Part shown: in pieces, positions 1 through 64,000 of the stretch | How the letters are laid out: the number at the start of each line of letters is the position of its first letter | Position numbering within the stretch: position 1 is the first letter of the stretch | Assembly: GCA_002840435.1 (NCBI GenBank) | Contig: PHAT01000005.1 | Span: forward strand, 36,460 to 100,459 | DNA length: 64,000 nucleotides | Reading direction: 5' to 3' | Origin: Deltaproteobacteria bacterium HGW-Deltaproteobacteria-6 | GTDB taxonomy: Bacteria; Desulfobacterota; Syntrophia; Syntrophales; Smithellaceae | The notes under the pieces: model-generated | Databases searched by the model: none | What the model was told of the DNA's origin: nothing | Seen by the model: the letters and a program-made list of their open reading frames with translations, nothing else | Translations under genes and position numbers: made by a program

Positions 1-1
1 T

Positions 2-1348
2 ACAAAGGATATGGAAACCATCCAGCTTGCCGCCACCGATGAAGGTTATGCATATGCCGACGTCAATCCGAAAACCGTCACCCATGAAAAAGAGCAGCTG
101 GTGGATTTGAACTTCCAGCTCACCAAGGGCGAACTCATTTATATTTCCCGCATCGGCATATCCGGAAACACCATCACCCGCGACAAAGTCATCCGGCGGC
201 AGTTATCCATCGTGGAGGGAGATTTGTATTCCTCCAGCAAGCTGAAAAAAAGTTATTCCGGCTTGAACTATCTCCGGTATTTTGAAGAGATTGATTTCCA
301 GACGGAAAAAGCACCGGATAATAAGATGGACATCAATATCCGGGTGAAAGAAAAGAATACGGGGATGTTTATGATCGGCGCGGGGTACAGCGCCGTTGAC
401 AAGGCGATTATCATGGCGCAGATCTCCCAGCAGAATTTTCTGGGTTACGGACAGACGTTAAGCCTGAAAGCATCGCTTGGCTCCACAACCAATAATTATG
501 AACTGTCTTTTGTCGAACCATGGCTTTTTGATCTGCCGCTGTGGTGTAAAGCGGATCTCTGGAACTACAAAAGTTCATATGATTCCTACACCGTTGAAAC
601 AAAGGGAACCGGATTAACCCTGGGATATCCGATTTGGGACAGGGTTACCGGTTATGTCGGCTACAAGTTCAGCATCGACGCCATTAAGGATGTTAATCAG
701 GCAACCGCCACCAGCTATGTCAAGCGTCAGGAAGGTGAAAGATATACCAGTGCCATGACCTTCAGCCTTGTTTATGACACCACGGACGACAGCATGTTCC
801 CCACCAAGGGAATCAAGGCAAGCACTTCCGTGCAGCACGCCGGGGTGCCTTTTGGCGGCAACGTAGAGTTCACGAAATACGGGGGCGCCCTGGTCGGTTA
901 TTACTCGCTCTTCAAGGATATTGTTTTAGCCGGGAAAAGCAAAATCGGGTATCTGCAAAACAATGACGTAAGCGACGACAGACTCCCCCTTTATGAAAGA
1001 TATGTTCTGGGGGGCTTGAATTCTTTGCGCGGGCTGCGCTATGTCGGTCCGACCAATTCGGGGACCAGCGATGTCATCGGCGGTAAAACCATGGTAACCT
1101 TTACGGCGGAAATAGTATTCCCGCTGATCAAAGACGCCGGTATGAAAGGCGTCATATTTTATGACGCCGGCAATACCTGGGACAATAATTATTACCTCGA
1201 TGATTTGAGGCAAACCTGCGGCGCGGGTATCCGCTGGTATTCGCCCATCGGACCCTTGCGGCTGGAATACGGCTACGTGCTGGATCGCAGAGGATTGAAC
1301 GACGACAGCGTGGGCCGATTTGAATTCAGCATCGGCATGATGATGTAA
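2..1348 (+). CDS. bamA: Outer membrane protein assembly factor BamA, C-terminal part (5' end lies upstream of the window)
   Basis: The frame is open from the window edge. It has Omp85 barrel hallmarks (RYVLGGLNSLRGLRY, GVIFYDAGNTW, C-terminal RFEFSIG) and sits in the canonical bamA-skp-lpxD order. Confidence 0.85.
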   Translation, partial: TKDMETIQLAATDEGYAYADVNPKTVTHEKEQLVDLNFQLTKGELIYISRIGISGNTITRDKVIRRQLSIVEGDLYSSSKLKKSYSGLNYLRYFEEIDFQTEKAPDNKMDINIRVKEKNTGMFMIGAGYSAVDKAIIMAQISQQNFLGYGQTLSLKASLGSTTNNYELSFVEPWLFDLPLWCKADLWNYKSSYDSYTVETKGTGLTLGYPIWDRVTGYVGYKFSIDAIKDVNQATATSYVKRQEGERYTSAMTFSLVYDTTDDSMFPTKGIKASTSVQHAGVPFGGNVEFTKYGGALVGYYSLFKDIVLAGKSKIGYLQNNDVSDDRLPLYERYVLGGLNSLRGLRYVGPTNSGTSDVIGGKTMVTFTAEIVFPLIKDAGMKGVIFYDAGNTWDNNYYLDDLRQTCGAGIRWYSPIGPLRLEYGYVLDRRGLNDDSVGRFEFSIGMMM

Positions 1349-1411
1349 TGGATCAACGAAATGAACTTCATTGATTGATAATAGACTAACTAACCGAGAG
1401 GAGATTTTAAA

Positions 1412-1939
1412 ATGAAAAAAAATATTTGTCTGATTGCAGGATTGGTTCTGCTTATTTTTGTTTGGACGAACACGTCCTTTGCCGCCGATAAAATCGGGTT
1501 TATCAATATGCAGACGATCATTCAAACCTCGAACGCCGGTAAAAAGGCAGCCGAAGAATTTAAAAAAATCGTGGAAAAGAAACAGGCCGCCATCCAGGCC
1601 ATGGAAAACGACGTCAAGAAAGTAAAAGATGAACTGGACAAACAGGCTTCCGTCATGACGGCCAGCGCACGCAGTGATAAAGAAGCCGCTTATCAAAGAA
1701 AGCTGCGCGATTACCAGATCCTCGTCGATGACACCAACAAAGAACTCCAGAAGCGGGATCAGGAATATTCACAAAAAATGGTTCCTGAAATATTGAAAGT
1801 CGTCCGCAGCATTGCGGAAAAAGATAAATACACTCTGATTCTGGACTACAGCACCATGCCGCTGCCTTATCATGACAAGGCCAGCGATATCACCAAGAAA
1901 GTCGTCGATGAGTACAACAAAGCGAATACAAAAAAGTAA
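1412..1939 (+). CDS. skp: Periplasmic chaperone Skp (OmpH family)
   Basis: 175 aa with a signal peptide (MKKNICLIAGLVLLIFVWTNTSFA) and a K/E-rich coiled-coil body. RBS GAGAGGAG lies upstream. It sits between bamA and lpxD. Confidence 0.8.
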   Translation: MKKNICLIAGLVLLIFVWTNTSFAADKIGFINMQTIIQTSNAGKKAAEEFKKIVEKKQAAIQAMENDVKKVKDELDKQASVMTASARSDKEAAYQRKLRDYQILVDDTNKELQKRDQEYSQKMVPEILKVVRSIAEKDKYTLILDYSTMPLPYHDKASDITKKVVDEYNKANTKK

Positions 1940-1954
1940 ACGTGATTAGATAGC

Positions 1955-2998
1955 ATGAAAAAAAGCATTCAGGAAATAGCCGCCATGTTCGGCGGCTCCG
2001 TCATCGGCGATGAAAAGACGATGATCAGCGATATCCGGCCCATTGACGACGCAGGCGTTGATGATCTGACCTTTATCGCGAACCCGAAGTATTTTAAGAT
2101 GCTGAAAACGACCCGCGCAGCGGCAATCCTTGTTCCACCGGGAACCGTTGAACCAGGCAAAAATCTGATCGTCGTGGCCGAACCTTATACGGTCTTCGGG
2201 AAGCTTCTGGCATTGTTTTATCCGGTCGATCATGGTCCGGTCGGCATCAGTCCTGACGCTTATATCGAAGAAGGCGCCTCAGTTTCGACGGAGGCAACCG
2301 TCCTGCCCCGAGCTTTTATCGGCCGCGGCGCCAGGATTGAAAAAGGCGCCGTTATCTACCCCGGCGTGTTTATCGGCCGCGGAGCCTCGGTCGGTGAAGA
2401 TTCAATCCTTTATGCCAATGTCAGCGTTTATGCCAACTGCATCATCGGCAAACGGGTGACTTTGCATTCGGGTGTCGTGATCGGCGCGGACGGCTTCGGC
2501 TTTGCCGCGCCCGGCGCGGGCAACACCAAAATTCCCCAGGTCGGAATCGTGCAAATCGACGACGACGTGGAATTAGGCGCCAATACCACCGTTGACCGGG
2601 CCACCATGGGCAGGACCTGGATTCAGCGCAACGTGAAGATTGATAATCTTGTTCAGGTCGCCCATAATGTTGTGATCGGGGAAAATTCCGCCATTGCCGC
2701 ACAAACCGGCATTTCCGGATCCACCAAAATAGGACAAAGTGTCATCATCGGCGGACAGGTCGGCATCGTCGGCCATATTTCCGTCGGAGATCATGTCATG
2801 ATCGGCGCGTCATCGGGCGTTCACAAGAATATCCCCGCCGGAGAAATTGGCGGAGGAACACCGTTCCTTCCCTATAAAGATTTTCTGAAAGTGGAGTCCT
2901 GCAAGGTTAAACTCCCAGCCATGCGCGTAAAACTGCAAAATCTGGTCAAACAGGTGGCGCAACTTGAAGCAAAAATAAACAAAGCAGGTGAAGATTAA
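1955..2998 (+). CDS. lpxD: UDP-3-O-acylglucosamine N-acyltransferase LpxD
   Basis: 347 aa with an N-terminal LpxD-type domain followed by long hexapeptide (left-handed beta-helix) repeats ([28 protein letters not shown]). Follows skp. Confidence 0.9.
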
Positions 2999-3000
2999 AA

Positions 3001-3774
3001 ATGAAAATTCATCCCACAGCAATTATCGCTCCTGATGCTCAAATTGAGGAAGGCGTTGAAATCGGCCCGTACGCCGTGATTGGAAGCGATGTGAAAATCG
3101 GGAAAAATACCATTATCGGCCCGCATGCCGTTATTGAAGATTATACGCACATCGGAGAGGGCTGCCGTATCTATCAATTTGCTTCGATTGGCGCGGCTCC
3201 CCAGGATTTGAAGTTCGGCGGCGAAAAGACCCGGGTCATCATCGGCAACCACAATACGATTCGGGAGTTTGTGACGATTCACCGCGGGACCGCCGCGGAC
3301 ATCGGCATGACGTTTATCGGCAATCATAATCTGATTATGGCTTACTGCCATATTGCTCACAACTGCAAACTGGGAAACAATATCGTTCTGGCCAATGCCG
3401 CAACGCTTGCCGGTCACATTCACGTTGAAGACTTTGCCATTATCGGCGGATTGACAGGGGTGCATCAATTCTCGCGTATTGGCGCTCACTGTATCATTGG
3501 CGGCGCATCGGCCGTTCCGAAGGATGTGCCTCCTTATACGATGTCGTCCGGCAACCGGATTAAACTTTACGGTTTGAATCTCATCGGTTTGAAGAGAAGA
3601 AAATTCCCGGAAAAAAGCATCAAGGCGCTCAAAGAGGCGTATCGTATTATTTTCCGTTCCGGCATGCTTTTGGCGGAAGCCCTGAAAAAGGCCGAAGCAG
3701 AAGTTGAGGACTGCCCGGAAGTCCGGTATTTTATTAATTTCATCAGGGAGTCCAAACGAGGCATTTCCCGCTGA
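3001..3774 (+). CDS. lpxA: Acyl-ACP--UDP-GlcNAc O-acyltransferase LpxA
   Basis: 257 aa with hexapeptide repeats plus a helical C-domain ([14 protein letters not shown]). The ATG is 3 nt after the lpxD stop. Confidence 0.9.
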
Positions 3775-3819
3775 CGGGCATCTGATATTTAAAAAAAGAA
3801 GTGACCGATGTGAAAAAAT

Positions 3820-5001
3820 ATGCCTCCTAAAGAAATCAATCCATCCCCCGCGGAGACCACAGGAAGCAGGAAAACAAAGACGATCATGATTGTTGCCGGC
3901 GAAGCGTCCGGCGACATGCATGGCGCGGCACTTGTCCGCGAAATGGCCGGAATTAATCCCTCGCTCCATTTTTACGGCATCGGCGGCAGCCAGATGGAAA
4001 AAGCGGGAGTCACCCTTCTGGCCAATAATGCCTCGATGGCCGTTATGGGAATAACCGAGATCGTCACTAAACTGGGCAGCATCTTAAAGACGCTCAGTAT
4101 GATGAAGAAAGCCCTGGACAGCAACAGGCCTGACCTGGTCATTTTGATCGATTATGCCGACTTTAATCTCCGTTTGGCCAGGGCCGCGAAAAAGAAAGAC
4201 ATAAAGGTCTTCTACTATATCAGCCCGAAGGTCTGGGCCTGGCGCGGGGGGAGAATTGCGCAGATCAAAAAATTCGTCGATCGTATGGCCGTCATCTTTC
4301 CCTTTGAAGTCGATACCTATGCAGCCCACGGGTACACCGTCAATTATGTCGGTCATCCCTTAGTCGACATGGTCAAACCGCACGGCACAAAGCAGGATTC
4401 GAGAAAAAGCATTGGCGTTTCTGCAAACGAAACAACCATCGCGCTTTTGCCGGGCAGCCGGCTCGCGGAAGTAAACAAACTGCTGCCGGAAATGCTGCTG
4501 GCCGCTGAAATCATTTCGCAAAAAATACCGGGGGTTCAATTTGTTCTGCCGCTGGCTGATACCCTCGAAGAAAAAATCATATTGGATATCGGCAAAAATT
4601 CTCCGGTTAAAATTAAAGTGATTGCCGGCAAAACCTACGATGTTATTGCTTCCGCCGATCTGGCCATTGTTGCATCGGGGACGGCAACGCTGGAAACCGG
4701 CTTGCTGGGTGTCCCGATGATTATCATTTACAAGGTCTCGCTTTTTTCGGAGTTGATCGCCAGGATGTTTATCAGCATCCAGCACATGGGGCTGGTCAAT
4801 ATTATTGCGGGAAAAACAATCGCACCGGAGTTGATTCAATCGGATGTTAACGGTCAGCGCATGGCATCCGAGGCGCTGGCTATTTTATTAAACCATGAAA
4901 AAAAACAGGAAATGATCGCCGAGCTTCAGGACATCCGCGCCAGAATGGGTGAGCCGGGCGCAGCCGGAAGAGCAGCTCAAATCGCCTGTGATATGCTATA
5001 G
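3820..5001 (+). CDS. lpxB: Lipid-A-disaccharide synthase LpxB (GT19)
   Basis: 393 aa with IVAGEASGDMHGA near the N-terminus, and the LLPGSRLAEV and ASGTATLE motifs typical of LpxB. The start could instead be the ATG at 3886. Confidence 0.85.
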   Translation: MPPKEINPSPAETTGSRKTKTIMIVAGEASGDMHGAALVREMAGINPSLHFYGIGGSQMEKAGVTLLANNASMAVMGITEIVTKLGSILKTLSMMKKALDSNRPDLVILIDYADFNLRLARAAKKKDIKVFYYISPKVWAWRGGRIAQIKKFVDRMAVIFPFEVDTYAAHGYTVNYVGHPLVDMVKPHGTKQDSRKSIGVSANETTIALLPGSRLAEVNKLLPEMLLAAEIISQKIPGVQFVLPLADTLEEKIILDIGKNSPVKIKVIAGKTYDVIASADLAIVASGTATLETGLLGVPMIIIYKVSLFSELIARMFISIQHMGLVNIIAGKTIAPELIQSDVNGQRMASEALAILLNHEKKQEMIAELQDIRARMGEPGAAGRAAQIACDML

Positions 5002-5009
5002 GAACAAAA

Positions 5010-6767
5010 ATGGAAACTTTCAATCGATTGTTGTTAATGGCCAAGCAGTACTATTTGCGCTTTATCTTCGCCGCAATTTGCATGTTGATCGCCGGAGGCC
5101 TGCAATCCGCTCTGCCGCTGATTGCCAAGCCGGTGGTTGACGAGATATTCGTCCAAAAGGATGTTTCCGCGCTGAAATGGATCCCCTTTACAGTCATCGC
5201 CATTTTTTTCTTTAAGGGATTGTGCAACTACGCACAGAACATTTTAATGAGTTCCATCGGCCTGCGCATTGTTGCGGACCTGCGCAATAAACTCTATGAG
5301 CAAATTCAGAAACAATCCCTGTCCTTTTTTTCCGGACATTCCACCGGCCTTTTGATGTCGAGGATTACGAATGATGTTCAGTCCGTTCAAACCGCGTCAT
5401 CGGAAGCCGTGACTGCCCTGGTCAAGGACAGTTTTATGCTGGTGTGTCTGATCGGCGTAATCTTTTACACGGACTGGAAACTCGCACTCATCGCGATGGT
5501 CGTTTTTCCGCTGGCCATCTATCCCATTACCCTGTTCGGCAGGAAAATGCGCAAAGTGACGACATCCACGCAAATCACGATGGGAACCCTGAATTCTCTT
5601 TTACAGGAAACCATTTCCGGAACCCGCATTGTCAAGGCATTCGGAATGGAACAATACGAAAACAAAAGGTTCGCCGCGGAAAACGAGAGACTGTTCAAAC
5701 ATTACATTAAAGCCGTTTCCGTCAATTCCATTACCAGTCCCCTGATGGATTTTCTGGGCGGAATGGGAATTGCCGCCGTAATTTTTTACGGCGGATACAG
5801 CGTCCTGCAGGGCAATTCCACGCCCGGCACTTTCTTCTCTTTTATCGCCGCTCTGCTGATGCTTTACGAACCGGCTAAACGGCTTACCAATGTCAATAAT
5901 ACCATCAATCAGGGCATTGCCGGCGCCGACCGTATTTTCAGCATCATCGACCGGGTGCCGGACATTGAAGACAAACCCGATGCCGCCATACTGCCGCCCA
6001 TCAGCAAAAGTATTCACATGGAAAATGTAACCTTTTGCTATGAAGCCACACCCGTGCTGAAAAACATCAATCTCACCATCAGGGCGGGCGAGGTGGTCGC
6101 GTTTGTCGGCATGAGCGGCGGCGGAAAAACGTCGCTGGTCAATCTGATTCCCCGCTTTTACGACGTTTCCGAAGGGCGCGTCATGATTGACGGCCATGAT
6201 GTGCGTGATGTTACGCTGCAATCCCTGCGCCGGCAGATCGCCATCGTCACCCAGCAGACCATCCTTTTTAATGATACGGTGAAAAACAACATCGCTTATG
6301 GTGACATTGAAAGGACCGAAGAAGACATCATCAACGCCGCCCGCGCAGCCAACGCCCACGATTTCATCACCAAATTGCCTGACGGATACGACAGCAACAT
6401 CGGCGAACTGGGAACCAAACTCTCCGGTGGAGAGAAGCAAAGAATCTCCATTGCCCGCGCGCTGCTGAAAAATGCGCCCATATTAATTCTGGACGAAGCG
6501 ACCTCTTCTCTGGACACGGAAGCGGAAATCGAGGTGCAGGAAGCGCTGGACAATCTGATGAAAGGGCGCACGACGCTGGTCATCGCGCATCGTCTCTCCA
6601 CCATCCGCAATGCCGACCGCATCATTGCCCTGGTCAACGGAAAGATCGTGGAAGAAGGCAATCACGAAACCCTGCTGGCTAAAAGGGGCGAATATTACCG
6701 GTTGTATAATTTGCAGTTCAAAGATGAAGGAAATGGCAATGAGCGATTGGCAAAGGATCTGGAATAA
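5010..6767 (+). CDS. msbA: Lipid A export ABC transporter MsbA (fused TMD-NBD)
   Basis: 585 aa: a 6-TM exporter domain, Walker A GMSGGGKTS, signature LSGGEKQR, Walker B ILILDEATS. It sits in the lipid A operon and is overlapped by lpxK. Confidence 0.8.
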   Translation: METFNRLLLMAKQYYLRFIFAAICMLIAGGLQSALPLIAKPVVDEIFVQKDVSALKWIPFTVIAIFFFKGLCNYAQNILMSSIGLRIVADLRNKLYEQIQKQSLSFFSGHSTGLLMSRITNDVQSVQTASSEAVTALVKDSFMLVCLIGVIFYTDWKLALIAMVVFPLAIYPITLFGRKMRKVTTSTQITMGTLNSLLQETISGTRIVKAFGMEQYENKRFAAENERLFKHYIKAVSVNSITSPLMDFLGGMGIAAVIFYGGYSVLQGNSTPGTFFSFIAALLMLYEPAKRLTNVNNTINQGIAGADRIFSIIDRVPDIEDKPDAAILPPISKSIHMENVTFCYEATPVLKNINLTIRAGEVVAFVGMSGGGKTSLVNLIPRFYDVSEGRVMIDGHDVRDVTLQSLRRQIAIVTQQTILFNDTVKNNIAYGDIERTEEDIINAARAANAHDFITKLPDGYDSNIGELGTKLSGGEKQRISIARALLKNAPILILDEATSSLDTEAEIEVQEALDNLMKGRTTLVIAHRLSTIRNADRIIALVNGKIVEEGNHETLLAKRGEYYRLYNLQFKDEGNGNERLAKDLE

Positions 6768-7839
6768 TGATGATTCAATTCGCCGCATCAGTCCGACAAG
6801 AGCAATTCTCTATCTTTTATCCCTGCTCTACCGGCCGGTTGTCTTTTTGCGCAACCGGCTCTATGATCAACACATTCTGAAGTCCGTCAAACTTTCCTGT
6901 CCGGTGATCAGTGTCGGCAACATCACCGTCGGCGGCACGGGGAAAACCCCCTGCGTCATCGCACTGGCCGGAATGATTCAGCGCCGCGGTTTCCGCCCGG
7001 CCGTCATCAGCCGCGGTTACGGCGGTAAAAACCCGCGGCCCGTCAATGTTGTTTCCGACGGCAAAACCATCTTGCTTGATGCCGAAGAAGCCGGTGACGA
7101 GCCGCTGCTCATCGCCCGATCGCTGCCGGATATTCCGGTCATCACCGGCTCGAAGCGCCGTCTTACCGGACAGGCGGCTATCGATCGATTCGGGGCCAAT
7201 GTGCTGATCTGCGACGACGCATTTCAACACCGGCAAATCTTCCGGGATCTGGATATCGTTTTACTCGATGGCAGAAAACCGCTGGGCAACGGGCACCTCC
7301 TGCCGCGCGGTGAACTGCGCGAATCGCCGGGAGGGCTCAACCGGGCCGGCTGCATGATTCTGACGCGCGCGGATGAGACGGAGCCGTTACATCCCGGCAT
7401 CGCCTCGATCGCCCGATCATCCGGGATACCCGTTTTCCGGGCCGTTCATCGGTTCAGAGAAATAATTAAACCTGATCAGAGCGCATGGCCGCCCGTTGCA
7501 CTTCGAGGCAGGACAGTATGCGCCTTTTGCGGCATCGCCAGGCCGGATTCCTTTCAGAAAATGTTGAACAACGCCGAAGCGCAAATCCTGTCATTTATTC
7601 CGTTTCCCGATCATTATTCCTACAACCGGTATGATCTGGAGGACTTGCAAAACAATTTTATCCGCCTGCAGGCCGATTATCTGGTAACCACGGAAAAGGA
7701 CGCCATGCGCCTTCAAAGTCATCCTGAATTTTTAAAAATGATTTGCATTTTACGCATGGACATGGAAATAAAACCTTCTTCGCAGTCATTCGAAAACTTT
7801 ATAGCCGAGCGATTGACCGCTGTCGCTCAAAATGGATAG
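6739..7839 (+). CDS. lpxK: Tetraacyldisaccharide 4'-kinase LpxK
   Basis: P-loop GNITVGGTGKTP followed by SRGYGG. The ATG at 6739 is preceded by AGGA 7 nt upstream. The ORF-track start (6610) lies deep inside msbA. Confidence 0.8.
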   Translation: MSDWQRIWNNDDSIRRISPTRAILYLLSLLYRPVVFLRNRLYDQHILKSVKLSCPVISVGNITVGGTGKTPCVIALAGMIQRRGFRPAVISRGYGGKNPRPVNVVSDGKTILLDAEEAGDEPLLIARSLPDIPVITGSKRRLTGQAAIDRFGANVLICDDAFQHRQIFRDLDIVLLDGRKPLGNGHLLPRGELRESPGGLNRAGCMILTRADETEPLHPGIASIARSSGIPVFRAVHRFREIIKPDQSAWPPVALRGRTVCAFCGIARPDSFQKMLNNAEAQILSFIPFPDHYSYNRYDLEDLQNNFIRLQADYLVTTEKDAMRLQSHPEFLKMICILRMDMEIKPSSQSFENFIAERLTAVAQNG

Positions 7840-7848
7840 ATCCGGCAA

Positions 7849-8742
7849 ATGGAACCAGAAAAAACGTTTAACATAAAGATTGCAATTGTCGCCAATCGCC
7901 TGACGCCTCATTGGGTCAAACGATCTGCCGCTTTTTTGTTGTCCAGATTGATGTATTATCTGTCGCCCAAGCACCGGTTGATCGCGATTCATAATCTGAT
8001 CAGGGCATTTCCCGAGAAATCGCTGGACGACATACTGAATATCGTCAAAGCCTCCAACGAAAACTTTATCTTGTCCATGCTGGAATTTCCCGATCTGCTG
8101 AACGTGAATAAGGACAATATTCATCGCCTGGTCTCCATCAAGGGGCTGGAGCATTACGAAGCAGCCTGCCGCGAAGGCAAAGGGGTTTTGCTTTTCAGCG
8201 CTCATTTCGGCAGTTGGGAAGTCGGCAACGCCGCGCTGGCGATATTATCCAAGCCGCCGGTCTTCATGGCCCGTATTCTGGACAGCGCTTTTCTGGAGGA
8301 GGGCAGCACTTATGTGCGCGCCACCCTGGGAATCGGCAATATCCACAAGGAAAACGCCATGCGGCCGCTGCTTCGCCTGTTAAAAAAAGGAGAAGCCGTT
8401 AAATTACTGATCGATCAGAATGTCGCCGTCTATGAAGGGGTCTTCGTTGATTATTTCGGACGAACGGCCTGCACGACAACAGGCATCGCCCTTCTAGCGC
8501 TGCATACCGGCGCAGCGGTTCTGCCAATATTCACAACCCGCATGCCCGACGGCAAATACGTAACCGAGATCGGTCCGAAAGTGGAAACGGTCAACACCGG
8601 CGACCGGGATCAGGACGTCCGGATCAACACGCAAAACTATACGAAAGTCATTGAAGATCATGTTCGCCAATACCCGCATCAATGGCTCTGGGTGCATCAG
8701 CGATGGAAAACAAAGCCCTGCCAGGCCGAAAGAAATTCATGA
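7849..8742 (+). CDS. lpxL: Lipid A biosynthesis (Kdo)2-lipid IVA acyltransferase, LpxL/HtrB family
   Basis: 297 aa with the LPLAT catalytic motif SAHFGSWEVG (HxxxxE/D). Follows lpxK. Confidence 0.75.
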   Translation: MEPEKTFNIKIAIVANRLTPHWVKRSAAFLLSRLMYYLSPKHRLIAIHNLIRAFPEKSLDDILNIVKASNENFILSMLEFPDLLNVNKDNIHRLVSIKGLEHYEAACREGKGVLLFSAHFGSWEVGNAALAILSKPPVFMARILDSAFLEEGSTYVRATLGIGNIHKENAMRPLLRLLKKGEAVKLLIDQNVAVYEGVFVDYFGRTACTTTGIALLALHTGAAVLPIFTTRMPDGKYVTEIGPKVETVNTGDRDQDVRINTQNYTKVIEDHVRQYPHQWLWVHQRWKTKPCQAERNS

Positions 8743-8794
8743 AGCGTATGTCGTGGTTTGCGATTCACGAGATGCAAGATACGGGGAAAAATCC

Positions 8795-9847
8795 TTGATA
8801 CTGAAAAACAAAAAAAAATTACCCAAGAGCGGCCTCGACAGAATATTGCTCCGCGGCACCAACTGGATCGGAGACGCCATCATGACGTTGCCTGCGGTCG
8901 CCTCCGTGCGCGCGGCCTATCCGAAGGCTCATCTGGCCATTCTCGCCAAACCGCCAGTGACGGATATCTATAAACTGTTTTCAGCAGCCGATGAAATCAT
9001 TCCTTATGAGCAGAAATTTCAGAATCTCCCGGGCGTCCTTCGTCTGGCTTATGAGCTCAGGCGAAAAAAGTTTGACGCTGCCATTCTGCTCCAAAACGCC
9101 ATTGAAGCGGCGATTATCGCCGTGGTTGCAGGCATCGGCGTACGCGCCGGCTACAATTCCGACGGACGCGGTCTTTTGCTGACACACGCGATACGCCGCA
9201 CCAGGGAAATCCTGAAGGTTCATCAGATTGATTATTATCTGGAAATGGTGAAGGCCCTTGGTTGTGCAAATGTTGATCGCACCATGCACATGGAAACCTG
9301 CATCTCTTCCGCAACCGCGAAGGAAATTTTGCAGCAGTATGTGCCGGAAAGCGGCAAAACCATTATGGGCATTGCACCGGGGGCAACTTACGGACCGGCC
9401 AAACGATGGCTGCCGGAAAGATTTGCCCTGGCCGGGGATTGCCTCAGCCGGGATTTAAACGCTCAAGTCGTCCTCTTCGGCGGCCAGCCCGACTGGGAAA
9501 CGGCCGAACAGGTCCGGAAACAGTCACAAACCGGCATGCTGAATCTGGCCGGCAAAACGACTCTGCGCGAAGCGGTTTATCTCATATCGCAATGCCGGTT
9601 ATTTATCAGCAATGATTCCGGGTTAATGCATGTGGCCGGCGCTCTGAATATTCCCACCGTTGCCATTTTCGGTTCCACCAATCCGGTGACCACATCACCC
9701 GCCGGCGAAAAGACCGTCCTGGTGCGGAAGCCGGTGTCATGCAGTCCCTGCTTGAAGGAAACGTGCCCGACGGATTTCCGCTGCATGACGGAGATCACCG
9801 CCGACGATGTTGCCGCGGCGGCCAGCACGTTAGTGAAGAAAAGTTGA
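8795..9847 (+). CDS. Glycosyltransferase family 9 (LPS heptosyltransferase, WaaF-like)
   Basis: RILLRGTNWIGDAIMTLPA at the N-terminus and the GT9 signature SNDSGLMHVAGALNIPTVAIFGSTNP. Start is uncertain: TTG 8795 with GGGGA upstream, or GTG 8753. The track start at 8651 overlaps lpxL by 92 nt. Confidence 0.7.
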   Translation: MILKNKKKLPKSGLDRILLRGTNWIGDAIMTLPAVASVRAAYPKAHLAILAKPPVTDIYKLFSAADEIIPYEQKFQNLPGVLRLAYELRRKKFDAAILLQNAIEAAIIAVVAGIGVRAGYNSDGRGLLLTHAIRRTREILKVHQIDYYLEMVKALGCANVDRTMHMETCISSATAKEILQQYVPESGKTIMGIAPGATYGPAKRWLPERFALAGDCLSRDLNAQVVLFGGQPDWETAEQVRKQSQTGMLNLAGKTTLREAVYLISQCRLFISNDSGLMHVAGALNIPTVAIFGSTNPVTTSPAGEKTVLVRKPVSCSPCLKETCPTDFRCMTEITADDVAAAASTLVKKS

Positions 9848-9853
9848 GCCTTT

Positions 9854-10441
9854 ATGGGAAAAAGCATCGCCATATTTCTGGACCGCGACGGAACCATTAA
9901 TGAGGAAGTCGGATATATTGAAAATCTGAATAAGTTCAGAATCATTCCGGCCGCTTTTGAGGCGATCCGTTTAATCAATCTCAGCGGGTTGCAGGCCGTC
10001 GTCATCACCAATCAGGCGGCGATTGCCAAAGGCCTCATAACCGAAGCATTCGTAGGGCAGACGCACGAGCTTTTGCAGACGGAACTCAAACAAAAAGGCG
10101 CGGCCATCAACGCGTTCTATTACTGCCCGCATCATCCGACGGAAGGTTCTTCCGCCTACCGCAGAATTTGCGATTGCCGCAAGCCTGCGCCCGGGCTGCT
10201 ATTGCAGGCGGCGCGAGAAATGAACATCGACTTATCCTCATCTTACATGATTGGTGACCGGTATCGCGACATGGAGGCCGCTCACCGGGCCGGGGTAAAA
10301 GGCGTGCTGGTTAAAACAGGCTATGGTGCGGATGTGCTCGCCAACGCCGGTCCCGACGAGGAAACACCGGCGGGAAAACCCGAGTTTATTGCGGAGGACA
10401 TTCTTGAGGCGGTCCGCTGGATATTGAGGAGCCGGCAATGA
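9854..10441 (+). CDS. gmhB: D-glycero-D-manno-heptose 1,7-bisphosphate 7-phosphatase GmhB (HAD)
   Basis: 195 aa with HAD motif I FLDRDGTIN and the GmhB-type Zn loop CPHHP...CDCRKPAPGLL. It sits between two GT9 genes. Confidence 0.75.
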   Translation: MGKSIAIFLDRDGTINEEVGYIENLNKFRIIPAAFEAIRLINLSGLQAVVITNQAAIAKGLITEAFVGQTHELLQTELKQKGAAINAFYYCPHHPTEGSSAYRRICDCRKPAPGLLLQAAREMNIDLSSSYMIGDRYRDMEAAHRAGVKGVLVKTGYGADVLANAGPDEETPAGKPEFIAEDILEAVRWILRSRQ

Positions 10442-11469
10442 ATATCCTGATTGTCAAACTGAGCGCCATCGGCGACGTCATTCATACCCTGCCGTCGCTG
10501 ACCGCATTGCGTCGTCTTTTCCCGGACGCGCATATAACCTGGGCGGTGGAAGAAGCGGCGTCCGATCTGGTCATCCATCATCCCTGCCTGGATGAGGTCT
10601 TGATTTCCCGGCGAAAAAGCTGGATCAAAGATATTAAAGCGGGGAAATTCCCGTCAACCTGGCGCGAAATCCGTTCTTTCGTGAAGCAACTGCGTCAACG
10701 TCAATATGATATCGTCATCGATTTTCACGGGCTGCTGAAAAGTTCGGTCATCGTATTTTTGAGCCGAGGAAAAAGAAAACTGGGTTATGATTCTTGGCAG
10801 GAACTGAGCGGATTGTTTCTGAACGAAAAAATTCCGGAAGATATGAATAAGCATGCCGTTGACCGGTACCTGGATTTTGCACGGTATCTTGGAGCAAAAA
10901 CGGACCAAGTCGAATTTACACTGCCGCTGACGGACAAAACAAAGTCGGACGCAGAGCGGCTGCTGAATGCCTGCCGCCTGAAAGCAAAGCAATACATCGC
11001 CGTCAATCCCATTGCCTTCTGGGAAACCAAACTCTGGAACAATGAAAAATTTGCACGACTCGCGGATTTGATTCAGGAGAAATTAAAACTGGATGTGGTT
11101 TTTACGGGAAGCAACCAGGCAGACGCGGCAGATATCCTGTCGCGCATGACAAAGGGAGGGATAAATCTGGGAGGGCAAACCAGCCTGCTTACGCTGGCTG
11201 AAATATATAAAAACGCTTGTGCGGTTATCACGACCGATTCCGGCCCCATGCATCTGGCGGCGGCCGTGGGCACACCGGTCATCGCTCTTTTTGGTCCGAC
11301 CGATCCGGCAAGAACAGGGCCATACGGGGCAGGTCATTCCGTTGTTCGCTCCGGCCTGTCGTGCAGTCCTTGCCTGCTGAAAAAATGTTCAACCACACAA
11401 TGCATGAAGGACATTACGGAAGAACAGGTTTTAAATGCGCTGATCATAAAGCTGCGGCAGATGCCATGA
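10438..11469 (+). CDS. Glycosyltransferase family 9 (LPS heptosyltransferase, WaaC-like)
   Basis: 343 aa with MNILIVKLSAIGDVIHTLP at the N-terminus and the signature TTDSGPMHLAAAVGTPVIALFGPTDP. 4-nt overlap with gmhB. Confidence 0.7.
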   Translation: MNILIVKLSAIGDVIHTLPSLTALRRLFPDAHITWAVEEAASDLVIHHPCLDEVLISRRKSWIKDIKAGKFPSTWREIRSFVKQLRQRQYDIVIDFHGLLKSSVIVFLSRGKRKLGYDSWQELSGLFLNEKIPEDMNKHAVDRYLDFARYLGAKTDQVEFTLPLTDKTKSDAERLLNACRLKAKQYIAVNPIAFWETKLWNNEKFARLADLIQEKLKLDVVFTGSNQADAADILSRMTKGGINLGGQTSLLTLAEIYKNACAVITTDSGPMHLAAAVGTPVIALFGPTDPARTGPYGAGHSVVRSGLSCSPCLLKKCSTTQCMKDITEEQVLNALIIKLRQMP

Positions 11470-11519
11470 CCGAATGCTTTAACCCCGCAATCAAAAACTC
11501 CCGCAACATGAAATCATTA

Positions 11520-12083
11520 TTAATGAGTCACCCCTTCACGGCGCAACACCTTGAACAGCGTTAGAAAAAGTATTTTTAAGTCCAATTTCATTGAACAATT
11601 ATTAAGGTAATGGACATCAAAATCAACCTTAACCGGAATGGGAAGGTTGTCACGTCCGTTAATTTGCGCCCATCCGGTAACACCCGGCATTAAACGATGC
11701 ACGCCTTTTTGAGTTCGCAGCGCGATCAAATCATCCTGATTAAACAATGCCGGGCGGGGCCCGACAAAACTCATGTCTCCTTTGATGACACTCCATAATT
11801 GAGGCAATTCATCGAGACTTGATTTTCGCAAAAACTTGCCGATGGGCGTCAGATACACATCAGGATCATTCAAAAGATGCGTTGCTACAGCAGGCGTATC
11901 TGTGCGCATGGTGCGAAATTTGGGCATTCTGAATATCACGTTGTCTTTGCCAACCCTGTCGGACCAGTAAATAACGGGCCCCCTGGAGGTAGACTTTACC
12001 AGAAACGATACAGCCAGCAGAGGCAGAGAAAAAAAACAAAGGGCAACAAACGCTATCGCAATATCCAATAATCTTTTTAACAC
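11520..12083 (-). CDS. Small monotopic phosphoglycosyl transferase (bacterial sugar transferase, PglC/WbaP-C/CapM type)
   Basis: KRLLDIAIAF re-entrant helix, PKFRTM, GPRP, and the LDELPQLWSVIKGDMSFVGPRP motifs. A likely GTG start at 12083 follows AGGAA and overlaps the upstream stop (GTGTTAA). The track start at 12128 is a TTG. Confidence 0.8.
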   Translation of the reverse strand: MLKRLLDIAIAFVALCFFSLPLLAVSFLVKSTSRGPVIYWSDRVGKDNVIFRMPKFRTMRTDTPAVATHLLNDPDVYLTPIGKFLRKSSLDELPQLWSVIKGDMSFVGPRPALFNQDDLIALRTQKGVHRLMPGVTGWAQINGRDNLPIPVKVDFDVHYLNNCSMKLDLKILFLTLFKVLRREGVTH

Positions 12084-13078
12084 GGCAACGTTCCTGACTG
12101 TCTCATTTCCCGAACAGCATTTTGCCAACCGGTCGACAAATCATATTGCGGCACAAAACCAAGTTCATACTGAATGCGCCGGCTGTCCACCGCCACATCC
12201 TCCGTATATTTATCAACAGTCGCACGCACGATAGGCGGTTTAATGCCGGCGATCTTCGCCAGATCTTCAACAAGGCCGGCTGCAAAGCGCACCGGACCAA
12301 CCGGCAATGACAGACGGGGCAATTTCCTGTCCAAAGCCTGACACATGCTGGAAATAATATCATTTAAAGTGTGAAATTCACCGTCAGAAACGTTGAAGAT
12401 TTTTCCGGCGGCGGCGGAATGCTGTAAAGCCAGCACAGCAGCGCGCGCCACATCCTCATCATAAACCAATGTGCGTCTGTTGGAACCATCCCCGACCGGC
12501 AGGAAACGGCCTCTCGCCAGAGATTGTAAAAGACGTTCATAATTCCCTTTAATTCCTGAACCGTAAATCGCACCCAGACGCAAAACAGTCCCCATCCGCC
12601 TGCCATCCACATCTCTGGCATTCAGCACAATTCTTTCCGCCGCAAGCTTGGTCTGTGAATAAAAAGTATCCGGATGAGGCGGGGTCTCTTCGGTAACAAT
12701 CCGGCCGTGCGTGGATCCATAAACGGCAATGGTACTGAAATAAATAATGCGCCTGACTCGCGACTGCAAAGCTGCCTCAACGACCGTAGCCGTCCCTCCC
12801 ACATTAATCCGTTCGTATTTCTTTTGCAGGGCGGGCGGCGGATTTACAATATGCAGCAGAGCCGCCAGATGAATAACCGAATCAATGTCACAAACGACGG
12901 CTTGAACGGCCGCAGCATCCGTTACGTCGCCAATAACAACTTCTACACCTTCGGGCCATAAACCAACCCGGGGTGGATCAATCGACAAGGTGCGAACGCG
13001 GTAGCCCGCATTGCACAACGCAGTGACAACGCGCGGGCCAACGGCGCCCGTGGCGCCCGTTACTAAGATTTTTTGCAT
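12077..13078 (-). CDS. NAD-dependent sugar epimerase/dehydratase (SDR; CapN/WbjF-like position)
   Basis: MQKILVTGATGAVGPRV Rossmann motif and YSQTK catalytic motif. It sits between a WbuB-like GT and the PGT. ATG at 13078. Confidence 0.75.
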   Translation of the reverse strand: MQKILVTGATGAVGPRVVTALCNAGYRVRTLSIDPPRVGLWPEGVEVVIGDVTDAAAVQAVVCDIDSVIHLAALLHIVNPPPALQKKYERINVGGTATVVEAALQSRVRRIIYFSTIAVYGSTHGRIVTEETPPHPDTFYSQTKLAAERIVLNARDVDGRRMGTVLRLGAIYGSGIKGNYERLLQSLARGRFLPVGDGSNRRTLVYDEDVARAAVLALQHSAAAGKIFNVSDGEFHTLNDIISSMCQALDRKLPRLSLPVGPVRFAAGLVEDLAKIAGIKPPIVRATVDKYTEDVAVDSRRIQYELGFVPQYDLSTGWQNAVREMRQSGTLPC

Positions 13079-13103
13079 GCGCTGATCGAATCTGCTCAAA
13101 AAG

Positions 13104-14342
13104 TCAATTTCCGGTTTTACGTCCGTGGGCCACGTCCTGCATCCAGCCTTCCAATTTCGTCATCAGCATGTCTCTGTCAAAATTTTCCACACAATAATGA
13201 ATGCCGCATTTGCCCATTTTTTCTCTTTGGTCCCTCGGCATTTGATACATGGCAAGCACAGCAGCGGCCAGGGCATCGGCATCCTCGGCAGGCGAAGACA
13301 AACCTGCGCCGGATTCCGAAACCAGACGGCCGCCTTCCCCGTCAAGAGCGGCTATAATCGGTTTCCCACAAGCCATGTAGGATTGAATTTTTGCGGGAAT
13401 GGTTAATGCAAAGATCGGATCTCTTTTCAGGGTGACCAACAGAACATCGGCAAATGAAAAATAATAGGGCATGGTTTCCATCGGGTGTCTGCCCAGCAGA
13501 TGGAAGCAATCGGAGATCCCCTGCTTTGCAATCTGCCCTTCTACCCAACGTCGCGAACGGCCGTCACCCAGAATAATCCACTGGATGTCTTTATACTCCC
13601 GAAGTTTTACTGCAGCAGCAAGAATGGATTCAAAATCCTGAGCGGCGCCGATATTGCCGGCAAACATGATTCGAAAGCCGGAAGGTAATCGCTGCAGCCC
13701 CTCAAAACCCGATTCTGCAGGCATCGGTTTGTATATTTTTTCAACGCTGTTGGGGAAGTAGATAATCCTCCCGGGGGCAACCCGATATTCTTCTATCATG
13801 GGGATAAAGGCAGTGGATTGCACCAATATCCTGTCGCAGCGTTCATAAATAAATCTTACCAGCCTCTTGACGCCATCAAGAATTGTCCGCGAATGGACAG
13901 CGCCCGTAGCGGATAGACTTTCCGGCCATAAATCCTGCACCCAGAAAAAGAGGGGAATCCCCTTCAGCTTTTTCAGTACCACCGCCGGAATACCGACGGT
14001 TACCGGTGAAGGCTCATAAACCAATATTACATCGAAGTTCCCGCGGCAAAAAAAAGGCGCCATCATGCTTGCGAAAAAAGCAAATGACGCATAATTGAGC
14101 ATCAAACGTAATCGGCCGCCTGCGCCGCGCGCTATTAATGGAACGCGTATTATTCTTACACCGCAGTAATCCTGTCGAAGGTTCCTGAACAGGCTGTAGC
14201 CGGGGAAAAAGTGTCCGTCAGGATAGTTCGGTATCCCGGTAAGAACCGTCACCTCGTGGCCCCTTTCCACCAGACCGGCACCCAAGTCATTGATGCGAAA
14301 GTTTTCCGGCCAGAAATACTGGGATATTATCAGAATTTTCAT
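13104..14342 (-). CDS. Glycosyltransferase family 4, WbuB/WcaI-like (putative L-FucNAc transferase)
   Basis: MKILIISQYFWPENFRINDL N-terminus typical of the WbuB/WcaI group, with a GT-B C-terminal half. Immediately downstream of the fnlABC-like genes. Confidence 0.7.
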   Translation of the reverse strand: MKILIISQYFWPENFRINDLGAGLVERGHEVTVLTGIPNYPDGHFFPGYSLFRNLRQDYCGVRIIRVPLIARGAGGRLRLMLNYASFAFFASMMAPFFCRGNFDVILVYEPSPVTVGIPAVVLKKLKGIPLFFWVQDLWPESLSATGAVHSRTILDGVKRLVRFIYERCDRILVQSTAFIPMIEEYRVAPGRIIYFPNSVEKIYKPMPAESGFEGLQRLPSGFRIMFAGNIGAAQDFESILAAAVKLREYKDIQWIILGDGRSRRWVEGQIAKQGISDCFHLLGRHPMETMPYYFSFADVLLVTLKRDPIFALTIPAKIQSYMACGKPIIAALDGEGGRLVSESGAGLSSPAEDADALAAAVLAMYQMPRDQREKMGKCGIHYCVENFDRDMLMTKLEGWMQDVAHGRKTGN

Positions 14343-14353
14343 CAACTACATAT

Positions 14354-15484
14354 TCACTGCTTCTTCCATACCGTCCGGTTGACATAGTCGGTATAGCTCA
14401 GGATGATCCGCAGAACTTTCCGGGAGACATTATCCGTATCGTAATCCGACACCAGTCTGAATGGCCGGGACGATAACGCCTGCTGGCAGGTTACGACATC
14501 AATCGCATCGATAACCGACTCAGCCTGCAACCCGCACATGATCAGGGTCCCCTCATCCATCCCTTCGGGCCGCTCATGGGCCTGACGAATGGTAACCGCC
14601 GGGAAATTAAGAATGGTCGACTCCTCGGTAATGGTGCCGCTGTCGGAAATGACGCAGGCGGCGTTCATCTGCAACTTCACGTAATCGAAGAATCCAAGCG
14701 GTTTCAGAAAATGAATATGCGGGTTAAAACCGCCGGAACCCATATCCTCCAGCCGCTTTCTCGTACGGGGATGAGTGGAAAAGATGATGGGACGGCCATA
14801 TTTCGCCGCAATGGCATTCAGGGAGGCGAGAAGATTGGCAAAATTATCTTTGCTATCCACGTTTTCTTCGCGATGTGCACTTACGACAAAGTATTCTCCT
14901 TTTTTTACCTGGAGTCTGTTCAACGCGTCAGAGGACTCAATTTGAGGCAGGTAATAATCCAGCACCTCCTTCATCGGGGAACCGCTCTTAATCACCGTTT
15001 CCGGCTTTATCCCCTCCGCCAGCAGATAACGGCGGGCATGCTCGGTATTGGTCATATTGATATCACTGGTGTGGTCAACAATTTTCCGGTTGATTTCTTC
15101 CGGCACCCTCAGATCAAAGGATCGGTTTCCCGCCTCCATATGGAAAATAGGTATCTTGCGCCGTTTGGCCGATATAACTGAGAGGCAGCTGTTGGTATCA
15201 CCGTAAAGCAAAACGGCATCCGGTTTTTCTTTTCCCATGACCTCATCAGATTTCGCTATAATATTACCGATCGTCTGTGCCAGCGTTTTACCTACCGAAT
15301 TAAGGAAATGGTCGGGCTTGCGAATCCCCATCTCCTTGAAAAATATCTCGTTTAATTCGTAGTCATAATTCTGCCCCGTATGCACCAGCATATGCTCCAG
15401 ATGTTTTTCCAATTCATACACCACGCGGCTCAGTTTTATGATCTCAGGCCGGGTACCGACTATCGTCATCACTTTTAAAGCCAT
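14354..15484 (-). CDS. UDP-N-acetylglucosamine 2-epimerase, non-hydrolysing (FnlC/CapG/WecB family)
   Basis: 376 aa with VMTIVGTRPEIIKL, HTGQNYD, GDTNS and SDSGTITEE motifs of the WecB-type epimerase fold. Confidence 0.85.
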   Translation of the reverse strand: MALKVMTIVGTRPEIIKLSRVVYELEKHLEHMLVHTGQNYDYELNEIFFKEMGIRKPDHFLNSVGKTLAQTIGNIIAKSDEVMGKEKPDAVLLYGDTNSCLSVISAKRRKIPIFHMEAGNRSFDLRVPEEINRKIVDHTSDINMTNTEHARRYLLAEGIKPETVIKSGSPMKEVLDYYLPQIESSDALNRLQVKKGEYFVVSAHREENVDSKDNFANLLASLNAIAAKYGRPIIFSTHPRTRKRLEDMGSGGFNPHIHFLKPLGFFDYVKLQMNAACVISDSGTITEESTILNFPAVTIRQAHERPEGMDEGTLIMCGLQAESVIDAIDVVTCQQALSSRPFRLVSDYDTDNVSRKVLRIILSYTDYVNRTVWKKQ

Positions 15485-15514
15485 ATAAATTCTCCTTGCA
15501 TTCTGCCGTCCTGA

Positions 15515-16447
15515 TTATCCCGGCAGGACTTCATTTTTGTTGTGAGACTGCCATTGCTCGTAGGGCGTTTGATCGGCGGCCATGTCCAACATCATCCGGC
15601 GCCAGGATGGGCATTTAAAACCCGTGGCCCTGACAAATTTTTCACCGTTGAGATTACGTTTGCATTCAAATTGATCGTCACGATCTATTTCAATGTCAAT
15701 TTTATAGGCTTCTTTCATCAGATGAAGCAGGTCATATTTGGAAACTGTTTCGCTGGAAACGTGGTACAATCCATGCAGATCCGGAAATTTCTCTATCAGT
15801 TCGCTCACCAGCTCGGCAAGGCGGTTCGTGGTAAGACCGGTAAACAACGCTTTACTGTAGCCGCTCACCCGCTGGCCCTCCCTGGCCAGGAACCATTCAA
15901 GAAGTTCCGTGCCGCCGAAGATTTCGCGGCCGATAAAAGAAGATCTGATCGTCAGGGCGTTAGGTGATTGGACGTCACCGAGCGCCTTTGTCATCCCGTA
16001 AAGATCCCGCGCATCCGGAGGACTATTCTCGTCATAATTTCCCGACTTGCCTTCAAAAACACAGACGGTGCTGAAATGAATGAGCCGGGCGGCATTTTCA
16101 GCACACCATTTGGCCAGCACATGCGGAAGCAAGGCGTTGACGGCAATATTAGAGAGTTTATCATCCGCCTCTTGGCTCCGCAGCGTTACGCCGGCACAAT
16201 TTATAATGACCGAGGGGCGAATGTCTTTGAGGACGGCTGCCAGTTGTTTAAAATCGCGAAGATCAAGACATTCAATAACATTGGTCCCGTAAAACAAATT
16301 GCAATTTTCGTAATAGGTTTTTGCTTTTCGTATGGAAACATAGGTATCGGGGAATTTTTCCGGCAGTCTTTGCCAAAGCTTGTGACCGAGCGCCCCCCCC
16401 CCGCCTGTAATCAGTATGCGTTCGGCCTTATTCACTTGATATCCCAT
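15515..16447 (-). CDS. SDR reductase, FnlB/CapF-position (RmlD-like substrate-binding fold)
   Basis: 310 aa with ILITGGGGALG and YGMTK motifs. Its position between fnlA-like and fnlC-like genes supports the call. It is shorter than typical FnlB/CapF (about 370 aa) and contains the G10 tract. Confidence 0.6.
   Translation of the reverse strand: MGYQVNKAERILITGGGGALGHKLWQRLPEKFPDTYVSIRKAKTYYENCNLFYGTNVIECLDLRDFKQLAAVLKDIRPSVIINCAGVTLRSQEADDKLSNIAVNALLPHVLAKWCAENAARLIHFSTVCVFEGKSGNYDENSPPDARDLYGMTKALGDVQSPNALTIRSSFIGREIFGGTELLEWFLAREGQRVSGYSKALFTGLTTNRLAELVSELIEKFPDLHGLYHVSSETVSKYDLLHLMKEAYKIDIEIDRDDQFECKRNLNGEKFVRATGFKCPSWRRMMLDMAADQTPYEQWQSHNKNEVLPG
16393..16402 (-). repeat. Homopolymeric G10 tract (C10 on the + strand) inside the fnlB-like CDS
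   Basis: Read directly: cgCCCCCCCCCCgcc. It encodes the GGGG of the Rossmann motif as GGC GGG GGG GGG GCG. Confidence 0.9.
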
Positions 16448-17454
16448 GAGGCAAGTTCCTGTTGAATATAATCTAATCTCAGCAATTTTTCCGTCACCTC
16501 ATCAACGGCAAGCCTGTGCGTATTATGTGAATTATAATCGTCCATCCTGGATATCTGTTCCGTACCTTCGGTAAAATATTTGTTGTAATTCAGATCGCGG
16601 TCATCTGGAATAATTCTGAAATAATGTTCAAGTTCTTCGGCCTTGGCAAGCTCTTCCCGGGTCAGCAGCGTCTCATAAAGCTTTTCGCCATGCCGCGTTC
16701 CGATAATCTTTATGTCATTATCGCTTTTAAATATCTTTTTTAACGCCATCGCCAGATCATGAATCGTACAGGCAGGGGCTTTTTGAACAAATATATCACC
16801 CTGCCGGGCATGCTGAAAAGCATATACCACCAAATCCACCGCATCATCCAAAGACATCAGAAATCTCGTCATCTTAGGATCTGTTACGGTCAGCGGCTTT
16901 CCCTCCTTGATTTGCTTGATGAACAGCGGAATAATGGACCCCCGGGATGCCATGACATTTCCATAACGCGTGCCGCAAAATACCGTTTTGTTGTTGCCTA
17001 TTGTTCTGGTTTTCGCCACCATCAGTTTTTCCATCATGGCTTTCGAGATCCCCATGGCATTAATCGGATAAACCGCTTTATCCGTGCTCAACACAATTAC
17101 TTTTTTTACGTGATTAGCCAGCGCGGCATTTAAAACGTTCTCCGCACCCAGAATATTGGTTCTGACCGCTTCCATCGGATAAAATTCACAGGACGGAACC
17201 TGCTTCAAGGCAGCGGCATGAAAAATAAAATCGACGCCATCCATAGCAAAATTCAAGCTGTCGTAATGGCGGACATCCCCGATATAAAACTTCACCTTCG
17301 GATTATTCAGTTCAATACGCATGTCTTCCTGTTTTTTCTCATCCCGACTGAAAACACGGATTTCCTTAATATCGGTGTTGAGAAATCGTTTTAAGACAGC
17401 ATTGCCAAATGAACCGGTGCCGCCGGTGATCAGAATGTTTTTACCTTTAAACAT
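16432..17454 (-). CDS. fnlA: UDP-GlcNAc 4,6-dehydratase/5-epimerase (FnlA/CapE/WbjB family)
   Basis: 340 aa with MFKGKNILITGGTGSFGNAVLKRFL, STDKAV, and the MEK-type catalytic motif (ISKAMMEKL) typical of CapE/FnlA. Confidence 0.8.
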   Translation of the reverse strand: MFKGKNILITGGTGSFGNAVLKRFLNTDIKEIRVFSRDEKKQEDMRIELNNPKVKFYIGDVRHYDSLNFAMDGVDFIFHAAALKQVPSCEFYPMEAVRTNILGAENVLNAALANHVKKVIVLSTDKAVYPINAMGISKAMMEKLMVAKTRTIGNNKTVFCGTRYGNVMASRGSIIPLFIKQIKEGKPLTVTDPKMTRFLMSLDDAVDLVVYAFQHARQGDIFVQKAPACTIHDLAMALKKIFKSDNDIKIIGTRHGEKLYETLLTREELAKAEELEHYFRIIPDDRDLNYNKYFTEGTEQISRMDDYNSHNTHRLAVDEVTEKLLRLDYIQQELASWDIK

Positions 17455-17607
17455 CTTTCATCTCCTAAAAGCAAAATCAGCGCTTCTTACTGTTCCAACA
17501 GCGCCTGGTCCCTGAGAAATCGTGAAAAAACACTGCGCCATAAAAATCAACCGTTAATTTTGCAGCCTTCATCCTATCCCCATTATTCAAAACACTTCGT
17601 CCTTTAA

Positions 17608-18762
17608 TCATGTCAAAACATTTTGCTTTTTGTGCTTCGCGATCGTTTCCGGCGACCACCATTCCCCTGTGTCTATTGTTGACATCATCCTTTCAAACTG
17701 CCCGGCAAGAAGTTCCGATGTCTCCTGCCCGAAAGAAAACCGTTGAAAGGGGCTGGCGAAAAAGAACCGCACAAAATTATCGTCCCTGACCATCTCTTTG
17801 TATCGTTCGAGATTGATGTCCGTATTCACAATCAGATAGGGCTTGTCGTTGAATTCCGCCATCGTGGCCATACCGGAGGATGATCCCATGTGCAGAGCCG
17901 ACTCGTGAATCATGGCCAGTTCCAGTTCAAGATTCGTGTACCGATCTTTGGCGATGATCACATTTGAGCATTCGCGGAGTCTGCTGTCTACTTCAGAAAG
18001 AGCACAGATTACAACGAATTTTACAGGATATCTGTTCCGGCATCCGTTAAAAAATTCTATCCAGCTGTCTATGTGCGCGTTCCGATGGGTACCATAAGAT
18101 GGATTATTGCGCATCTGGACGGTAACCGGAATATCCGGCCACACGTGATGATAGAAAAAATCAAGGGCCGCATCCCGCAAAAAGGGTCGGCACTCCAACC
18201 GCGGGATAGAACCATGGATTTGATAGTAGTCATACAACACTTCATTAAAAATGACGTAATTCAAGTAAATGCCGGACGCGTATTTCCCTGCCGAAGGCCA
18301 GACCACATAACGACTTTCATTGTCCGCTACATATTTTTCCAGTTGCGCATGTGAATTAAAAATCATGACGGATCCGAGAAATGAATTGACCTGAAGGACC
18401 GGCAGCAGGGAAGAAAGATAGTGATGGACATTGTCCCGGTTGATGCCGGCGTAAGCCTCATCAACGGGTGACGGATTATGATGGTCATAGACCATCGCGA
18501 AATCGATCATCCCAACGCCGTGCGTTTCGCGAAGCGCCAGCGCGGCTTCCTGGACATGGATGATGTCGCCGATGCTGTATGGCTGGTAGGACAAATCATA
18601 AACGACCAATAATCTCCGTTCGCCTTCCTGAGACGTGGGAAGGACCCAGGCAACGAAACGAAACAGCCGCCATGATGAAACAGCCCATACCCAAAAACGC
18701 ATCAGGCGCCCGGAGCGGCGCGCCAGGGGGCCTGCAACCTTACGAAGAACGCTCTTGATCAT
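17608..18762 (-). CDS. Uncharacterised protein, paralog 1 of 3; putative GT-B (GT9-like) glycosyltransferase
   Basis: 384 aa. Shares VVYDLSYQPYSIGD, IPRLECRP and HMGSSSGMATMAEFNDKPYLIVNTD blocks with the 19798-20820 protein. The last block mimics the GT9 NDSGxMHxAAA...P motif. Confidence 0.55.
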   Translation of the reverse strand: MIKSVLRKVAGPLARRSGRLMRFWVWAVSSWRLFRFVAWVLPTSQEGERRLLVVYDLSYQPYSIGDIIHVQEAALALRETHGVGMIDFAMVYDHHNPSPVDEAYAGINRDNVHHYLSSLLPVLQVNSFLGSVMIFNSHAQLEKYVADNESRYVVWPSAGKYASGIYLNYVIFNEVLYDYYQIHGSIPRLECRPFLRDAALDFFYHHVWPDIPVTVQMRNNPSYGTHRNAHIDSWIEFFNGCRNRYPVKFVVICALSEVDSRLRECSNVIIAKDRYTNLELELAMIHESALHMGSSSGMATMAEFNDKPYLIVNTDINLERYKEMVRDDNFVRFFFASPFQRFSFGQETSELLAGQFERMMSTIDTGEWWSPETIAKHKKQNVLT

Positions 18763-19801
18763 AGGCTCTTACACATGTATAAAAATGACGGAACTGTTCA
18801 TATAAATCCGCCGACGCCGGCACATGAACACGGCCAGGCGGATCATTTTTTTGCCCGATCCGTATCATGGCACCGGACTTCCAATACTCAGCACCAGCTT
18901 CATGATCATTCTCTCCGGTTATATAAAAAGGTTTTTCGCGGCCGATCACTGCCATGGCATACTTGCTAAAAGAGCCCATATACATGTCGGATAATTGACA
19001 AAGCGCGTACTCTTCAATGAAATTGTATCCTAAGCTTTTTGTCACCGTGATATTCGGCAGCCCGGTTTGAAAATCTTCTTTAGCCGCAATTGCCTTGTCA
19101 AACAGGATAAAGTGAATCCAAGGGAAGTCCTGCCACGCCTTCAGAAAAAAATCCCGCCACTGAGATGATGAAAAAGCAGAGAAACCACCCATGTCCATTG
19201 CCACCAAGAACGTCAGGGGCGAATGCATTTTGATAATATTTTTCGCCCAGACCCGCAAATTCACATGAAGCCGTGTGCAGTTCCCGTGGATACGTTTTAT
19301 GTCCTGCCGATAAAGAAATTTTTGATCAAAGACAACCAGTAATTCATCTGAAACATTCATATTATCTTTTCGAATAAACTTTTCCGCATGCTCACGCATC
19401 AGCAGCAGCGGCATCCGGTGAAATTCTATATCTCTGACTGACGGGTACAACTGTAGACATGAAAAAAGCTCAGCAAACTGCTGATATTGATTCTCCTCGC
19501 CAAGGTAAATGTGAAGTTGATCCAGAATGGCTTCGGGAGACCCAAGGCTGCCGATCATCTGGTCTAAGGCGATCATTGCGTCTCTGACACATTGCGGAGA
19601 GTCCTTTATGATGTAAATTTCTCCGGTATGGAGCGGGTGATTCGAGATTTCATCAAATCTCAAAATCATAGAAATAACCGTTCTGATGGAATTTTTTATC
19701 AGAAGAGCCCCCGGCCTAACGACATAGATTACCCGGGCTGTCTGCAGCAACCGATGCCACCATTTCCGGCTCGTAGTTACTATTGTTGTAAAGATATTCA
19801 T
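18740..19801 (-). CDS. Uncharacterised protein, divergent paralog 2 of 3
   Basis: 353 aa. The C-terminal half aligns by eye with its neighbours (W.DFF...P, LGYNFIEEYALCQLSDMYMGSFSKYAMAVIGREKPFYITGEND). Overlaps both flanking genes. Confidence 0.5.
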   Translation of the reverse strand: MNIFTTIVTTSRKWWHRLLQTARVIYVVRPGALLIKNSIRTVISMILRFDEISNHPLHTGEIYIIKDSPQCVRDAMIALDQMIGSLGSPEAILDQLHIYLGEENQYQQFAELFSCLQLYPSVRDIEFHRMPLLLMREHAEKFIRKDNMNVSDELLVVFDQKFLYRQDIKRIHGNCTRLHVNLRVWAKNIIKMHSPLTFLVAMDMGGFSAFSSSQWRDFFLKAWQDFPWIHFILFDKAIAAKEDFQTGLPNITVTKSLGYNFIEEYALCQLSDMYMGSFSKYAMAVIGREKPFYITGENDHEAGAEYWKSGAMIRIGQKNDPPGRVHVPASADLYEQFRHFYTCVRAYDQERSS

Positions 19802-20820
19802 TGTGTTTTCAGCATCTGATACGTGGGTTCAAATAAAGACAGCAGTAATTCAACTGTTTCTTTTTCCCAACTGATAATCTGATTGTCCAGTGCAAATGGG
19901 TAGGACAGAGCTCCGATGGGCAGATCGACATACTTGGCCGCAGCATGGTCAAAATTGGTGATGATATAGGGAATTTCACTGAAAGTTGCCAGGGCGGAAA
20001 AGCCGCTGGATGTGCCCATAAAAAGATCCGTCTGATGAAACAGCGTAATTTCATGAGCGAGATTATATCCCATCGCTCTGGGAATCAACACATTTTCAAA
20101 TGTATATAATTCCTTTTCCCATTCCGCATACCCACCGAAAGCAAGGAACAACACATCCGGATATTTTTTACGGACCACTTTAAAGAAACGATACCATTCG
20201 TGCAATGGCGAATCCCGGCGGATAACCCCTGACGCCTGCCCTGCAAAGCCTAAATCGGCATAATTTGCCCGCTGCCTGATGTTTACAGAGACCAGAAAGC
20301 GTCCGCTGCAGTGCTCCTTCAGAAAATCATCCATGCTGTTTTCATAACCCCGCGGTGTTTTTAATCGGGGAATATAATGATTTTCCTGAAAGAATTTATC
20401 GATTTTTTTATGGGAATAGTAATCCAGCTGCTCCATGGTATGGATTAACAGGTTTGGCCACGTGTGAAACCCGCTTAAAACTTTCTTCAACAAATAATAG
20501 TCAAAAGCGTGTCTGTTGGCAAACAGCTTCAACGACATCTCCAGCGGATTGCATAAAAAAGCCGGGAATAAATTGGATATATAGTCCCTGTAGTTTTCCC
20601 GGTTAATGTGTGGTTGAAGACGACCGGAGGGCCTTCGCGGATCAACAACCAGGCTGTGAATCACAGTATCGATGCCTTTATCCAGCGCTCCAATCGCCAC
20701 ATTAACCTGCCAGGTAAACGCATCTCCCAGCGCGTAAGGCGCATAAGAAAAATCGTAAATACCGATGAAGGGATACTTTATTTCTTTCTTTTGAATTTGA
20801 AAAGACATTATTTCTTTCAT
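19798..20820 (-). CDS. Uncharacterised protein, paralog 3 of 3; putative GT-B (GT9-like) glycosyltransferase
   Basis: 340 aa with GIYDFSYAPYALGD, IPRLKTPR and LFMGTSSGFSALATFSEIPYIITNFD blocks. 4-nt overlap with the downstream gene. Confidence 0.55.
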   Translation of the reverse strand: MKEIMSFQIQKKEIKYPFIGIYDFSYAPYALGDAFTWQVNVAIGALDKGIDTVIHSLVVDPRRPSGRLQPHINRENYRDYISNLFPAFLCNPLEMSLKLFANRHAFDYYLLKKVLSGFHTWPNLLIHTMEQLDYYSHKKIDKFFQENHYIPRLKTPRGYENSMDDFLKEHCSGRFLVSVNIRQRANYADLGFAGQASGVIRRDSPLHEWYRFFKVVRKKYPDVLFLAFGGYAEWEKELYTFENVLIPRAMGYNLAHEITLFHQTDLFMGTSSGFSALATFSEIPYIITNFDHAAAKYVDLPIGALSYPFALDNQIISWEKETVELLLSLFEPTYQMLKTQ

Positions 20821-20836
20821 TTCAAACCGGACATGA

Positions 20837-21943
20837 TTAGTCCGGCCTTCCTTTTATTAAGAAATCTCGAACTCGCAGCACCTCTTGATTTTTCATTAAC
20901 TCGGAATATAGTTTTTTCTGCCTCCATTTCCGTTCAAGATACGATTTAATCCTTCTGTAGGCGTAAGACGGGTAATGCTGCTTTGTCAGCACAAGATCCG
21001 CACCCGAAGCAAACACATAATTATTGTCAACTTCTTTCAACAAGTCATTTATTAAGACGGGGGCAATATATTTTCGATACCCCTTCTTAATATTATTCAT
21101 GGCATCTTCCAGACTGATGCCGTCTTGAGCAGATATAATTGAAGCGACCGCATTGTTGAAGTTCACAAAATCATCCGACCATGATTCCAAAAGGACTCTG
21201 TCAAAACGATCCATTAACGAGTCCTCCCTGGTGCAGTTTGTATTAAAATGGTGCTGCCGGAGAAGATACGGGACGGAAAGTGTTTTGATTTTTCCTGATG
21301 CAACAGCCATCAGGCTCGTTAAGAGTTCAGCAATCGTTACATCTTTGGGATATAAATCACGTAACGCATCAAAATAGCATCTAACATCTTCAATGTGATG
21401 GACGTCGTAGTAGGTTGTTGAATACGCTGCGAAGTGCGATATAATACGGTCTGAAGCCTTATCCTCCTCAAGGGAAACCGCTGATTGCACGAGGCAGCGA
21501 TCAATGCTTCCATAAGCTCCGTTTGCATCCGGCGCAATGGTAAACGCATACACTTGTCCTTTGCATGTTTTATAGTCATTGTTTTCCGAAAGAAATTTCA
21601 CCGATTGGCGGAGACCATCAACGATATAAAAATCATCATTATCTGCAAAAACAACAAAGGGTGTTTTTACTCTGGATAAAACATCCACTTTCTTTTCATG
21701 ATAAATTAAATAGGTCGCATCATAAGGGTAACGGATATACTCATAATCCAGATGAGGATAGGTATTCGCGCTGGATAAGACTTCGGTAATTTTCTTGTCT
21801 GATCCACCGTCCGCGATGAGTATCTTAAAGGGAAAGCGGCTTTCGTTGGCGTAAGCCATCCACCGATAGGTAAATGGCACACGGTCTTTGAGCGTGAGAA
21901 TGACCGTTAAATTCTTATCAAATTCGTTTTGCATAGACCTCAT
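20837..21943 (-). CDS. GT-A (GT2-like) glycosyltransferase domain protein, paralog A
   Basis: 368 aa with LTVILTLKDRVPF...ILIADGG and a DxD-like FADNDDF. About 60% identical by eye to the 24332-25465 protein. Confidence 0.6.
   Translation of the reverse strand: MRSMQNEFDKNLTVILTLKDRVPFTYRWMAYANESRFPFKILIADGGSDKKITEVLSSANTYPHLDYEYIRYPYDATYLIYHEKKVDVLSRVKTPFVVFADNDDFYIVDGLRQSVKFLSENNDYKTCKGQVYAFTIAPDANGAYGSIDRCLVQSAVSLEEDKASDRIISHFAAYSTTYYDVHHIEDVRCYFDALRDLYPKDVTIAELLTSLMAVASGKIKTLSVPYLLRQHHFNTNCTREDSLMDRFDRVLLESWSDDFVNFNNAVASIISAQDGISLEDAMNNIKKGYRKYIAPVLINDLLKEVDNNYVFASGADLVLTKQHYPSYAYRRIKSYLERKWRQKKLYSELMKNQEVLRVRDFLIKGRPD
21800..21943. repeat. Near-identical 5' coding segment shared with 25320-25465 (dispersed direct repeat about 3.5 kb apart)
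   Basis: By-eye alignment gives roughly 85% nt identity, including an identical 24-mer ggcacacggtctttgagcgtgaga at 21876-21899 and 25398-25421. Confidence 0.8.
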
Positions 21944-22036
21944 TAATTTCCCCGGATTATTAAATACTTACCAAAGAGATGGCAACCAGTCAACTGAATG
22001 ATGTTCATTCTATCCATAATGGGTAACCGTATCTTC

Positions 22037-24277
22037 TCAAATCAGCAACTTTCTATTCAGATAATTATGGGGCTTCCATAAACTGATATTCAAGCGTGGA
22101 TGTTTATGTCTTTCCAGAATGATCTTCTGCTGGCGAAGAATGAATTTATTGATGAATAATCGCATCAACAGGACATTGGAAAGCCTGCTGTTCGAGATAT
22201 TAATCATAACATCCCAATCATTGGAGAATATCGCGCTCACCGGAAGAATATCAACCCCCGACGGATTCTTTTTTCCGATCTGTTTATCATCAACAGCCCC
22301 GGCAATGATACATCCATCTATGGTTCTTAATTTTTCCATAATGTAATGAAGACAGCGACCCGCACCCATCAACAGAATCTTTTTATTTTGCAGTAATTTT
22401 TCAGGAAACACATCCGGCATTAACGGCAACAATCTTTCTTTATTGACCAGATTTTCAGTCGCCATCAAATCGCAGGCATCCTGGAAATACATATCTGTTA
22501 TCAGAACAAGGTCTGGTTTCAGCTCCTTGATTTCGCCCAGCCTATATTGAGGATAGAAAAAGAATTTTTTCGATTCTGGCGTGCCGCCTGAACCAACAAA
22601 GCCGATGATTTTATTCATATCAAACCCCGGAAGGCCGAACGCCAGGATGCTTTTGGCGTTCATGCCCGTACCCAGAATCAGGACCTTCTCCACCCCCTGC
22701 AATGCCTCACTCAACCTGTCAACTGATTCCGGTGATCCAATCCTGGAAAATGAAACATTGAAACAGTGTGGACAAACCAATCTTATGACAAGGCCGTCCC
22801 ATCTCCAGTTCCCGAATTCCTTGCCGATTTCGCTGCTTTTTTTACAGATGGGACACCGGGCAGAATACTGATAACCCCCTTCGGCAACCTCCAGTTGGAG
22901 ATCACATTTGAATCTGCCGGAAAGGAATCCCAGATAGCGCCGGACTTCTTTCATAATCCCGTTGTGAAGGTCTTCCGTACCGGGAAAATCACTGACATTT
23001 AAATAATTTTTTTCGGCAATGCGTTCATCGTCCAATCCAATGTATTGCAGCTTTGTTAAATACTCATACTCGTCTTCGATAATTTTTTTTTCTCTGGCAT
23101 GTCTGTAAATCAATGTGCCGGGGTAGGCAATTGTCAGATTAATATTGGAAAACATCTCTTCCTCGATCAGCAGATTGAATGTTTCCCGCAAATCTTCCCC
23201 ACCTTCTCCCTCGCTCCCAACCATCACATTGCATTCCTGCGGCATTTTAGTTGCTTTGAGTTCATGAAGGAATGTCTGAATAGTTTTTCTGTTAACGCCC
23301 TTATTCATCCGTTTGAGGATTTTATCGGAGCCGCTTTCCGCGCCGATGGACACACCGATGCAACCTGATTCTTTCATCACCTTGAGGATAGCCGGATCCA
23401 CATCCAGTCTGAGACTGCAAAACCATTCCTTCGGCGGTCCTTCCGCTGAATACCGCCGACAGAATTCGACAATTTCCTCATGGTGGGCAAACAGCACTTC
23501 CGTCATGACGCCGAAAACCGAAAAATCATATGTTTCACTCATCCTCCACATCTCCTTGAGGATGTTATTGATTTTTCGCGATCTGAATTGTCCCATTGTG
23601 GGCCGGCAAAAAGAACAATGCCCCGTACACCCGCGTCCGGTCATAACAGGAAAAAACGTCCGTCCGGGAAAGCTGTGATGGCAGCTGTGCAGATATTTCT
23701 CCATGTCCAAATGATGCCAGGCAGGTTCCCGATCATCTGAATCCAGATTCAGCCTTAAAGATGCTTTCCTGTGGATTGTTCCGGATTTTCTATCCCGAAA
23801 CATGACGCCCGGAAGGTCATCGAAAAATTTTTCGCTTCGTTCCAGACGGCGTAATAAACCGGCAAAGGCTGTCTCCGCTTCTCCCAGCACGGCATAGTCT
23901 ATCCCGAAACGGTCGAATAGAATATCCGGATTAACGCACTGGGTAATGTTACCGCCCAGAATAAACGGCATGCTTTCTCCGTATTTTTTTATACGCCCGG
24001 CTAACTCAAGAAAGAAAGGTGCGTCACCCACAAGACCGCCTGTTGCCACGGCCAGATAGTCGTTCTGAGCGAAAAGTTTTTTATAATTTACCTTTTGAAA
24101 AAAAGAATCTATAAAATCAAAAGGAATACCATTTCTATCCATATCCGCCATGACATAAGCCAGACCGATCGGGAAAAACCCGTAATTGGGTTTTATCAGC
24201 AGGATTTTGCGGGAAAACGGATTTTGTTTTTCAACCATCTCCGATTTATACTTTTCTTTCTGATGAATATCTATCAA
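22037..24277 (-). CDS. B12-binding domain / radical SAM protein with a C-terminal Zn-ribbon and Rossmann-like extension
   Basis: 746 aa: an N-terminal cobalamin-domain-like ILLIKPNYGFFPIGLAYV, a CxxxCxxC cluster (GCTGHCSFC), then CPICKK...CPHC and two G-rich modules (KVLILGTGMNAKS, KKILLMGAGRCLHY). Confidence 0.75.
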   Translation of the reverse strand: MIDIHQKEKYKSEMVEKQNPFSRKILLIKPNYGFFPIGLAYVMADMDRNGIPFDFIDSFFQKVNYKKLFAQNDYLAVATGGLVGDAPFFLELAGRIKKYGESMPFILGGNITQCVNPDILFDRFGIDYAVLGEAETAFAGLLRRLERSEKFFDDLPGVMFRDRKSGTIHRKASLRLNLDSDDREPAWHHLDMEKYLHSCHHSFPGRTFFPVMTGRGCTGHCSFCRPTMGQFRSRKINNILKEMWRMSETYDFSVFGVMTEVLFAHHEEIVEFCRRYSAEGPPKEWFCSLRLDVDPAILKVMKESGCIGVSIGAESGSDKILKRMNKGVNRKTIQTFLHELKATKMPQECNVMVGSEGEGGEDLRETFNLLIEEEMFSNINLTIAYPGTLIYRHAREKKIIEDEYEYLTKLQYIGLDDERIAEKNYLNVSDFPGTEDLHNGIMKEVRRYLGFLSGRFKCDLQLEVAEGGYQYSARCPICKKSSEIGKEFGNWRWDGLVIRLVCPHCFNVSFSRIGSPESVDRLSEALQGVEKVLILGTGMNAKSILAFGLPGFDMNKIIGFVGSGGTPESKKFFFYPQYRLGEIKELKPDLVLITDMYFQDACDLMATENLVNKERLLPLMPDVFPEKLLQNKKILLMGAGRCLHYIMEKLRTIDGCIIAGAVDDKQIGKKNPSGVDILPVSAIFSNDWDVMINISNSRLSNVLLMRLFINKFILRQQKIILERHKHPRLNISLWKPHNYLNRKLLI

Positions 24278-24331
24278 CGGAAATTGATCCGGGTTAAATG
24301 CGCAAGTAAGAATAATTCACGCTTTTTATCA

Positions 24332-25465
24332 TCATGTGTTTTTAAAACCGCTCAATAGAAATTCCCTGATACGGGATACTTCTTGATCATGATTCAAATC
24401 CGGACAGAAATCATTTTGATTTAAAACCTGCCTGGCATCCGGATTTATTTTCGTGCCTTTTCCCGCACCCGTTAATTTAGCTTTAAGTGCTTCATAACTT
24501 TTGAATAGATATAATTTTATAGATGTATTGGAAGGCGGCGGCTGTTGTATGGTGTTTTTCAAGATGCTATTTAAAATAACCGGATCAATAAATCTGCGAT
24601 AGCCTTTTTTTATATGTTGAATCGCACTTTCAACACTTATATTGTCCCTGATCCCGCAGATTGCGGCAACTGCCTTTACAAATGCTGTAAAATCATCCGA
24701 CCAGGATTCTAAAAGCATTCTGTCAAAACGATCAACCAATATGTCCTCTTTAGCGCAATTTGTATTCATGTGATACTGCCTGAGAAGATACGGATGAGCT
24801 ATTTTCTTTACTTTTCCTGATGCAACCGTCATAAAGCTTGTTAATAGTTCGGCGATGGTCACATCTTTTATATCAAAGTCATGTAACGCTTTAAAATTTT
24901 CTCTGATGTCTTCAATCCGATGGACATCATAATATGTAGTTGAGTACTTTTCAAAGTGTCTGGAAATGCGTTCTAACGCCCTCTCTTCTTCAAGCGATGC
25001 AGCCTCGTATAATGAAAACTGGATTGCATTTCCGTAAAGAGCATTTAAGTCAGGACTCAAAATAAAACTATACGTCTCTCCTCTGCAGGTACAATAATCA
25101 CGGTTTGCCGTCAAAAACTTCATAGCTTCACGAAGACCGTCATAAATGAGAAAATCGTCATTATCCGTAAATACGGCGAACTGCGTTTTAACTTTTGTCA
25201 AAACATCAGCTTTTTTTGCATGATATATGGAATATGTTTCGTCATAAGGATATCGAATATAATCATAATCGAGGTTGGGGTAGTTGCTTCTATTTGATAA
25301 TATTTCAGTTATCTGCTTATCCAGGCCGCCGTCCGCTATGAGAATTTTAAAAGGAAAGCGGCTTTCATTGGCGTAGGCCATCCATCTATATGTAAACGGC
25401 ACACGGTCTTTGAGCGTGAGAACGACTGTCAGATTCTTATCCAATTCTTTTTGTGTTGAGCTCAT
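24332..25465 (-). CDS. GT-A (GT2-like) glycosyltransferase domain protein, paralog B
   Basis: 377 aa with LTVVLTLKDRVPFTYRWMAYANESRFPFKILIADGG and FTDNDDF. The C-terminal ~70 aa are unrelated to paralog A. Confidence 0.6.
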   Translation of the reverse strand: MSSTQKELDKNLTVVLTLKDRVPFTYRWMAYANESRFPFKILIADGGLDKQITEILSNRSNYPNLDYDYIRYPYDETYSIYHAKKADVLTKVKTQFAVFTDNDDFLIYDGLREAMKFLTANRDYCTCRGETYSFILSPDLNALYGNAIQFSLYEAASLEEERALERISRHFEKYSTTYYDVHRIEDIRENFKALHDFDIKDVTIAELLTSFMTVASGKVKKIAHPYLLRQYHMNTNCAKEDILVDRFDRMLLESWSDDFTAFVKAVAAICGIRDNISVESAIQHIKKGYRRFIDPVILNSILKNTIQQPPPSNTSIKLYLFKSYEALKAKLTGAGKGTKINPDARQVLNQNDFCPDLNHDQEVSRIREFLLSGFKNT

Positions 25466-25534
25466 CTATCTTTTTTCAGGATTGATGGGGGGGCTGGCTG
25501 ATCTAAGCGGAGCAGTCGAATCATTTTCCGCCGT

Positions 25535-26452
25535 TCAACCCGGTAAAGGATAGCCGTACTTTTTCAGATCAAGTCCATACTCATGCATCAATTTCGCGTT
25601 GTCTTCCTGATAGAGTTCAATAACCCGCTTCCTCCAGGCATCCGACATAAAACCTTCGGCTGGCGGGCCTGACTGAACATAATTTCTGGCCATATCCTTC
25701 AGGGCGGCGCCGGGAATGTATTGTATGATATCACGGCCTCCAAAATGGTCACAGAATCGATGATACTGCCATTGACGCATGGTGTTCCTCGTCCTTTCAC
25801 GCCGCGATGAAACAAGCCCAATGGCCTCATCGGCATCTATGCGCAAAATCGCGCAAAGATCCTTGATGAAGCCGGGCGGGTTAGAAATAAAATCTTCATA
25901 GAACAAGATTTTAACTTTCTTTCTGTCAAAGTATTGTGTAAAGCCACAAAGGATTCTATGATAAAAATAACTGCCGATGAGACTGTATTTGATAAAATTT
26001 GTGGAATGATCCATCCATTCATCAAACGAAACAAATCGTTTCCAGTACCGGCGCGGAACATTCCTCAGGTAGGCGCCATGGTTGGCATACATCGACGGAA
26101 CAGCCGTCAGCTGATTTCTTACAACCAGTAATATTTCAGCGTCCGGAAGATAGCCGGAAAGACGTTTTGCGCACAATGCAGGAATATGGCTGGTCATGAT
26201 ATCTTCGCTGGAAAACAGCAGCGTCTTATCCCCGGCCGTTTCTTTCTTGCGCTTGAAAAGATCTTCAGCTTCGCGGGCTTTGAAATAGATATCATCATCC
26301 GAAATAAGAGAAAGGATGGTATCCTGATGTTCCGCATAATCATCACCATCCTCACCGATATAGACGAGATCTTTACTTTTTGAAAACAAGCAACGCTGAA
26401 GCGTTGTTGAACCGGTTTTATTGGCGCCGATATGAATGACGTTTTTTGACAT
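25535..26452 (-). CDS. PAPS-dependent sulfotransferase
   Basis: 305 aa with a 5'-PSB loop IHIGANKTGSTTL and a 3'-PB-like LLVVRNQLTAVPSMY. cysD/cysNC lie in the same transcription unit. Confidence 0.7.
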   Translation of the reverse strand: MSKNVIHIGANKTGSTTLQRCLFSKSKDLVYIGEDGDDYAEHQDTILSLISDDDIYFKAREAEDLFKRKKETAGDKTLLFSSEDIMTSHIPALCAKRLSGYLPDAEILLVVRNQLTAVPSMYANHGAYLRNVPRRYWKRFVSFDEWMDHSTNFIKYSLIGSYFYHRILCGFTQYFDRKKVKILFYEDFISNPPGFIKDLCAILRIDADEAIGLVSSRRERTRNTMRQWQYHRFCDHFGGRDIIQYIPGAALKDMARNYVQSGPPAEGFMSDAWRKRVIELYQEDNAKLMHEYGLDLKKYGYPLPG

Positions 26453-26453
26453 G

Positions 26454-27242
26454 TTAATCCCTGAGCGTTGGCGATCCGAAGATCAAGTTACATTTCCGTT
26501 CCAAGCGATATTCCGATGGAAAATTTTGCATGGGCAGAAGTTGAATCTTTCCGAGGAAGGAAAATTCCAGGAGTGATTTGTAGATAAGGTGATAACCCCG
26601 TGATTGTACATATTCCGTCACTTCACTGATATTCCAGAACCAGACGGGAATCTTCTCTCCGTAATAATTCTGAAAGGATACAAACGTTTTAATATCTCCG
26701 GCATTCAGCGCATTGAGCATCAGGACATCAGGTTGATAATTCAGGAGTTGCTTCAAGAGCCCACGCCAGTCACGGATATAATGAAGTGCTGCTGCTATAT
26801 GAACAATGTGAAACCTGCTTTCGCCAACAGGTAAAGAATCATGATAGTAAATATTATTGAAGTTCGCATATATTTCTCGACCCTTTTCACAAATTCTTTT
26901 CCCTTCCACAATGTGATACTCTATTTTTTGCGGGTCGGGCAACGAATGAATACAGGCCATAAAACTGTTTCCACTGCCGCCGCCAAAATCAAGAATACGC
27001 AGGGGTGAATCGGTTTTGTAAGTCGCGAGTAATGCCGCAATCGGAGGCAGGGGATACTCATGAACCAGGCTCAATTCAGAAGGCGCGGTTTTATTGGCGC
27101 CACCAATAGCGCCGGGTGACGATAAAGCTTTAAACACTGACGTGACCCAACGCTCGGAATCCCAAACGTGATCAGATTCCGATTCCGGAAACGCATCGAC
27201 TATTCCATCCCAGACGCAGGGACTTTCCTGATCAGTGCTCAT
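26454..27242 (-). CDS. Class I SAM-dependent methyltransferase
   Basis: Motif I ILDFGGGSGNSF. ATG at 27242 (MSTDQES) overlaps the upstream stop by 11 nt. The track start at 27314 is too long. Confidence 0.6.
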   Translation of the reverse strand: MSTDQESPCVWDGIVDAFPESESDHVWDSERWVTSVFKALSSPGAIGGANKTAPSELSLVHEYPLPPIAALLATYKTDSPLRILDFGGGSGNSFMACIHSLPDPQKIEYHIVEGKRICEKGREIYANFNNIYYHDSLPVGESRFHIVHIAAALHYIRDWRGLLKQLLNYQPDVLMLNALNAGDIKTFVSFQNYYGEKIPVWFWNISEVTEYVQSRGYHLIYKSLLEFSFLGKIQLLPMQNFPSEYRLERKCNLIFGSPTLRD

Positions 27243-28173
27243 GATTGCAATTTCCAAGCAATGCAATTGTTTCTTCGATATCTTTCGCAATGGATCCGGA
27301 ATAGCGAAAACCATGATTCATGAAGCGCTGACTGGAAACCTCATAAGAAAGCTGATTCATGATTTCATTATCAACGTACTTAATCGATACATGTGGAATA
27401 TGCGCGGCAATATTCTGAACAATGTCGTTGACCGTTAGATTATCGGTTAAAACATTATAGATCTGATTATCATACAATCCGCTTTGAATGATAAACTGAT
27501 ACGCCTTCATGGCGTCCTGCAGGGACAGATACGGACGTTTCTGATGCAAGGCGGTTGTCCAGACCGTCAGGGGCTGTCTCATAACGGCCTGCCAGCAGAA
27601 TTTGTTGACAGCCGTGTGAAATCTCATGCCCGGAGAAATTCCGCATATCGTGCCGAAACGACAGACAATAAATTTCAAGCCTTTGGACCGGCCCAGTTCG
27701 AAGAGATAGTCTTCCTCTTTAAGTTTTGTTTCGGCATAAGGACTCTGGGGCTTTAAATCTTCGAGCGTACAGCATTCGTCGACCAGGTTTTTCTGCGTCC
27801 CGTAAACACTGGTGGAGGACATATGAATCATCGGGCAGCCGAGACCGGCGCAGGCTTCAGCAACCCTGGCTGTCGCGTTAAAGTTATTCGTTTCGACCTG
27901 CTCTTTATTGTTGAAACTTCCGGCGGCATCGGTAATAGCCGCCAGATGGATAACCACATCCGCCCCATCGATCACGGAAAACAGATCGGCATTTAACACA
28001 TTCATTTCCAAAAACCGGTAACGGCTTTCCGCGGGAAGGTTGAATAATGAGGCATAGCGATTGGTCAGCATATTATCGATCATCACAACTTCCAGCCCCC
28101 GAAAAGCGGCGGGCAGCTCCCTGATCAATCGGGATCCGATATGTCCTAATGCTCCGGTTACAATGATTTTCAT
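27232..28173 (-). CDS. NAD-dependent sugar epimerase/reductase (SDR)
   Basis: 313 aa with MKIIVTGALGHIGSRLI and YAETK motifs. Confidence 0.7.
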   Translation of the reverse strand: MKIIVTGALGHIGSRLIRELPAAFRGLEVVMIDNMLTNRYASLFNLPAESRYRFLEMNVLNADLFSVIDGADVVIHLAAITDAAGSFNNKEQVETNNFNATARVAEACAGLGCPMIHMSSTSVYGTQKNLVDECCTLEDLKPQSPYAETKLKEEDYLFELGRSKGLKFIVCRFGTICGISPGMRFHTAVNKFCWQAVMRQPLTVWTTALHQKRPYLSLQDAMKAYQFIIQSGLYDNQIYNVLTDNLTVNDIVQNIAAHIPHVSIKYVDNEIMNQLSYEVSSQRFMNHGFRYSGSIAKDIEETIALLGNCNHEH

Positions 28174-28178
28174 TTTAT

Positions 28179-29156
28179 TTACGCCAAATAATGTTTGAGA
28201 TGTTTTTTGTAATATTCCCTGGTTACGACAAGCCCGGCATCCAAATCAAATTGGGGCGCCCAATTAAGATACTCTTTAATTTTTTTGTTGCTGATCACGG
28301 CATTGCCCACCTCCGTCGATTTTCTGTCCTTGGGCCATTCGATATATTTTATGCTTCCACTGCCCATGCACTTCATCGTTTTTTCCGCAATCTCCGCAAC
28401 GGTGTAATGATGATCTCCCACGGCAAAAAGCGCCTGCCCCTGTGTTTTTTCCGAAAGAGCGGCGGCAATCAATGCATTGACGGCATCATCGACAAAAATC
28501 ACATTTCTCAGTTGGTTCCCTTCGCCGAAAATATCAATATTCTTACCCTGCATGGCAAGTCCCACGAAATAATTGTTAAAAGTAAAACCGGCGCTGTGGA
28601 TACTGGCTCTCGGACCATACACGTTTGACAAGCGGACGACCGCCGCGCGCAGCATGTAAGCATTCGCATAGATAAGAACATATTTCTCCGACACGGATTT
28701 ATTGGCAGAGTATATATCGGTGGGGAATTCGGGGTGTTTTTCATCTGCGGGCTCGTATTGCAATTTACCCAACTGCGTACTTGTTCCGAGTTGAATAAAT
28801 TTCACATCGGCGTTGAATCGACGAACGGCTTCCAATAAATTAATGACGCCGCGCACATTGACGTCCATATCAATCCAGGGTTCCCGCATGGAAAAGGGAT
28901 GAGATGTCGAGGCCGCGCAGTTAAAAATAATATCTTTCTTAACCACTCTTTCTACGATTTGGTCATAGTCCAAGATATCATGATAGCAGAGCTCCACGGA
29001 ATCTTTTATATCATGGATATTATAAAGCTTACCGCCCGAGCGTGTATCCAGGCAATCATAAATTGTGACATCCGCCCCCATAGCCAGGCACTGATGTGCG
29101 AGGTTGCTGCCGATAAAGCCCAATCCGCCGGTGATTAAAACCTTTTTTCCTTTCAT
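28179..29156 (-). CDS. NAD-dependent sugar epimerase/dehydratase (SDR)
   Basis: MKGKKVLITGGLGFIGSNL and YSANK motifs. ATG at 29156 is preceded by GAAGGAG. The track start at 29213 overlaps the upstream gene. Confidence 0.75.
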   Translation of the reverse strand: MKGKKVLITGGLGFIGSNLAHQCLAMGADVTIYDCLDTRSGGKLYNIHDIKDSVELCYHDILDYDQIVERVVKKDIIFNCAASTSHPFSMREPWIDMDVNVRGVINLLEAVRRFNADVKFIQLGTSTQLGKLQYEPADEKHPEFPTDIYSANKSVSEKYVLIYANAYMLRAAVVRLSNVYGPRASIHSAGFTFNNYFVGLAMQGKNIDIFGEGNQLRNVIFVDDAVNALIAAALSEKTQGQALFAVGDHHYTVAEIAEKTMKCMGSGSIKYIEWPKDRKSTEVGNAVISNKKIKEYLNWAPQFDLDAGLVVTREYYKKHLKHYLA

Positions 29157-29184
29157 AAAAACTCCTTCAATTTCCCGGAACAGA

Positions 29185-29820
29185 TTATGACGATTTTTTC
29201 CTGGCTCTGACAAATATCATGAGGTTCCGATCACCTTTCCAGTTAAAACGGGACAATTCATCCACTTCAAATCCGATTCTATGCAAAAGCGCACGAATTT
29301 TATTTTCGGTATAACAATTCTTATGGAACTGCCCTTCGCTGTTCTGGGGTCCGAATATACTGGCGGTCAAGTATCCCCATCGACTTTCCGTTGAATATGA
29401 ATATTGACCAAACCAGTGCTGAGCGGCAATTGCCTCCGGATCATTGCGGAAAAAATCCTTCCATTCGTCCTTTGCCTGCAACCAAAGCCGGACGGTTTCT
29501 TCGAAATCCGGGACCGAAAATTCGAAACAGCCGCCGGGAGACAATACGCGCTTTACTTCCTGGAAAATTTTACTTTCCTCCAGAAAAGACAGATGCTCCA
29601 GCAGAGAATCGGCCCGAATCAGCGCAACGCTGCCGTCGGGAAAAGGGAGATTGAAGATGTCATACTGGTATACTTCAACACCCTCCGGAAATACAGTGCC
29701 CGGGTAACGCACTTTCATTTGTTCTATTGTATCCAAATCAACATTGATATATCCCGGCAGGGGACGGCCACCGCAGCCCAGATTGATTCTAATATCGCTT
29801 TTCGGTATTTTATTTTCCAT
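29185..29820 (-). CDS. Class I SAM-dependent methyltransferase (Methyltransf_11-like)
   Basis: 211 aa with INLGCGGRPLPGYINVD motif I and LSPGGCFEFSVP post-I motifs. Confidence 0.65.
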   Translation of the reverse strand: MENKIPKSDIRINLGCGGRPLPGYINVDLDTIEQMKVRYPGTVFPEGVEVYQYDIFNLPFPDGSVALIRADSLLEHLSFLEESKIFQEVKRVLSPGGCFEFSVPDFEETVRLWLQAKDEWKDFFRNDPEAIAAQHWFGQYSYSTESRWGYLTASIFGPQNSEGQFHKNCYTENKIRALLHRIGFEVDELSRFNWKGDRNLMIFVRARKKSS

Positions 29821-29887
29821 TGCAATTCCACCTTCTCTGAGAAATGATCGTGTTATCAGGCTGTCCGCCTCTGGACATAGATGAATC

Positions 29888-31009
29888 TTACTTTCTTTTC
29901 AACACCTTTTTAATTCCGTCGCAAACTCTGACAATCTGGTCTTCCGTGAGATTTCCGGCGCAGGGAAGATTGACGCCCCTTGGCGAAATATCATAACAGT
30001 TGACATTCCGCTTTTCATATTTTTCCTGAAACCCGGGATAAGCCGGCATGGAGGATAATGGATAGAAAAAAGGCCGGCAGGGTATTTCCAGTTCAGCCAT
30101 TTTCCTGATCACATCATTTTTATCCATCTTATAGGATTTGCCGATAATAATCGTCGGCATCCAGGCTCCATGGATTCCTTCCACCGGATCCGGATTGATT
30201 TCAATATCGTCGACATCCCGGAGGTTCTCCCTGTAAAGCCTGAGCTGGTTTCTCTTATTGATCAGCAGTTCCTCAATTCTTTGAAACTGCGCGTAGCCCA
30301 GAGAGGCTGACAGATTGTTCGGCATGTATTTATACGTCACCTCGTAATTATAATACATGCCGACCTCGGTTCTTCTGCCATGATCGCGGAGAAATTTGCA
30401 CCGCTCGAATAATTTGTCATCATCAATAAGCAGCATTCCCCCCTCGCCGGTCGTGATGGTCTTGGTCCGGTGAAAGCTGAACGTGGAGGCAATTCCGAAT
30501 TTTCCAGCCTTAACGCCTTTATATGTCGAGCCAAGGGCCTCAGCGGCATCTTCAACCAGGGGCAGGCCATGTTCACTGGCAATCTGAAGCAATTCATCCA
30601 TCAGCGGCATATTGCCGAATAATCCCACCGCCATGATCGCTTTGGTTTTCGGCGTAATGCTTTTTCTCACCGACTCGGGATCCAAGCACCAGTGCACGGG
30701 ATCGATGTCACAAAAGACCGGGATGCCTCTCAGATAGGTAATTCCCGCGCCGGTCGCAATCCAGGTGCAATCGGGAAGAATAACTTCGTCCCCATCGGAA
30801 ATCCCCATTCCAGTCAATAACAGGTGAATGGCCGTCGTGCAGCTGGGCGTCATCAATCCGTATTTTCGATTATGATATGCCGCAAATTCCTTTTCGAATT
30901 TCTCACAATAGTCAAAAGGGTGTTCATACCAGCCGTTGCGCATCATGTCTTCCACGACCTTTATTTCGTGCTCCGTAATCCAGGGTCCCGCAAAAAATAT
31001 TTTATCCAT
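29888..31009 (-). CDS. DegT/DnrJ/EryC1/StrS-family PLP-dependent sugar aminotransferase
   Basis: 373 aa with fold-type I aminotransferase features (SCTTAIHL, FSFHRTKTITTGEGG with the PLP lysine). Confidence 0.8.
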   Translation of the reverse strand: MDKIFFAGPWITEHEIKVVEDMMRNGWYEHPFDYCEKFEKEFAAYHNRKYGLMTPSCTTAIHLLLTGMGISDGDEVILPDCTWIATGAGITYLRGIPVFCDIDPVHWCLDPESVRKSITPKTKAIMAVGLFGNMPLMDELLQIASEHGLPLVEDAAEALGSTYKGVKAGKFGIASTFSFHRTKTITTGEGGMLLIDDDKLFERCKFLRDHGRRTEVGMYYNYEVTYKYMPNNLSASLGYAQFQRIEELLINKRNQLRLYRENLRDVDDIEINPDPVEGIHGAWMPTIIIGKSYKMDKNDVIRKMAELEIPCRPFFYPLSSMPAYPGFQEKYEKRNVNCYDISPRGVNLPCAGNLTEDQIVRVCDGIKKVLKRK

Positions 31010-31047
31010 GGCCTTATCCTTTAATCCTTATCCTTTAGAAAAACACC

Positions 31048-31524
31048 CTACCGTATTCTAATGCCTTCCGTCCAATCATAGTTGATTTCCGGATCATCAT
31101 GCGGAATTCTAACCTCATCGCCCGTATCGTATGTACCGGATGTCACATAGATGATATGCATGGGTCCGTTGATACACCGGTATCCATGTAAAATGCCCGG
31201 CGGAAATCCGTATGCCTGCGGCACCTGATAATCACCGGAAAGAAACTCCATTTTTTGACGATAGGTGGGAGACTCTTTCCGCATGTCGTACAATACAACC
31301 TTAATCAGACCCGACAGCACGTAATTCCACTGTGTTTGAATTTTATGGGCATGCCACGCTTTAACAGTCCCCGCATAAACGAGCGAATGGCTCACCTGAC
31401 CGATAATCGTGGAATCTTCACCGCAGCCGCAAATAATTTCCCTGAAAAATCCCCTGTCATCGGTGTGTGTTTCAATCTTTTTAAAGACGACACCCGCTAT
31501 AGCGGCATCAATATGATTCATCAT
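31048..31524 (-). CDS. RmlC-like cupin (NDP-4-keto-sugar epimerase or ketoisomerase)
   Basis: 158 aa with HTDDRGFFRE and KAWHAHK motifs resembling the dTDP-4-dehydrorhamnose 3,5-epimerase fold. It sits between two DegT genes. Confidence 0.6.
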   Translation of the reverse strand: MMNHIDAAIAGVVFKKIETHTDDRGFFREIICGCGEDSTIIGQVSHSLVYAGTVKAWHAHKIQTQWNYVLSGLIKVVLYDMRKESPTYRQKMEFLSGDYQVPQAYGFPPGILHGYRCINGPMHIIYVTSGTYDTGDEVRIPHDDPEINYDWTEGIRIR

Positions 31525-31552
31525 CTCACGACAGCCTCCTGTTCCGTCCTCT

Positions 31553-32689
31553 TCATCTTTTAAAGAAACGTTTTACCGCACCGATAACCACAGATATTTC
31601 CTCCATACTCAATTCAGGGTACATGGGTAAGGACAGAATTTCGGTTGCCGCCCTTTCGGTGCGGGAAAGATCGTACCGCTGCAGATCGGACGATTGGTTG
31701 AATGCCGGCTGCAAATGCACGGGAGTCGGATAATGGATGGCGGCCATAATGCCCTCTGCCTTCAAATACGACAGCAACTGGTTCCGTTCATGACTTTTCA
31801 CGACATACAGATGATAGACGTGACCATCCCCGGGACGTCGGGCAGGGACCATACAATCCGTTTCGGCCAGCCCGCTGTTATAGGCATCCGCGATTTGAAG
31901 ACGTTTGCCATTATCTTCATCCAGATGCCGCAGCTTGACGCGCAGTATCGCCGCCTGAAGCTCATCCAGCCTGCTGTTCCATCCAAAAGACTTACTGACG
32001 TAACGCTCTTTCCACCCGTATTGCCTTAATTGCCGGACCTTTTCGGCCAGCTCGACATTATCGGTCACGACCATTCCGCCATCACCGATGGCCCCCAGAT
32101 TTTTTGTGGGATAGAAACTGAAACACCCCATATCGCCATAGGCGCCGCACCTTTTATACGATCCGCGGCCGCCGCCATGCGCTTGCATGTTCCCGCAAAA
32201 CGCACCATGCGCCTGCGCGCAGTCTTCGATGACCCGCAGATGATGTTTTTGAGCAACAGCAAGAATGTCTTTCATCAGGGCGGCCTGCCCGTAAATATGG
32301 ACCGGAACCATTGCTTTTGTTTTTGCCGTTACGGCCTGCTCAATTTTCCCCGGATCGATGGTGAAGTACTCATTTTCGATATCGACGAAGACAGGCTTTG
32401 CTCCGGCCAGGATAATAGCCGTTATCGTCGCCACCGCCGTGTGCGAAACAGTTATCACTTCATCCCCCGGACCGATGCCGCACGCGGTCAATGCGAGATG
32501 CAGGGCTTCCGTACCACTTCCGACGCCAATGGCGCAGGAGACACCGGTAAAAGACGCAAATTCCTGCTCAAAAGCGCTTACTTCATCTCCGAGAATATAA
32601 TATCCCCCATCAAGCACAGCGGCAATGGCTGAGTCGATTTCCTCTTTATAAGCAACATACTGGGCTTTGGGGTTAGCGCATAAAATCAT
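31553..32689 (-). CDS. DegT/DnrJ/EryC1/StrS-family sugar aminotransferase
   Basis: 378 aa with GSGTEALHLAL and FSFYPTKNLGAIGDGG (PLP lysine) motifs. Confidence 0.8.
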   Translation of the reverse strand: MILCANPKAQYVAYKEEIDSAIAAVLDGGYYILGDEVSAFEQEFASFTGVSCAIGVGSGTEALHLALTACGIGPGDEVITVSHTAVATITAIILAGAKPVFVDIENEYFTIDPGKIEQAVTAKTKAMVPVHIYGQAALMKDILAVAQKHHLRVIEDCAQAHGAFCGNMQAHGGGRGSYKRCGAYGDMGCFSFYPTKNLGAIGDGGMVVTDNVELAEKVRQLRQYGWKERYVSKSFGWNSRLDELQAAILRVKLRHLDEDNGKRLQIADAYNSGLAETDCMVPARRPGDGHVYHLYVVKSHERNQLLSYLKAEGIMAAIHYPTPVHLQPAFNQSSDLQRYDLSRTERAATEILSLPMYPELSMEEISVVIGAVKRFFKR

Positions 32690-32719
32690 TGTAAAGGTCC
32701 AATCGTCCGTTAAAGTGAA

Positions 32720-33946
32720 TTACTCTCTGATTTTAATCTCCGGAACATAAACGATCCATTTGCCGCCGGAAGCCATAAAGTCACTCTCTTTCGCCATAAT
32801 CTCCTTTTCATGATTGTAGGCAAACAGCAGCGCATAATCCGGATAATGCTCTTTGAAATATTGATGGGACAGAACCGGTATATGGGCTCCCGGACTGAAT
32901 TTCCCCTGTTTGATCGGTGTCGTGTCGCAGATATAGTCAATATGTTTGTCGGTGATGCCGCAGAAGTTAATGATGGTCGTGCTCTTGGATGTCGCCGCAT
33001 ATCCGACGATGCTTTTCCCCTTTCCCCGGATGTCATTCAGAATCGTCATCAGGTCCGTGCGAAACCGATCGCAGTTGATTTTGAATTGATCGTACGTTTC
33101 ACGCCGGTTGAGGCCCAGATGCTCCTCTTTTGCCAGTTGGCGGGACAGGCGGGGAGATATTGTTCTCTTTCCCTTCCCCGCAATATAATACCGCATGGAC
33201 CCCCCGTGAGTGATTTGCGGTTCGACGTCAAATATTTCCATATCATGCTTTTTCAGGAGATATTGGATTGACGAAACGCAAAACAGGAAAACGTGTTCAT
33301 CATAAATTTGATCATAGGTTGTATTTTCGATAACATCCCCGAGATAAGGGTCTTCAAACACAACGACGCCCTCCGGCTTCAAGAGCTGTTTCATCCCCGC
33401 GATAATGGAATGCAGATAGGGGATATGGCACATGACGTTGGCGGCCAGGATGGCATCGGCAGGTCCATATTCAGTCAATATTTTTTTTGCAAGATCTTCG
33501 TCAAAGAAAGCTGAAATTGTATTAATGCCGTTTTCCCGGGCAACCAAGGCCACGTTTGCGGAAGGCTCAATGCCCAGATGGCGGATGCCGGCTTTCGCGA
33601 AATTCTGGAGCATGATGCCGTCATTGCTTCCGATTTCCACAACAAAGGGATCTGACGATTGGATGTAATCCCGCCGGACATTTTCCGCAAACATCCGGAA
33701 ATGATTAATCATGCCTTGAGAGGTCTGCGAAAAAAATGCGTAATTTTCATTGAACATGATTTCGCGTTCAGGTTGATTCAATAATTGAAACATGTTGCAG
33801 TTTGAACATACCCCTGCTTCCATCTCATAAAAATACTCATCAGAAAATTGGCTTTGCGTCAAAAAGCCATTGGCAATCGGCATTTTGCCAAACGACATAA
33901 ACGGTTCATAGGGTTCACCACATATTCTGCAATGGTTAACGGCCAC
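32720..33946 (-). CDS. NDP-hexose C-methyltransferase-like protein (Zn-ribbon + SAM MTase + C-terminal sugar-nucleotide domain; TylC3 type)
   Basis: CRICG...CSNC Zn domain, VVEIGSNDG motif I, and a C-terminal IVGYAATSKSTT module. GTG at 33946 is preceded by GGAGG immediately after the wzt stop. The track start at 34036 lies inside wzt. Confidence 0.7.
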   Translation of the reverse strand: MAVNHCRICGEPYEPFMSFGKMPIANGFLTQSQFSDEYFYEMEAGVCSNCNMFQLLNQPEREIMFNENYAFFSQTSQGMINHFRMFAENVRRDYIQSSDPFVVEIGSNDGIMLQNFAKAGIRHLGIEPSANVALVARENGINTISAFFDEDLAKKILTEYGPADAILAANVMCHIPYLHSIIAGMKQLLKPEGVVVFEDPYLGDVIENTTYDQIYDEHVFLFCVSSIQYLLKKHDMEIFDVEPQITHGGSMRYYIAGKGKRTISPRLSRQLAKEEHLGLNRRETYDQFKINCDRFRTDLMTILNDIRGKGKSIVGYAATSKSTTIINFCGITDKHIDYICDTTPIKQGKFSPGAHIPVLSHQYFKEHYPDYALLFAYNHEKEIMAKESDFMASGGKWIVYVPEIKIRE

Positions 33947-33957
33947 GGTTTGCCTCC

Positions 33958-35316
33958 TTAATCTATAAAAGAATTTTTTAATGGATAGGTCTGGTTTGTC
34001 CACTCCAATAATGGGCGGACAGCGGCAGGCGGCCACTCCTGCACGTAATTCCTGCGAACACCATCCGGATCCATCGCGTCCAGAACATTAAACGAAACAC
34101 AGGCCTTATCGAGAAAATAAACTTCCAGTTCATCCGTAACCGCCACCTGAACGATAACCTGTCCATCATTCATCAGGTCCGGCGGAATCCGGCAGGTTGA
34201 AACATAAAATCCGGGCGAGCACTTTCTCTGCTCCGGAGGCCGGTCTATGGAATCATTTCGTGAATGAAATATTATTTCCCCCCGATGGTTAAAAAAACAA
34301 CAAGATGTGTTGATGCTGTTCATGTCCCGAAGGACTGCATATTTGATTTCAATGGCAATGGGATCACGAACATCATAATTTGTGCACGTCCTGCCCTCCC
34401 GATCGACAACACGCACGGAATTGACTCTCACATAATCATTTCCCGGTGCCTTTTTGATATCCGGCCATATTTTTTCTCCAGCGGCGTGGAAGTCTTCCGA
34501 CATATAGCGTGAAACCACCTGAGTGGCAGGTCCGTCTGATTTGATCTGTCCGTCACTGAGCAGAATGACCCTCCCGCAAAGGCTTTGAATGGCCCCCATA
34601 TTGTGACTCACGAACAGGATGGTCCTCCCGCCCTCTTCCGAGATATCCTTCATTTTCCCCAGACATTTTTTTTGAAACTCAGAATCCCCGACAGCCAGCA
34701 CCTCATCAATAACAAGAATTTCCGGTTCCAGATGTGCGGCAACGGCAAAAGCAAGGCGGACATACATCCCGCTGGAATATCTCTTAACCGGCGTATCGAT
34801 GAACATCTCTACCCCGGAGAAATCAACGATTTCATCAAATTTCGACGCAATCTCCGCCTTCGTCATACCCAGAATGGCGCCATTGAGATAGATATTTTCT
34901 CTGCCCGTCAACTCCGGATGAAAACCTGTCCCGACTTCCAGCAGCGAGGCAACCCGTCCTTTGAGTTTAACAACGCCTCTCGTCGGCGATGTAATCCTGG
35001 ATATTATTTTCAGGAGAGTCGACTTGCCGGCGCCGTTACGCCCGATGATGCCAATCCGCTCTCCATAGTTCACCGAGAAATTAATGTCCTTCAGCGCTAA
35101 AAAGGTGCCGTCATCATAGGTGCCGGAGCCATCAACATGATTGGCCTGATACCGGCCTGTCGAATTCAGATTGATTTTCAGATTGGGATCATCTTTTCCT
35201 CTGATTCGGGCCCACCATGACTGGATATCGCGAAAAAGATATTGATGCCCGATAATACCCAGACGATATTGTTTTGATAAATTTTCAACCTTAAGAACAA
35301 TGTTGGACATAACCAA
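33958..35316 (-). CDS. wzt: O-antigen/polysaccharide ABC exporter ATP-binding protein Wzt with a C-terminal carbohydrate-binding domain
   Basis: 452 aa with Walker A GRNGAGKST, signature YSSGMYVRL and Walker B ILVIDEVL, plus a ~170-aa beta-rich C-terminal extension. Confidence 0.8.
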   Translation of the reverse strand: MVMSNIVLKVENLSKQYRLGIIGHQYLFRDIQSWWARIRGKDDPNLKINLNSTGRYQANHVDGSGTYDDGTFLALKDINFSVNYGERIGIIGRNGAGKSTLLKIISRITSPTRGVVKLKGRVASLLEVGTGFHPELTGRENIYLNGAILGMTKAEIASKFDEIVDFSGVEMFIDTPVKRYSSGMYVRLAFAVAAHLEPEILVIDEVLAVGDSEFQKKCLGKMKDISEEGGRTILFVSHNMGAIQSLCGRVILLSDGQIKSDGPATQVVSRYMSEDFHAAGEKIWPDIKKAPGNDYVRVNSVRVVDREGRTCTNYDVRDPIAIEIKYAVLRDMNSINTSCCFFNHRGEIIFHSRNDSIDRPPEQRKCSPGFYVSTCRIPPDLMNDGQVIVQVAVTDELEVYFLDKACVSFNVLDAMDPDGVRRNYVQEWPPAAVRPLLEWTNQTYPLKNSFID

Positions 35317-35328
35317 ACCCTGGGCACA

Positions 35329-36192
35329 TCAGATGGTATCTGAAAATGTCTTCTCGACCCTGTTAAATAATAATAACCCGACGAAAAAAATAACGACCGT
35401 CATCATGATGCTGATCATCCAATGGCCGGGATGAACTATTCCATTACCTAAAAAAGCGAACCTGAACATATCAATTATCGGCGCCATCGGATTAAGCATG
35501 TATAAAAAAAGATAGCGATCCGGAACGCTGGAAACAGGGTAAACAATAGGCGAGGCATACATCCAAAGCGAGACGACAAAACCGACGGCAAAATTCAAAT
35601 CCCGGTATTTCGTTGTTAATGACGATACCAGAATACCGATTCCCAGGCCGAGAAAAGCCATCTGGATAATCAACAACGGAACGATTATGAGCCACTTATT
35701 GGGATAGATGGGAGCCCCCTTCGCGATGAAGAAGAAATAAAAGCAAAGAAACAATATAAACTGAATGAAAAACTGGATCATATTGATCAGTGCAACTGAT
35801 AAAGGCACGGTTAATCTGGGGAAATAGACTTTGCCGAAAATATTCGCATTCGTAATAAAAGTACTGGATGTGTTTTTCAGGCAGTCTGCAAAATAATTCC
35901 AGGCAACAATTCCGGATAAGTAAAAAAGAAAAGGCGGAATCCCATCCGTTGGTATCTTTGCAACTTTGCCGAACACAACGGTAAAAACAATGGTCGTAAA
36001 AAGAGGCTGGATAACATACCATAAAGGCCCCAAAACCGTCTGCTTATAGAAAGCGCTGAAGTCCCTTTTTACAAAAAACAGCACCAGATCTCTGTAATTC
36101 CAGAGTTCCCTGAAATGAAGATCAAACCAGCCTGTCTTCGGTCTGATAATCTGATCCCATGTTTGATTTTCAATTTGGTTGGTCATCATCAT
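35329..36192 (-). CDS. wzm: ABC-2 type polysaccharide exporter permease Wzm
   Basis: 287 aa with about 6 TM segments and the ABC-2 N-terminal motif (LFFVKRDFSAFYKQTVLGPLWYVIQP). Directly upstream of wzt. Confidence 0.8.
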   Translation of the reverse strand: MMMTNQIENQTWDQIIRPKTGWFDLHFRELWNYRDLVLFFVKRDFSAFYKQTVLGPLWYVIQPLFTTIVFTVVFGKVAKIPTDGIPPFLFYLSGIVAWNYFADCLKNTSSTFITNANIFGKVYFPRLTVPLSVALINMIQFFIQFILFLCFYFFFIAKGAPIYPNKWLIIVPLLIIQMAFLGLGIGILVSSLTTKYRDLNFAVGFVVSLWMYASPIVYPVSSVPDRYLFLYMLNPMAPIIDMFRFAFLGNGIVHPGHWMISIMMTVVIFFVGLLLFNRVEKTFSDTI

Positions 36193-36257
36193 TCCTTATC
36201 ATGAAGGAGAGAGGGCGTGCCATTTTACTTGAAATTTGCAGAGCCCTTCCGGCTTGG

Positions 36258-38171
36258 TCAGTTTCGGTGTCGTTCGGATATAATTCCGTCCGCAAGCAGT
36301 TTTTCCAGAATGCCGCCGACAATATCTTCAGGGCTGAATATCTCCGTTTCGGCCACCATCTCGGCATTGGCCGGCTCCTCATACGGCGAGGATATTCCCG
36401 TAAAATTGTTGATGGCGCCGCTCATGGACTTCTTATACAGGCCATTGGGATCACGACGCACGCATATATCCAGATCGCACTTGACGTAAATTTCATAAAA
36501 GCGATCCGGCGGGAAAAGGGATCTGGCAAACAGTCTGTCTTTTGCAAAGGGGGAAATGAAAGTACAAATAACGATGTTCCCGGACTCAAAAAAGAGTTTC
36601 GCTGTTTCTCCAACCCGGCGGATATTTTCATGCCGATCATTTTCCGAGAAACCCAGATCGCCGCACAAGCCGTGCCGGATATTGTCGCCGTCAAGCAGCA
36701 CCGTCTGGCATCCCGCCTGATAGAGCTTCTTCTCCAGATTTTTGGCAATAGTCGATTTTCCGGAGCCTGAGTATCCGGTCAGCCACAGCACAGCGGCCCG
36801 GTGTCCGTTTCTGGTTTCCCTCTGCTCACGGGGGATGTTCCATCCGCCCCAGACGATATGGGGCGACTTGGGCCGATGAGCGTCTTCGGTTTCCTTTTTT
36901 TCACGGATATCATCGATCGCCCTGGCAACCCCGCGGATCATGCCGCCGGCGACGGTGTGGTTGGTCAATGGATCGATCAAAATGAAACTGCCCGTACTGT
37001 GATTCATCTTGTATGCATCGAAAAACACCGGGGACACCGTTACAATGTTGACCCGTCCGATTTCATTGAGCATCAGTGTATCCGTTGATTCCCGATGAAG
37101 CGTATTGACGTCTATCTTGTACAGAATGCCGGCGATATGCGCTTTTACGGAATTGGTTGTCTGCTTGAGGATATAGGTCGAGCCGGGAATCATGGTCTGT
37201 TCATCCATCCAGCAAATCACAGCTTCAAAGGAATGGCCGACCTGGGGGATGTTATTTTTTCTGACGATCATGTCCCCCCGGCTGATGTCAATCTCATCAT
37301 CCATGGTTAAGACGACGGATTGCGGCGCAAAGGCCTCCTGCAGTTCACCATCGAAAGTCTGAATGGCTTTAATCGTTGTGGACTGACCGGACGGCAGAGC
37401 AATGACAGCCTCTCCCGGACAAATGGTGCCGGACACAATCCGTCCCGCAAAGCCCCTGAAATTAAGATCGGGCCTGATCACGTACTGAACAGGGAAACGG
37501 AAATCAACCAGGTTTCGGTCCGCCGACACATGAAGGTTCTCCAGATAGTGCAGCAGAGTTCCCCCTTCATACCAGGGCATGTTGGCGCTTTTTTCAACAA
37601 CATTATCGCCTTTCAAGGCGGAAACCGGAATGAAGGTGACGTCATGTATTTCCAGTTTTTCAGAAAAATCCCGATATTCGTCGACAATGCGGTTATAGAT
37701 GTCTTCGGAATAGTCCACGAGATCCATTTTGTTGACCGCAACAACCATGTGGGGAATCTGAAGCAGGGATGCAATAAAGCCATGCCGCTTGGATTGTGTT
37801 AATACGCCGTTTCTGGCGTCGATCAGGATGATGGAGCAATCAGCGGTCGACGCTCCGGTAACCATGTTTCGGGTATACTGGGTATGACCGGGTGTATCCG
37901 CGATGATGAATTTTCTCGTCGGGGTTTCAAAATAGCGATAAGCCACATCAATGGTAATGCCCTGCTCGCGTTCGGCAGAAAGACCGTCAAGGAGAAGGGC
38001 CAGATCGACATCTCTGTACCCTTTCTTGATGGACGTTTTCTTGATGGCATCATACTGATCTTCAAAGATGGATTTCGTTTCAAAAAGCAGACGGCCGATC
38101 AGTGTGGACTTTCCATCATCCACGCTCCCCGTTGTCGTGAAACGCAGCAGAGATTTTTCCCGGTATTTCAT
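36258..38171 (-). CDS. cysNC: Bifunctional sulfate adenylyltransferase subunit 1 (GTPase) / adenylylsulfate kinase (CysN-CysC fusion, NodQ-like)
   Basis: 637 aa with G1 [20 protein letters not shown] and NKMD motifs. The C-terminal APS kinase domain has the P-loop [11 protein letters not shown]. Confidence 0.9.
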
Positions 38172-39097
38172 TAAAAATATCCCTCTTTCTTTTTCTGTTC
38201 CATAGAGGAATCACTGGTAAGATCGATGATGCGGTTTTCCCGTTCCGATTTTCGCGCCGCCTCCACCTCTCCAATGATATCATCAATCGTGCTGGCTGAC
38301 GAGGCTACGGCGCCGGTGCAAGGAATGCAACCCAGGCTGCGAAAACGGCATAAAAGCATTTCAACATCTTCCCCGGCAATCATCGTTTTTTTGCTGAGCT
38401 TCGCGCTGGAAACGGATGATGCCGGCACGAGGATGCCGTCGCGTTTCACAACTTCGCGTTTCTGCGCAAAATAAATAGGAACAATGGGTATGCGTTCTTT
38501 CTTGATATATTGCCAGATATCCTGCTCCGTCCAGTTGCTTAAAGGAAAAACACGAACAGTCTGCCCTTCATTGATCCTCGTGTTATACAAATCCCAGAGT
38601 TCCGGGCGCTGATTCTTCGGATTCCACTGCCCATGCGCGTCACGAAGAGAAAAGATTCTCTCCTTTGCCCGTGATTTCTCTTCTTCCCGCCGTGCGCCGC
38701 CGAAAGCCGCGTCAAACCCGTGCTTCCTGATCGCGTCCAGCAAGGCGCCTGTCTTTAAATAGCTGCAGCATTTATCCACGCCGATGTCCAGGGGATGACA
38801 GCCCCTGGCAATCCATTCTTCATTTCGCTCGATAATGAGCCGCGCGCCGATTTCTTTGCAGAATTTATCGCGAAAGACATACATTTCAGGAAATTTATAC
38901 CCCGTATCCACGTGCATCAGGGGAAAGGGAAAGGGGCCGGGATAGAAAGCTTTTTGAGCTATTCTGACCATGACACTGGAATCTTTTCCAACGGAATACA
39001 ACATAACCGGATTCTTGAATTCAGCCACTGTTTCACGCATGATGTGAATTGATTCCGATTCAAGCTGGTTAAGGTATGAAAGACTGTATGAACTCAT
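38171..39097 (-). CDS. cysD: Sulfate adenylyltransferase subunit 2 CysD (NodP-like)
   Basis: 308 aa with PAPS-reductase-fold motifs ([23 protein letters not shown]). 1-nt overlap with cysNC. Confidence 0.9.
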
Positions 39098-39111
39098 TAC
39101 ATCCTCAAAAG

Positions 39112-39960
<849 letters not shown>

Positions 39961-39970
39961 GTTATACCAT

Positions 39971-40825
39971 CTACTTTATGATGTATTTTGAAGATCGCCA
40001 GGACAGGATGCGCGAAACAATGTTAACCATCAGGACGATGAACAACAATATTAAGGCAGCCGTATAGGCACGATCCTGAACTTCCGGAATCGGCGTCCCG
40101 GCCTGAAAGAAAACGGCAAGCGGCAAAGAGGCCACCGGTTCAAAAAGGGATCGCGGCAAATAATCCGTGTAGCCGGCGGTAAAAAGTATCGAAGCGGCAT
40201 CGCCGATACCGCGGCCGAAAGCCAGCAGAACAGCGGTAATAATTCCCGGCAGCGCTTGTCTCATTACGACGGCCAGTGTTGTTTCAATTCTTGTAGCGCC
40301 GAGCGCATAGGACGTTTCTTTCAGCGTCAGAGGAACCGTTCTGATGACTTCTTCCATGGATCGGATCATGATCGGCAACATCAGGAGCGTCAGCACGATA
40401 ATCCCCCCCAGAAGGGATGCCCTGATCCCGAAATAGACCATGATGATGAAGCCAAAGGCGCCATAGACAATCGAAGGCGTCCCCCAGAGAACGTCCAGCA
40501 GCAATCGGGTAAAATTTGCAAATTTCCGGCTGCTGAAATCCTGCTGAAGGGCAAAAGCCGCGGGCAGGCTAATTAAAATGGAAATTACCGTGGCACTGGC
40601 AGCAAGATAAAAAGACCCCACGATCGCATTGGCAATGCCGCCGCCCTTGCCCAGATAATACCCTCCCTTGGGTGTTTCAACCAGCATGGCCCATGATAGG
40701 GATGATGCTCCTTTCATGGTGATGACAATAACAATGCCGGCCAGAACCGACAAAATCAGCAGCAGTGAAACAACCATCAGCCCTTTGAATAAGGTTTCTT
40801 CCGCTTTGCGCGCTTTCGTCTTCAT
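39971..40825 (-). CDS. pstA: PstA-type ABC permease
   Basis: 284 aa polytopic protein with the EAA-loop region (ETSYALGATRIET) typical of PstA. Gene order is pstS-C-A-B. Confidence 0.75.
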   Translation of the reverse strand: MKTKARKAEETLFKGLMVVSLLLILSVLAGIVIVITMKGASSLSWAMLVETPKGGYYLGKGGGIANAIVGSFYLAASATVISILISLPAAFALQQDFSSRKFANFTRLLLDVLWGTPSIVYGAFGFIIMVYFGIRASLLGGIIVLTLLMLPIMIRSMEEVIRTVPLTLKETSYALGATRIETTLAVVMRQALPGIITAVLLAFGRGIGDAASILFTAGYTDYLPRSLFEPVASLPLAVFFQAGTPIPEVQDRAYTAALILLFIVLMVNIVSRILSWRSSKYIIK

Positions 40826-40826
40826 T

Positions 40827-41741
40827 TTATCGGCTCTTCCATCCCATACGCAGCAAAGTGAAATGAGCGGTCAGACTGAAAATTCCCACCACCAGCATCA
40901 GCACCAGAGCCGCCAGCAGAAGCGCCGAATCATAAAGGGGAATGGACATCATTTCCCCATAATTATTCGCAATGAGAGCGGGCAGCGGGTAGGCGGGATC
41001 AAATAATGTCTGGGGAACGGCGGCCACATTTCCCACAACCATAAGTACCGCGATCGTTTCGCCAAAAGCCCGTGAAAAACCAAGAACAACGGCGGCAATA
41101 ATACCGCGCAGGGAACTTTTCAGGACAACGTACTTAATGGCTTCCCATTTCGTGGCCCCCAGTGCAAGCGTGCTTTCTCTTGCTTCGAAAGGGACGGATC
41201 TGAGAACTTCCACCGAAACGGAAATAATGAAGGGTGAAACCATCACCGCGAGGACGATGCCGCCGGACAGAAGACTGTAGCCCGTCGTCTGGTATCCCAG
41301 GAGCTGGCCAATATATTTCACAAAGGGCACCACAACAATAACCCCGCAGAGGCCGTACACAACAGACGGAATACCCGCAAGAATATCAATGATAAGGCGG
41401 AGAAATTCGCGAATACGGGCATGGGCGTATTCAGAAAGAAAAATCGCCGCCAGCAGACAGACCGGTATCGCCAGCGTCATCGCAATTGTCGTAACCTCGA
41501 TTGTGCTGATGATGAACGGATAAAATCCGAACTCCCCCTTGAGAGGATGCCAGGAAGAGGAAAGCAGCAACTCGCCGAGGGATGTCTTATCAAGAATCGG
41601 CAGGGACTTTATGAAAAGCCCTGCCAGAATAACGATGGCCACCGCATTCACAAAAATGAGGCTCGAGCGCATAACCCCGGATGCAATACAATCCTTCCAT
41701 TTTCTAAAACCGGGATAAGAAGACCTTTTCAAAAATGCCAT
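40827..41741 (-). CDS. pstC: PstC-type ABC permease
   Basis: 304 aa polytopic protein with the EAA loop ESTLALGATKWE. Follows the pstS-like gene. Confidence 0.75.
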   Translation of the reverse strand: MAFLKRSSYPGFRKWKDCIASGVMRSSLIFVNAVAIVILAGLFIKSLPILDKTSLGELLLSSSWHPLKGEFGFYPFIISTIEVTTIAMTLAIPVCLLAAIFLSEYAHARIREFLRLIIDILAGIPSVVYGLCGVIVVVPFVKYIGQLLGYQTTGYSLLSGGIVLAVMVSPFIISVSVEVLRSVPFEARESTLALGATKWEAIKYVVLKSSLRGIIAAVVLGFSRAFGETIAVLMVVGNVAAVPQTLFDPAYPLPALIANNYGEMMSIPLYDSALLLAALVLMLVVGIFSLTAHFTLLRMGWKSR

Positions 41742-41762
41742 GCTGTTATCGAACCTGAACCA

Positions 41763-42770
41763 TCATTTGATGTTTTGATCTTCCATCTTGGCCAGAGCGG
41801 TTTTAATTTTATCGTCGGCCGGTTTGATATAACCTACTTCTTCAACAAATTTTTGTCCATCCGTCAAAATCCATTTAACAAATTCTTTAGAAAGGCCTTT
41901 AAATTTTCCATTGGAAAGAATATAGAGATCTCTCGCCGGCGGTGACGGATAACTTCCGGACATGACAGCCTGCATCGCCTGCTTTTTATTGCTCAATTTT
42001 TCCTCGTCATCAACCCGTCCATTCTCATTAACATCGATGGGTATGACCTGAATCCCCTTCAGGGGAAGACCGGTCTTTGCATCGTAAGCATAATTCAGGT
42101 TGTTGAAACCGATGCCGAAAGCGTCTTTTTTAACCGCTTCGGCAACACCGGGGTCTCCGTAAACACCAACACCTTTGAGATCTTCCTGTTTCTTGCCCTC
42201 CAGATACTTTGCCCATATTTCAGCGGCACCGCAGGAGTCGGATCTGGTATAAACCTGAATTCTATCTTTGGACGGCATACCGGCAACGTCGCCCCAGGTC
42301 ATAGTTTTGCCCGTAATCCAGAGATCATAAAATGTTTTCTTTTTAAGACCTTTGACCAGCAATCCCTTGGCCAGAACTGGATTAGCTTCATTCACCGTCG
42401 CAAACACGGCATCTTTTACGACAGGAACATAAAAGGCATTCTTCTGAATCTCTTCGGGGCTGATCTCCCTCGAGACCATTCCGATATCGACAAGACCGGC
42501 CAGGGCATCAGCGACGCCTTTTCCCGCGCCGCCGGCCGATACGTCAACGCGAACCTCCGGATGAATTTTCGAAAATTCTTCAGCCCATTTCACCATCATG
42601 GGATAAAGAGCCCAGGCGCCGGAAACCCGGATGGTTCCCTGAAGCTTTTGACCAGCAGAGGAAATTGATTGTTTCGCGTTGTCTTCTTTTTTTGATTCAC
42701 AGCCCGCACAGACCATGCCCATGATGAACAATATGGATAATACACACAAAGCCCTTTTAATATTTTTCAT
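41763..42770 (-). CDS. PstS-family (PBP_like_2) periplasmic anion-binding lipoprotein
   Basis: 335 aa with a signal peptide and a Cys-containing lipobox-like MVCAGC. IRVSGAWALYP, DIGMVSREIS and RSDSCGAAE blocks correspond to PstS anion-binding segments but are variant. Confidence 0.65.
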   Translation of the reverse strand: MKNIKRALCVLSILFIMGMVCAGCESKKEDNAKQSISSAGQKLQGTIRVSGAWALYPMMVKWAEEFSKIHPEVRVDVSAGGAGKGVADALAGLVDIGMVSREISPEEIQKNAFYVPVVKDAVFATVNEANPVLAKGLLVKGLKKKTFYDLWITGKTMTWGDVAGMPSKDRIQVYTRSDSCGAAEIWAKYLEGKKQEDLKGVGVYGDPGVAEAVKKDAFGIGFNNLNYAYDAKTGLPLKGIQVIPIDVNENGRVDDEEKLSNKKQAMQAVMSGSYPSPPARDLYILSNGKFKGLSKEFVKWILTDGQKFVEEVGYIKPADDKIKTALAKMEDQNIK

Positions 42771-43840
42771 TGATTCACTGCTCCTTTTAGATTCATGTCA
42801 ATCAGGCAGCGTCCGGCTATTTCGCCGGAACGCATTTTACTGATGGCCATGTTGATATCCGCAAGATCAAAGCAATCCGTAATCAAACCGTCAAGCCGGA
42901 GTTTTCCCGCCTGATGGAGTTTCATGTATTTAGGAATGTCAACCGCTGGCTCGGCTTCGCCGCCATGCGATCCGGTCATTATTTTTCCAAAATGAAGCGG
43001 CAGAGAATAAATGGATATCTTGTTTCCCTTTCGGGGAACGCCGACCAGAATGGTTCTGCCCTGCGCCGCCGTCAGTTCATAGGCCATGGCAATGATGTCC
43101 GTGTTCCCTGTGTTATCGATAACCACATCGGCGCCCTGCGCTCCGACAATTTTCAGAATTTCCGACCGTGCATCCTGTTTTCCTGAATGGATGAGATGTG
43201 TCGCTCCGAAGGTTCTCGCAAGTTCCAGTTTGTTATCATAAAGATCAACCCCGATAATCGGATACGCAGACGACAGGGAAGCTCCCTGGATAACGTTGAG
43301 GCCGACCCCCCCCGCGCCGAAAACCACAACGGACTCACCCATCTTCACTTTGGCGTTGTTGGAAACAACACCGAGACCTGTGGTCAGGGCACATCCGAAA
43401 AGCGTGGCCAGCCTTGGATCAAAATCTTCGGGCATGACCGTCACACGATTCTCCGAAACAACGGCATACTCGTTAAACGTCGTCACGAAACCCGCATTGA
43501 GCGGTTTGCCCCGCCACGAATACCGTGGAGTCGCGGCTTCATGGCCTTTCCCGGGCCGCCAGTGCATAATCACCTGATCACCAGTCCGCACATGACGAAC
43601 GCCCGGACCGATTGCCATGACCTCGCCTGAACCCTCATGGCCAAGCAGGTGAGGCAGAAACCTGTCTTCGCCTTTGGCGCCGTCAATTTCACCGATCTGC
43701 GATCCGCAGATCCCGCTGAAGAAAATCCGGACCAGAACCTGTCCGTAATCCAGCGTTTCCGGCAGTTCAACCTCATCCACAATCAACGGCTTCTTCTGTT
43801 CGACAAGGATCGCTGCACGCATCTTTCTGGGTATTTCCAT
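42767..43840 (-). CDS. Zinc-dependent medium-chain alcohol/polyol dehydrogenase
   Basis: 357 aa with GICGSQ, GHEGSGEV and GAGGVGLN motifs. Its stop overlaps the pstS-like start (ATGA). Confidence 0.75.
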   Translation of the reverse strand: MEIPRKMRAAILVEQKKPLIVDEVELPETLDYGQVLVRIFFSGICGSQIGEIDGAKGEDRFLPHLLGHEGSGEVMAIGPGVRHVRTGDQVIMHWRPGKGHEAATPRYSWRGKPLNAGFVTTFNEYAVVSENRVTVMPEDFDPRLATLFGCALTTGLGVVSNNAKVKMGESVVVFGAGGVGLNVIQGASLSSAYPIIGVDLYDNKLELARTFGATHLIHSGKQDARSEILKIVGAQGADVVIDNTGNTDIIAMAYELTAAQGRTILVGVPRKGNKISIYSLPLHFGKIMTGSHGGEAEPAVDIPKYMKLHQAGKLRLDGLITDCFDLADINMAISKMRSGEIAGRCLIDMNLKGAVNQ

Positions 43841-43863
43841 AATTAAAACCTCACTCCTGATCT

Positions 43864-45033
43864 TTATAGTGGTGGGGGAATAATAAAGCGATCCCCGTAA
43901 ATATTAAGGCGCGCGGCAATCCCGCCGGCAATCTTATGAGGCAAAGGAATAAACACCTGCCCCTGGTTCGGCAGTTTTCGCGGATGATACACTTTTCGTT
44001 CCAGGAAAGATCTGCCGATCCGCGCTTCATCTTCATCAACAAAAAAGGAAACGCGCTCCGGGATTTCATTATACAGCCAGACCCCGGCAATAGACGTTCC
44101 GAATATTCCTAACTCTTCATGGTCGGCAATTCTTGTGGCACAGGCAATATTTTCTATCAGCCACGCAATCGCTTCCGAGAGCCGGCGCTGAGAATCCTGC
44201 ACGCTGGTCATACGGGTCGTTTCTTTGACTTCATCATTGACCCTGGCCAACACGGTTATTTCCTTAGAGACAAATTCGGTCGATACAAGAACCGGTTCGA
44301 ATCCGCATTGTTCCAGAAGCTGCCGAATGGCGCAGACATCAAAATGCGTGCAGTGGTCGGCAATAACCAGATCAAAAGGATTTTGCGTGTAATCAGGAAT
44401 TTCAATCAGGACCATTCCATCACGATTCAGTTTTTCCTTCACGAGCAGAAGAAACCGGCGGGGATCGGAGATATGCTCCAGGCAATGAATCATGGAAATC
44501 AAATCAAAGCTTGCGGGGACTTTCGAGAGATCGCAGCTGTAAAACTGATCGACATGCGCGATCGCCTCGACAGCGTTCCGGTTTTTTTCGTCAAATTCCA
44601 GCCCGGACAGCGACCATTGCGGACAATGTTTGGAAAATGATTTCAACAGATTGCCGTTCCCGCACCCGACATCCAGCAGCGTTCCTGAAAAAGGGAGTTT
44701 ATTCTCTTTCAACAACTGAGCCAGGATCGATTCCGACCGGGACATGGAAAGGCCGCGTGATTGGTCAAAAACCTTTTGCTCTTCGCCGCCCGCCTGATAA
44801 TATACCTCGTAACTTCTATAGATGGCCTCGCAATCGCGCAAGAAGGCATCATCCGTAATTTTTTGCACAAAACCGCAGGACAGGCAAATGCCGAGCTGTC
44901 CCCCTCTTTTCCAGGGACGGCAATCCGAAGTGACTTGCGCCAATGAAGAAAATTCTCCAATAACCTGCATATCAGGGGATTGGCAAACATGGCATGTTTT
45001 ATCGGACTGAACCGCAATTTCAGGCTTCATCAT
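43864..45033 (-). CDS. SAM-dependent methyltransferase with an N-terminal Zn-ribbon and a C-terminal extra domain
   Basis: 389 aa with CHVCQS...CLSCG, motif I LLDVGCGNGNLL, and a ~130-aa C-terminal domain. Confidence 0.65.
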   Translation of the reverse strand: MMKPEIAVQSDKTCHVCQSPDMQVIGEFSSLAQVTSDCRPWKRGGQLGICLSCGFVQKITDDAFLRDCEAIYRSYEVYYQAGGEEQKVFDQSRGLSMSRSESILAQLLKENKLPFSGTLLDVGCGNGNLLKSFSKHCPQWSLSGLEFDEKNRNAVEAIAHVDQFYSCDLSKVPASFDLISMIHCLEHISDPRRFLLLVKEKLNRDGMVLIEIPDYTQNPFDLVIADHCTHFDVCAIRQLLEQCGFEPVLVSTEFVSKEITVLARVNDEVKETTRMTSVQDSQRRLSEAIAWLIENIACATRIADHEELGIFGTSIAGVWLYNEIPERVSFFVDEDEARIGRSFLERKVYHPRKLPNQGQVFIPLPHKIAGGIAARLNIYGDRFIIPPPL

Positions 45034-45078
45034 GCAACACCGGATGCAAAGTAAATAGTTTCATCATGACCATTGGAT

Positions 45079-46248
45079 TCATTGAACCCCATACGATGAT
45101 TGTACTGGATTGATCTTCAGCGATGTTCTTTTCGAGGCCATTTCCGACGATCGGATAATACCTTTTTTCTGCAGATAATCGGCCACACGGTCGGCGGCGA
45201 TTTCCGTTCCTCTGGCATTCCAGTGCGTATCCGTACGAAAATACAGGCCAAGGTTTTTATTGGCCAGGAAGTCATCCTGCAGATCCACTGCATGAACGCC
45301 TTTCGCCTCCAGCAATCGGATCAATCGGGGGAAATAGCTCTTTGTGAAATCATCCATGGAATCCGCATACAACAGATCCCTGCGTGGAACGAGTACCAGA
45401 ACATAAACATAACCCAACTTTTTCAGGCGCTGGTTGTATTGGTCGATCATATCGATTTGCTTTGCCATATCATTCTCGATATCCGGATCACCGGTAAGAA
45501 CAATTTTATTCCGGTCCTGATCAAAATAAGGAATGCGATACTCTTTTTCACACATATACTCATTAATCCCTTTGGCCCCTACGAAAACATCATGCACTAA
45601 ACCTTTGATCATGCGCATTAATATGGCAAACGGATTGAACCGTTTTACGGTCACCGGCCAAACAGCTTTACGTAAAGGAACATATTCTTTTATTGTGAAA
45701 TTAGCGGGAAAGTAGCTTTTGATGGAAACCGCATAACTTTGCACAACATCGATAATGATTCTCGCATCTTTAAGCTCTTGCTTAGCGAGAAGACTTTCGG
45801 GGGTATTACTTCTTGTCCCGTTGAAGACAGGTTTCCCCAGTTTTACAGCAAGTTTCCAGGGAAATGTTTCGTGATCACTCAGACCGGAACCAAACCCTTG
45901 TGAATCGCCGTATGCGACAATTTCGTAACGATTCGTTTCATAAGGAACGCGGCGAAAACCGTCAGCATCAATGGACACGCGCGTATGGCGCGGTTCCTGA
46001 AAGCGAAACAGATAACTTCTGGACATATCGCCCAGTTCCACTCCTTCCCAGACCTGAGGCATGTTCGGGTTGGGGTGTAAAACTTCCATCAGATATTCCC
46101 ACGCCCGGAAATAGAAAAGAGAAGGTTGATAACGGAAAAGCGCGTAGGAAACAGCAATCGGCATAAAGATCAAAATAATAAGACCGACGGCATACAGGCG
46201 ATGCTTCTTTTCGTTTTCAAAACTGATAATAGAGAAACTCCCGGACAT
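45079..46248 (-). CDS. AlgJ/AlgX-type SGNH-like polysaccharide O-acetyltransferase partner (membrane-anchored)
   Basis: 389 aa with an N-terminal TM anchor, a GDSQGFGSG block, and the RTDTHWN (DxHW) signature of AlgJ/AlgX-like proteins. Overlaps the MBOAT gene by 32 nt. Confidence 0.65.
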   Translation of the reverse strand: MSGSFSIISFENEKKHRLYAVGLIILIFMPIAVSYALFRYQPSLFYFRAWEYLMEVLHPNPNMPQVWEGVELGDMSRSYLFRFQEPRHTRVSIDADGFRRVPYETNRYEIVAYGDSQGFGSGLSDHETFPWKLAVKLGKPVFNGTRSNTPESLLAKQELKDARIIIDVVQSYAVSIKSYFPANFTIKEYVPLRKAVWPVTVKRFNPFAILMRMIKGLVHDVFVGAKGINEYMCEKEYRIPYFDQDRNKIVLTGDPDIENDMAKQIDMIDQYNQRLKKLGYVYVLVLVPRRDLLYADSMDDFTKSYFPRLIRLLEAKGVHAVDLQDDFLANKNLGLYFRTDTHWNARGTEIAADRVADYLQKKGIIRSSEMASKRTSLKINPVQSSYGVQ

Positions 46249-47782
46249 TATCCAGATCGCTCAGACAGAAAGCGGCAATCAGCAGAATAAATGCGAACCA
46301 GGGCAGGCTGGGCCTCCAGCGTAAACGCTGCAGGAAAGCGCCCTTTTTTATGTTCAAGGAATTAAGAACCGGTTTAAAATCAGACATCAATTCACTTGTA
46401 TTAGGCAGAAACCAGACGACTAATACTGTAATGAGAATTACTAAAAACGCGTAATAGAACCAATTAGACGGCAGCGATGAAATAATATTGGGAAAAGCCT
46501 CTACGATTATTCCACCGGGTTTAACTATCTTACCTATCAAAAACATCGGCAGGTTAACAAGGTCATAGGTCATACCCTTGAATATCACCATGGCTTCGGA
46601 AAAGGATTTGGCGCGGAAAGGCACCCAGGCAAATACCACAGCAATAAACGTTAGAGCGCGAGCACAAAATCCGGTCAGCCATTGCCATCGTTCCGGCACC
46701 CGGACGCCGATTCGGCCGGCAATTTTATGCCAGGCCTGATTGATGACCAAATATCCCCCATGCAGACCGCCCCAGAAGACAAAAGTCCAGCCGGCACCGT
46801 GCCACAGACCGGCCAGAAGCATTGTAACCATGACATTGATGTAGCGCCGCAGAGTGCTCTTACGGTTCCCGCCCAATGGAATATACAGATAGTCCCTCAG
46901 GAAGCGGGAAAGCGTTACATGCCAGCAGCGCCAGAATTCAATGATACTTTTTGCTTTGTACGGAGAGAAGAAATTGAGGGGCAGAACAATGTTAAACATG
47001 CGGGCCAGGCCGATGGCCATGTCCGAATAACCGGAAAAATCAAAATAAAGCTGAAACGTAAAAGCAAGAGCTCCCAGCCAGGCTTCAGCTGATGTGAGGT
47101 TGACCCCTTTGCCCGCCGCTTCAAAGACCACATTGGCATAAACGGCAATATTGTCGGCCAGAATAACCTTTTTAAAAAGACCGATAAAAAAAATGGTTAA
47201 TCCGACGGACAGATTGATGAAATGCAGACGGTGGTTTTCCGTTTCTTTAAACTGCGGAATAATCTCCTGATAACGGACAATCGGCCCGGCCGTCAGTTGG
47301 GGAAAAAAACAGACAAAGATGCAATATTCGAGAAAACTGCCCCCTTTGATTTCGCCCCGGTAACTATCCACCAGACAGGCAATCTGCGTGAAAATATAAA
47401 AACTGAGACCAATGGGCACAATGACATGCTGCAAAAGAAAAAACGAATTAGTAACATTATTGACGTTTCCGATAAAAAAATCGGCGTATTTATAATATCC
47501 CAGCACCCCCAGATTAAAAACGATTCCGGCGGTCAGCACCCATTTTGCGTGAACCGGGCGGCTGTCGCGGGGACGCGTCAGCCATCTGAAAAATCCATAA
47601 TTAACGACAATGGAAGCAAGGATAAGAAGGACAAAGGCACGATTCCACCAGCCGTAAAAAAAAAGGGAAGCGCCAAACAGCCAGAAGAGCGCGGCATTTT
47701 TATGCAGCCTGCCAATCAGGAAGAATCCGAGCAGGACAGCGGGCAGGAAGGCAAATATGAAGACGTAGGAGTTAAACAGCAT
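46217..47782 (-). CDS. MBOAT-family membrane O-acyltransferase (AlgI/DltB-like)
   Basis: 521 aa polytopic protein with an MLFNSYVFIFAFLP N-terminus, RCWHVTLSRFLRDYLYIPLGGNR, and a conserved His in AGLWHGAGW. Confidence 0.8.
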   Translation of the reverse strand: MLFNSYVFIFAFLPAVLLGFFLIGRLHKNAALFWLFGASLFFYGWWNRAFVLLILASIVVNYGFFRWLTRPRDSRPVHAKWVLTAGIVFNLGVLGYYKYADFFIGNVNNVTNSFFLLQHVIVPIGLSFYIFTQIACLVDSYRGEIKGGSFLEYCIFVCFFPQLTAGPIVRYQEIIPQFKETENHRLHFINLSVGLTIFFIGLFKKVILADNIAVYANVVFEAAGKGVNLTSAEAWLGALAFTFQLYFDFSGYSDMAIGLARMFNIVLPLNFFSPYKAKSIIEFWRCWHVTLSRFLRDYLYIPLGGNRKSTLRRYINVMVTMLLAGLWHGAGWTFVFWGGLHGGYLVINQAWHKIAGRIGVRVPERWQWLTGFCARALTFIAVVFAWVPFRAKSFSEAMVIFKGMTYDLVNLPMFLIGKIVKPGGIIVEAFPNIISSLPSNWFYYAFLVILITVLVVWFLPNTSELMSDFKPVLNSLNIKKGAFLQRLRWRPSLPWFAFILLIAAFCLSDLDNVREFLYYQF

Positions 47783-47817
47783 AATTCTTCCGGCTTAAAC
47801 GCCGGTCGTGCACCCTC

Positions 47818-48681
47818 TCAGATAATGACTTCATCAAGCGTATCCCAGACCGACGGTGCGGTTATATTCAGTTCGCCTTTCAATCTTGATGCATCCAGTG
47901 TCGTATGTTCCGGTATGGTTTCCATGGTCAGGCCTGATTCACATGCCTTAACCGGCGCAATCAGTGACTGCGGCGCCCCTATTTTACGGGCCAGATGCCT
48001 GGCCATTTCCTCGTACGTCACATCTTCGGCGGCGGAAACCTGCCAGATGCCGTAGCTTTTTTTTTGCATGACGGCCAGAATGATCTCCGTAGCAAAGCGA
48101 AGCGACACGGGCGCTAAAACCATATCGGAAAAAGGATGAATTGTCGTTCCATTCCGGAGGTCGTTGGCCCAGTTCGTCAGAAGTGTCATGCCGGGTCCGA
48201 TGATTTTGGAAAAACGGATCACGGCAGCCTTATCCGTTAAGGCCGCGAGGCCCTGTTCCGTTGCAACCTTTTGCCGTCCATATTCACATTGGGGATTCGT
48301 CGCATCGGTTGATTTTCGGAAAGGAATGCTTCCGTCAAAAACAAGATTGGTGGAAGGGAAGAACAGGGCGGCACCCGTTTCTGATAGTAGGCGGGCCAGC
48401 GCCAGGGTGTTTTCGACGTTTACTTTGCGGCATACGTCGGGTTGCGTCCGACAGACCTCCGTCGATGTAATGGCGGCACAGAAAAAAGCGTCGGCAAATT
48501 TTCCGGGAACGGGCCACCGGGACATATCTTTGCTGATGTCCAGGTAAATTTCATCCCGGGCGGGCTGATCCTTCAAAAAAATTGTGGACAAAACCGGTCT
48601 GCCTCTCTCTTTTAAAAGAGTGGCCAGATTCGCTCCCAGTTGGCCGTCGCCGCCGAAGATGATGGAACTGCTTGCTGTCAT
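47818..48681 (-). CDS. RmlD-like NAD(P)H-dependent 4-ketosugar reductase
   Basis: 287 aa with IIFGGDGQLG Rossmann and YGRQK motifs. It could complete the dTDP-L-rhamnose pathway with rmlABC at 60.4-62.9 kb. Confidence 0.55.
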   Translation of the reverse strand: MTASSSIIFGGDGQLGANLATLLKERGRPVLSTIFLKDQPARDEIYLDISKDMSRWPVPGKFADAFFCAAITSTEVCRTQPDVCRKVNVENTLALARLLSETGAALFFPSTNLVFDGSIPFRKSTDATNPQCEYGRQKVATEQGLAALTDKAAVIRFSKIIGPGMTLLTNWANDLRNGTTIHPFSDMVLAPVSLRFATEIILAVMQKKSYGIWQVSAAEDVTYEEMARHLARKIGAPQSLIAPVKACESGLTMETIPEHTTLDASRLKGELNITAPSVWDTLDEVII

Positions 48682-49571
48682 TCCTTTACGAAATACCGGA
48701 CGGTTCCGTCAACAAAGTGGATATAAGGCCGGATCCCGATCTCCTCAAAGTATTCTTCACAGGCCGTACGGCATCCTTTCAAACCCCAGTCGTCAATAAT
48801 TACGAACCCACCCCGGATAACCAGGGGATATAGATGCCGAAGGCAGACCAGAGTGCTCTCGTATAGATCGCCGTCGAGACGCAGCAAAGCGACAGGCCCC
48901 ATGGATTTGGCGGCGAGGGGAACCGTGTTTTGAAACCACCCCACATGAAAGGTCGCCAGTGCTTCGGGATATTGGGCAATGGAAAAAATCGCTTCCTCCG
49001 CGTCGGCTTTTGCGGCGATCAAGGCGCCGCTGGAAATCATTTTTCCGTCGCAATCCTTTGCGGTGATTCCCCAGTCCCACTTCATCCATTCGCAGTAGTC
49101 TTTTTCTTTGATCGGCCTGGGCAGGCCTTCAAAAGAATCAAAAAGATGCAGATGCCGGCGGGTCTTTCCCCATTTGAGAGAAACCATGGCCATTAATGCG
49201 GAACTGCCGCCCTGACAGACGCCTGTTTCGACAAATGCACCGGGAACCTGCCCTTCTTCGAGATAACGAACGATAGCAGCCAAATTTGCAAGAGCGTCAT
49301 AGGAGCACATCGTGTTGAAACGGATTTTTTGGACGGTCTCCTTGATGAAAATTTCATCGTCATAACCCCGGCGAAGATGCTTCCAGTTCTTTTGTGTAAA
49401 CGGATCGTTGGTATGAATGTACATGGAATGAAAACAAAAATCATTGGGTAATTGGGGGTGCCTGCGAAACAGCTCCCGCCGCTTTATTAATAGGAATTCG
49501 TATGCTTTAATGATCCATGAATATTTTTTAAGACGTTCTTTAATTTTATAATAAAATTTCCACATGTGCAC
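48678..49571 (-). CDS. TylF/MycF/NovP-family sugar O-methyltransferase
   Basis: 297 aa with GAFVETGVCQGGSSALMA and LRLDGDLYESTLVCLRHLYPLVIRGGFVIIDDWG (metal-dependent TylF signature). Confidence 0.75.
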   Translation of the reverse strand: MHMWKFYYKIKERLKKYSWIIKAYEFLLIKRRELFRRHPQLPNDFCFHSMYIHTNDPFTQKNWKHLRRGYDDEIFIKETVQKIRFNTMCSYDALANLAAIVRYLEEGQVPGAFVETGVCQGGSSALMAMVSLKWGKTRRHLHLFDSFEGLPRPIKEKDYCEWMKWDWGITAKDCDGKMISSGALIAAKADAEEAIFSIAQYPEALATFHVGWFQNTVPLAAKSMGPVALLRLDGDLYESTLVCLRHLYPLVIRGGFVIIDDWGLKGCRTACEEYFEEIGIRPYIHFVDGTVRYFVKE

Positions 49572-49630
49572 TCGCTTGAACCATATGAGACTGAGGCATT
49601 GTTTTCTGCGCCCCTTGATTTTTCATGAAT

Positions 49631-50302
49631 CTATTCAAAATAAATAAAAGAATGATCGCCGGTATATCCGCAGAGATCAAACCACCACTGCCATTCTTCC
49701 GGAGTATTGAATGCTTCGCAGGTGACCTGCCAGTAAAGCAGGTTGGCTTTTTCGATTTCGTTCCGATAGGATTCAACACAGAGGTATTTTTTGTCTCTGC
49801 CGACCCGCTGCATTTCGCGAAGGGCCTTGTCCAGGTCATAACAATGCAGGTTGTGCAATGTTGTAATGGAGTAAACAAAATCAAAATAGTTGTCGGGAAA
49901 GGGCAACTGGTTTGCATTTCCGACTTTCAGGCGATCTTTGATTTCTTCCTTGGCATTAGCGATCGCGTAATCGGATATGTCGATCCCGTAAATTTCGACG
50001 CCGGGGACCAGCAGCGAAATCTCATAGAGTAAAAAGCCCTTGCCGCAGCCGATATCCAGAATTTTATCACCCGGCTTAATGCCGTAGTGATCGATCATTG
50101 CTTTGGCTACGGGAGCCCAGCGCCCCGCCATATAACGGTAGCCGCCGTAACAGATTCTGCGGTCGCCGTCCCAGTAGTCGAAGGCCCATCTCTTGGCCAG
50201 TTCGGCCGCTTTGGCCTTGGGATACTCCGGATCGTTGACCCGGGCCAGGTAATCTCTCTTTGTGCTTTTGTGAATTACGGACAAAAAATCAATATAGGAC
50301 AT
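49631..50302 (-). CDS. Class I SAM-dependent methyltransferase
   Basis: 223 aa with motif I ILDIGCGKGFLLYEI. It starts 4 nt downstream of the kinase gene. Confidence 0.65.
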   Translation of the reverse strand: MSYIDFLSVIHKSTKRDYLARVNDPEYPKAKAAELAKRWAFDYWDGDRRICYGGYRYMAGRWAPVAKAMIDHYGIKPGDKILDIGCGKGFLLYEISLLVPGVEIYGIDISDYAIANAKEEIKDRLKVGNANQLPFPDNYFDFVYSITTLHNLHCYDLDKALREMQRVGRDKKYLCVESYRNEIEKANLLYWQVTCEAFNTPEEWQWWFDLCGYTGDHSFIYFE

Positions 50303-50306
50303 ATTG

Positions 50307-51410
50307 CTAATTCCTTTTTCTCCCGGCGTCCAATTGTTGAAGCGATGTCAGCAATTGTTTGGCCTTGGTCAGCTGTTCTTTTTTTTGTTTACCCGCCGCG
50401 CCCTGAGCAAAGATCCTCCTGTCTGAGGCGACAGGAAGAAAATGATTAAGCAGGATACAGCACCATTTAATGCGATAGACCGGCAGCAGAAGGGTCATTC
50501 TTCTCAGCGTCGACTCGCGTTCGGAAAAAATATCGGCGATGGAATCCAGCACCTCATCCTTATACATGACGGGAACCGGCACCGCCACCTGACTGAAAAA
50601 ATCTCCGGTCAGCTTGGCCGGATCATCCCAACCCGCGTATTCAAAATCCAGGAAGGCAATCGTGCCGTCCGGACGCCGCAAAGCATTGTGAAATCCGAAA
50701 TCCGAAGGAGAGATCACGCGCTGCTCCGGCAACAATTCGGCATCCGGCTCCATACCTTCCTCCGTTAGTTGCAGAAGTATTTTCTCCGTAATCTGTCCGA
50801 AAGCCGGCGCAAGCTCCGCCCGCACAAATGCCAGGGCTTCCCGGTCTATCGGCAGGGCAGGATTGATTCCATTGATCCGGTCAATTCTTCTTTTAACTAC
50901 GGCTAAATGTTGATGGATGGAAAAACAGGCTTCGGACCCCAGGGGAAGTTCACGGGCTTCCGGCGTCTCCCGGAAACGGTTCAATGAGGCAATAAACGCC
51001 CGGGCCTGACCGATGTCTGTCCGGGAAAGTGTTCCCGGAAGGATTCGCTCCCCATCAATGAATTCGAAAAGACCAAGTCCTTCCGTCGTGTCGCAGGCGA
51101 TCGCTTCAGGAATACAGCGCAATCCATTGGTCCAGGCAAATCTGGCCAGCGCGAATTCCGACCCCAGGCGGTCGCGGGTATCTCCGGGATGACGAAAATA
51201 TTCTTTGAGAACATAAGTCCGGGAGCCGGCTTCCACGCGGTAAATCCGGTTGTTCCCCCCCAGGCCCAGCGGAACCAGTTCAGTGCCTGCTGCGGCGCCG
51301 ATCGAGGAAAAAAGCCGTGCGGCCCGGGAACACACGTCAAGGAGTGCCTTATCCGACTTATCCTGCATTCCGGCCCCGGAAGTAGTCAGCAATTTCTTCC
51401 CAGGAAGCAA
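50307..51410 (-). CDS. APH/choline-kinase-fold phosphotransferase
   Basis: 367 aa with a nucleotide-lobe GGNNRIYRV...VLKEY and a catalytic region SPSDFGFHNAL...IAFLDFEYAGWDDP. The start may be the ATG at 51368. Confidence 0.6.
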   Translation of the reverse strand: MLPGKKLLTTSGAGMQDKSDKALLDVCSRAARLFSSIGAAAGTELVPLGLGGNNRIYRVEAGSRTYVLKEYFRHPGDTRDRLGSEFALARFAWTNGLRCIPEAIACDTTEGLGLFEFIDGERILPGTLSRTDIGQARAFIASLNRFRETPEARELPLGSEACFSIHQHLAVVKRRIDRINGINPALPIDREALAFVRAELAPAFGQITEKILLQLTEEGMEPDAELLPEQRVISPSDFGFHNALRRPDGTIAFLDFEYAGWDDPAKLTGDFFSQVAVPVPVMYKDEVLDSIADIFSERESTLRRMTLLLPVYRIKWCCILLNHFLPVASDRRIFAQGAAGKQKKEQLTKAKQLLTSLQQLDAGRKRN

Positions 51411-51966
51411 ACCTCAACATCCCGCAGGCAACGGTCTGCGCGTCCGGTGAAAACAACATCCGCGCCGTATTGGCGGGAAAGCCTTCAGCACACAGGATTT
51501 CGGGGAGATCGTCAATGAAATGCGTGCATCCCGCCGCGCCGATTCTGGACAATTTTTCTTCTTTGGTCAGTTCAAAAAAAACCTGGTCCATGACGAGGCC
51601 CGCCGTTTCGAGAAATCCGCTGGATGCCAGCCAGTTTCGTGCCGCCTCGTGAAGATCGTAGCGATTTCCACGATAGGGATAACGCGTTTTGTGACTGATG
51701 ATATAAACTGTGGCTCCCCGATTGGTCAGGCTTCTGATGCAATCGGCAGCACCCTTAAAGGTCTCCACCGTTTCCATGCGGGAGCCATAAACATACCCCT
51801 GCAATTCGGTCCAGCTGTCTTCCTTCCCGATACGTCTCAGATAATCGCGAACATGCCCTTTGGTAACCGGTGTATCCGGCGGAATCAGTCGCTGCTCGCA
51901 GGCCGCCTGATGAAAAGCCCCGTCGTAACAAACGATGGTATTATCGAAATCAATCCCTACGATCAT
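51358..51966 (-). CDS. HAD-superfamily phosphatase
   Basis: 202 aa with motif I VGIDFDNTIV, and ISHKT and FIDD motifs. Confidence 0.6.
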   Translation of the reverse strand: MIVGIDFDNTIVCYDGAFHQAACEQRLIPPDTPVTKGHVRDYLRRIGKEDSWTELQGYVYGSRMETVETFKGAADCIRSLTNRGATVYIISHKTRYPYRGNRYDLHEAARNWLASSGFLETAGLVMDQVFFELTKEEKLSRIGAAGCTHFIDDLPEILCAEGFPANTARMLFSPDAQTVACGMLRFASWEEIADYFRGRNAG

Positions 51967-52891
51967 TGATTGCTTTCAGACGATATTCCACGTCGCCTGC
52001 GATCCCGTCCGGCGTGAGGCCAAAGTGTTCGCGTGCATAATCCTGCTTGCCTGCCATACAAAAGAACTGATCGGAAACCCCCTTGCAGAGCAGGCGCGCC
52101 CGTTTCGCCGGACCCCGGGAAAGCCATTCCGCCACGGCACTGCCGAAGCCGCCGATCAAATTATGTTCTTCCACGGTCGCGACCAGCCGGACTTCGGAAA
52201 ATACCCGGTCCAGCAGGGACTCATCCAGGGGTTTGAGGGTGTGAAAATTAATAACTTTTGTGGAGATTCCCCGGGCTTCCAACGCCGCTGCCGCCGCCAG
52301 CACCACAGACATGATCGTACCGGTCCCGAGCAGACAGACATCTTTTCCTTCCCGCATGACGACGCCGCTGCCGATGGCAAAGGAAGGTTCCGCATCATAG
52401 AGAGCGGGCTCGCCTTTTTTCCCCAACCGTAAATAAACCGGTTGATCCTGCCGCAAGGCCGCGCGCAGGGCCAGACGGGCTTCCAAGGGGTCCGCCGGAT
52501 TGATAATCTGCATATTGGGCAGACTGCGCAGACAGGCAATGTCTTCGCAGGAGTGGTGCGTCGCCCCAAGTTCCGCATAAGACAGACCGCTGCCCACACC
52601 GGCAACAATCACCGGGAGATTGTGGTAGGCGATATCGATTTTAATCTGTTCGAAACAGCGGATCGTGTTGAAGGCCGTAATAGTATAGGTAATCGGCCGC
52701 AGTCCGCTCATAGCCATGCCCGCAGCCATGCTGGTCATATTCGCCTCGGCAACGCCGCAATTGTAAAAACGATCCGGAAAGTTCTTCTTGTAATCATCAA
52801 AGAGGCGGTTCCCGATGTCGCCGGAAAGCAATACGATGCGACTGTCTTCTCCCGCCAGTCTGGTCAGTTCCTTCGCAAAGGCATTTCTCAT
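51950..52891 (-). CDS. Transketolase, C-terminal (pyrimidine-binding) subunit
   Basis: 313 aa with CGVAEANMTSMAAGMA and THHSCEDIA motifs typical of split transketolase subunit B. Confidence 0.8.
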   Translation of the reverse strand: MRNAFAKELTRLAGEDSRIVLLSGDIGNRLFDDYKKNFPDRFYNCGVAEANMTSMAAGMAMSGLRPITYTITAFNTIRCFEQIKIDIAYHNLPVIVAGVGSGLSYAELGATHHSCEDIACLRSLPNMQIINPADPLEARLALRAALRQDQPVYLRLGKKGEPALYDAEPSFAIGSGVVMREGKDVCLLGTGTIMSVVLAAAAALEARGISTKVINFHTLKPLDESLLDRVFSEVRLVATVEEHNLIGGFGSAVAEWLSRGPAKRARLLCKGVSDQFFCMAGKQDYAREHFGLTPDGIAGDVEYRLKAINDRRD

Positions 52892-53712
52892 GTCAGACGC
52901 AGCTCCTTTCTGGCTTTCAGGACTTCTTCCGCCGTGGGGATACGGTAGTGCCAGTTATTGTCGTCTTCCATAAACGATACACCCTTCCCCTTTACCGTAT
53001 GAGCAATGATGACGGTCGGTCTGCCGCTGCCATCGGGCAACCCCTTCAGAGTCTCAACGAGGGCGGTCAAGTCGTGTCCGTCCACTTCATAAGCGCTCCA
53101 TCCGAATGCTTCCCATTTTTCTTTCAAAGGGTCGATGGCCATGACTTCGCGGCTTCGTCCGGTCGCCTGCCATTTATTGAAATCGATAACGGCAACAACG
53201 TTGCCGATACGCTGTGCCGGAGCGAACATGGCCGCCTCCCAGACGGAACCTTCATTACACTCACCATCGCTCATGAGGACATAAACATTATAGGACTGTT
53301 TCTGAATGCGGCCGGCCAGTGCCATTCCCAGTCCCAGAGACAGGCCGTGCCCCAGAGAACCCGTGGCCGCTTCCACACCCGGGACACAATGCGGACTCGG
53401 GTGCTCCGGCAGGCAGCTTCCATGACAGGCGTAATCCGCAAGCGTCTCCAGAGGGAAAAATCCCCGCCTGGCCAATGTTACATAGAGGGCCGTGGCCGCG
53501 TGCCCCTTGCTGAGAATAAAGCGGTCGCGCAGAGGATCATCGGGCTTCGCGGGATTAATGGACAGCTTTTGCCAGAAGAGCGCCACCATGATATCCACGC
53601 AGGAAAGCGCCGATCCCAGGTGGGCGCCGCCGGTCCGGTGGGACATTTCCACCAGCATACCCCTGATTTCCCGGGCTGTCTGGTCCAACTGATCGATTGA
53701 TAATGACGTCAT
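52888..53712 (-). CDS. Transketolase, N-terminal (ThDP-binding) subunit
   Basis: 274 aa with HLGSALSCVDI, GSLGHGLS, and the ThDP motif SDGECNEGSVWEA. 4-nt overlap with the C-subunit gene. Confidence 0.8.
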   Translation of the reverse strand: MTSLSIDQLDQTAREIRGMLVEMSHRTGGAHLGSALSCVDIMVALFWQKLSINPAKPDDPLRDRFILSKGHAATALYVTLARRGFFPLETLADYACHGSCLPEHPSPHCVPGVEAATGSLGHGLSLGLGMALAGRIQKQSYNVYVLMSDGECNEGSVWEAAMFAPAQRIGNVVAVIDFNKWQATGRSREVMAIDPLKEKWEAFGWSAYEVDGHDLTALVETLKGLPDGSGRPTVIIAHTVKGKGVSFMEDDNNWHYRIPTAEEVLKARKELRLT

Positions 53713-53717
53713 GTGAT

Positions 53718-54662
53718 TTATTCCAGATTCTCAATTTGTTTCATGGTTCTGATATTATACCAGAGGTCGCGGTCTTTCAGATCACCGGCCCGGAAAGCCT
53801 CGATGATTCCCAGAATTGCATCATTCACCGTGTACTTCTGAGTAAAACCCGTTGACAGCAGCTTATCGGAATTAATGCGATAGGATCGGGGATCATTTGA
53901 TTCCGAAACAATAATTTCCGCGGGCACATGCTCCGTCACCCGCTTGGCGATGTCCAGAATCGATATGTTTTCAAATCCGGCATTGAAAACGCCCGGCGCC
54001 TTGTCGCCAAGATTCAGGAAATGAATAAAGACATTGGTAATGTCCTGAATGTGAATATTGGGACGCGTCTGGTCCCCGCCGAAAACGGTGATTCGTCCGT
54101 TGGTCAGGGCCTGCATGGTCAGCATGTTTACGGAAACGTCAAGACGCATGCGGGGCGAGAAACCGCAGACCGTTGCGGGACGGACACATTGAACGGTGAT
54201 GAGATCTTTGTAACTCAGCAGGACCCGCTCACTGATCATTTTTGTCTTGTTGTAGTCGGAAATCGGAACCAGGGAAAGGTCTTCCGTTACCTTTAGTTCA
54301 TCCTTAACGCCGTAGACACTGCCGGAGCTGGATAAGATAAATTGTTTTACCTTATGCGCAATGGCCTTTTCCACCATGCCCATGGTTGCCAGAACATTGA
54401 CCTCCCATGCTAATTTCGCATTAAGATCCCCGCAGGGGTCGTTGGCAATATTGGCCAGATGGATGATGGCATCGATGCCCTCCATGGGGATCTCATCCGT
54501 GTTGCGGATATCGCCCCGGATAACTTTTAAATTCTTATGTTCGGGAAGGAAATTGCCGAACCATTGAATGTCATAAACGGTCACGCTGTGACCCAGGTTT
54601 AAGAGTTTCGGTGTTAAAACACTGCCGATATAGCCGCAACCACCTGTTACTAGAATATGCAT
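53718..54662 (-). CDS. NAD-dependent sugar epimerase/reductase (SDR)
   Basis: 314 aa with MHILVTGGCGYIGS and YNKTK motifs. Confidence 0.7.
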   Translation of the reverse strand: MHILVTGGCGYIGSVLTPKLLNLGHSVTVYDIQWFGNFLPEHKNLKVIRGDIRNTDEIPMEGIDAIIHLANIANDPCGDLNAKLAWEVNVLATMGMVEKAIAHKVKQFILSSSGSVYGVKDELKVTEDLSLVPISDYNKTKMISERVLLSYKDLITVQCVRPATVCGFSPRMRLDVSVNMLTMQALTNGRITVFGGDQTRPNIHIQDITNVFIHFLNLGDKAPGVFNAGFENISILDIAKRVTEHVPAEIIVSESNDPRSYRINSDKLLSTGFTQKYTVNDAILGIIEAFRAGDLKDRDLWYNIRTMKQIENLE

Positions 54663-54671
54663 TTTCGCTCC

Positions 54672-55670
54672 TTATGGTTTATGAATATAGTCAAAAGGTT
54701 GTCTCTTGATTTCTTCCAGATTGTCTTTTACCCAGGCAATCGTTTCTTCAATACCCTGCTCGAGGCTGATTTTGTCCTGCCATTGCAGTTTTTCTCTGGC
54801 GCTGGTACTGTCCAGCGTGTAGGCGGCGTCCTTACCCAGGCGTTCACCCACAACTTCCACATTCTCGTCGAACGACGCCCCTAGCTGAGCGGCAATCATT
54901 TCCACGAGATTCCTGATGGAAAGGTTTCTGGCCGTCGAAAAGTGATATATTTCCCCCGGCGACGCCTGTCTTGCGACACGGAGCGTTCCATCGGCAACGT
55001 CACGGAAGTGAATAAAAGAACGGATGGAATGCCCTCCGCCATGCAGTTGAAGTTTCCGGCCGATCAGAAAAAATAGAATCGTCCTGGGAATAATTCGATA
55101 AAGTTGCTGTCCCGGTCCGTAAACATTGGCTGCCCGGGTAAACGCCACCGGGAAACCATAGGCTTTTTGAAAGCTCATCAAACTCATATCCGCCGCGGCG
55201 CGGGAAACGGCATAGGGTGTGCTGGGATTGTAGTTCGTGCTTTCCCTGACGAGTCCCTCGCAGGAACCGTAAACTTCCGGGGTGGAGACATGAACATATT
55301 TCTTCAAAAAGTCTCTCTTACGCAATTCATCATGGAGTTGAATGGTGGCGACAACATTGGTCTGAAACCAGTGGACCGGATTTCGCCAGCTTTCCGCCAC
55401 CATGGATTGGGCGGCAAAGTTTACCACGTAGTCCGGGCGCTGCTCGTCGATGATTTTCATAATCCTGTCCAGATCGCGATTGAGATCCAGCTCAAAGAAC
55501 CGGAATCCGGATGTGTCTCTTTTCTTGTAGGGAAGGAATACAGCGTGGGGCTCCGGTGAACGGCTGATCCCAATCGTTTCAATTCCTTCTCCCAGGAGAT
55601 AATCCACAAAACTGGCGCCGGAGAACGAATTGCTCCCTATGACCATTACTTTTTCACTCATCTGTTTCAA
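54672..55670 (-). CDS. NDP-sugar 4,6-dehydratase-like extended SDR with an atypical YxxxR
   Basis: 332 aa with VMVIGSNSFSG (a variant of GxxGxxG) and VSTPEVYG. The catalytic position reads YAVSR instead of YxxxK. Confidence 0.6.
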   Translation of the reverse strand: MKQMSEKVMVIGSNSFSGASFVDYLLGEGIETIGISRSPEPHAVFLPYKKRDTSGFRFFELDLNRDLDRIMKIIDEQRPDYVVNFAAQSMVAESWRNPVHWFQTNVVATIQLHDELRKRDFLKKYVHVSTPEVYGSCEGLVRESTNYNPSTPYAVSRAAADMSLMSFQKAYGFPVAFTRAANVYGPGQQLYRIIPRTILFFLIGRKLQLHGGGHSIRSFIHFRDVADGTLRVARQASPGEIYHFSTARNLSIRNLVEMIAAQLGASFDENVEVVGERLGKDAAYTLDSTSAREKLQWQDKISLEQGIEETIAWVKDNLEEIKRQPFDYIHKP

Positions 55671-56245
55671 ATAGAATTCCTTTCCACGATTTTATCGATC
55701 CAATGGTGCAGAATGGCGGCATGGCATGTTTCGGCGGAACCGTAAGTTGTTGCCGAAACATAAAAATTTATCAATCCCCTGCCGGACAAAGGATTATCCG
55801 GGTGCATCGCCGAAAGCGTCACCACGGTGCCTCCCAATCTCGCTGCTTCGTCCGCGGCTTTGAGGACATTCATGGACCGCCCGGAACTACTGATGGCGAC
55901 CAGCATGTCGCCCTTTCTCATTCGACGGCGCAAGGGTTCGGCAAAGACTTCGTCATAACTGACGTCATTCGCGATCGCCGTAATCAACGATAAATCGGAA
56001 AATACTTCCGTATGAACATGGCCGTTCTTTGCCAAGTCGGCCGCAACATGGCTGGCCATGGAAGCACTGGCGCCGTTGCCGATCAGAAATATGGTATTTT
56101 GCCTGTCTCTGATATTCAGCGCCAAATCGATCCACCGGCCAAAAGCGTCATCTGCGGGCATGCTGTTCTTGTCGCCGTCCAAAGCGGACAGACACCGGAG
56201 ACGTTGTGTTATTTCATCGACATTTGATAACCAGTTCATCTTCAT
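55667..56245 (-). CDS. SIS-domain sugar-phosphate isomerase (GmhA-like sedoheptulose-7-P isomerase)
   Basis: 192 aa with IFLIGNGASASMASHVAADL and VAISSSGRSMNV motifs of the GmhA-type SIS fold. Confidence 0.7.
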   Translation of the reverse strand: MKMNWLSNVDEITQRLRCLSALDGDKNSMPADDAFGRWIDLALNIRDRQNTIFLIGNGASASMASHVAADLAKNGHVHTEVFSDLSLITAIANDVSYDEVFAEPLRRRMRKGDMLVAISSSGRSMNVLKAADEAARLGGTVVTLSAMHPDNPLSGRGLINFYVSATTYGSAETCHAAILHHWIDKIVERNSI

Positions 56246-56985
56246 ATCCCTGTGTTTTCGGCCAATTGATTTTTGTATTGATTGCTTACGGCCGGATACT
56301 CCCGGCAGGCTGCTTCGTAACTTTCGATCGTACCGATATCCCGGTGATAAATATCGTTATGGAATGTGTTGATGCGACCGATATAATGGGGAATGACTTC
56401 CGTGCTGAAGTCAATAAATTCCTTTTTCAGACCCTCAAGATATGTAAACAGGGACGGTTCGATGATATAAACGGCTCCGTTGGCCCTGTCGCCGGGAGGG
56501 TTGGCTACCTTTTCATAAAAAGCCTGGACACACCCTTGATGATCCGTTTCGATAATGCCGCAGCTTTGGGGCGTGGGAGTTTTAAATGTCATCATGGTTA
56601 TTTCACACCCTGCAGGACGGTTCTGATGGCTGTCGATAAATGCCCGCACATCGAATACGGAAAGGTTATCAGCATGGACAAGCATCATCGCCTCATTGCC
56701 GAAAAACTCCCGATTTTTTAAAAGCGTCCCCCCGGTGCCCAATAATTTATCTTCATGGATTGTAGCAACATATTTTTTTAACGGACTCTGATCAATAAAA
56801 TGAGCAACTTTATCCGCATGGTGATAAAGATTTACCAGCATGGGATATACGCCGCTCTCATAAAGCATGGTCATCCAGTAATACAAAAGTGGCTTGCCGT
56901 CAATCGCAATGAGACATTTGGGAATATCATTGGTTAACGGCCGCAAACGCGTACCCAGTCCCGCTGCAAGCAGTAGCGCTCTCAT
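56242..56985 (-). CDS. Sugar-1-phosphate nucleotidyltransferase (HddC/ManC-like)
   Basis: 247 aa with MRALLLAAGLGTRLRPLT signature and LGTGG. 4-nt overlaps on both sides. Confidence 0.75.
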   Translation of the reverse strand: MRALLLAAGLGTRLRPLTNDIPKCLIAIDGKPLLYYWMTMLYESGVYPMLVNLYHHADKVAHFIDQSPLKKYVATIHEDKLLGTGGTLLKNREFFGNEAMMLVHADNLSVFDVRAFIDSHQNRPAGCEITMMTFKTPTPQSCGIIETDHQGCVQAFYEKVANPPGDRANGAVYIIEPSLFTYLEGLKKEFIDFSTEVIPHYIGRINTFHNDIYHRDIGTIESYEAACREYPAVSNQYKNQLAENTGI

Positions 56986-58505
56986 GGTACAACCTTCTTC
57001 CCGTTGATTTCCATTTTTAAATCATGCGTGGTCAGGGGAATATTGCCAATCCGCCCTATCTGACAGGCGGAGGCCAGTGACCCGATATAGGAACTTTTCC
57101 AGATATCGGCGCCTACCGCCATGGACATGGAGGTACAGGTCAAATAGGAATCGCCGGCTCCCGATACATCCTTGGGGGCCGTATTGAAAGCGGGAAGTCT
57201 GTCGGTTAACCAGTCGCTTGCCTTTTCCGTTTCCGCATGGATCAGAACGCCCTCTTCATCCAGGGTAATGATGACGTTTCTGGCGCTTGCTTTTTTTCTT
57301 AATTTCTCCGCAAGAACCACAAGACCTGACTCAAAATCATGTACGGCAAAACGGGCCTCCCGTTCGGTGGGCGTTACCAGCATCATTCCCTGAAACCGCG
57401 ACACGTCGCCAACCTGCGAGGATGATTGACTATCCGCAACCATCATAATCCCTTTTTGAAGACAAAATGATGTAACCTGATCCACGAGCGGTTGCGGAAG
57501 GCAGCCATAATTGAAGTCCGAAAATATGATCAGATCCATACCATCAAGAACATCCAACATATCCCTGTAGAATCGTTCTCTGATTTCACTGGAAATCGCA
57601 TGCTGACGCAAATGACTGACTCTCAGCAACGTTTTCTGCCGGGCACGGAATCTTTGCTTCAGTGTTGTCGGCCTGCTTTCATCCGGGAACAAATGGGCAT
57701 TGACACCCAGCGCGGTCAGCTTTTCTTTCGCATAATCAGCTGTTTCATCTTTGCCGACAACGGAAAAGAAGTGAACATCGGCGCCCAATCCTCTGGCATG
57801 GAGAGCAACAATTCCCGCCCCTCCGAGAAATTTCTCGTGCGCTACGGGCGTGACCACAATCGTGGGATCTTCCTGCGACATGCCGAGGGCATCGCAGGTA
57901 ATATATTCGTCAACTATCGTATCTCCCAGGACGCAGACTTTCAAATCCCTCATTTTGTCGGCAATGCCGGCTAATTCACGGAAACTGAAATTATGCCGCT
58001 TGGGATAGTCAACGGGTTTTTTAATGGATGAAACGGACAACTCTTTCCACTCGGTGTTCATTAAATCCACTGAAGAAAAACTGATTTCACCGGAACCGAA
58101 TATTAATTTCCCGCCATTGCGACTGAGAACATCCTTCTCCGGATTATCCATTTCCTCGTGCTCTTTTCCCTTGACCACAAAAGCCGGTTTAAGTTTTTCA
58201 ATAAAGGCGATAACCGGCTCATGGAGGATGAATGAATAGTCCACCCAGGCGATAGCTTGAATGCTCTCCAGACGCAGTTGTTCATCGACAAAAGAACCGG
58301 GGGATTTATTGTCCAGCACACCCACAACCAGATAATCACCACATTCCCTTGCAAATCGAAGCAGCCGGAGATGCCCCGGATGGATAATATTAAAATTACC
58401 GGAAACAAAGACGATTTTTTTCTTTAGCGTTTGCTTTTTTATCTGTTTTAATTCAATGCTGTTGCTCATAGTCCAATCCCGTTCATTTGAAATTTGTCCG
58501 GACAA
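56982..58505 (-). CDS. Bifunctional HldE-like protein with reversed domain order (N-terminal cytidylyl/adenylyltransferase, C-terminal PfkB sugar kinase)
   Basis: 507 aa. The N-terminal part has GNFNIIHPGHLRLLRFA (HxGH) aligning to RfaE domain II. The C-terminal part has VLGDTIVDEY...EDP...GGAG...DVSGAGDS aligning to RfaE domain I. Confidence 0.7.
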   Translation of the reverse strand: MSGQISNERDWTMSNSIELKQIKKQTLKKKIVFVSGNFNIIHPGHLRLLRFARECGDYLVVGVLDNKSPGSFVDEQLRLESIQAIAWVDYSFILHEPVIAFIEKLKPAFVVKGKEHEEMDNPEKDVLSRNGGKLIFGSGEISFSSVDLMNTEWKELSVSSIKKPVDYPKRHNFSFRELAGIADKMRDLKVCVLGDTIVDEYITCDALGMSQEDPTIVVTPVAHEKFLGGAGIVALHARGLGADVHFFSVVGKDETADYAKEKLTALGVNAHLFPDESRPTTLKQRFRARQKTLLRVSHLRQHAISSEIRERFYRDMLDVLDGMDLIIFSDFNYGCLPQPLVDQVTSFCLQKGIMMVADSQSSSQVGDVSRFQGMMLVTPTEREARFAVHDFESGLVVLAEKLRKKASARNVIITLDEEGVLIHAETEKASDWLTDRLPAFNTAPKDVSGAGDSYLTCTSMSMAVGADIWKSSYIGSLASACQIGRIGNIPLTTHDLKMEINGKKVVP

Positions 58506-58506
58506 C

Positions 58507-59631
58507 TCATGAAATCAATTCCCCGACATGCTTCCCGATAGCCAGACACGATGTCATCCCGGGCGATTCGATGCCAATCAGGTTTATTAAACCGTGCATT
58601 CCACAGTCGCTTTCTTCCCGGATGACAAAATCCATCGCCGGGTCGCCGGGTCCCTGAATCTTGGGTCGTATGCCGCTCATGTCCGGGGTCAGAGCATCCA
58701 GGGAAACACCGGGAAGATATCTTTGGATCGACTCGTGAAAAGCTGTTTTCAGGCCTTCATCCACGGCATAGTCGAACGCCCTGTCATCGGACAAATAGCG
58801 GCTGTCAGGACCGAAGCGCACACGCCCGGAAAGATCAAGTGTTGCGTGGATACCGAGGCCAACGTTATTTTTCACGGGAACAGGGTAGATGAGATGATGA
58901 ATCCGGGGTGATGGCGCCGCTGTGAAATAATTCCCTTTACAGGGCTTTAACCGGTAGCCCGCCGCATCAATGTCTATGCCGGTAAGAGCGGCAATAAGAT
59001 CGGCGGAAAGTCCGGCGCTGTTGATAAGAGTTTTTGTGCTGATGCGGTACTCGCCGTTATTAATCTCCAAATCCCAGACGGACCCGTCGAAATGAATGGC
59101 CGTCACTTCCGACCGATAGGTAATGATGGCCTCTTTTTTCCCGGCGCTTGCCAGCAGTGTTTGCATCAGCCGATGTGTGTCAATGATCCCGGTATCGGGA
59201 GAGAACAGAGCCGCCACGGCATTCACTTCCGGCTCTTTGGATTTGAGTTGCACCCGTCCCAGAAGCTCAAGTTTTTCGACACCATTATCATGTGCCGTTA
59301 TTTTGATTCGTTCCAGATCGGCACATTCCGCTTCGTTGGTCGCCACGATCAGCTTGCCAATCCGCCGATGAGGAACATGATGCTTTTCACACCAGCTGTA
59401 AAGAAGACGGTTGCCTTGAAGGCAAAGGTGGCTTTTCAGGAATTCTTTCGGGTAATAGATCCCCGCATGAATAACTTCACTGTTGCGGGAACTTGTTTCC
59501 TGGCCGAAGGAATTGTTTTTTTCCAGGACGACAACCTGACGGTTTCTTACCGCCACGGCTTCGGCAATCGCCAAGCCGACAACTCCTGCGCCAACGATGA
59601 CAATATCAACTGTTTCGTTCATCTGCATCAA
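58507..59631 (-). CDS. FAD-dependent oxidoreductase (DAO family; L-2-hydroxyglutarate/glycerol-3-P oxidase-like)
   Basis: 374 aa with the dinucleotide motif VDIVIVGAGVVGLAIA. The track start is a TTG; an ATG follows one codon later. Confidence 0.7.
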   Translation of the reverse strand: MMQMNETVDIVIVGAGVVGLAIAEAVAVRNRQVVVLEKNNSFGQETSSRNSEVIHAGIYYPKEFLKSHLCLQGNRLLYSWCEKHHVPHRRIGKLIVATNEAECADLERIKITAHDNGVEKLELLGRVQLKSKEPEVNAVAALFSPDTGIIDTHRLMQTLLASAGKKEAIITYRSEVTAIHFDGSVWDLEINNGEYRISTKTLINSAGLSADLIAALTGIDIDAAGYRLKPCKGNYFTAAPSPRIHHLIYPVPVKNNVGLGIHATLDLSGRVRFGPDSRYLSDDRAFDYAVDEGLKTAFHESIQRYLPGVSLDALTPDMSGIRPKIQGPGDPAMDFVIREESDCGMHGLINLIGIESPGMTSCLAIGKHVGELIS

Positions 59632-59906
59632 TGTTTCATCTTCGATTAGGGTGCGTTTTCAATCAATCCCTGAATTTGATCGCCGCTGGGATGTTCATTC
59701 ATAAGTTTTTTAATCGTCAAGACTGAAAGGAAAGATCCTGGATTTTGAAGAATTGTTACTTTTCAAGTTGTCTTTTGCTTTCCCTAACCCTGCGTTATAC
59801 AGCTCCGCCCTCTGAGTTACGCATGGGCTGCCTACACAGGGTTGAACAACATTCTATTTATGGTGCTTCCAATGCACGATGACCATGTTCAAAAGCAACT
59901 TCCAGA
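59632..59906 (-). promoter_or_regulatory. 275-nt intergenic leader/promoter region for the downstream gene train
   Basis: This is the largest non-coding gap in the minus-strand array. It holds AT-rich stretches and an ops-like GGCGGAGCTGT (minus strand, 59799-59809). No promoter could be mapped. Confidence 0.3.
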
Positions 59907-60284
59907 CTATTTCACCGGAAATTGCTTTGAATTAACTTCCTGCTCCAACTGCCGGATTTCTTCCTCCAGCCTTTCATATTCTGCCAGTTTCAACTTTAGA
60001 AAGCGATAAGTGATCTTTGCTTTTTCTTCGATGCCCCTTGGCGTCAGGTAATACAGGTATGCAATTTTATTATTGGAGTTTTTAAAATTATTTGCTTTGA
60101 CAAAACCCTTTTCAATCATAGCCTTCATTAAAAAATTGATTTTGCCGAGACTTAAGCCCAGGTGAGACGACAGCTCACGCTGTGTCATTTGCGGATTCGT
60201 ATCGATGACCCGCATAAGCATGAGAGACTCTTCCGTATCTATTTTTAATCTCTGATTCATAGTCATGTCCGTCGTGTTCATCAC
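59907..60284 (-). CDS. MarR-like winged-helix transcriptional regulator (EPS-associated type)
   Basis: 125 aa with the wHTH MTQRELSSHLGLSLGKINFLMKAMIEKGFV and a C-terminal coiled coil. It lies within a polysaccharide locus. Confidence 0.65.
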   Translation of the reverse strand: MMNTTDMTMNQRLKIDTEESLMLMRVIDTNPQMTQRELSSHLGLSLGKINFLMKAMIEKGFVKANNFKNSNNKIAYLYYLTPRGIEEKAKITYRFLKLKLAEYERLEEEIRQLEQEVNSKQFPVK

Positions 60285-60378
60285 TTGAACACAGCGGACA
60301 TTATCAAATTATATCACAATGTCAAGGGATAAAAGCGCAACACAATCAGGAGAAATGCCGGTTCCTATTCCGCATCCT

Positions 60379-60924
60379 TCATTTAAAATATTCCGCCTTT
60401 TTGAAGGATACACCATCGCGGTCTTTTGTCGAGAGTACCGGCTGTTGTTCCAACGGCCATTGGATAGCCAGATCCGGGTCGTTCCAGATAATCGTGCGTT
60501 CGTATCGGGGCGCCCAGTAGTCTGTCGTTTTATAGAGAAATTCGGCAAAGTCGGTTAACACCAGAAATCCATGGGCAAAGCCTTCGGGGATCCACAGCTG
60601 GCGGTGATTATCTTCGGAAAGCTCAGTGCTTACCCACCGGCCAAAGTCCGGCGATGACCGGCGAATATCCACCGCGACATCGAACACTTTACCCCTGACA
60701 ACGCGCACCAGTTTGCCCTGGGGTTGCTGAATCTGGTAGTGCAGACCTCGCAGTACATGGCGTTCAGAACGGGAATGATTGTCCTGAACAAAAGTCGTCC
60801 GCAGACCGGTTTTCTCCTGCCAATCTTTCTGGTTGAAGCTTTCAAAGAAAAATCCCCTCGCGTCGCCGAAGACACGCGGTTCTATAATGAGGACATCGGG
60901 AAGATCGGTCTTAATAATATTCAT
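60379..60924 (-). CDS. rmlC: dTDP-4-dehydrorhamnose 3,5-epimerase
   Basis: 181 aa with [18 protein letters not shown] and VFDVAVDIR motifs. Confidence 0.9.
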
Positions 60925-61804
60925 GGTACGATTTTTCCTTCAGGATTCTTTCCAGATAATCCCGATAAGACGATTTGGGTGTTTCTTCTATCACCTGTTT
61001 CATCTTCTTCTTATCCACAAATCCCATGCGAAAAGCGATTTCTTCCAGGCAGGCAATTTTCAATCCCTGCCGCGCCTCCAGAGTTCCGATAAAATGACTG
61101 GCCTCTAAAAGGCTGGTGTGCGTGCCTGTATCCAGCCAGGCAATGCCGCGTCCCAGGGGAACCACGTGCAGGCCGCCGCGCCGCAAATATTCCATATTGA
61201 CATCCGTGATTTCCAATTCACCGCGCGCCGACGGCTTCATGGTTTTGGCGATCTGCGTGATGCTTTGATCATAAAGATACAATCCGGGCACGGCGTAATT
61301 GGACTTGGGTTTCGCCGGTTTCTCTTCAATGCTGATGGCTTTCCCCACCGGGTCAAATTCCACAACGCCATAGCGTTCCGGGTCGTTGACGTAATAGCCG
61401 AAAATGACCGCGCCGTTTTGAAATTCTTTGACGATTTTATGAAGTCCCAGATTGCCGTAAAAGATATTGTCTCCCAGGATCAGACAAACGGCATCTCCGG
61501 CAATAAAGTCTTCACCGACCAGAAACGCCTGGGCAATCCCCTTGGGCTCCGGTTGCACTTTATAAGAGAGCTTGATACCCCAGCGGCTGCCGTCGCCCAG
61601 CAGGGCTTCAAAGCGGGGCGTATCCTGCGGCGTGGAAATAATCAGAATTTCACGAATCCCCGCCATCATGAGCGTGGACAGAGGATAGTAAATCATCGGT
61701 TTATCATAAACCGGCTGTAATTGTTTGCTGGCCACCAGCGTCAGCGGATAAAGTCTGCTGCCCGCGCCGCCGGCCAGAATGATGCCTTTTTGAATGCCTG
61801 TCAT
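60911..61804 (-). CDS. rmlA: Glucose-1-phosphate thymidylyltransferase
   Basis: 297 aa with [25 protein letters not shown] and YGVVEFD motifs. Confidence 0.9.
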
Positions 61805-61807
61805 CGA

Positions 61808-62890
61808 TTAATCCTTCCCGTACATTTTTTCATAATACTCGCGGTAGCTGCCGTCGGTCACGGAGGCAATCCAGTCTTGATGATCCAGATACCATTCAAC
61901 GGTCTTGCGCATCCCGTCCTTAAAATTTACCCGGGGATTCCATCCGAGCTGCGTGCGGATCTTTGTGGCGTCAATGGCGTAGCGGCGATCATGTCCGGCG
62001 CGGTCTTTGACGTAGGTAACCAGCGTTCTTCTGTTCTTGCCGCCGGACAATAGGCCGACTTTTTCATCCAGAAGATCACAGATCGTGTGGACGATTTCAA
62101 TGTTTTGTTTTTCGCTGTTTCCGCCGATGTTGTAAGTTTCGCCAGCCAGCCCGCGGGCAATGACGGTTAGAATCGCCTCACAATGATCAGCAACATAGAG
62201 CCAATCCCGGACATTTTTGCCGTCGCCGTAAACCGGCAAAGACTTCCCCTGCAGGGCGTTGTTGATGATCAGCGGGATGAGCTTTTCCGGAAACTGGTAG
62301 GGTCCGTAATTGTTGGAACAATTGGTAATCAGCGTCGGCAGGCCATAGGTATGAAAATACGCACTGACCAGATGGTCGGAAGATGCCTTGCTGGCGGAAT
62401 AAGGCGACCGGGGATCATAGGGGGTGGTCTCCTGAAAAGCGCCGGTGTCGCCAAGAGATCCGTAAACCTCATCGGTGCTGACATGCAGAAATCGACAGCC
62501 CTTGTCCGACGGGTTGCCCGAAGAATCGGAGAGCCATGAGTCGCGCGCCGCTTCCAGAAGGTTGAAGGTTCCCATAATATTGGTCTGTACAAATTCAGCC
62601 GGTCCGGTAATGCTGCGATCCACATGAGACTCAGCGGCAAAATGAATGACGGTATCGATCTGTTCGTCGGCAAAGATTTTTCTGACCAAAGCGGCATCGC
62701 CGATATCGCCCTTCACAAAGCGATACCGCGGACTCCTTTCAATATCCGTCAAATTGCCGGGATTGCCGGCGTAAGTCAGCTTGTCCAGATTGGTCAGGTG
62801 ACAATCGGGATAATGCTCCAGCATGTGGCGGACAAAATTTGATCCGATAAAACCGCATCCGCCTGTTATCAGTACTCGCTTCACTATCAA
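61808..62890 (-). CDS. rmlB: dTDP-glucose 4,6-dehydratase
   Basis: 360 aa with [23 protein letters not shown] and [11 protein letters not shown] motifs. Confidence 0.9.
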
Positions 62891-62902
62891 CCTCCTGTAT
62901 CT

Positions 62903-64000
62903 TTAAAGAACGCTATCGTTTTCCTGCGGTGCAAACTCAGGCACAATTTCCTTGAGTTTTGCTTTAATGCTTTTTGCGTCGTGACGCTCCGCCATCTTCA
63001 CCAGTTCATCGATTTCACGATAAAGATTTTCTTTAGCGTCATCGGGATTCGCCGCACCGCTGAAGAGGCTGTCTGAACGCAAAACCATGACTTTTTTATG
63101 CCCGGTAGGCAGAATATCTTCCCCCTCCGTAATCAGCTCTTCATATAACTTTTCACCTTCCCGCAAACCGGTAAAAACAATTTTAATGTCCACATCCGGT
63201 TCTTTACCCGAAAGACGAATTAGATCCCGTGCCATATCGATGATTTTGACGGGGGTTCCCATTTTTAGAATGAAGATTTCACCGCCCTCCCCCATCGTAC
63301 CGGCCTGCAGGATCATTTGCGACGCTTCGGGAATGGTCATGAAGAAACGGTTTACTTCCGGATGCGTGACGGTGACCGGCCCGCCCTGTTCGATCTGACG
63401 GCGGAAAAAAGGAATTACGGACCCGGACGAACCAACCACATTGCCGAATCTTACCGCCATAAACCGGGTGCCATTTCCCTTTTGGCATTGCATAATCAAT
63501 TCCGTCACCCGCTTACTGGCGCCCATGACGTTCGTCGGGCGAACGGCTTTATCGGTCGAAACCAATACAAATCGATCCACGTGGTGCCGCACAGCCGTCT
63601 CCATAATCACACGGCTCCCGATAATATTATTATAAACGGCCTGCCAGGGATTTTTCTCCATCATGGGCACATGCTTATAGGCCGCCGCGTGAAATACAAC
63701 ATCGGGTTTGTACTTCTCAAAAACAGTATTCATCAAAACTTCGTCCTGCACCTGTCCCAAAACGGCTTCACAGCGGCGGCAGTAATTTTCGTTTTGCATT
63801 TCCATCTGAATGCTGAAAAGACTGGACTCACTGGAGTCAATCAAAATCAGATTGCGGGGCTGATATTTGACCACCTGCCGGCAAAGCTCGGAACCGATGG
63901 AGCCGCCGCAGCCGGTAATCAAAATGATTTTGCCGTCAAGATAGCTGCGGATGCCTTCAGTATCAAGTTGGACGGGCGACCGTCCCAGCAGATCCTCGTA
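62903..64000 (-). CDS. Polysaccharide biosynthesis protein CapD/WbpM/PglF-type NDP-GlcNAc 4,6-dehydratase (5' part lies beyond the window)
   Basis: The frame stays open to the window edge (YEDLLGRSPVQLDTEGIRSYLDGKIILITGCGGSIGSEL). VSTDKAVRPTNVMGASKR motif present. The track start at 63922 is an internal Met. Confidence 0.8.
   Translation of the reverse strand, partial: YEDLLGRSPVQLDTEGIRSYLDGKIILITGCGGSIGSELCRQVVKYQPRNLILIDSSESSLFSIQMEMQNENYCRRCEAVLGQVQDEVLMNTVFEKYKPDVVFHAAAYKHVPMMEKNPWQAVYNNIIGSRVIMETAVRHHVDRFVLVSTDKAVRPTNVMGASKRVTELIMQCQKGNGTRFMAVRFGNVVGSSGSVIPFFRRQIEQGGPVTVTHPEVNRFFMTIPEASQMILQAGTMGEGGEIFILKMGTPVKIIDMARDLIRLSGKEPDVDIKIVFTGLREGEKLYEELITEGEDILPTGHKKVMVLRSDSLFSGAANPDDAKENLYREIDELVKMAERHDAKSIKAKLKEIVPEFAPQENDSVL

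Follow-up and report, generated by a model that had tools for sequence, protein, structure and literature searches.

In the GT9 heptosyltransferase WaaC, the catalytic aspartate, Asp13, belongs to a G-D motif with which helix 1 begins. Another GT-B system, GtfA-GtfB, which acts in the glycosylation of streptococcal serine-rich-repeat adhesins, consists of an active GT-B enzyme and a paralog of the same fold that is not catalytic. There is also precedent for new glycosyltransferase families coming from ABC-dependent pathways (PMC11231755); the mentions of GT9 in that work proved to be GT99, not GT9. Here we analyze three tandem genes, termed A, B and C, in a 64,000-nucleotide stretch of DNA (the window) from Deltaproteobacteria bacterium HGW-Deltaproteobacteria-6 (contig PHAT01000005.1). 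With moderate confidence, we consider A and C to be active transferases of an unclassified GT9-like family that function in Wzm/Wzt-dependent O-antigen assembly, with B as a probable non-catalytic partner of C.

Relatedness and family recognition

The three genes are on the minus strand and encode protein A (17608-18762, 384 aa), the A-type member of the family, protein B (18740-19801, 353 aa), a diverged B-like paralog, and protein C (19798-20820, 340 aa), the C-type member, which is without an N-terminal extension and is the predicted catalytic subunit. The stop codon of C and the start codon of B share four nucleotides (ATGA) while the end of B and the start of A share 23, and the tandem, overlapping arrangement given in a preliminary description was borne out in coordinates and lengths.

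A and C can be aligned by BLASTP over their full lengths (E 9e-31, 26% identity), while B matches C (E 6e-9) and A (E 2e-4) only in the C-terminal ∼140 residues. Profile-profile comparison of the B and C families by hhalign gave a probability of 97.4% (E 1.4e-11, 291 columns). The kinship of the three, as had been proposed, is well beyond chance, with A and C as paralogs along their whole length and B as a strongly diverged relative. Of the sequence blocks that were described as common to all three proteins, W..FF......P and the C-terminal block are present in A, B and C, but (V/I)YD(L/F)SY..GD and IPRL are found only in A and C, the equivalent places in B being occupied by IYIIKDSPQCVRD and CTRLH. 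The searches returned 199 homologs of C, none of which has a Pfam domain, 36 of A, and only four close homologs of B.

In a Pfam scan, B and C were without a match and A gave nothing beyond sub-threshold noise, PF01075 (Glyco_transf_9) was not matched by any of the three at E ≤ 1, and no GT family, PF01075 included, was matched at E ≤ 10 by 62 family members. Nothing above threshold was obtained for A, B or C from NCBIfam, where the only curated model touched was TIGR04372 ("glycosyl_04372," a putative glycosyltransferase domain that is itself uncharacterized), with 22 bits for A, 12.9 bits for C and no hit for B against a curated cutoff of 45 bits. This weak match lies in the second Rossmann domain, residues 220-317 of A aligning to model positions 19-115, and it was given by 56 of the 62 family members, all below the cutoff (best 22 bits). 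PDB sequence searches with the single proteins and with the family profile produced chance matches only, such as VIM lactamases and dopamine hydroxylase, and a literature search on TIGR04372 and TIGR04440 returned nothing relevant. The family was originally reported as unrecognized, and with no Pfam match, only the sub-threshold TIGR04372 match and no confident HMM match to a characterized family, it remains so.

Predicted folds and conserved residues

The AlphaFold2 model of C (pLDDT 92.3, pTM 0.90) shows strand-helix alternation in two halves. Its best match in the PDB by Foldseek is WaaC (2h1h, E 2.4e-6), with further matches to a Veillonella GT9 protein (3tov, E 1e-5, TM-score 0.55) and to WaaF (1psw, E 4.6e-5), although the TM-scores against GT9 enzymes are only 0.48-0.55. 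GT-B proteins account for nearly all of the 50 best matches; the three exceptions are 8ahe_A and two NDH-PSI supercomplex chains. According to this model, C has a GT-B fold, with two Rossmann-like α/β domains and an inter-domain cleft. Since the nearest solved structures are GT9 heptosyltransferases, the central proposal of the preliminary description, a GT-B fold, holds, and structure prediction did not yield a non-GT fold. The model of B is of moderate confidence (pLDDT 75.2, pTM 0.72, with three stretches below 50) and came from an input alignment dominated by A and C sequences; it contains a helix at residues 3-41, and its best Foldseek matches are WaaF and the Veillonella GT9 protein together with other GT-B proteins.

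A GT-B protein could also have a function other than sugar transfer, either as a TagF-like polyol/sugar-phosphate transferase or as a 2-epimerase-like enzyme. Foldseek does return UDP-GlcNAc 2-epimerases and TagF/TarL (E 2e-4 to 2e-3), and the HldE-like gene in the window has a cytidylyltransferase-like domain. However, the GT9 enzymes rank first, the TM-scores of the epimerase and TagF matches are about 0.3, and the fusion partners of family members are glycosyltransferase modules. TagF and the 2-epimerases depend on a conserved histidine, and neither the A nor the C family has an invariant one. Because of this and the lower structural scores, such functions are considered very improbable.

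The invariant residues of C include D23, G32-D33, R182, R202 and N243 as well as a G-x-S-S-G loop, and A keeps the full invariant set that is common to C. Both families show little or no variation at G32-D33 of C, the counterpart of G65-D66 in A. In the model of C, this pair comes after strand 18-23 and opens helix 31-47, a placement that resembles that of "IGD" in the GT9 proteins of the window. It had also been suggested that the C-terminal block mirrors the GT9 signature, represented by the string SNDSGLMHVAGALNIPTVAIFGSTNP in the WaaF-like protein of the window (8651-9847). In the highest-ranking profile alignment, the block does fall where GT9 has its donor loop, but that alignment is non-significant at the sequence level, and the Asp and His of the GT9 loop (D-S-G-x-x-H) are not conserved in A and C. 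As hhalign comparisons with the GT9 proteins of the window, taken singly and as a three-sequence alignment, were not significant (probability 0.8 and 2%), it is the structure that carries the link to GT9.

In B the C-terminal block is degenerate, with G-S-F-S-K instead of G-x-S-S-G, and D23, G32, R182, R202-D203, G273 and E321 are absent. In the B-like proteins, the invariant Asp, both Arg, Ser-Ser-Gly and E321 are missing and G-x-phi-D-x replaces G-x-S-S-G, while N250, K255, E264, G276 and P291 are retained.

B-like partner genes and genomic setting

In all 24 assessable genome loci, a B-like gene comes after the C-type gene, a count that includes eight non-seed B-like detections of 82-247 bits, and one locus (L035) holds two such pairs. 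A-type genes outside of trio loci (the two examined, L033 and L034) are without a B-like partner. The median N-terminal extension is 16 aa in C, 51 aa in A and 59 aa in B. Those of A (∼50 aa) and B are cationic and amphipathic, with charges of +9 and +7 and hydrophobic moments of 0.64 and 0.59, respectively, and neither contains a transmembrane segment. The B-like proteins likewise have a cationic amphipathic N-terminus, one that is missing from C.

These sequence properties suggest that B is probably a non-catalytic partner of C, and the partnership is predicted to take the form of a physical complex. The earlier view was that all three proteins are active glycosyltransferases of different specificities, in which case B would use another donor or acceptor by means of a modified active site. 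The B-like proteins are conserved across phyla with the five retained residues listed above, GT9 folds are the best matches of the B model, and the B-like proteins have a conserved loop Asp of their own (in G-x-phi-D-x) and may therefore be catalytic in a different way. Against this, B and its relatives have lost most of the residues invariant in A and C, including D23, both Arg, Ser-Ser-Gly and E321, and they belong to a conserved subfamily whose genes follow C-type genes and, in the loci examined, never occur apart from them. For these reasons an auxiliary subunit fits B better than an independent enzyme does, and three active transferases are unlikely.

In the window, the gene immediately upstream of C (20837-21943) encodes a TIGR04440-type GT2-like glycosyltransferase (NCBIfam E 2.2e-51, 174.7 bits), which is followed in the upstream direction by a 746-aa protein (22037-24277) with Pfam B12-binding and Radical_SAM domains, a methyltransferase-type radical SAM protein by NCBIfam and a probable sugar C-methylase, and by a second TIGR04440-type GT2-like enzyme (24332-25465, E 4.7e-53). 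These, like all of the neighboring genes given here, are on the minus strand. The two adjacent TIGR04440 genes were overlooked in the statement that the window has no polymerase candidate other than the WbuB-like enzyme. The O-antigen ABC exporter is encoded by wzt (33958-35316, a Wzt/TagH-type ATPase by NCBIfam) and wzm (35329-36192, a Wzm/KpsM-type permease by NCBIfam). The downstream part of the operon-like run that contains the trio (11520-17454) consists, by NCBIfam, of genes for FnlA (16432-17454), an FnlB-like protein (15515-16447), FnlC (14354-15484), a WbuB/WcaI-like GT4 enzyme (13104-14345), an SDR (12077-13099) and a small polyprenyl-phosphate sugar-phosphate transferase (11520-12128), which together probably make up a primer/adaptor region; the same FnlA-to-transferase genes come after the C-B-A trio in loci L001-L004.

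A heptose-type module (53718-58505) is made up, according to Pfam and NCBIfam, of the HldE-like gene (56982-58505) and genes for an NTP-transferase (56242-56985), a GmhA-like SIS isomerase (55667-56245), a 4,6-dehydratase-like protein (54672-55670) and an epimerase (53718-54662). Next to it is a split transketolase (51950-53712), with an N-terminal part (52888-53712, Pfam Transketolase_N) and a C-terminal part (51950-52891, Pfam Transket_pyr/Transketolase_C), which is part of a co-occurring sugar cassette. Among the 26 genome loci, HldE-like and dehydratase-like genes accompany the family genes in 10 and 14, respectively, with conserved order, and a transketolase/E1-type gene is upstream of C-type genes in 16.

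The product of the heptose-type module is a candidate for the donor sugar. One cultured carrier of the family, Azospirillum halopraeferens, has a known O-polysaccharide. That of strain Au4 contains Rha2Me, Fuc, Glc and Xyl and no heptose-type sugar (PMC4902059), which counts against heptose as the donor, provided that this glycan is the product of the locus. A lead to bradyrhizose, prompted by a family-bearing Bradyrhizobiaceae MAG, was dropped, as nothing in the paper, which describes an 11-gene cluster, can be linked to the trio family.

The family comprises about 1,000 clusters at 50% identity, spans many phyla and is widespread in environmental Nitrospirota, Rokubacteria, Gemmatimonadota, Verrucomicrobia and Proteobacteria, with A. 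halopraeferens DSM 3675 and Marinibaculum pumilum KCTC 42964 as cultured carriers. TIGR04440-like genes are near family members in 12 of the 26 loci, and wzm and/or wzt are within 10 kb in 9 of the 26, 16 of which are cut by a contig end. B-like domains are fused to TIGR04440 GT2 domains in L021 and L027 and to radical SAM domains in L023 and L029, and family domains are fused to GT2, GT1-like and GT41 modules in P0232 and to an ABC2_membrane domain (Wzm-type permease) in P0195. The tie to Wzm/Wzt that was drawn from the window is therefore upheld by the neighborhoods of relatives and by a direct permease fusion. The association is not exclusive, as an A-type member (P0141) is located in a Wzx/Wzy-type cluster.

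Tentatively, chain extension of the Wzm/Wzt O-antigen could be the work of C and B as a polymerase pair, acting by themselves or together with the neighboring TIGR04440 GT2 enzymes, in which case A would be an adaptor or terminating transferase. In a Burkholderiales MAG, the stretch that separates the sugar-synthesis genes from wzm-wzt consists of the C-type and B-like genes and one further, unannotated gene (400/427 aa, no Pfam or NCBIfam match), with no recognizable GT, and the fusions to Wzm and GT2 resemble the multi-module polymerases of ABC-dependent systems (PMC11231755). However, the A-type member in the Wzx/Wzy-type cluster indicates that this is not intrinsically a polymerase family, wzm/wzt is seen in only 9 of the 26 loci, although contig ends cut 16 of them, and processivity is not a property that sequence can reveal.

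Proposed function and comparison with known systems

In the mechanism that we favor, with A and C as the active transferases and B as the partner of C, A and C would be Leloir-type glycosyltransferases of GT-B fold, probably active at the cytoplasmic face of the inner membrane, where they would transfer a nucleotide-activated sugar onto the undecaprenyl-linked O-antigen that Wzm/Wzt would then export. By analogy with GT9, the catalytic base is likely the Asp of the invariant Gly-Asp with which the first helix begins, and the nucleotide diphosphate would be held by the two invariant Arg, a Lys/Arg, a Glu/Asp and the second-domain G-x-S-S-G loop. B, which is predicted to keep the scaffold but not the putative catalytic residues, would most likely form a complex with C as its non-catalytic subunit and tether C to the membrane by its cationic amphipathic N-terminus, while A would work by itself, using its own. 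The B-like module may serve as a scaffold as well, since it is fused to GT2 or radical SAM modules elsewhere.

A more far-reaching version, which we put forward as doubtful speculation, is an obligate two-subunit glycosyltransferase that is made of a C-type and a B-like protein and founds a new CAZy family; in it, a catalytic GT9-like subunit would be joined by a membrane-tethering pseudo-glycosyltransferase that docks the Wzm permease as well as GT2/radical SAM modules. Both genes would stand at the end of a mobile, phylum-crossing cassette (HldE-like kinase/nucleotidyltransferase, 4,6-dehydratase, TPP-dependent enzyme and C-methylases) that makes and polymerizes a heptose-derived or branched higher sugar. 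If confirmed, the trio would represent a new glycosyltransferase family, absent from Pfam and below the cutoff of the only related curated model, and a bacterial example of an active enzyme and pseudo-enzyme pair in lipid-linked glycan assembly; hundreds of genes now labeled "hypothetical" in O-antigen and capsule loci could receive an annotation, and a conserved sugar-biosynthesis cassette would be flagged.

Compared to GT9 enzymes (WaaC, WaaF; PDB 2h1h, 1psw, 3tov), the trio family has the same predicted GT-B fold and is of comparable length (∼320-350 aa), the first helix appears to begin with a G-D motif in both (SIGDIIH in A, AIGDVIH in the WaaC-like protein of the window), and both have a glycine-rich loop in the second domain followed by a helix and a Pro-strand. 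The trio family also often occurs together with an HldE-like gene. They differ in that this loop is G-x-S-S-G in the trio family and G-x-D-S-G-x-x-H in GT9, and the trio family has two invariant Arg, is found in O-antigen and other surface-glycan clusters rather than in core-LPS operons, and has C-type members that come with an obligate B-like partner gene. The α-1,6-fucosyltransferase NodZ (GT23), also a GT-B variant, is a secondary Foldseek match (E 5e-5), with lower TM-scores (0.35-0.43) and no motif correspondence.

As in GtfA-GtfB, the gene of a probably active GT-B protein here adjoins that of a diverged paralog that is predicted to keep the fold without the putative donor-binding and catalytic residues. 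The two systems have no sequence relationship, the acceptor of the trio is presumably a lipid-linked glycan whereas that of GtfA-GtfB is a protein, and the C-B complex is predicted here from genes and sequences. Finally, the multi-module enzymes WbbB (GT99/GT102/GT103) and ORF7 of Klebsiella O4 (GT137) have no sequence similarity to the trio, whose modules in the window are separate proteins with no coiled-coil or terminator domain seen, but all of these are found in wzm/wzt clusters, and relatives of the trio are, in the manner of the multi-module enzymes, joined to further GT modules and also to Wzm.

The C-B-A gene trio and its family

The three ORFs designated A (17608-18762, 384 aa), B (18740-19801, 353 aa) and C (19798-20820, 340 aa), which a preliminary description had reported as tandem overlapping paralogs, are all present on the minus strand, where the stop of C overlaps the start of B by 4 nt (ATGA) and the end of B overlaps the start of A by 23 nt, and these overlaps suggest that the trio is translationally coupled. 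As BLASTP clearly shows, A and C are paralogs throughout their length (E 9e-31, 26% identity in 344 aligned columns), and the matches of B to C (E 6e-9) and to A (E 2e-4) are confined to the last ~140 residues of B. When a profile built from the four relatives of B is compared with that of the C family, however, hhalign finds a match 291 columns long (97.4% probability, E 1.4e-11), and this profile match indicates that B is a genuine but strongly diverged member of the A/C family. Two of the sequence blocks earlier proposed to be shared, W..FF......P and the C-terminal block, are found in all three proteins, but the N-terminal YD.SY.PY..GD and IPRL are limited to A and C.

Pfam gave zero matches for B and C and noise only for A, a threshold relaxed to E<=10 brought no GT Pfam family for any of the 62 family members, and PDB sequence searches were empty. 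Among curated models, only NCBIfam TIGR04372 (a domain described as 'putative glycosyltransferase', cutoff 45 bits) is matched at all, by A with 22 bits (residues 220-317), by C with 12.9 bits and by 56 of the 62 relatives, in every case below the cutoff; the literature searched made no mention of this model. The JGI pipeline names two relatives 'ADP-heptose:LPS heptosyltransferase' and the remainder 'hypothetical'. When the family profile was searched exhaustively with HMMER, it recovered 1,036 representative clusters (50% identity) with E<=1e-3, of which 708 pass E<=1e-10 and 293 pass E<=1e-30. The genomes with matches belong to Nitrospirota, Rokubacteria, Gemmatimonadota, Methylomirabilia, Verrucomicrobia and the Alpha-, Beta- and Gammaproteobacteria, and among them are two cultured organisms, Azospirillum halopraeferens DSM 3675 and Marinibaculum pumilum. 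Multidomain architecture is common, such as the fusion of the family domain to an ABC-2 (Wzm-type) permease in P0195 (800 aa) and to GT2, GT1-like, TPR and GT41 modules in P0232 (2,659 aa). Other very large proteins with the domain are P0205 (1,344 aa) and P0249 (2,805 aa), and no Pfam domain whatever was found outside the family region of P0205 or of P0202 (950 aa).

Predicted fold and conserved residues

The AlphaFold2 model of C, calculated from a 62-sequence alignment, is confident (pLDDT 92.3, pTM 0.90) and has two alpha/beta domains. Foldseek searches of the PDB ranked GT9 enzymes at the top, with WaaC (2h1h; E 2.4e-6, TM-score 0.48-0.50), a Veillonella GT9 (3tov; E 1e-5, TM-score 0.55) and WaaF (1psw; E 4.6e-5, TM-score 0.52-0.53), together with NodZ (E 4.9e-5, TM-score 0.38-0.43), followed by UDP-GlcNAc 2-epimerases, TagF and TibC, all of which are GT-B proteins. 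The model of B, whose alignment borrowed A and C sequences, is weaker (pLDDT 75, pTM 0.72) and best matches WaaF and the Veillonella GT9. The central proposal of the preliminary description, a GT-B fold with GT9 as its closest relative, is thus supported by the predicted structures, although not by sequence statistics, as the link to GT9 is not significant at the sequence-profile level (probabilities of 0.8% and 2%). The GT9-like motif on which that proposal was based does lie on a co-linear best path (DLFMGTSSGF..PYII versus CAVITTDSGP..PVIA), but in a profile alignment that is itself not significant. A further likeness to GT9 is SIGDIIH of A, which mirrors AIGDVIH of the WaaC-like protein of the window. 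Chains 9grx_1, 7f9o_6 and 7wff_a of the plant NDH-PSI supercomplex also match the C and B models (Foldseek, TM-scores ~0.34-0.52), which would imply that this supercomplex contains a GT-B-like subunit.

When 61 C-type, 37 A-type and 5 B-type sequences are aligned together, A and C share a set of invariant or almost invariant residues, which in C numbering are D23, P28, G32-D33, N76, R182, R202, W209, N243, R/K248, E/D257, G269, S272-G273, P284, Q314 and E321, and most of these are missing from B, where D23 is replaced by I/L, G32 by R, G273 by K and E321 by P, and where R182 and R202-D203 are absent, while D74, W215, N250, K255, E264, G276 and P291 are retained. The B-like proteins of other loci show the same losses, with G-x-(F/Y/L/M)-D-x replacing G-x-S-S-G. 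A and B also carry N-terminal extensions of ~50-60 aa that are strongly positively charged (+9 and +7) and amphipathic (hydrophobic moments 0.64 and 0.59), with a helix at residues 3-41 in the model of B and no transmembrane segment in either extension, whereas C has no extension and a net charge of 0 (family medians ahead of the first strand are 51 aa for A, 59 aa for B and 16 aa for C).

Conserved gene pair and surface-glycan context

The order C-B-A is kept in the close relatives L001-L004, and in other loci a weak family match is encoded just downstream of the C-type gene. With a B-like profile built from 17 such proteins, the C-type gene was found to be followed immediately by a B-like ORF of the same strand in all 24 assessable genome loci (two more were excluded, one because the contig ends 216 bp past C and one because its C gene is truncated); eight of the detections are seed-independent (82-247 bits) and five are weak (22-58 bits). 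L017, L019 and L035 each have two such pairs within 10 kb, with 4-nt overlaps in both pairs of L035, which suggests that the pair duplicates as one unit. Neither of the two A-type genes inspected outside the trio loci (L033 and L034) has a B-like partner. Some larger proteins also have a B-like module as their N-terminal domain, where it is joined to a TIGR04440-type GT2 domain (L021, L027) or to a radical SAM domain with CNLRCPSCP (L023, 1608-3938; L029, 11039-13336), both of them enzyme types whose genes also lie beside the trio in the window.

The trio forms part of a ~52 kb minus-strand surface-glycan cluster adjoining the lipid A/core genes msbA, lpxK, lpxL, waaF-like, gmhB and waaC-like. 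Downstream of it are genes for FnlA, FnlB-like, FnlC, a WbuB/WcaI-like GT4, an SDR and a small phosphoglycosyl transferase. Upstream, also on the minus strand, a 746-aa B12-binding radical SAM protein (22037-24277) is encoded between two paralogous TIGR04440 glycosyltransferases (NCBIfam; 20837-21943 and 24332-25465), followed by a sulfotransferase homolog, methyltransferases, dehydratases, aminotransferases, wzt and wzm. NCBIfam titles TIGR04440 'TIGR00180 family glycosyltransferase', which seems to be a labelling error of the library, TIGR00180 being a ParB-type model. The 438-aa ORF at 32720-34036, whose homologs have C-methyltransferase domains (Methyltransf_13/14), shares, as listed, 79 nt with the 3' end of wzt, and since these homologs are only 392-408 aa its true start is probably further downstream. 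Further upstream are cysNC, cysD, a Pst-like transporter, O-acetylation genes, methyltransferases, a split transketolase and a heptose-type module (53718-58505) of HldE-like, NTP-transferase, GmhA-like, 4,6-dehydratase-like and epimerase genes. The 305-aa sulfotransferase homolog (25535-26452) has no NCBIfam match but a near-identical homolog with Pfam Sulfotransfer_1 (L001, 7889-8806), and together with the cysNC and cysD (PAPS synthesis) and Pst-like ABC importer genes, all within 36258-39097 and 39112-42770, it suggests that the O-antigen is sulfated. An MBOAT protein (521 aa) adjoins an AlgX-like SGNH protein (389 aa) at 45079-47782, a pair typical of polysaccharide O-acetylation. Within 50307-58505 the HldE-like protein has its domains reversed, the adenylyltransferase-like domain preceding the kinase domain, and scores under the HldE cutoffs, and the heptose-type module is followed by the split transketolase, an unknown protein of ~205 aa and an APH-like kinase; a transketolase/unknown/APH/dehydratase sub-module recurs in A. 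halopraeferens (L036, 15692-21104).

Within 10 kb of the family gene in 26 genome loci, 16 of which are cut by a contig end, wzm and/or wzt are found in 9, a TIGR04440-like GT in 12, an HldE-like gene in 10, a 4,6-dehydratase-like gene in 14 and a transketolase/E1-type gene in 16, and HldE-like, dehydratase-like and transketolase genes usually precede the C-type gene in this fixed order. One Burkholderiales MAG has its C-type and B-like genes directly ahead of wzm-wzt.

Proposed roles and comparison with known systems

The most likely reading of A and C is as active transferases with a GT-B fold, from a GT9-like family that is unclassified, and they would act on the lipid-linked O-antigen at the cytoplasmic face of the membrane. 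B is most likely a non-catalytic partner that would provide C with membrane tethering and possibly docking, and in concept the C/B pair resembles the GtfA/GtfB pairs of an active enzyme and a non-catalytic paralog. A heptose-type sugar is a tentative and rather doubtful candidate for the donor, proposed from its association with the cassette; the A. halopraeferens locus (L036) shares only transketolase, APH-like kinase and dehydratase genes with this cassette, and the O-polysaccharide of strain Au4 consists of Rha2Me, Fuc, Glc and Xyl, without a heptose-type sugar (PMC4902059). The trio had also been proposed to be polymerising or adaptor transferases, and a putative polymerase role is possible. 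However, an A-type member lies within a Wzx/Wzy-type cluster (L034), and hence the family is neither restricted to ABC-dependent pathways nor intrinsically a polymerase family. The earlier observation is confirmed and its interpretation supported in part, for the GT-B fold and the GT9 kinship. What is new is a GT-B family not yet classified, together with its conserved, degenerate partner. New GT families have come repeatedly from ABC-dependent O-antigen systems (GT99, GT102, GT103 and GT137; PMC11231755), and a further one here is plausible.

Follow-up and report, generated by a model that had tools for sequence, protein, structure and literature searches.

The window (the whole 64,000-nucleotide stretch of DNA analysed here) carries a lipopolysaccharide locus in which a gene for a radical-SAM fusion protein is set between two glycosyltransferase genes. 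The main features of the locus are as follows.

11-11469: lipid A and core genes (BamA, LpxD, LpxA, LpxB, MsbA, LpxK, LpxL and heptosyltransferases)
20837-21943, reverse strand: TIGR04440-family glycosyltransferase, downstream flank (NCBIfam, 174.7 bits)
22037-24277, reverse strand: radical-SAM fusion gene, 746 aa from TTG 24277 (NCBI) or 733 aa from ATG 24238, stop codon at 22039-22037
24332-25465, reverse strand: TIGR04440-family glycosyltransferase, upstream flank (NCBIfam, 180.1 bits)
25535-33946, reverse strand: sugar-tailoring cassette, co-conserved with the radical-SAM gene in a Prolixibacteraceae locus (L005)
32720-33946, reverse strand: TylC3/EvaC-type C-methyltransferase at the end of the cassette (PF08421, class I methyltransferase and PF08484 domains)
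33958-36192, reverse strand: Wzt (ABC ATPase with a Wzt_C domain) and Wzm permease, for ABC-transporter-dependent export

The two flanking glycosyltransferases are paralogues (57% identical), and the radical-SAM gene of the window lies between them, not among the NDP-sugar genes. The cassette runs in the order sulfotransferase, TIGR04325 methyltransferase, two SDR dehydratase/reductases, Methyltransf_11, DegT aminotransferase, RmlC-like cupin, a further DegT aminotransferase and the TylC3/EvaC-type C-methyltransferase, with a 4,6-dehydratase among its genes at 28179-29156, and the locus also holds Bac_transf, GT4 and FnlABC-like genes. An O-antigen context had been proposed in the initial annotation, and the Wzm/Wzt pair, the NDP-sugar tailoring cassette and the adjoining lipid A and core genes agree with this; together with Bac_transf and the sugar-nucleotide and glycosyltransferase genes they make up an ABC-transporter-dependent O-antigen locus, within which the radical-SAM gene belongs to a cassette for a deoxy-amino sugar with many modifications. 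An LpxA at 90% identity or above is annotated as Smithella sp.; the host is Smithella-like and a strict anaerobe, which fits an oxygen-sensitive enzyme.

The 746-residue product is that of the NCBI record (P0394), and in the JGI, Logan and ENA gene calls translation begins at ATG 24238, giving 733 residues (P0001). Residue numbers refer to the 746-residue form unless stated, so that C204, C208 and C211 of the shorter form are C217, C221 and C224 here. A long reading frame of this kind might be an artefact in which frameshift, mis-assembly or read-through has joined two genes, but we found no point in favour of this and regard it as refuted: four contigs assembled independently of one another (from Logan, JGI and two ENA samples) carry the gene without a single nucleotide difference, about 86 representative clusters and some 22 species genomes from several phyla share the architecture, the order of the parts is kept in about 70 homologues of 600-840 aa each, and conservation runs unbroken across the junction between the catalytic and C-terminal parts in an alignment of 60 sequences. 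The fusion is therefore genuine, as the initial annotation had supposed, and the gene encodes one conserved multi-domain enzyme with a class B unit (residues 1 to about 460), a Cys4 ribbon, module 1 and a module 2 particular to its clade. In protein order the parts are as follows.

23855-24208, reverse strand: N-terminal B12-binding-type Rossmann domain (residues 24-141; Pfam PF02310, 36.9 bits, cut-off 32.1)
23168-23641, reverse strand: radical-SAM core (residues 213-370; Pfam PF04055, 60.7 bits, cut-off 29.5)
23606-23629, reverse strand: cluster motif C217-x3-C221-x2-C224 (three Cys invariant in 60 sequences)
22895-23167, reverse strand: conserved post-core region (residues ~371-461), assigned to the class B catalytic unit on family conservation
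22742-22894, reverse strand: Cys4 ribbon (residues ~462-512; four invariant Cys: C475, C478, C502, C505)
22403-22741, reverse strand: module 1 (residues ~513-625), small five-stranded alpha/beta domain conserved family-wide
22133-22402, reverse strand: module 2 (residues ~626-715), second alpha/beta module (AF2 strands and helices, pLDDT about 80-92)
22040-22132, reverse strand: low-confidence C-terminal tail (residues ~716-746; pLDDT <50)

The strings that had first drawn attention to the protein are all present, namely the cluster motif GCTGHCSFC at C217/C221/C224 of the 746-residue frame, CPIC at 475-478, CPHC at 502-505, KVLILGTG from 531 and KKILLMGAG from 632, as is the TylC3-type string IVGYAATSKSTTIINFCG in the open reading frame at 32720-33946. 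The CxxxCxxC motif lies inside a PF04055 domain scoring above cut-off, which places the protein in the radical SAM superfamily, and since the B12-binding domain and the radical-SAM core both pass their Pfam cut-offs the proposed class B architecture holds, although it should be noted that class B here names an architecture and that cobalamin binding, which no sequence motif decides, is putative. Conserved residues after the core are Y372, G374, T375, N414 and R433/R434 (60-sequence alignment). NCBIfam models of B12-radical-SAM families align over both domains, up to about residue 430, and the best similarities are to Cbl-dependent methylases and enzymes related to them, namely PhpK (94.1 bits, cut-off 600), ApyD, HpnJ, BchE and QCMT, with other Cbl-dependent families aligning across both domains at 74-86 bits and the AprD4 model at 54.8 bits (cut-off 500). 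All of the equivalogs compared (PhpK, ApyD, HpnJ, BchE, QCMT, HpnR, TsrM, BzaD and AprD4) stay far below their cut-offs, and homology therefore does not assign the reaction type.

Among solved structures the top match is AprD4 (6fd2), whether one searches with the sequence alone (1.5e-12) or with the family profile (2.9e-28). This enzyme of apramycin biosynthesis is a sugar diol-dehydratase whose B12-like domain binds no cobalamin (PMC12931638). It resembles the window protein in its radical-SAM part, in having a B12-like N-terminal domain and, on the reading preferred below, in its sugar-ring substrate, but it has 457 residues and neither ribbon nor Rossmann tail. An enzyme that is no methylase, with or without cobalamin, and that carries out another radical reaction on a sugar (an AprD4-like dehydration or deoxygenation, an epimerisation, or an OxsB/HpnJ-like rearrangement of the carbon skeleton) would suit this match, the presence of HpnJ, BchE and OxsB, which are not methylases, among the others, and a locus already rich in class I methyltransferases. 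We nevertheless consider it unlikely, as the AprD4 match covers only residues ~170-430 and leaves the N-terminal domain outside, the AprD4 model scores well below PhpK and the other Cbl-dependent families, and the B12-binding domain is above its Pfam cut-off. Furthermore QCMT (9CCB), a true B12-dependent sp3 C-methyltransferase (PMC12931638), matches the family profile nearly as well (2e-26) and over a longer stretch (residues 91-375) that takes in part of the B12 domain. TsrM, TokK and CysS are, like OxsB, further profile matches among solved structures.

The class B methyltransferases (QCMT, PhpK, TokK, CysS) share with the window protein a B12-binding Rossmann domain followed by a CxxxCxxC barrel, but they serve antibiotic, RiPP or cofactor pathways, whereas the present gene is in an LPS O-antigen locus, and they lack its C-terminal extension. 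This had been described as some 300 residues with a Cys ribbon and two modules, a description that the alignment and an AlphaFold2 model both bear out: about 290 residues follow the catalytic unit, no Pfam model recognises them (residues 440-746, E <= 10), and in the model of residues 443-746 (mean pLDDT 77, core >90) a beta-ribbon precedes two alpha/beta modules. The four ribbon cysteines are invariant in alignments of both 41 and 60 sequences, and 68 of the 72 top homologues carry CxxC...CxxC. The ribbon is modelled as beta hairpins (pLDDT 80-90), and its profile weakly resembles the zinc ribbons of L33 and LysW (E about 0.005-0.02); we describe it as a putative zinc ribbon, which would bind one metal (Zn or Fe). 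Module 1 modelled alone reaches pLDDT 88 and pTM 0.83. Nothing was found by Foldseek at E <= 1e-3 either with module 1 alone or with the three-part model, which returned generic Rossmann folds only; the top match of module 1 is CAC2185 of Clostridium acetobutylicum (2g6t_A; probability 1.00, rmsd 2.9 A over 93 columns), the namesake of C2185-like_N, at a modest E of 4.8e-3. CAC2185 is itself without known function, and we found no literature on it. A faint precomputed match to PF22674 also lies in module 1, and other structural matches include KijD1 (5t6b_C, probability 0.92) and WbaP (8t53, probability 0.92-0.96). Module 2 is limited to the closest relatives (P0002-P0008), with no detectable relative outside them, and is absent from most of the family; hhalign of the two modules against each other gave a probability of 11%, which does not demonstrate an internal duplication. 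The C-terminal tail is about 35 aa shorter than that of P0002-P0004, and no frameshifted continuation of it was found in the other frames.

One reading of this extension is as a redox or cofactor unit, a rubredoxin-like Fe(Cys)4 knuckle with an NAD(P)/flavodoxin-like or BtuF-like module, that would either supply the cluster or cob(II)alamin with electrons or take part in cobalamin handling. The CPxC knuckles do resemble rubredoxin knuckles in sequence, module 1 of the window protein contains G-x-G-x-x-A, and NAD-binding Rex and dehydrogenase domains are among the Foldseek matches. The module-1 profile also weakly matches class III periplasmic binding proteins (for iron, haem or B12; best 4m7o_A, E = 7.5e-4), and Peripla_BP_2 accounts for five of the 32 remote matches described below. 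However, the periplasmic-binding-protein match spans only about 30-57 residues with no such protein in the top 50 structural matches, no rubredoxin is among the profile matches of the ribbon, and the family as a whole does not keep the glycine motif, only one Gly being nearly invariant. The relatives met most often are accessory domains from sugar-tailoring enzymes, and we judge a redox or cofactor role very unlikely.

The initial annotation had likened the extension to the C-terminal domain of the TylC3-type enzyme encoded nearby, and only the remote part of this likeness stood. PF08484 has no Pfam match in the window protein even at E <= 10, and PF08421 and the class I SAM-methyltransferase domain likewise find none, so that the protein is not a member of the TylC3/TcaB9 type, whereas the neighbouring TylC3-type ORF (32720-34036) matches all three. 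By hhalign against 120 EvaC/TylC3-type sequences the probability was 5% (P = 0.007, not significant), in a topologically equivalent register. With the TylC3 side as an alignment of 121 rows (the TylC3-type protein of the window and 120 homologues) the probabilities were 5.8% for the C-terminal region, 5.3% for module 1 and 0.5% for module 2, none of them significant, and 34% for the ribbon over 9 columns only, also not significant. A local HMM of the C-terminal region searched against all ORFs of the window reached the TylC3-type ORF at E = 2.2, and profiles of the region and of module 1 searched against PDB sequences found generic zinc ribbons and the weak class III periplasmic-binding proteins, with neither TcaB9 nor KijD1. 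The remote matches came from a search of 1.84 billion proteins with the region profile (E 1e-9 to 3e-4); the stretches found in these other proteins coincide for the most part with PF08484 (11/32), PglD_N, C2185-like_N and CoA_binding domains in sugar-tailoring enzymes, and these domains adjoin catalytic domains of class I methyltransferase, TylF, GT2, TagF-like/LicD and other radical-SAM types. In one family member (P0060) the second module is a true PF08484 match. Given no direct link to TylC3 and this mixture of remote domains, module 1 probably belongs to a loose group of small Rossmann-like domains (PF08484/PglD_N/C2185-like_N/CoA_binding) and not specifically to the TylC3 kind, a placement that is partly supported. 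That modules of this group recur beside class I, TylF, GT2 and TagF-like catalytic domains, and beside several of the radical-SAM type, suggests a portable handle.

Profile searching of the 1.84 billion representative proteins gave 168 matches, and the family was found in about 22 of 185,579 species genomes (scanned with a profile of a 12-sequence alignment, the 60-sequence alignment being too divergent for this). All of these genomes are anaerobe MAGs, and the gene always lies in glycan or sugar loci. The fusion thus defines a real, rare and uncharacterised enzyme family and, as had been suspected, no earlier description of it was found in the open-access literature. Nothing relevant was found on B12 radical SAM enzymes with O-antigen or nucleotide sugars, and no characterised B12-radical-SAM enzyme was found assigned there to LPS or nucleotide-sugar chemistry; in a 2026 review of B12-radical-SAM enzymes the word 'sugar' is absent throughout. 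When the neighbours of the window gene were compared by BLAST with 22 family loci, only the locus in a Prolixibacteraceae MAG was syntenic, with the same cassette and the radical-SAM gene at 54-79% identity; neighbours in the other loci are not orthologous to those of the window, and the cassette is no family-wide partner of the gene. In other phyla the family genes lie beside NeuB and CMP-transferase genes, heptose-pathway genes, Wzm/Wzt or KpsC/S, class I methyltransferases and further B12-rSAMs.

The position of the gene between glycosyltransferase paralogues raises the alternative that the same radical/cobalamin chemistry acts on an undecaprenyl-linked or growing glycan, with the C-terminal modules docking the assembly machinery or the membrane. 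The Wzt_C domain of Wzt points the same way, since domains of this type read a terminal modification, and so do domains like module 1 in WbaP and in GT2 and TagF-like enzymes that build polymers. Moreover, among the 56 family members with tails of at least 40 aa a hydropathy of 1.6 is reached by 12 and of 1.2 by 28, and many tails are K/R-rich. The window protein, however, has no hydrophobic tail (maximum 0.94), the gene in the syntenic Prolixibacteraceae locus sits between the two sugar-nucleotide SDR genes of the pathway, and the related accessory domains are mostly found on enzymes for nucleotide-activated substrates, so that a glycan substrate seems to us rather improbable.

The reading that we prefer, with a probability of roughly 0.45, is that the enzyme C-methylates a nucleotide-activated sugar by cobalamin-dependent radical chemistry. 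The reduced [4Fe-4S] cluster would split SAM to give a 5'-deoxyadenosyl radical, which would remove hydrogen at an unactivated sp3 carbon in the sugar intermediate; the substrate radical would then receive a methyl group from methylcobalamin, and a second SAM would re-methylate the cobalamin. In TcaB9 and PglD, domains outside the catalytic part help to bind the NDP-sugar, and by analogy with these and TylC3 the ribbon and module 1 may hold the nucleotide handle of the substrate. Class B enzymes can C-methylate sugars and nucleotide-linked substrates, as exemplified by GenK, which reportedly C-methylates an aminoglycoside sugar, and Fom3, which is said to methylate a CMP-linked substrate. Such a reaction would yield a sugar with a C-methyl branch or a lengthened chain, which polar methyltransferases, the neighbouring TylC3-type enzyme among them, are unable to make.

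The NDP-hexose C-3 methyltransferases (TylC3, EvaC, TcaB9, KijD1) resemble the window protein in combining a Cys4 site, a small alpha/beta domain and a methyl-transfer unit, and module 1 aligns with their PF08484 domain in an equivalent register. They differ in having a class I catalytic domain in place of radical/B12 chemistry, in domain order (the ribbon of the window protein comes after the catalytic unit) and in ribbon spacing (CxxC-x~36-CxxC against CxxC-x23-CxxC in the window protein). A bolder proposal, which we put forward tentatively and regard as doubtful, is that the family is an undescribed class of nucleotide-sugar C-alkylating enzymes in which a TcaB9-like scaffold (Cys4 plus a PF08484-type domain) is joined to a cobalamin/radical-SAM core that stands in for the polar class I methyltransferase.

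In nature unactivated carbons are methylated mainly by cobalamin-dependent radical-SAM enzymes, of which those characterised serve antibiotics, RiPPs, cofactors and lipids. If the C-alkylating proposal is true, LPS-producing anaerobes would methylate or iteratively extend unactivated sugar carbons, for example by building an ethyl branch from the 3-C-methyl group that the TylC3-type enzyme installs or by placing a C-methyl group at C-6 of a 6-deoxyhexose, and their O-antigens would contain branched or chain-extended sugars not yet recorded there. As the family is compact, with accessory domains that suggest its substrate to be nucleotide-linked, it may offer a testable entry to new surface-glycan sugar chemistry in uncultured anaerobes.

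The fusion is encoded by the minus-strand ORF 22037..24277 (746 codons counted from TTG), here called the rSAM gene. Its start has been called at ATG 24238, giving 733 aa (JGI, Logan, ENA), and at TTG 24277, giving 746 aa (NCBI); as the conserved 'KxLLIKP' is preceded by about 10 residues in homologues, both starts fit and the difference is immaterial. A well-spaced Shine–Dalgarno sequence is lacking at both, with GGAG immediately against ATG 24238. Every motif string quoted in the initial annotation was found in the rSAM and TylC3-type sequences, and the two catalytic domains claimed there are recognised by Pfam (B12-binding, residues 24–141, 36.9 bits, cut-off 32.1; Radical_SAM, residues 213–370, 60.7 bits, cut-off 29.5), the three cluster cysteines being invariant across 60 homologues. 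The fusion is genuine: four metagenome contigs, each assembled independently, carry the gene with an identical sequence, which excludes a frameshift or mis-assembly join.

The whole arrangement of catalytic unit and extra C-terminal ~290 residues is common to about 70 homologues of 600–840 aa. Of the 72 best matches, 68 have a CxxC...CxxC pair after the catalytic unit, and the ribbon cysteines (C475, C478, C502 and C505) are invariant in family alignments. For residues 443–746, AlphaFold2 (41-sequence alignment; mean pLDDT 77, pTM 0.72) predicts in order a beta-hairpin ribbon, an alpha/beta module 1 (~516–618), an alpha/beta module 2 (~633–710) and a disordered tail. Module 1 is kept throughout the family (pLDDT 88 when predicted alone) and module 2 is limited to the closest relatives (P0002–P0008), other members having in its place a different Rossmann module, a hydrophobic/basic tail or large unrelated domains. 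In many of P0009–P0038 the replacement is a ~70-aa hydrophobic tail with 22–26% Lys/Arg (e.g. P0011 ~610–680), and Kyte–Doolittle values exceed 1.6 in 12 of 56 family tails; such composition suggests membrane association of these members. The rSAM protein of the window has no hydrophobic tail and ends ~35 aa earlier than P0002–P0004.

Pfam recognised nothing in the C-terminal modules of the window's rSAM protein even at E ≤ 10, and hhalign against the neighbouring TylC3-type protein and 120 homologues was not significant (probability 5%), with strands and helices in equivalent register over the 70 aligned columns. When 1.84 billion representative proteins were searched exhaustively with a profile, only 168 matched at E ≤ 1e-3, and the 86 at E ≤ 1e-10 were nearly all the same fusion or its fragments. 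When 32 of the remaining matches (mostly remote, E 1e-9 to 3e-4) were scanned with Pfam, 11 carried PF08484 (the C-methyltransferase C-terminal domain), five Peripla_BP_2, four PglD_N, three C2185-like_N and three CoA_binding, and the profile-matched stretch coincided with those domains wherever coordinates were compared. All of their hosts work in the tailoring of glycans or teichoic acids and comprise class I methyltransferases, TylF-type O-methyltransferases, GT2 glycosyltransferases, one TagF-like/LicD protein, one radical-SAM/SPASM protein and other radical-SAM proteins. In the family member P0060 the second module is a true PF08484 (25.4 bits, cut-off 23.5). Module-1-like or PF08484 domains also occur in the non-B12 radical-SAM proteins P0211 (533 aa; Radical_SAM 43–192, PF08484 240–329, SPASM 447–509) and P0241 (489 aa), so at least two radical-SAM classes have taken up the accessory domain.

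The best Foldseek match of module 1 was 2G6T (probability 1.00, rmsd 2.9 Å over 93 columns, E = 4.8e-3), an uncharacterised protein of Clostridium acetobutylicum which, from its name, we take to be CAC2185, namesake of the C2185-like_N domain that is also a faint precomputed match of the rSAM protein. Rex, COMT and the Rossmann-like domain of WbaP came next, and the TylC3-type enzyme KijD1 was matched by a larger model (probability 0.92); neither module 1 nor the larger model had a match at E ≤ 1e-3. Foldseek agrees with the profile results in kind, not in strength. We conclude that module 1 probably falls into a loosely defined set of small Rossmann-like accessory domains carried by sugar-tailoring enzymes. 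The likeness to the TylC3-type domain that was first proposed stands as shared membership of this set and falls as a specific relationship. With the module 1 profile (22403–22741), class III periplasmic binding proteins, which take iron, haem or B12, also give weak matches (best 4m7o_A, E = 7.5e-4, ~57 residues around the 'PDLVL' strand), probably through a shared local strand–helix–strand motif. These matches, with the rubredoxin-like knuckles, would suit a tail that handles redox or a cofactor, a role we think very unlikely. In TcaB9 and PglD, such domains help to bind the nucleotide moiety of the NDP-sugar. Our preferred reading, given a probability of a little under one half (about 0.45), is that the enzyme would C-methylate an unactivated carbon of a nucleotide-activated sugar by cobalamin-dependent radical chemistry, with ribbon and module 1 holding the nucleotide.

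As to the chemistry, the nearest NCBIfam families are Cbl-dependent ones (PhpK 94 bits, ApyD 86, HpnJ 82, ladderane 79, BchE 78, QCMT 74), and the protein lies far under each cut-off and so belongs to none of these curated functions. Solved structures, ranked with the family profile and not the single sequence, were led by AprD4 (6FD2, E 3e-28, radical-SAM part only) and QCMT (9CCB, E 2e-26, residues 91–375), followed by OxsB (1.4e-12), TsrM (5.8e-12), TokK (5.6e-7) and CysS (9.1e-7). 9CCB is a B12-dependent glutamine C-methyltransferase, and AprD4 has a Rossmann-like domain yet does not bind cobalamin (2026 review, PMC12931638). No sequence rule decides cobalamin binding, and on these matches methylation is the most likely chemistry rather than an established one; non-methylating chemistry of the AprD4, OxsB or HpnJ kind seems to us rather unlikely.

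By its genes (Wzt/Wzm, initiating enzyme, glycosyltransferases, sugar genes), this is an O-antigen locus, as first assigned, of the ABC-transporter-dependent type.

Features of the window around the rSAM gene
Left end of window: BamA, LpxD, LpxA, LpxB, MsbA, LpxK, late acyltransferase, GmhB, two heptosyltransferases
11520 to at least 55670, minus: single long glycan region
Glycan region, minus: Bac_transf initiating enzyme, GT4, FnlABC-like genes
Glycan region, minus: methyltransferases, two SDR enzymes, two DegT aminotransferases, RmlC-like cupin
Glycan region, minus: TylC3/EvaC-type C-methyltransferase; Wzt and Wzm
Glycan region, minus: TylF-type O-methyltransferase; further 4,6-dehydratases
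17608–20820, minus: three consecutive genes (384/353/340 aa), none with a Pfam match
20837–21943 and 24332–25465, minus: two TIGR04440 glycosyltransferase paralogues bracketing the rSAM gene
25535–26452 and 36258–42770, minus: sulfation genes (Sulfotransfer_1, CysD, bifunctional CysN/CysC, sulfate ABC transporter of binding protein, two permeases and ATPase)
45079–47782, minus: MBOAT/AlgX-like pair, alginate-type O-acetylation machinery
51950–53712, minus: split transketolase-like pair, one gene for each half (N and C)

The TIGR04440 paralogues share 57% identity from end to end, which suggests that they arose by tandem duplication and that the rSAM gene was inserted between them. This position between glycosyltransferases, and the hydrophobic tails of some family members, would fit the same radical chemistry acting on a lipid-linked or terminal glycan, which we consider doubtful beside a nucleotide-activated sugar. 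Among the three genes at 17608–20820 only the first has weak TIGR04372 glycosyltransferase similarity (E = 9e-5); homologues (23–58% identity) adjoin family members at four other loci (L005, L009, L013, L023). The sulfation supply line is complete inside the region, and a sulfated O-polysaccharide is predicted. The split transketolase pair recurs at 4378–6082 of the Lentisphaerae MAG locus L088, next to the family member and beside a PF08421-containing methyltransferase, and may act in the two-carbon branching or chain extension of a sugar. LpxA annotated 'Smithella sp.' was found at at least 90% identity, and the host is probably a syntrophic strict anaerobe.

The full fusion occurs in about 22 of 185,579 species genomes, all carriers being MAGs of anaerobic lineages (Omnitrophota, Desulfobacterota including Geobacter relatives, Sedimentisphaerales, Phycisphaerales, Nitrospinales, Lentisphaerae). 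The cassette of the window recurs in a Prolixibacteraceae MAG (54–79% identity), where the rSAM gene lies between the two SDR genes, not between glycosyltransferases; the MBOAT/AlgX-like pair lies at the end of this locus too. Apart from it, other family loci hold no orthologues of the window neighbours. They again hold sugar genes (NeuB with CMP-transferase, the heptose pathway, Wzm/Wzt or KpsC/S), class I methyltransferases, split transketolase and two to four more B12-rSAMs of standard size. In other phyla one to three further B12-binding radical-SAM genes lie beside the family member (L006 1–5197; L087 746–5247; L088 264–1682 and 10395–11783; L090 9614–12118), mostly of standard size (462–509 aa; one of 834 aa in L090), along with several class I methyltransferases; these glycan loci are unusually well supplied with candidate radical methylases. 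No Pfam or NCBIfam model covers the fusion, and no paper tying a B12 radical-SAM enzyme to O-antigen or nucleotide-sugar pathways was found in the open-access literature. Neither the catalytic class nor the accessory fold is new in kind; what is new here is the combination of a B12 radical-SAM enzyme with this tail, its rarity and its LPS context.

Follow-up and report, generated by a model that had tools for sequence, protein, structure and literature searches.

A gene for a predicted sulfotransferase (ST) lies within an LPS-type glycan locus of about 50 kb, with all genes on the same strand, in a Smithellaceae (Syntrophales) bacterium, a lineage of typical anaerobic syntrophs. This arrangement raises the question of what the enzyme sulfates, and at which stage of glycan synthesis. 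An earlier note on this DNA predicted either a sulfated polysaccharide or a sulfate cap that controls chain length and is read by the C-terminal domain of the exporter subunit Wzt. Our analysis of the whole stretch of 64,000 nucleotides (hereafter the window) and of related loci points elsewhere: ST is probably a cytoplasmic PAPS-dependent carbohydrate sulfotransferase embedded in a conserved dTDP-sugar cassette predicted to make rare amino-6-deoxyhexose(s). Features of the window are collected in Table 1.

The 305-residue open reading frame carries both PAPS-binding motifs announced by the earlier note, and its boundaries match exactly. The 5'-PSB motif GANKTGSTTL spans residues 8-17 of the translation and the 3'-PB motif VVRNQLTAVPSMY residues 109-121. 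In an alignment of 37 family sequences, H6, G8, N10, K11 and S14 of the 5'-PSB are invariant (37/37), as are R111, Q113 and S119 of the 3'-PB. Three Pfam profiles match above their cut-offs, namely Sulfotransfer_1 (E=5.6e-10, 39.5 bits against 22), Sulfotransfer_3 (30.7 bits against 27) and Sulfotransfer_4. The AlphaFold2 (AF2) model (pLDDT 91, pTM 0.87) places the 5'-PSB in strand 3-7 and helix 11-22 and the 3'-PB in strand 105-110 and helix 113-125, i.e. in the canonical strand-loop-helix and strand-helix elements; the loop HIGANKTGSTT (residues 6-16) connects the former pair, while in the latter an Arg ends the strand and a Ser follows eight residues on in the next helix. When this model was compared with the PDB using Foldseek, 50 of the 50 matches listed were sulfotransferases (probability 0.99-1.0), and the top viral fold matches, which are weak, were sulfotransferases as well. 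On these two sets of matches we dismissed an identity as a non-sulfotransferase P-loop protein, an outcome that the earlier note had envisaged. Profiles, invariant motifs, modelled fold and structural matches all predict a PAPS-type sulfotransferase. A word-indexed search returned 173 homologues at E<=1e-3, and an exhaustive profile search 461 representatives at E<=1e-30, a homology signal far above chance which assigns ST to a widespread, uncharacterised family of about 306 residues and of a known enzyme kind.

Among the matches listed by Foldseek, the closest folds are 3rnl, the heparan sulfate (HS) 3-O-sulfotransferases (3-OSTs) and NDST1. The structural-genomics entry 3rnl, from Alicyclobacillus acidocaldarius, is the best match both by sequence (E=1.9e-6) and by structure (E=2.8e-8); it shares 15% identity with ST and is described solely as a sulfotransferase, and therefore gives no substrate information. 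The closest characterised folds among the matches listed are HS 3-OSTs and NDST1 (6xkg, 1zrh, 1nst, 8ccy; Foldseek probability 1.0, TM about 0.5-0.6), which likewise transfer sulfate from PAPS to carbohydrates and have the 5'-PSB and 3'-PB elements in common with ST; they differ from it in being animal Golgi enzymes with a polymeric acceptor, and their sequence identity to ST is only 12-15%. The ST family further differs from them by an inserted strand and two helices (residues 28-72) and by a long helical C-terminal half. Cytosolic SULTs use a His as catalytic base and the HS sulfotransferases a Glu, for which the pair E82-D83, located after strand 76-81 and invariant in the ST family, is a candidate equivalent; H124 is also a candidate base.

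Table 1. Features of the window, ordered by position, with the evidence for each assignment.
Feature	Coordinates	Strand	Evidence or remark
Locus end: FnlA/B/C-like UDP-HexNAc enzymes, GT4, epimerase, initiating phosphoglycosyl transferase	11520..17454	(-)	Pfam Polysacc_synt_2, RmlD_sub_bind, Epimerase_2, Glycos_transf_1, Bac_transf
Block downstream of ST, probably glycosyltransferases	17608..25465	(-)	
X384	17608-18762	(-)	Downstream block
X353	18740-19801	(-)	Downstream block
X340, GT-B fold	19798-20820	(-)	AF2 pLDDT 92; Foldseek GT9 WaaC/3tov
Two TIGR04440-domain glycosyltransferases	24332-25465, 20837-21943	(-)	NCBIfam TIGR04440, 180 and 175 bits
B12-radical SAM enzyme	22037-24277	(-)	Downstream block
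Predicted sulfotransferase (ST), 305 aa, cytoplasmic	25535..26452	(-)	ATG start; Pfam, motifs, AF2, Foldseek
SAM methyltransferase, TIGR04325 family	26454..27314 (gene callers: 262 aa, 26454-27242)	(-)	NCBIfam 113 bits, cut-off 80
SDR313, nucleotide-sugar epimerase/reductase-type SDR	27232..28173	(-)	Pfam Epimerase 111 bits
SDR344, 4,6-dehydratase-like SDR	28179..29213	(-)	GDP_Man_Dehyd 151 bits
MT211, small SAM methyltransferase	29185..29820	(-)	Pfam Methyltransf_11
DegT373, C4-type PLP sugar aminotransferase (perosamine-synthase/LegC-like)	29888..31009	(-)	DegT_DnrJ_EryC1 338 bits
Isom158, small cupin, RmlC/FdtA-like epimerase or ketoisomerase	31048..31524	(-)	dTDP_sugar_isom 66.7 bits
DegT378, C3-type PLP sugar aminotransferase	31553..32689	(-)	DesV, QdtB and WbpE among best PDB matches, 250-366 bits
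NDP-hexose C-methyltransferase	32720..34036 (gene callers: 408 aa, end ~33946)	(-)	Methyltransf_13 and Methyltransf_14
Wzt, ABC exporter ATPase with C-terminal carbohydrate-binding-type extension	33958..35316	(-)	ABC_tran 79 bits
Wzm, ABC-2 permease	35329..36192	(-)	ABC2_membrane 65 bits
CysN/CysC fusion (ATP sulfurylase large subunit and APS kinase)	36258..38171	(-)	NCBIfam NF004035 903 bits, cut-off 715
CysD, ATP sulfurylase small subunit	38171..39097	(-)	NCBIfam 449 bits, cut-off 195
Four-gene Pst-like ABC importer (ATPase, two permeases, periplasmic binding protein)	39112..42770	(-)	ABC_tran, BPD_transp_1 x2, PBP_like_2
APH-type kinase, coupled to a methyltransferase	50307-51410 (pair 49631-51410)		
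RmlC, RmlA, RmlB	60379..62890	(-)	Pfam dTDP_sugar_isom 249, NTP_transferase 234, GDP_Man_Dehyd 324 bits

The position of ST in the locus is informative at two scales. Its start codon lies 1 nt past the stop of the upstream TIGR04325 methyltransferase gene, and the gene is translationally coupled inside an operon. A scan of positions 24000-43900 for promoters and terminators stayed at shuffled level (34 promoter-like signals against 30.1±4.8 and 28 terminator-like signals against 22.4±5.6) and therefore yields no operon boundaries. On a larger scale, PAPS-synthesis genes begin 9.8 kb upstream of ST on the same strand, as the earlier note had indicated, and both CysD and CysN/CysC score above their NCBIfam cut-offs. 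These genes are flanked on both sides by same-strand glycan genes, with gaps of at most 65 nt around the module, and from its gene content the locus is a glycan cluster with a built-in gene module for sulfation (cysD, cysN, cysC and the predicted sulfotransferase). The adjacent importer genes are PstB/PstS-like, scoring as phosphate-type and under the NCBIfam cut-offs, and alignment of the binding protein to PstS structures gave no decision between phosphate and sulfate; the importer presumably supplies sulfate.

The assignment to a Wzm/Wzt-type O-antigen locus also held: the best PDB matches are to the Aquifex Wzm/Wzt transporter, and the locus is adjoined by lpxD, lpxA, lpxB, msbA, lpxK, lpxL and heptosyltransferase genes. 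The alignment of Wzt to full-length Aquifex Wzt (8dku) extends to residue 391 of 452, and the Wzt_C profile matches with E=1.4e-6 and 28.8 bits, slightly below its cut-off of 30.4. The locus also encodes a small initiating transferase of the Bac_transf type. The O-antigen ligase gene waaL was absent among the window ORFs scanned, and attachment of the glycan to lipid A-core is thus suggested by the position of the locus. In the block downstream of ST, a search for relatives of X353 gave zero matches.

Between ST and the exporter genes lies a cassette of nucleotide-sugar enzymes. DegT373 has perosamine synthases as its best PDB matches and is LegC-like in NCBIfam; SDR344 matches the NCBIfam models for dTDP-glucose 4,6-dehydratase and LegB under cut-off; the best PDB matches of SDR313 are UDP-sugar 4-epimerases, a generic assignment at just 79 bits. 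An N-methyltransferase label for MT211 was found to be unsupported, the protein having a single, weak PDB sequence match. RmlC, RmlA and RmlB of the window are the suppliers of the precursor dTDP-4-keto-6-deoxyglucose. With its 4,6-dehydratase or FdtA-type ketoisomerase, C4 and C3 aminotransferases, SDR, C-methyltransferase and SAM methyltransferases, the cassette would build one or two rare amino-6-deoxyhexoses; a single diamino sugar and two separate amino sugars are both compatible with this gene set.

The same cassette accompanies ST homologues elsewhere. Its composition was counted across related loci, 46 of them unique and 9 kb or longer, considering neighbours within 10 kb of the homologue. 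DegT373 occurs in 42 of these 46 loci and SDR313 in 39 (54-65% identity); an FdtA-type ketoisomerase or SDR344, which alternate, is found in 37, the C-methyltransferase and the cupin in 33 each, and DegT378 in 31. Immediate neighbours of ST are aminotransferase or methyltransferase genes, most commonly DegT373 (17 loci), followed by the TIGR04325 methyltransferase (15 loci) and MT211 (15 loci; 64-69% identity across classes). The identity of ST to the window copy correlates with that of the TIGR04325 methyltransferase (rho 0.73) and of SDR313 (rho 0.67), and the synteny of ST with the cassette is kept across many classes and phyla. Annotated examples with RmlA/B-ketoisomerase-aminotransferase-C-methyltransferase synteny include L033, L034, L036, L038 and L119. 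Most of the apparently minimal cassette loci are truncated by the contig or have the sulfate module inserted mid-cassette, as in L035.

Such conserved synteny weighs against the idea that ST sits here by chance and sulfates some other target, be it lipid A/core, a small metabolite or a tyrosine in a protein. Lipid A/core genes are indeed nearby and TPST structures occur among the fold matches, but the translational coupling of ST within its operon is a further argument against this reading, which we regard as extremely improbable.

PAPS genes, mostly encoding APS kinase, adjoin ST homologues in 10 of 83 unique, independent loci, and about 12-17% of related loci have such genes within 10 kb; the remaining loci are assumed to rely on housekeeping PAPS genes. 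The module formed by the importer, cysD and cysNC recurs at different places within the cassette in L035, a Syntrophaceae MAG, and in L044 (61-79% identity), and an APS kinase gene directly adjoins distant ST homologues on the short contigs L053, L087/88, L091 and L092. In Leptospira ognonensis strain 201702476 the gene order is CMT-cupin-MT-ST-DegT-FdtA-APS kinase-SDR. Because relatives of ST lie repeatedly beside APS kinase or cysDN genes in other lineages, the sulfated surface glycan foreseen by the earlier note is a sound and well supported prediction.

The gene neighbourhood thus provides a reading of the acceptor: ST most likely acts on the rare amino-deoxy sugar made by the cassette, possibly at the dTDP-linked stage. 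Sulfate would enter through the Pst-like importer and be converted to PAPS by CysD and CysN/CysC. ST would then sulfate the rare amino sugar, probably at the nucleotide-linked stage or else as soon as the sugar has joined the lipid-linked glycan; the downstream glycosyltransferases would build up the polymer in the cytoplasm, with undecaprenyl phosphate as carrier, and Wzm/Wzt would export it. Two gene fusions in locus L119 bear on the stage of sulfation. In one (P0264), the ST homologue is joined to a sugar N-formyltransferase domain that retains the N-H-D catalytic motif, a single case from one metagenome assembly; in the other, a C3-type aminotransferase is fused to a TIGR04325 methyltransferase. 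Together they argue, short of proof, for a predicted action on a nucleotide sugar; sulfation of the same residue at the polymer level is equally compatible with the co-inheritance.

The related loci also bear on the cap proposal, according to which sulfate is added once per chain at the non-reducing end, ends polymerisation, determines the modal length and is bound as a ligand by the C-terminal domain of Wzt. In E. coli O9a and K. pneumoniae O12, WbdD- or WbbB-type terminators produce ends recognised by the Wzt carbohydrate-binding domain. The window resembles these systems in having Wzm/Wzt with a Wzt C-terminal extension, one probably homologous to carbohydrate-binding Wzt domains, and some terminal cap is therefore expected; moreover, ST and wzt belong to one gene array, 7.5 kb apart, and the syntenic Prolixibacteraceae locus L036 also encodes a Wzt, with a faint Wzt_C match. 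Also on the side of the proposal, a WbdD- or WbbB-like terminator was not recognised in the window, in which it differs from the O9a and O12 systems. Against this, the ST family is tied to the sugar cassette and not to the exporter: co-variation of ST with Wzt type was not borne out across the 46 unique loci, in which Wzm/Wzt is found near the homologue in one locus plus one contig edge (L036), compared with Wzx in eight and an MsbA-like ABC exporter in six. Wzx/Wzy systems have no use for such a cap at the chain end, and the N-formyltransferase fusion points to chemistry on the monomer. The window also offers other cap candidates: an APH-type kinase whose gene shows translational coupling to that of a methyltransferase, and five or more additional methyltransferases. 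The kinase sequence had no match in the PDB. We considered X340 and X353 as chain terminators; X340 was ruled out by its GT9-like GT-B fold, while X353 had no match to assign it by. We thus hold the sulfate cap to be improbable; in the window glycan, the rare sugar carrying the sulfate may nevertheless be a terminal residue.

If the acceptor is the amino sugar of the cassette, its free amine may itself be the site of sulfation. ST would then be an N-sulfotransferase converting the amine left by an aminotransferase into a sulfamate and filling the place usually taken by an N-acyltransferase. The cassette has two aminotransferases and, in annotated loci, no consistently linked N-acyltransferase; in 17 loci the ST gene is directly beside an aminotransferase gene, and the N-sulfotransferase domain of NDST1 is among the closest folds in the matches listed. 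Anaerobic granular-sludge EPS has been reported, from dye-binding and nitrous-acid assays, to contain more N-linked than O-linked sulfate, with no enzyme identified in that study (PMC10483923). HS 3-O-sulfotransferases, however, match the ST fold equally well or better, so that the fold cannot discriminate N- from O-sulfation. Several observations run against N-sulfation: MT211 and the TIGR04325 methyltransferase could use up amines through N-methylation, the fusion of ST to an N-formyltransferase in L119 implies formylation of at least one amine in that pathway, and bacterial glycans also contain free amines. Our literature searches returned nothing relevant on an N-sulfated bacterial sugar or a dTDP-sugar sulfotransferase. 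On balance N-sulfation by ST seems unlikely. The stronger proposal, that this family comprises the first bacterial sulfotransferases N-sulfonating a nucleotide-activated amino sugar to the sulfamate and might account for the N-linked sulfate reported from the EPS of anaerobic granular sludge (PMC10483923), is doubtful; if true, it would place an N-sulfo sugar in bacteria, outside animal heparan sulfate.

The tight embedding of ST among nucleotide-sugar tailoring enzymes would also fit a scheme in which sulfate serves as a transient activating or leaving group, as in the CurM and OLS sulfotransferase domains, and the final glycan is unsulfated. Both CurM-ST and OLS-ST appear among the fold matches, but rank below carbohydrate sulfotransferases, and no partner enzyme for elimination or displacement is conserved. 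To our knowledge, a sulfate leaving group has no precedent in sugar-nucleotide pathways. A dedicated importer and cysDNC would also represent a large, though not impossible, investment for such a purpose, and we consider this scenario very improbable.

Sulfation of the rare amino sugar, the reading that we favour, can be set against known systems. The cyanobacterial synechan system is Wzx/Wzy-dependent, and the polymer is the assumed substrate of its sulfotransferases; we know of no linkage of these enzymes to an amino-sugar cassette. Like the window, the synechan (xss) cluster of Synechocystis PCC 6803 includes sulfotransferases among the biosynthesis genes of a bacterial sulfated exopolysaccharide (PMC8205485). 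Likened by locus content, the marine bacteria Vibrio sp. KMM 8419 and Cobetia marina KMM 1449 also carry extra cysN/cysD/cysC genes, sulfotransferases and an ABC-type exporter in a polysaccharide cluster (PMC11641403, PMC11766843). These are, however, Gammaproteobacteria with Kps-type capsule exporters and common sulfated sugars (Rha, Glc), whereas the window combines a Wzm/Wzt exporter, an anaerobic syntroph lineage, a Pst-like importer and a sulfotransferase linked to a cassette for a rare amino/C-methyl sugar. Also alike in gene content, on which the likeness is based, are Moumouvirus glycosylation clusters, where genes for a rare amino sugar adjoin those for a predicted sulfotransferase and for a sulfate adenylyltransferase/APS kinase (PMC10117803). 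The amino-sugar genes encode a dehydratase, an aminotransferase and an acetyltransferase, and sugar sulfation was suggested, not validated (PMC10117803); the viral sulfotransferase, at 263 aa, is shorter than ST and differs from it in having the acetyltransferase alongside.

A sulfated surface glycan with locus-borne PAPS supply is hence no novelty as such, since examples are known from Vibrio, Cobetia and cyanobacteria. The earlier note had cited rhizobial and mycobacterial cases as the known sulfated bacterial glycans, an incomplete list from which synechan (PMC8205485), the Vibrio and Cobetia capsules (PMC11641403, PMC11766843) and granular-sludge EPS (PMC10483923) were missing. What the fixed link to an amino/C-methyl deoxy-sugar cassette predicts is a new sulfated rare sugar.

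Measurements show sulfated glycoconjugates in granular sludge, both anaerobic and aerobic, as well as in many sediments. Searches with reference sulfotransferases have failed to find the enzymes responsible (PMC10483923). The 461 representative clusters of the ST family provide a concrete, testable candidate for such enzymes. The cassette, there with a stand-alone APS kinase gene within it, is also present in the cultured species Leptospira ognonensis, which makes its chemistry directly checkable.

The 305-amino-acid reading frame that the earlier note had assigned to a sulfotransferase (hereafter ST) was recovered as claimed, with an ATG start codon one base past the stop codon of the methyltransferase gene that precedes it and with both quoted motifs, GANKTGSTTL at residues 8-17 and VVRNQLTAVPSMY at residues 109-121. 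The protein matches the Pfam model Sulfotransfer_1 (E=5.6e-10; 39.5 bits, cut-off 22) and also exceeds the cut-offs of Sulfotransfer_3 and Sulfotransfer_4, while no model matched in the NCBIfam scan; its best relative of solved structure by sequence is 3rnl (E=1.9e-6), itself an uncharacterised sulfotransferase. Across a 37-member alignment, invariant positions comprise H6, G8, N10, K11 and S14 in the 5'-PSB, R111, Q113 and S119 in the 3'-PB, as well as E82-D83 and H124-G125. The AlphaFold2 model built from this alignment is confident (pLDDT 91, pTM 0.87) and places the motifs in canonical strand-loop-helix and strand-helix elements. Among the 50 PDB matches listed by Foldseek, only sulfotransferases were found (TM about 0.5-0.64), including 3rnl, heparan sulfate 3-OST-1/3/5, the NDST1 sulfotransferase domain, TPST2 and CurM-ST, and a fold search of a viral library gave the same picture. 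With sulfotransferases alone among the matches listed, the outcome that the earlier note had said would refute the assignment, clustering with non-sulfotransferase P-loop proteins, was not seen.

Homologues of ST (173 in a word-indexed search) are nearly all 300-320 amino acids long and originate from metagenomes or MAGs, the named hosts being Prolixibacteraceae, Syntrophaceae, Planctomycetota, Leptospirales and Leptospira ognonensis. From 1.84 billion representatives, an exhaustive profile search retrieved 461 at E<=1e-30 and, at the looser limit of E<=1e-10, 3507. The family is uncharacterised and widespread, and is counted here as new.

All substantial genes from ~11.5 kb to at least 62.9 kb lie on the minus strand, with intergenic gaps of at most about 150 nt as measured over 17.6-51.4 kb. 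The bamA, skp, lpx and heptosyltransferase genes, which converge on the glycan locus, indicate a didermic organism and place this locus next to lipid A/core genes. For LpxB, identity is 78% with a protein of a Smithellaceae MAG and 65-67% with proteins of Smithella. No O-antigen ligase gene was detected among the window ORFs scanned. Wzt aligns with full-length Aquifex Wzt up to residue 391. The split transketolase and the adjacent heptose-nucleotide genes suggest that the same glycan contains a modified heptose or a 6-deoxy-heptose. Alginate-type O-acetylation machinery (MBOAT and AlgX-like SGNH proteins) is also kept in the syntenic Prolixibacteraceae cluster. Among three consecutive proteins without Pfam family, the 340-residue one is modelled as a GT9-like GT-B glycosyltransferase (pLDDT 92; 135 homologues detected) and the 353-residue one had no match whatever in our searches.

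Features of the window and of fetched loci carrying ST homologues (L-numbers)
Feature	Sequence	Position	Strand	Remarks
rmlB, rmlA, rmlC	window	60379-62890	-	
Heptose-nucleotide block	window	53718-58505	-	GmhA-like SIS, nucleotidyltransferase, HldE-like kinase/adenylyltransferase, 4,6-dehydratase, SDR
Split transketolase	window	51950-53712	-	N- and C-terminal halves encoded separately; 51950-58505 with heptose block and an FAD oxidoreductase
APH-type kinase, three methyltransferases, RmlD-like reductase, MBOAT + AlgX-like pair, Zn-dehydrogenase	window	42767-51410	-	
APH-family kinase + small methyltransferase	window	49631-51410	-	translationally coupled
MBOAT + AlgX-like pair	window	45079-47782	-	
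MBOAT + AlgX-like pair	L036	14227-16856		
Four-gene ABC importer	window	39112-42770	-	PstS/PstC/PstA/PstB-like
ABC importer	L035	458-4010		directly upstream of cysD-cysNC
ABC importer	L044	3235-6580		directly upstream of cysD-cysNC
cysD	window	38171-39097	-	449 bits, above NCBIfam cut-off
cysN/cysC fusion	window	36258-38171	-	903 bits, above NCBIfam cut-off
wzm	window	35329-36192	-	
wzt	window	33958-35316	-	sub-threshold Wzt_C match
Sugar-tailoring cassette	window	26454-34036	-	C-methyltransferase, DegT378 (C3-type aminotransferase), small cupin, DegT373 (C4-type aminotransferase), MT211 (methyltransferase), SDR344 (4,6-dehydratase-like), SDR313, TIGR04325 methyltransferase
ST	window	25535-26452	-	
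Two TIGR04440-domain glycosyltransferases, B12-radical SAM enzyme, three proteins without Pfam hits	window	17608-25465	-	
B12-binding radical SAM enzyme (746 aa) + TIGR04440-domain glycosyltransferase	window	22037-25465	-	
Three proteins without Pfam family	window	17608-20820	-	340, 353, 384 aa
FnlA/B/C-like enzymes, GT4, epimerase, small Bac_transf initiating transferase	window	11520-17454	-	
bamA(partial)-skp-lpxD-lpxA-lpxB-msbA-lpxK-lpxL-heptosyltransferase-gmhB-like-heptosyltransferase	window	1-11469	+	converges on glycan locus
Two fusions in cassette	L119	4454-9574		MDSV01071035.1
~250-aa gene directly after ST	L010	5061-5816		CmcI/rhamnosyl-O-methyltransferase-type (Pfam)
~250-aa gene directly after ST	L027	10919-11677		same type (Pfam)
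~250-aa gene directly after ST	L035	10968-11720		same type (Pfam)
~250-aa gene directly after ST	L044	2362-3114		by size and position only
Second Sulfotransfer_1 protein	L023	4866-5834		322 aa

To place ST in a wider context, 24 loci from species-representative genomes, 80 from metagenomes and seven Pfam-annotated contexts were fetched, and homologues of all window proteins were located by tblastn. Once STs sharing 95% identity or more had been collapsed, the comparison covered 46 loci of at least 9 kb other than the window. DegT373 was present in 42 of them, SDR313 in 39, an FdtA-type ketoisomerase or SDR344 in 37, the C-methyltransferase and the cupin in 33 each, DegT378 in 31 and the TIGR04325 methyltransferase or MT211 in 30; the commonest immediate neighbours of ST were DegT373 (17 loci), MT211 (15) and the TIGR04325 methyltransferase (15). 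Export genes differ, with a Wzx flippase in eight loci, an MsbA-like fused ABC exporter in six and Wzm/Wzt in a single one (that of the sister strain), with one more case at the contig edge of the Prolixibacteraceae locus L036. ST therefore belongs to a mobile cassette for a rare sugar and is not tied to the export route. Its hosts comprise Desulfobacteraceae, Syntrophaceae, Gammaproteobacteria, Thiotrichales, Burkholderiales, Methylophilaceae, Sulfuritalea, Undibacter, Pseudolabrys, Leptospira, Akkermansia, Chthoniobacter and Prolixibacteraceae. Where rmlA and rmlB adjoin (L033, L119 and others), the pathway is clearly dTDP-based.

This distribution speaks against the proposal of the earlier note that sulfate added by ST caps the chain and is read by Wzt. 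The predicted binding-type C-terminal domain of Wzt would imply some terminal signal, which makes the reasoning sensible for the window locus, but the ST family does not co-vary with Wzt, a cap would have no role in Wzx-dependent loci, and the window encodes other plausible capping activities, such as the APH-type kinase coupled to a methyltransferase and resembling a split WbdD. We thus regard a sulfate cap as very improbable; the rare sulfated sugar could nevertheless be the terminal residue of this particular polymer. The kinase, which has no PDB relative by sequence, and its partner may form a split, WbdD-like pair for phospho-methyl capping, a sugar kinase being the alternative; with the window proteins RmlD287 and MT389, the pair co-occurs with the cassette in two loci (L086, L099) whose STs are only 31-32% identical.

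Near-identical copies of the window cluster occur on several metagenome contigs. The sister strain (ST 93% identical; L005-L008) lacks the radical SAM/TIGR04440 glycosyltransferase pair and carries the second TIGR04440 glycosyltransferase directly after ST, a difference that looks like serotype-like microdiversity and possibly involves extra C-methylation. A similar radical SAM gene lies within the Prolixibacteraceae cassette. The ~250-aa gene following ST in Desulfobacteraceae, Syntrophaceae and Leptospirales MAGs and in metagenome locus L044 precedes a GT2 in L010, L027 and L035, whereas a TIGR04440 glycosyltransferase directly follows ST in the window.

The PAPS-synthesis genes that had been described as co-oriented with ST are indeed on the same strand. 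An importer-cysD-cysNC module 61-79% identical to that of the window was found in the Syntrophaceae MAG L035, inserted between cupin and DegT373, and in L044, after ST and a methyltransferase. In Leptospira ognonensis, a stand-alone APS kinase gene lies within the cassette (order ST-DegT-FdtA-APS kinase-SDR), APS kinase is encoded nearby in two Sulfuritalea MAGs and in several metagenome loci, and on short contigs (L053, L087/88, L091, L092) it directly neighbours 31-40%-identical ST homologues. Within the sequence available, PAPS genes accompany 10 of 83 unique loci. Such an association, recurring in independent arrangements, provides strong contextual evidence that the ST family uses PAPS, and it also indicates that the window cysDNC genes serve ST. 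The importer upstream of cysD scores below the NCBIfam PstS and PstB cut-offs and is possibly a sulfate importer derived from a phosphate transporter.

Nucleotide-linked sugars are the established substrates of sugar N-formyltransferases and of DegT aminotransferases. In the metagenome locus L119, the 594-residue P0264 joins a formyltransferase domain, with catalytic motifs LNIHPSYLPYARG and IDEGEII retained, to a full-length ST-family member at the usual ST position, and its 617-residue neighbour joins a C3-type aminotransferase to a TIGR04325-type methyltransferase. These fusions, from one locus, suggest that ST and the TIGR04325 methyltransferase likewise act on nucleotide-linked sugars; sulfation of the residue after transfer is a possible alternative.

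With two aminotransferases in the cassette and no consistently linked N-acyltransferase, there is room for ST to cap an amine as an N-sulfotransferase. No N-acyltransferase was annotated in the window cassette, L033, L034, L035, L036, L038 or L010, and the GNAT of L027 and hexapeptide transferases of L037 seem to belong to other pathways. The cassette methyltransferases could however N-methylate the amines, a formyltransferase is present in L119, and the ST fold matches O- and N-sulfotransferases equally. We consider N-sulfation rather unlikely. In anaerobic granular-sludge EPS, a published assay found more N-linked than O-linked sulfate, the responsible genes being missed by reference sulfotransferases (PMC10483923); this is not evidence on ST and makes the question worth testing.

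The window locus resembles the cluster for a sulfated Vibrio capsule of solved structure in joining cysNDC genes, sulfotransferase and ABC exporter, the combination of extra cysNDC genes, sulfotransferases and ABC exporter being, for those authors, a hallmark of sulfated polysaccharide synthesis (PMC11641403). Further examples are Cobetia capsules (PMC11766843), cyanobacterial synechan (PMC8205485) and Moumouvirus clusters, predicted only (PMC10117803). Sulfated-glycan loci of this kind are therefore already known. What is new is the presence of the ST family, in a Smithellaceae-related bacterium of syntroph lineage, within an LPS-type locus that has Wzm/Wzt and a Pst-like importer of its own, and the fixed coupling of this family to an amino/C-methyl deoxy-sugar cassette, including the formyltransferase fusion. 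A Pseudolabrys MAG (L023) encodes a second, distinct Sulfotransfer_1 protein directly after SDR313 in the cassette, which hints that some lineages make doubly sulfated products.
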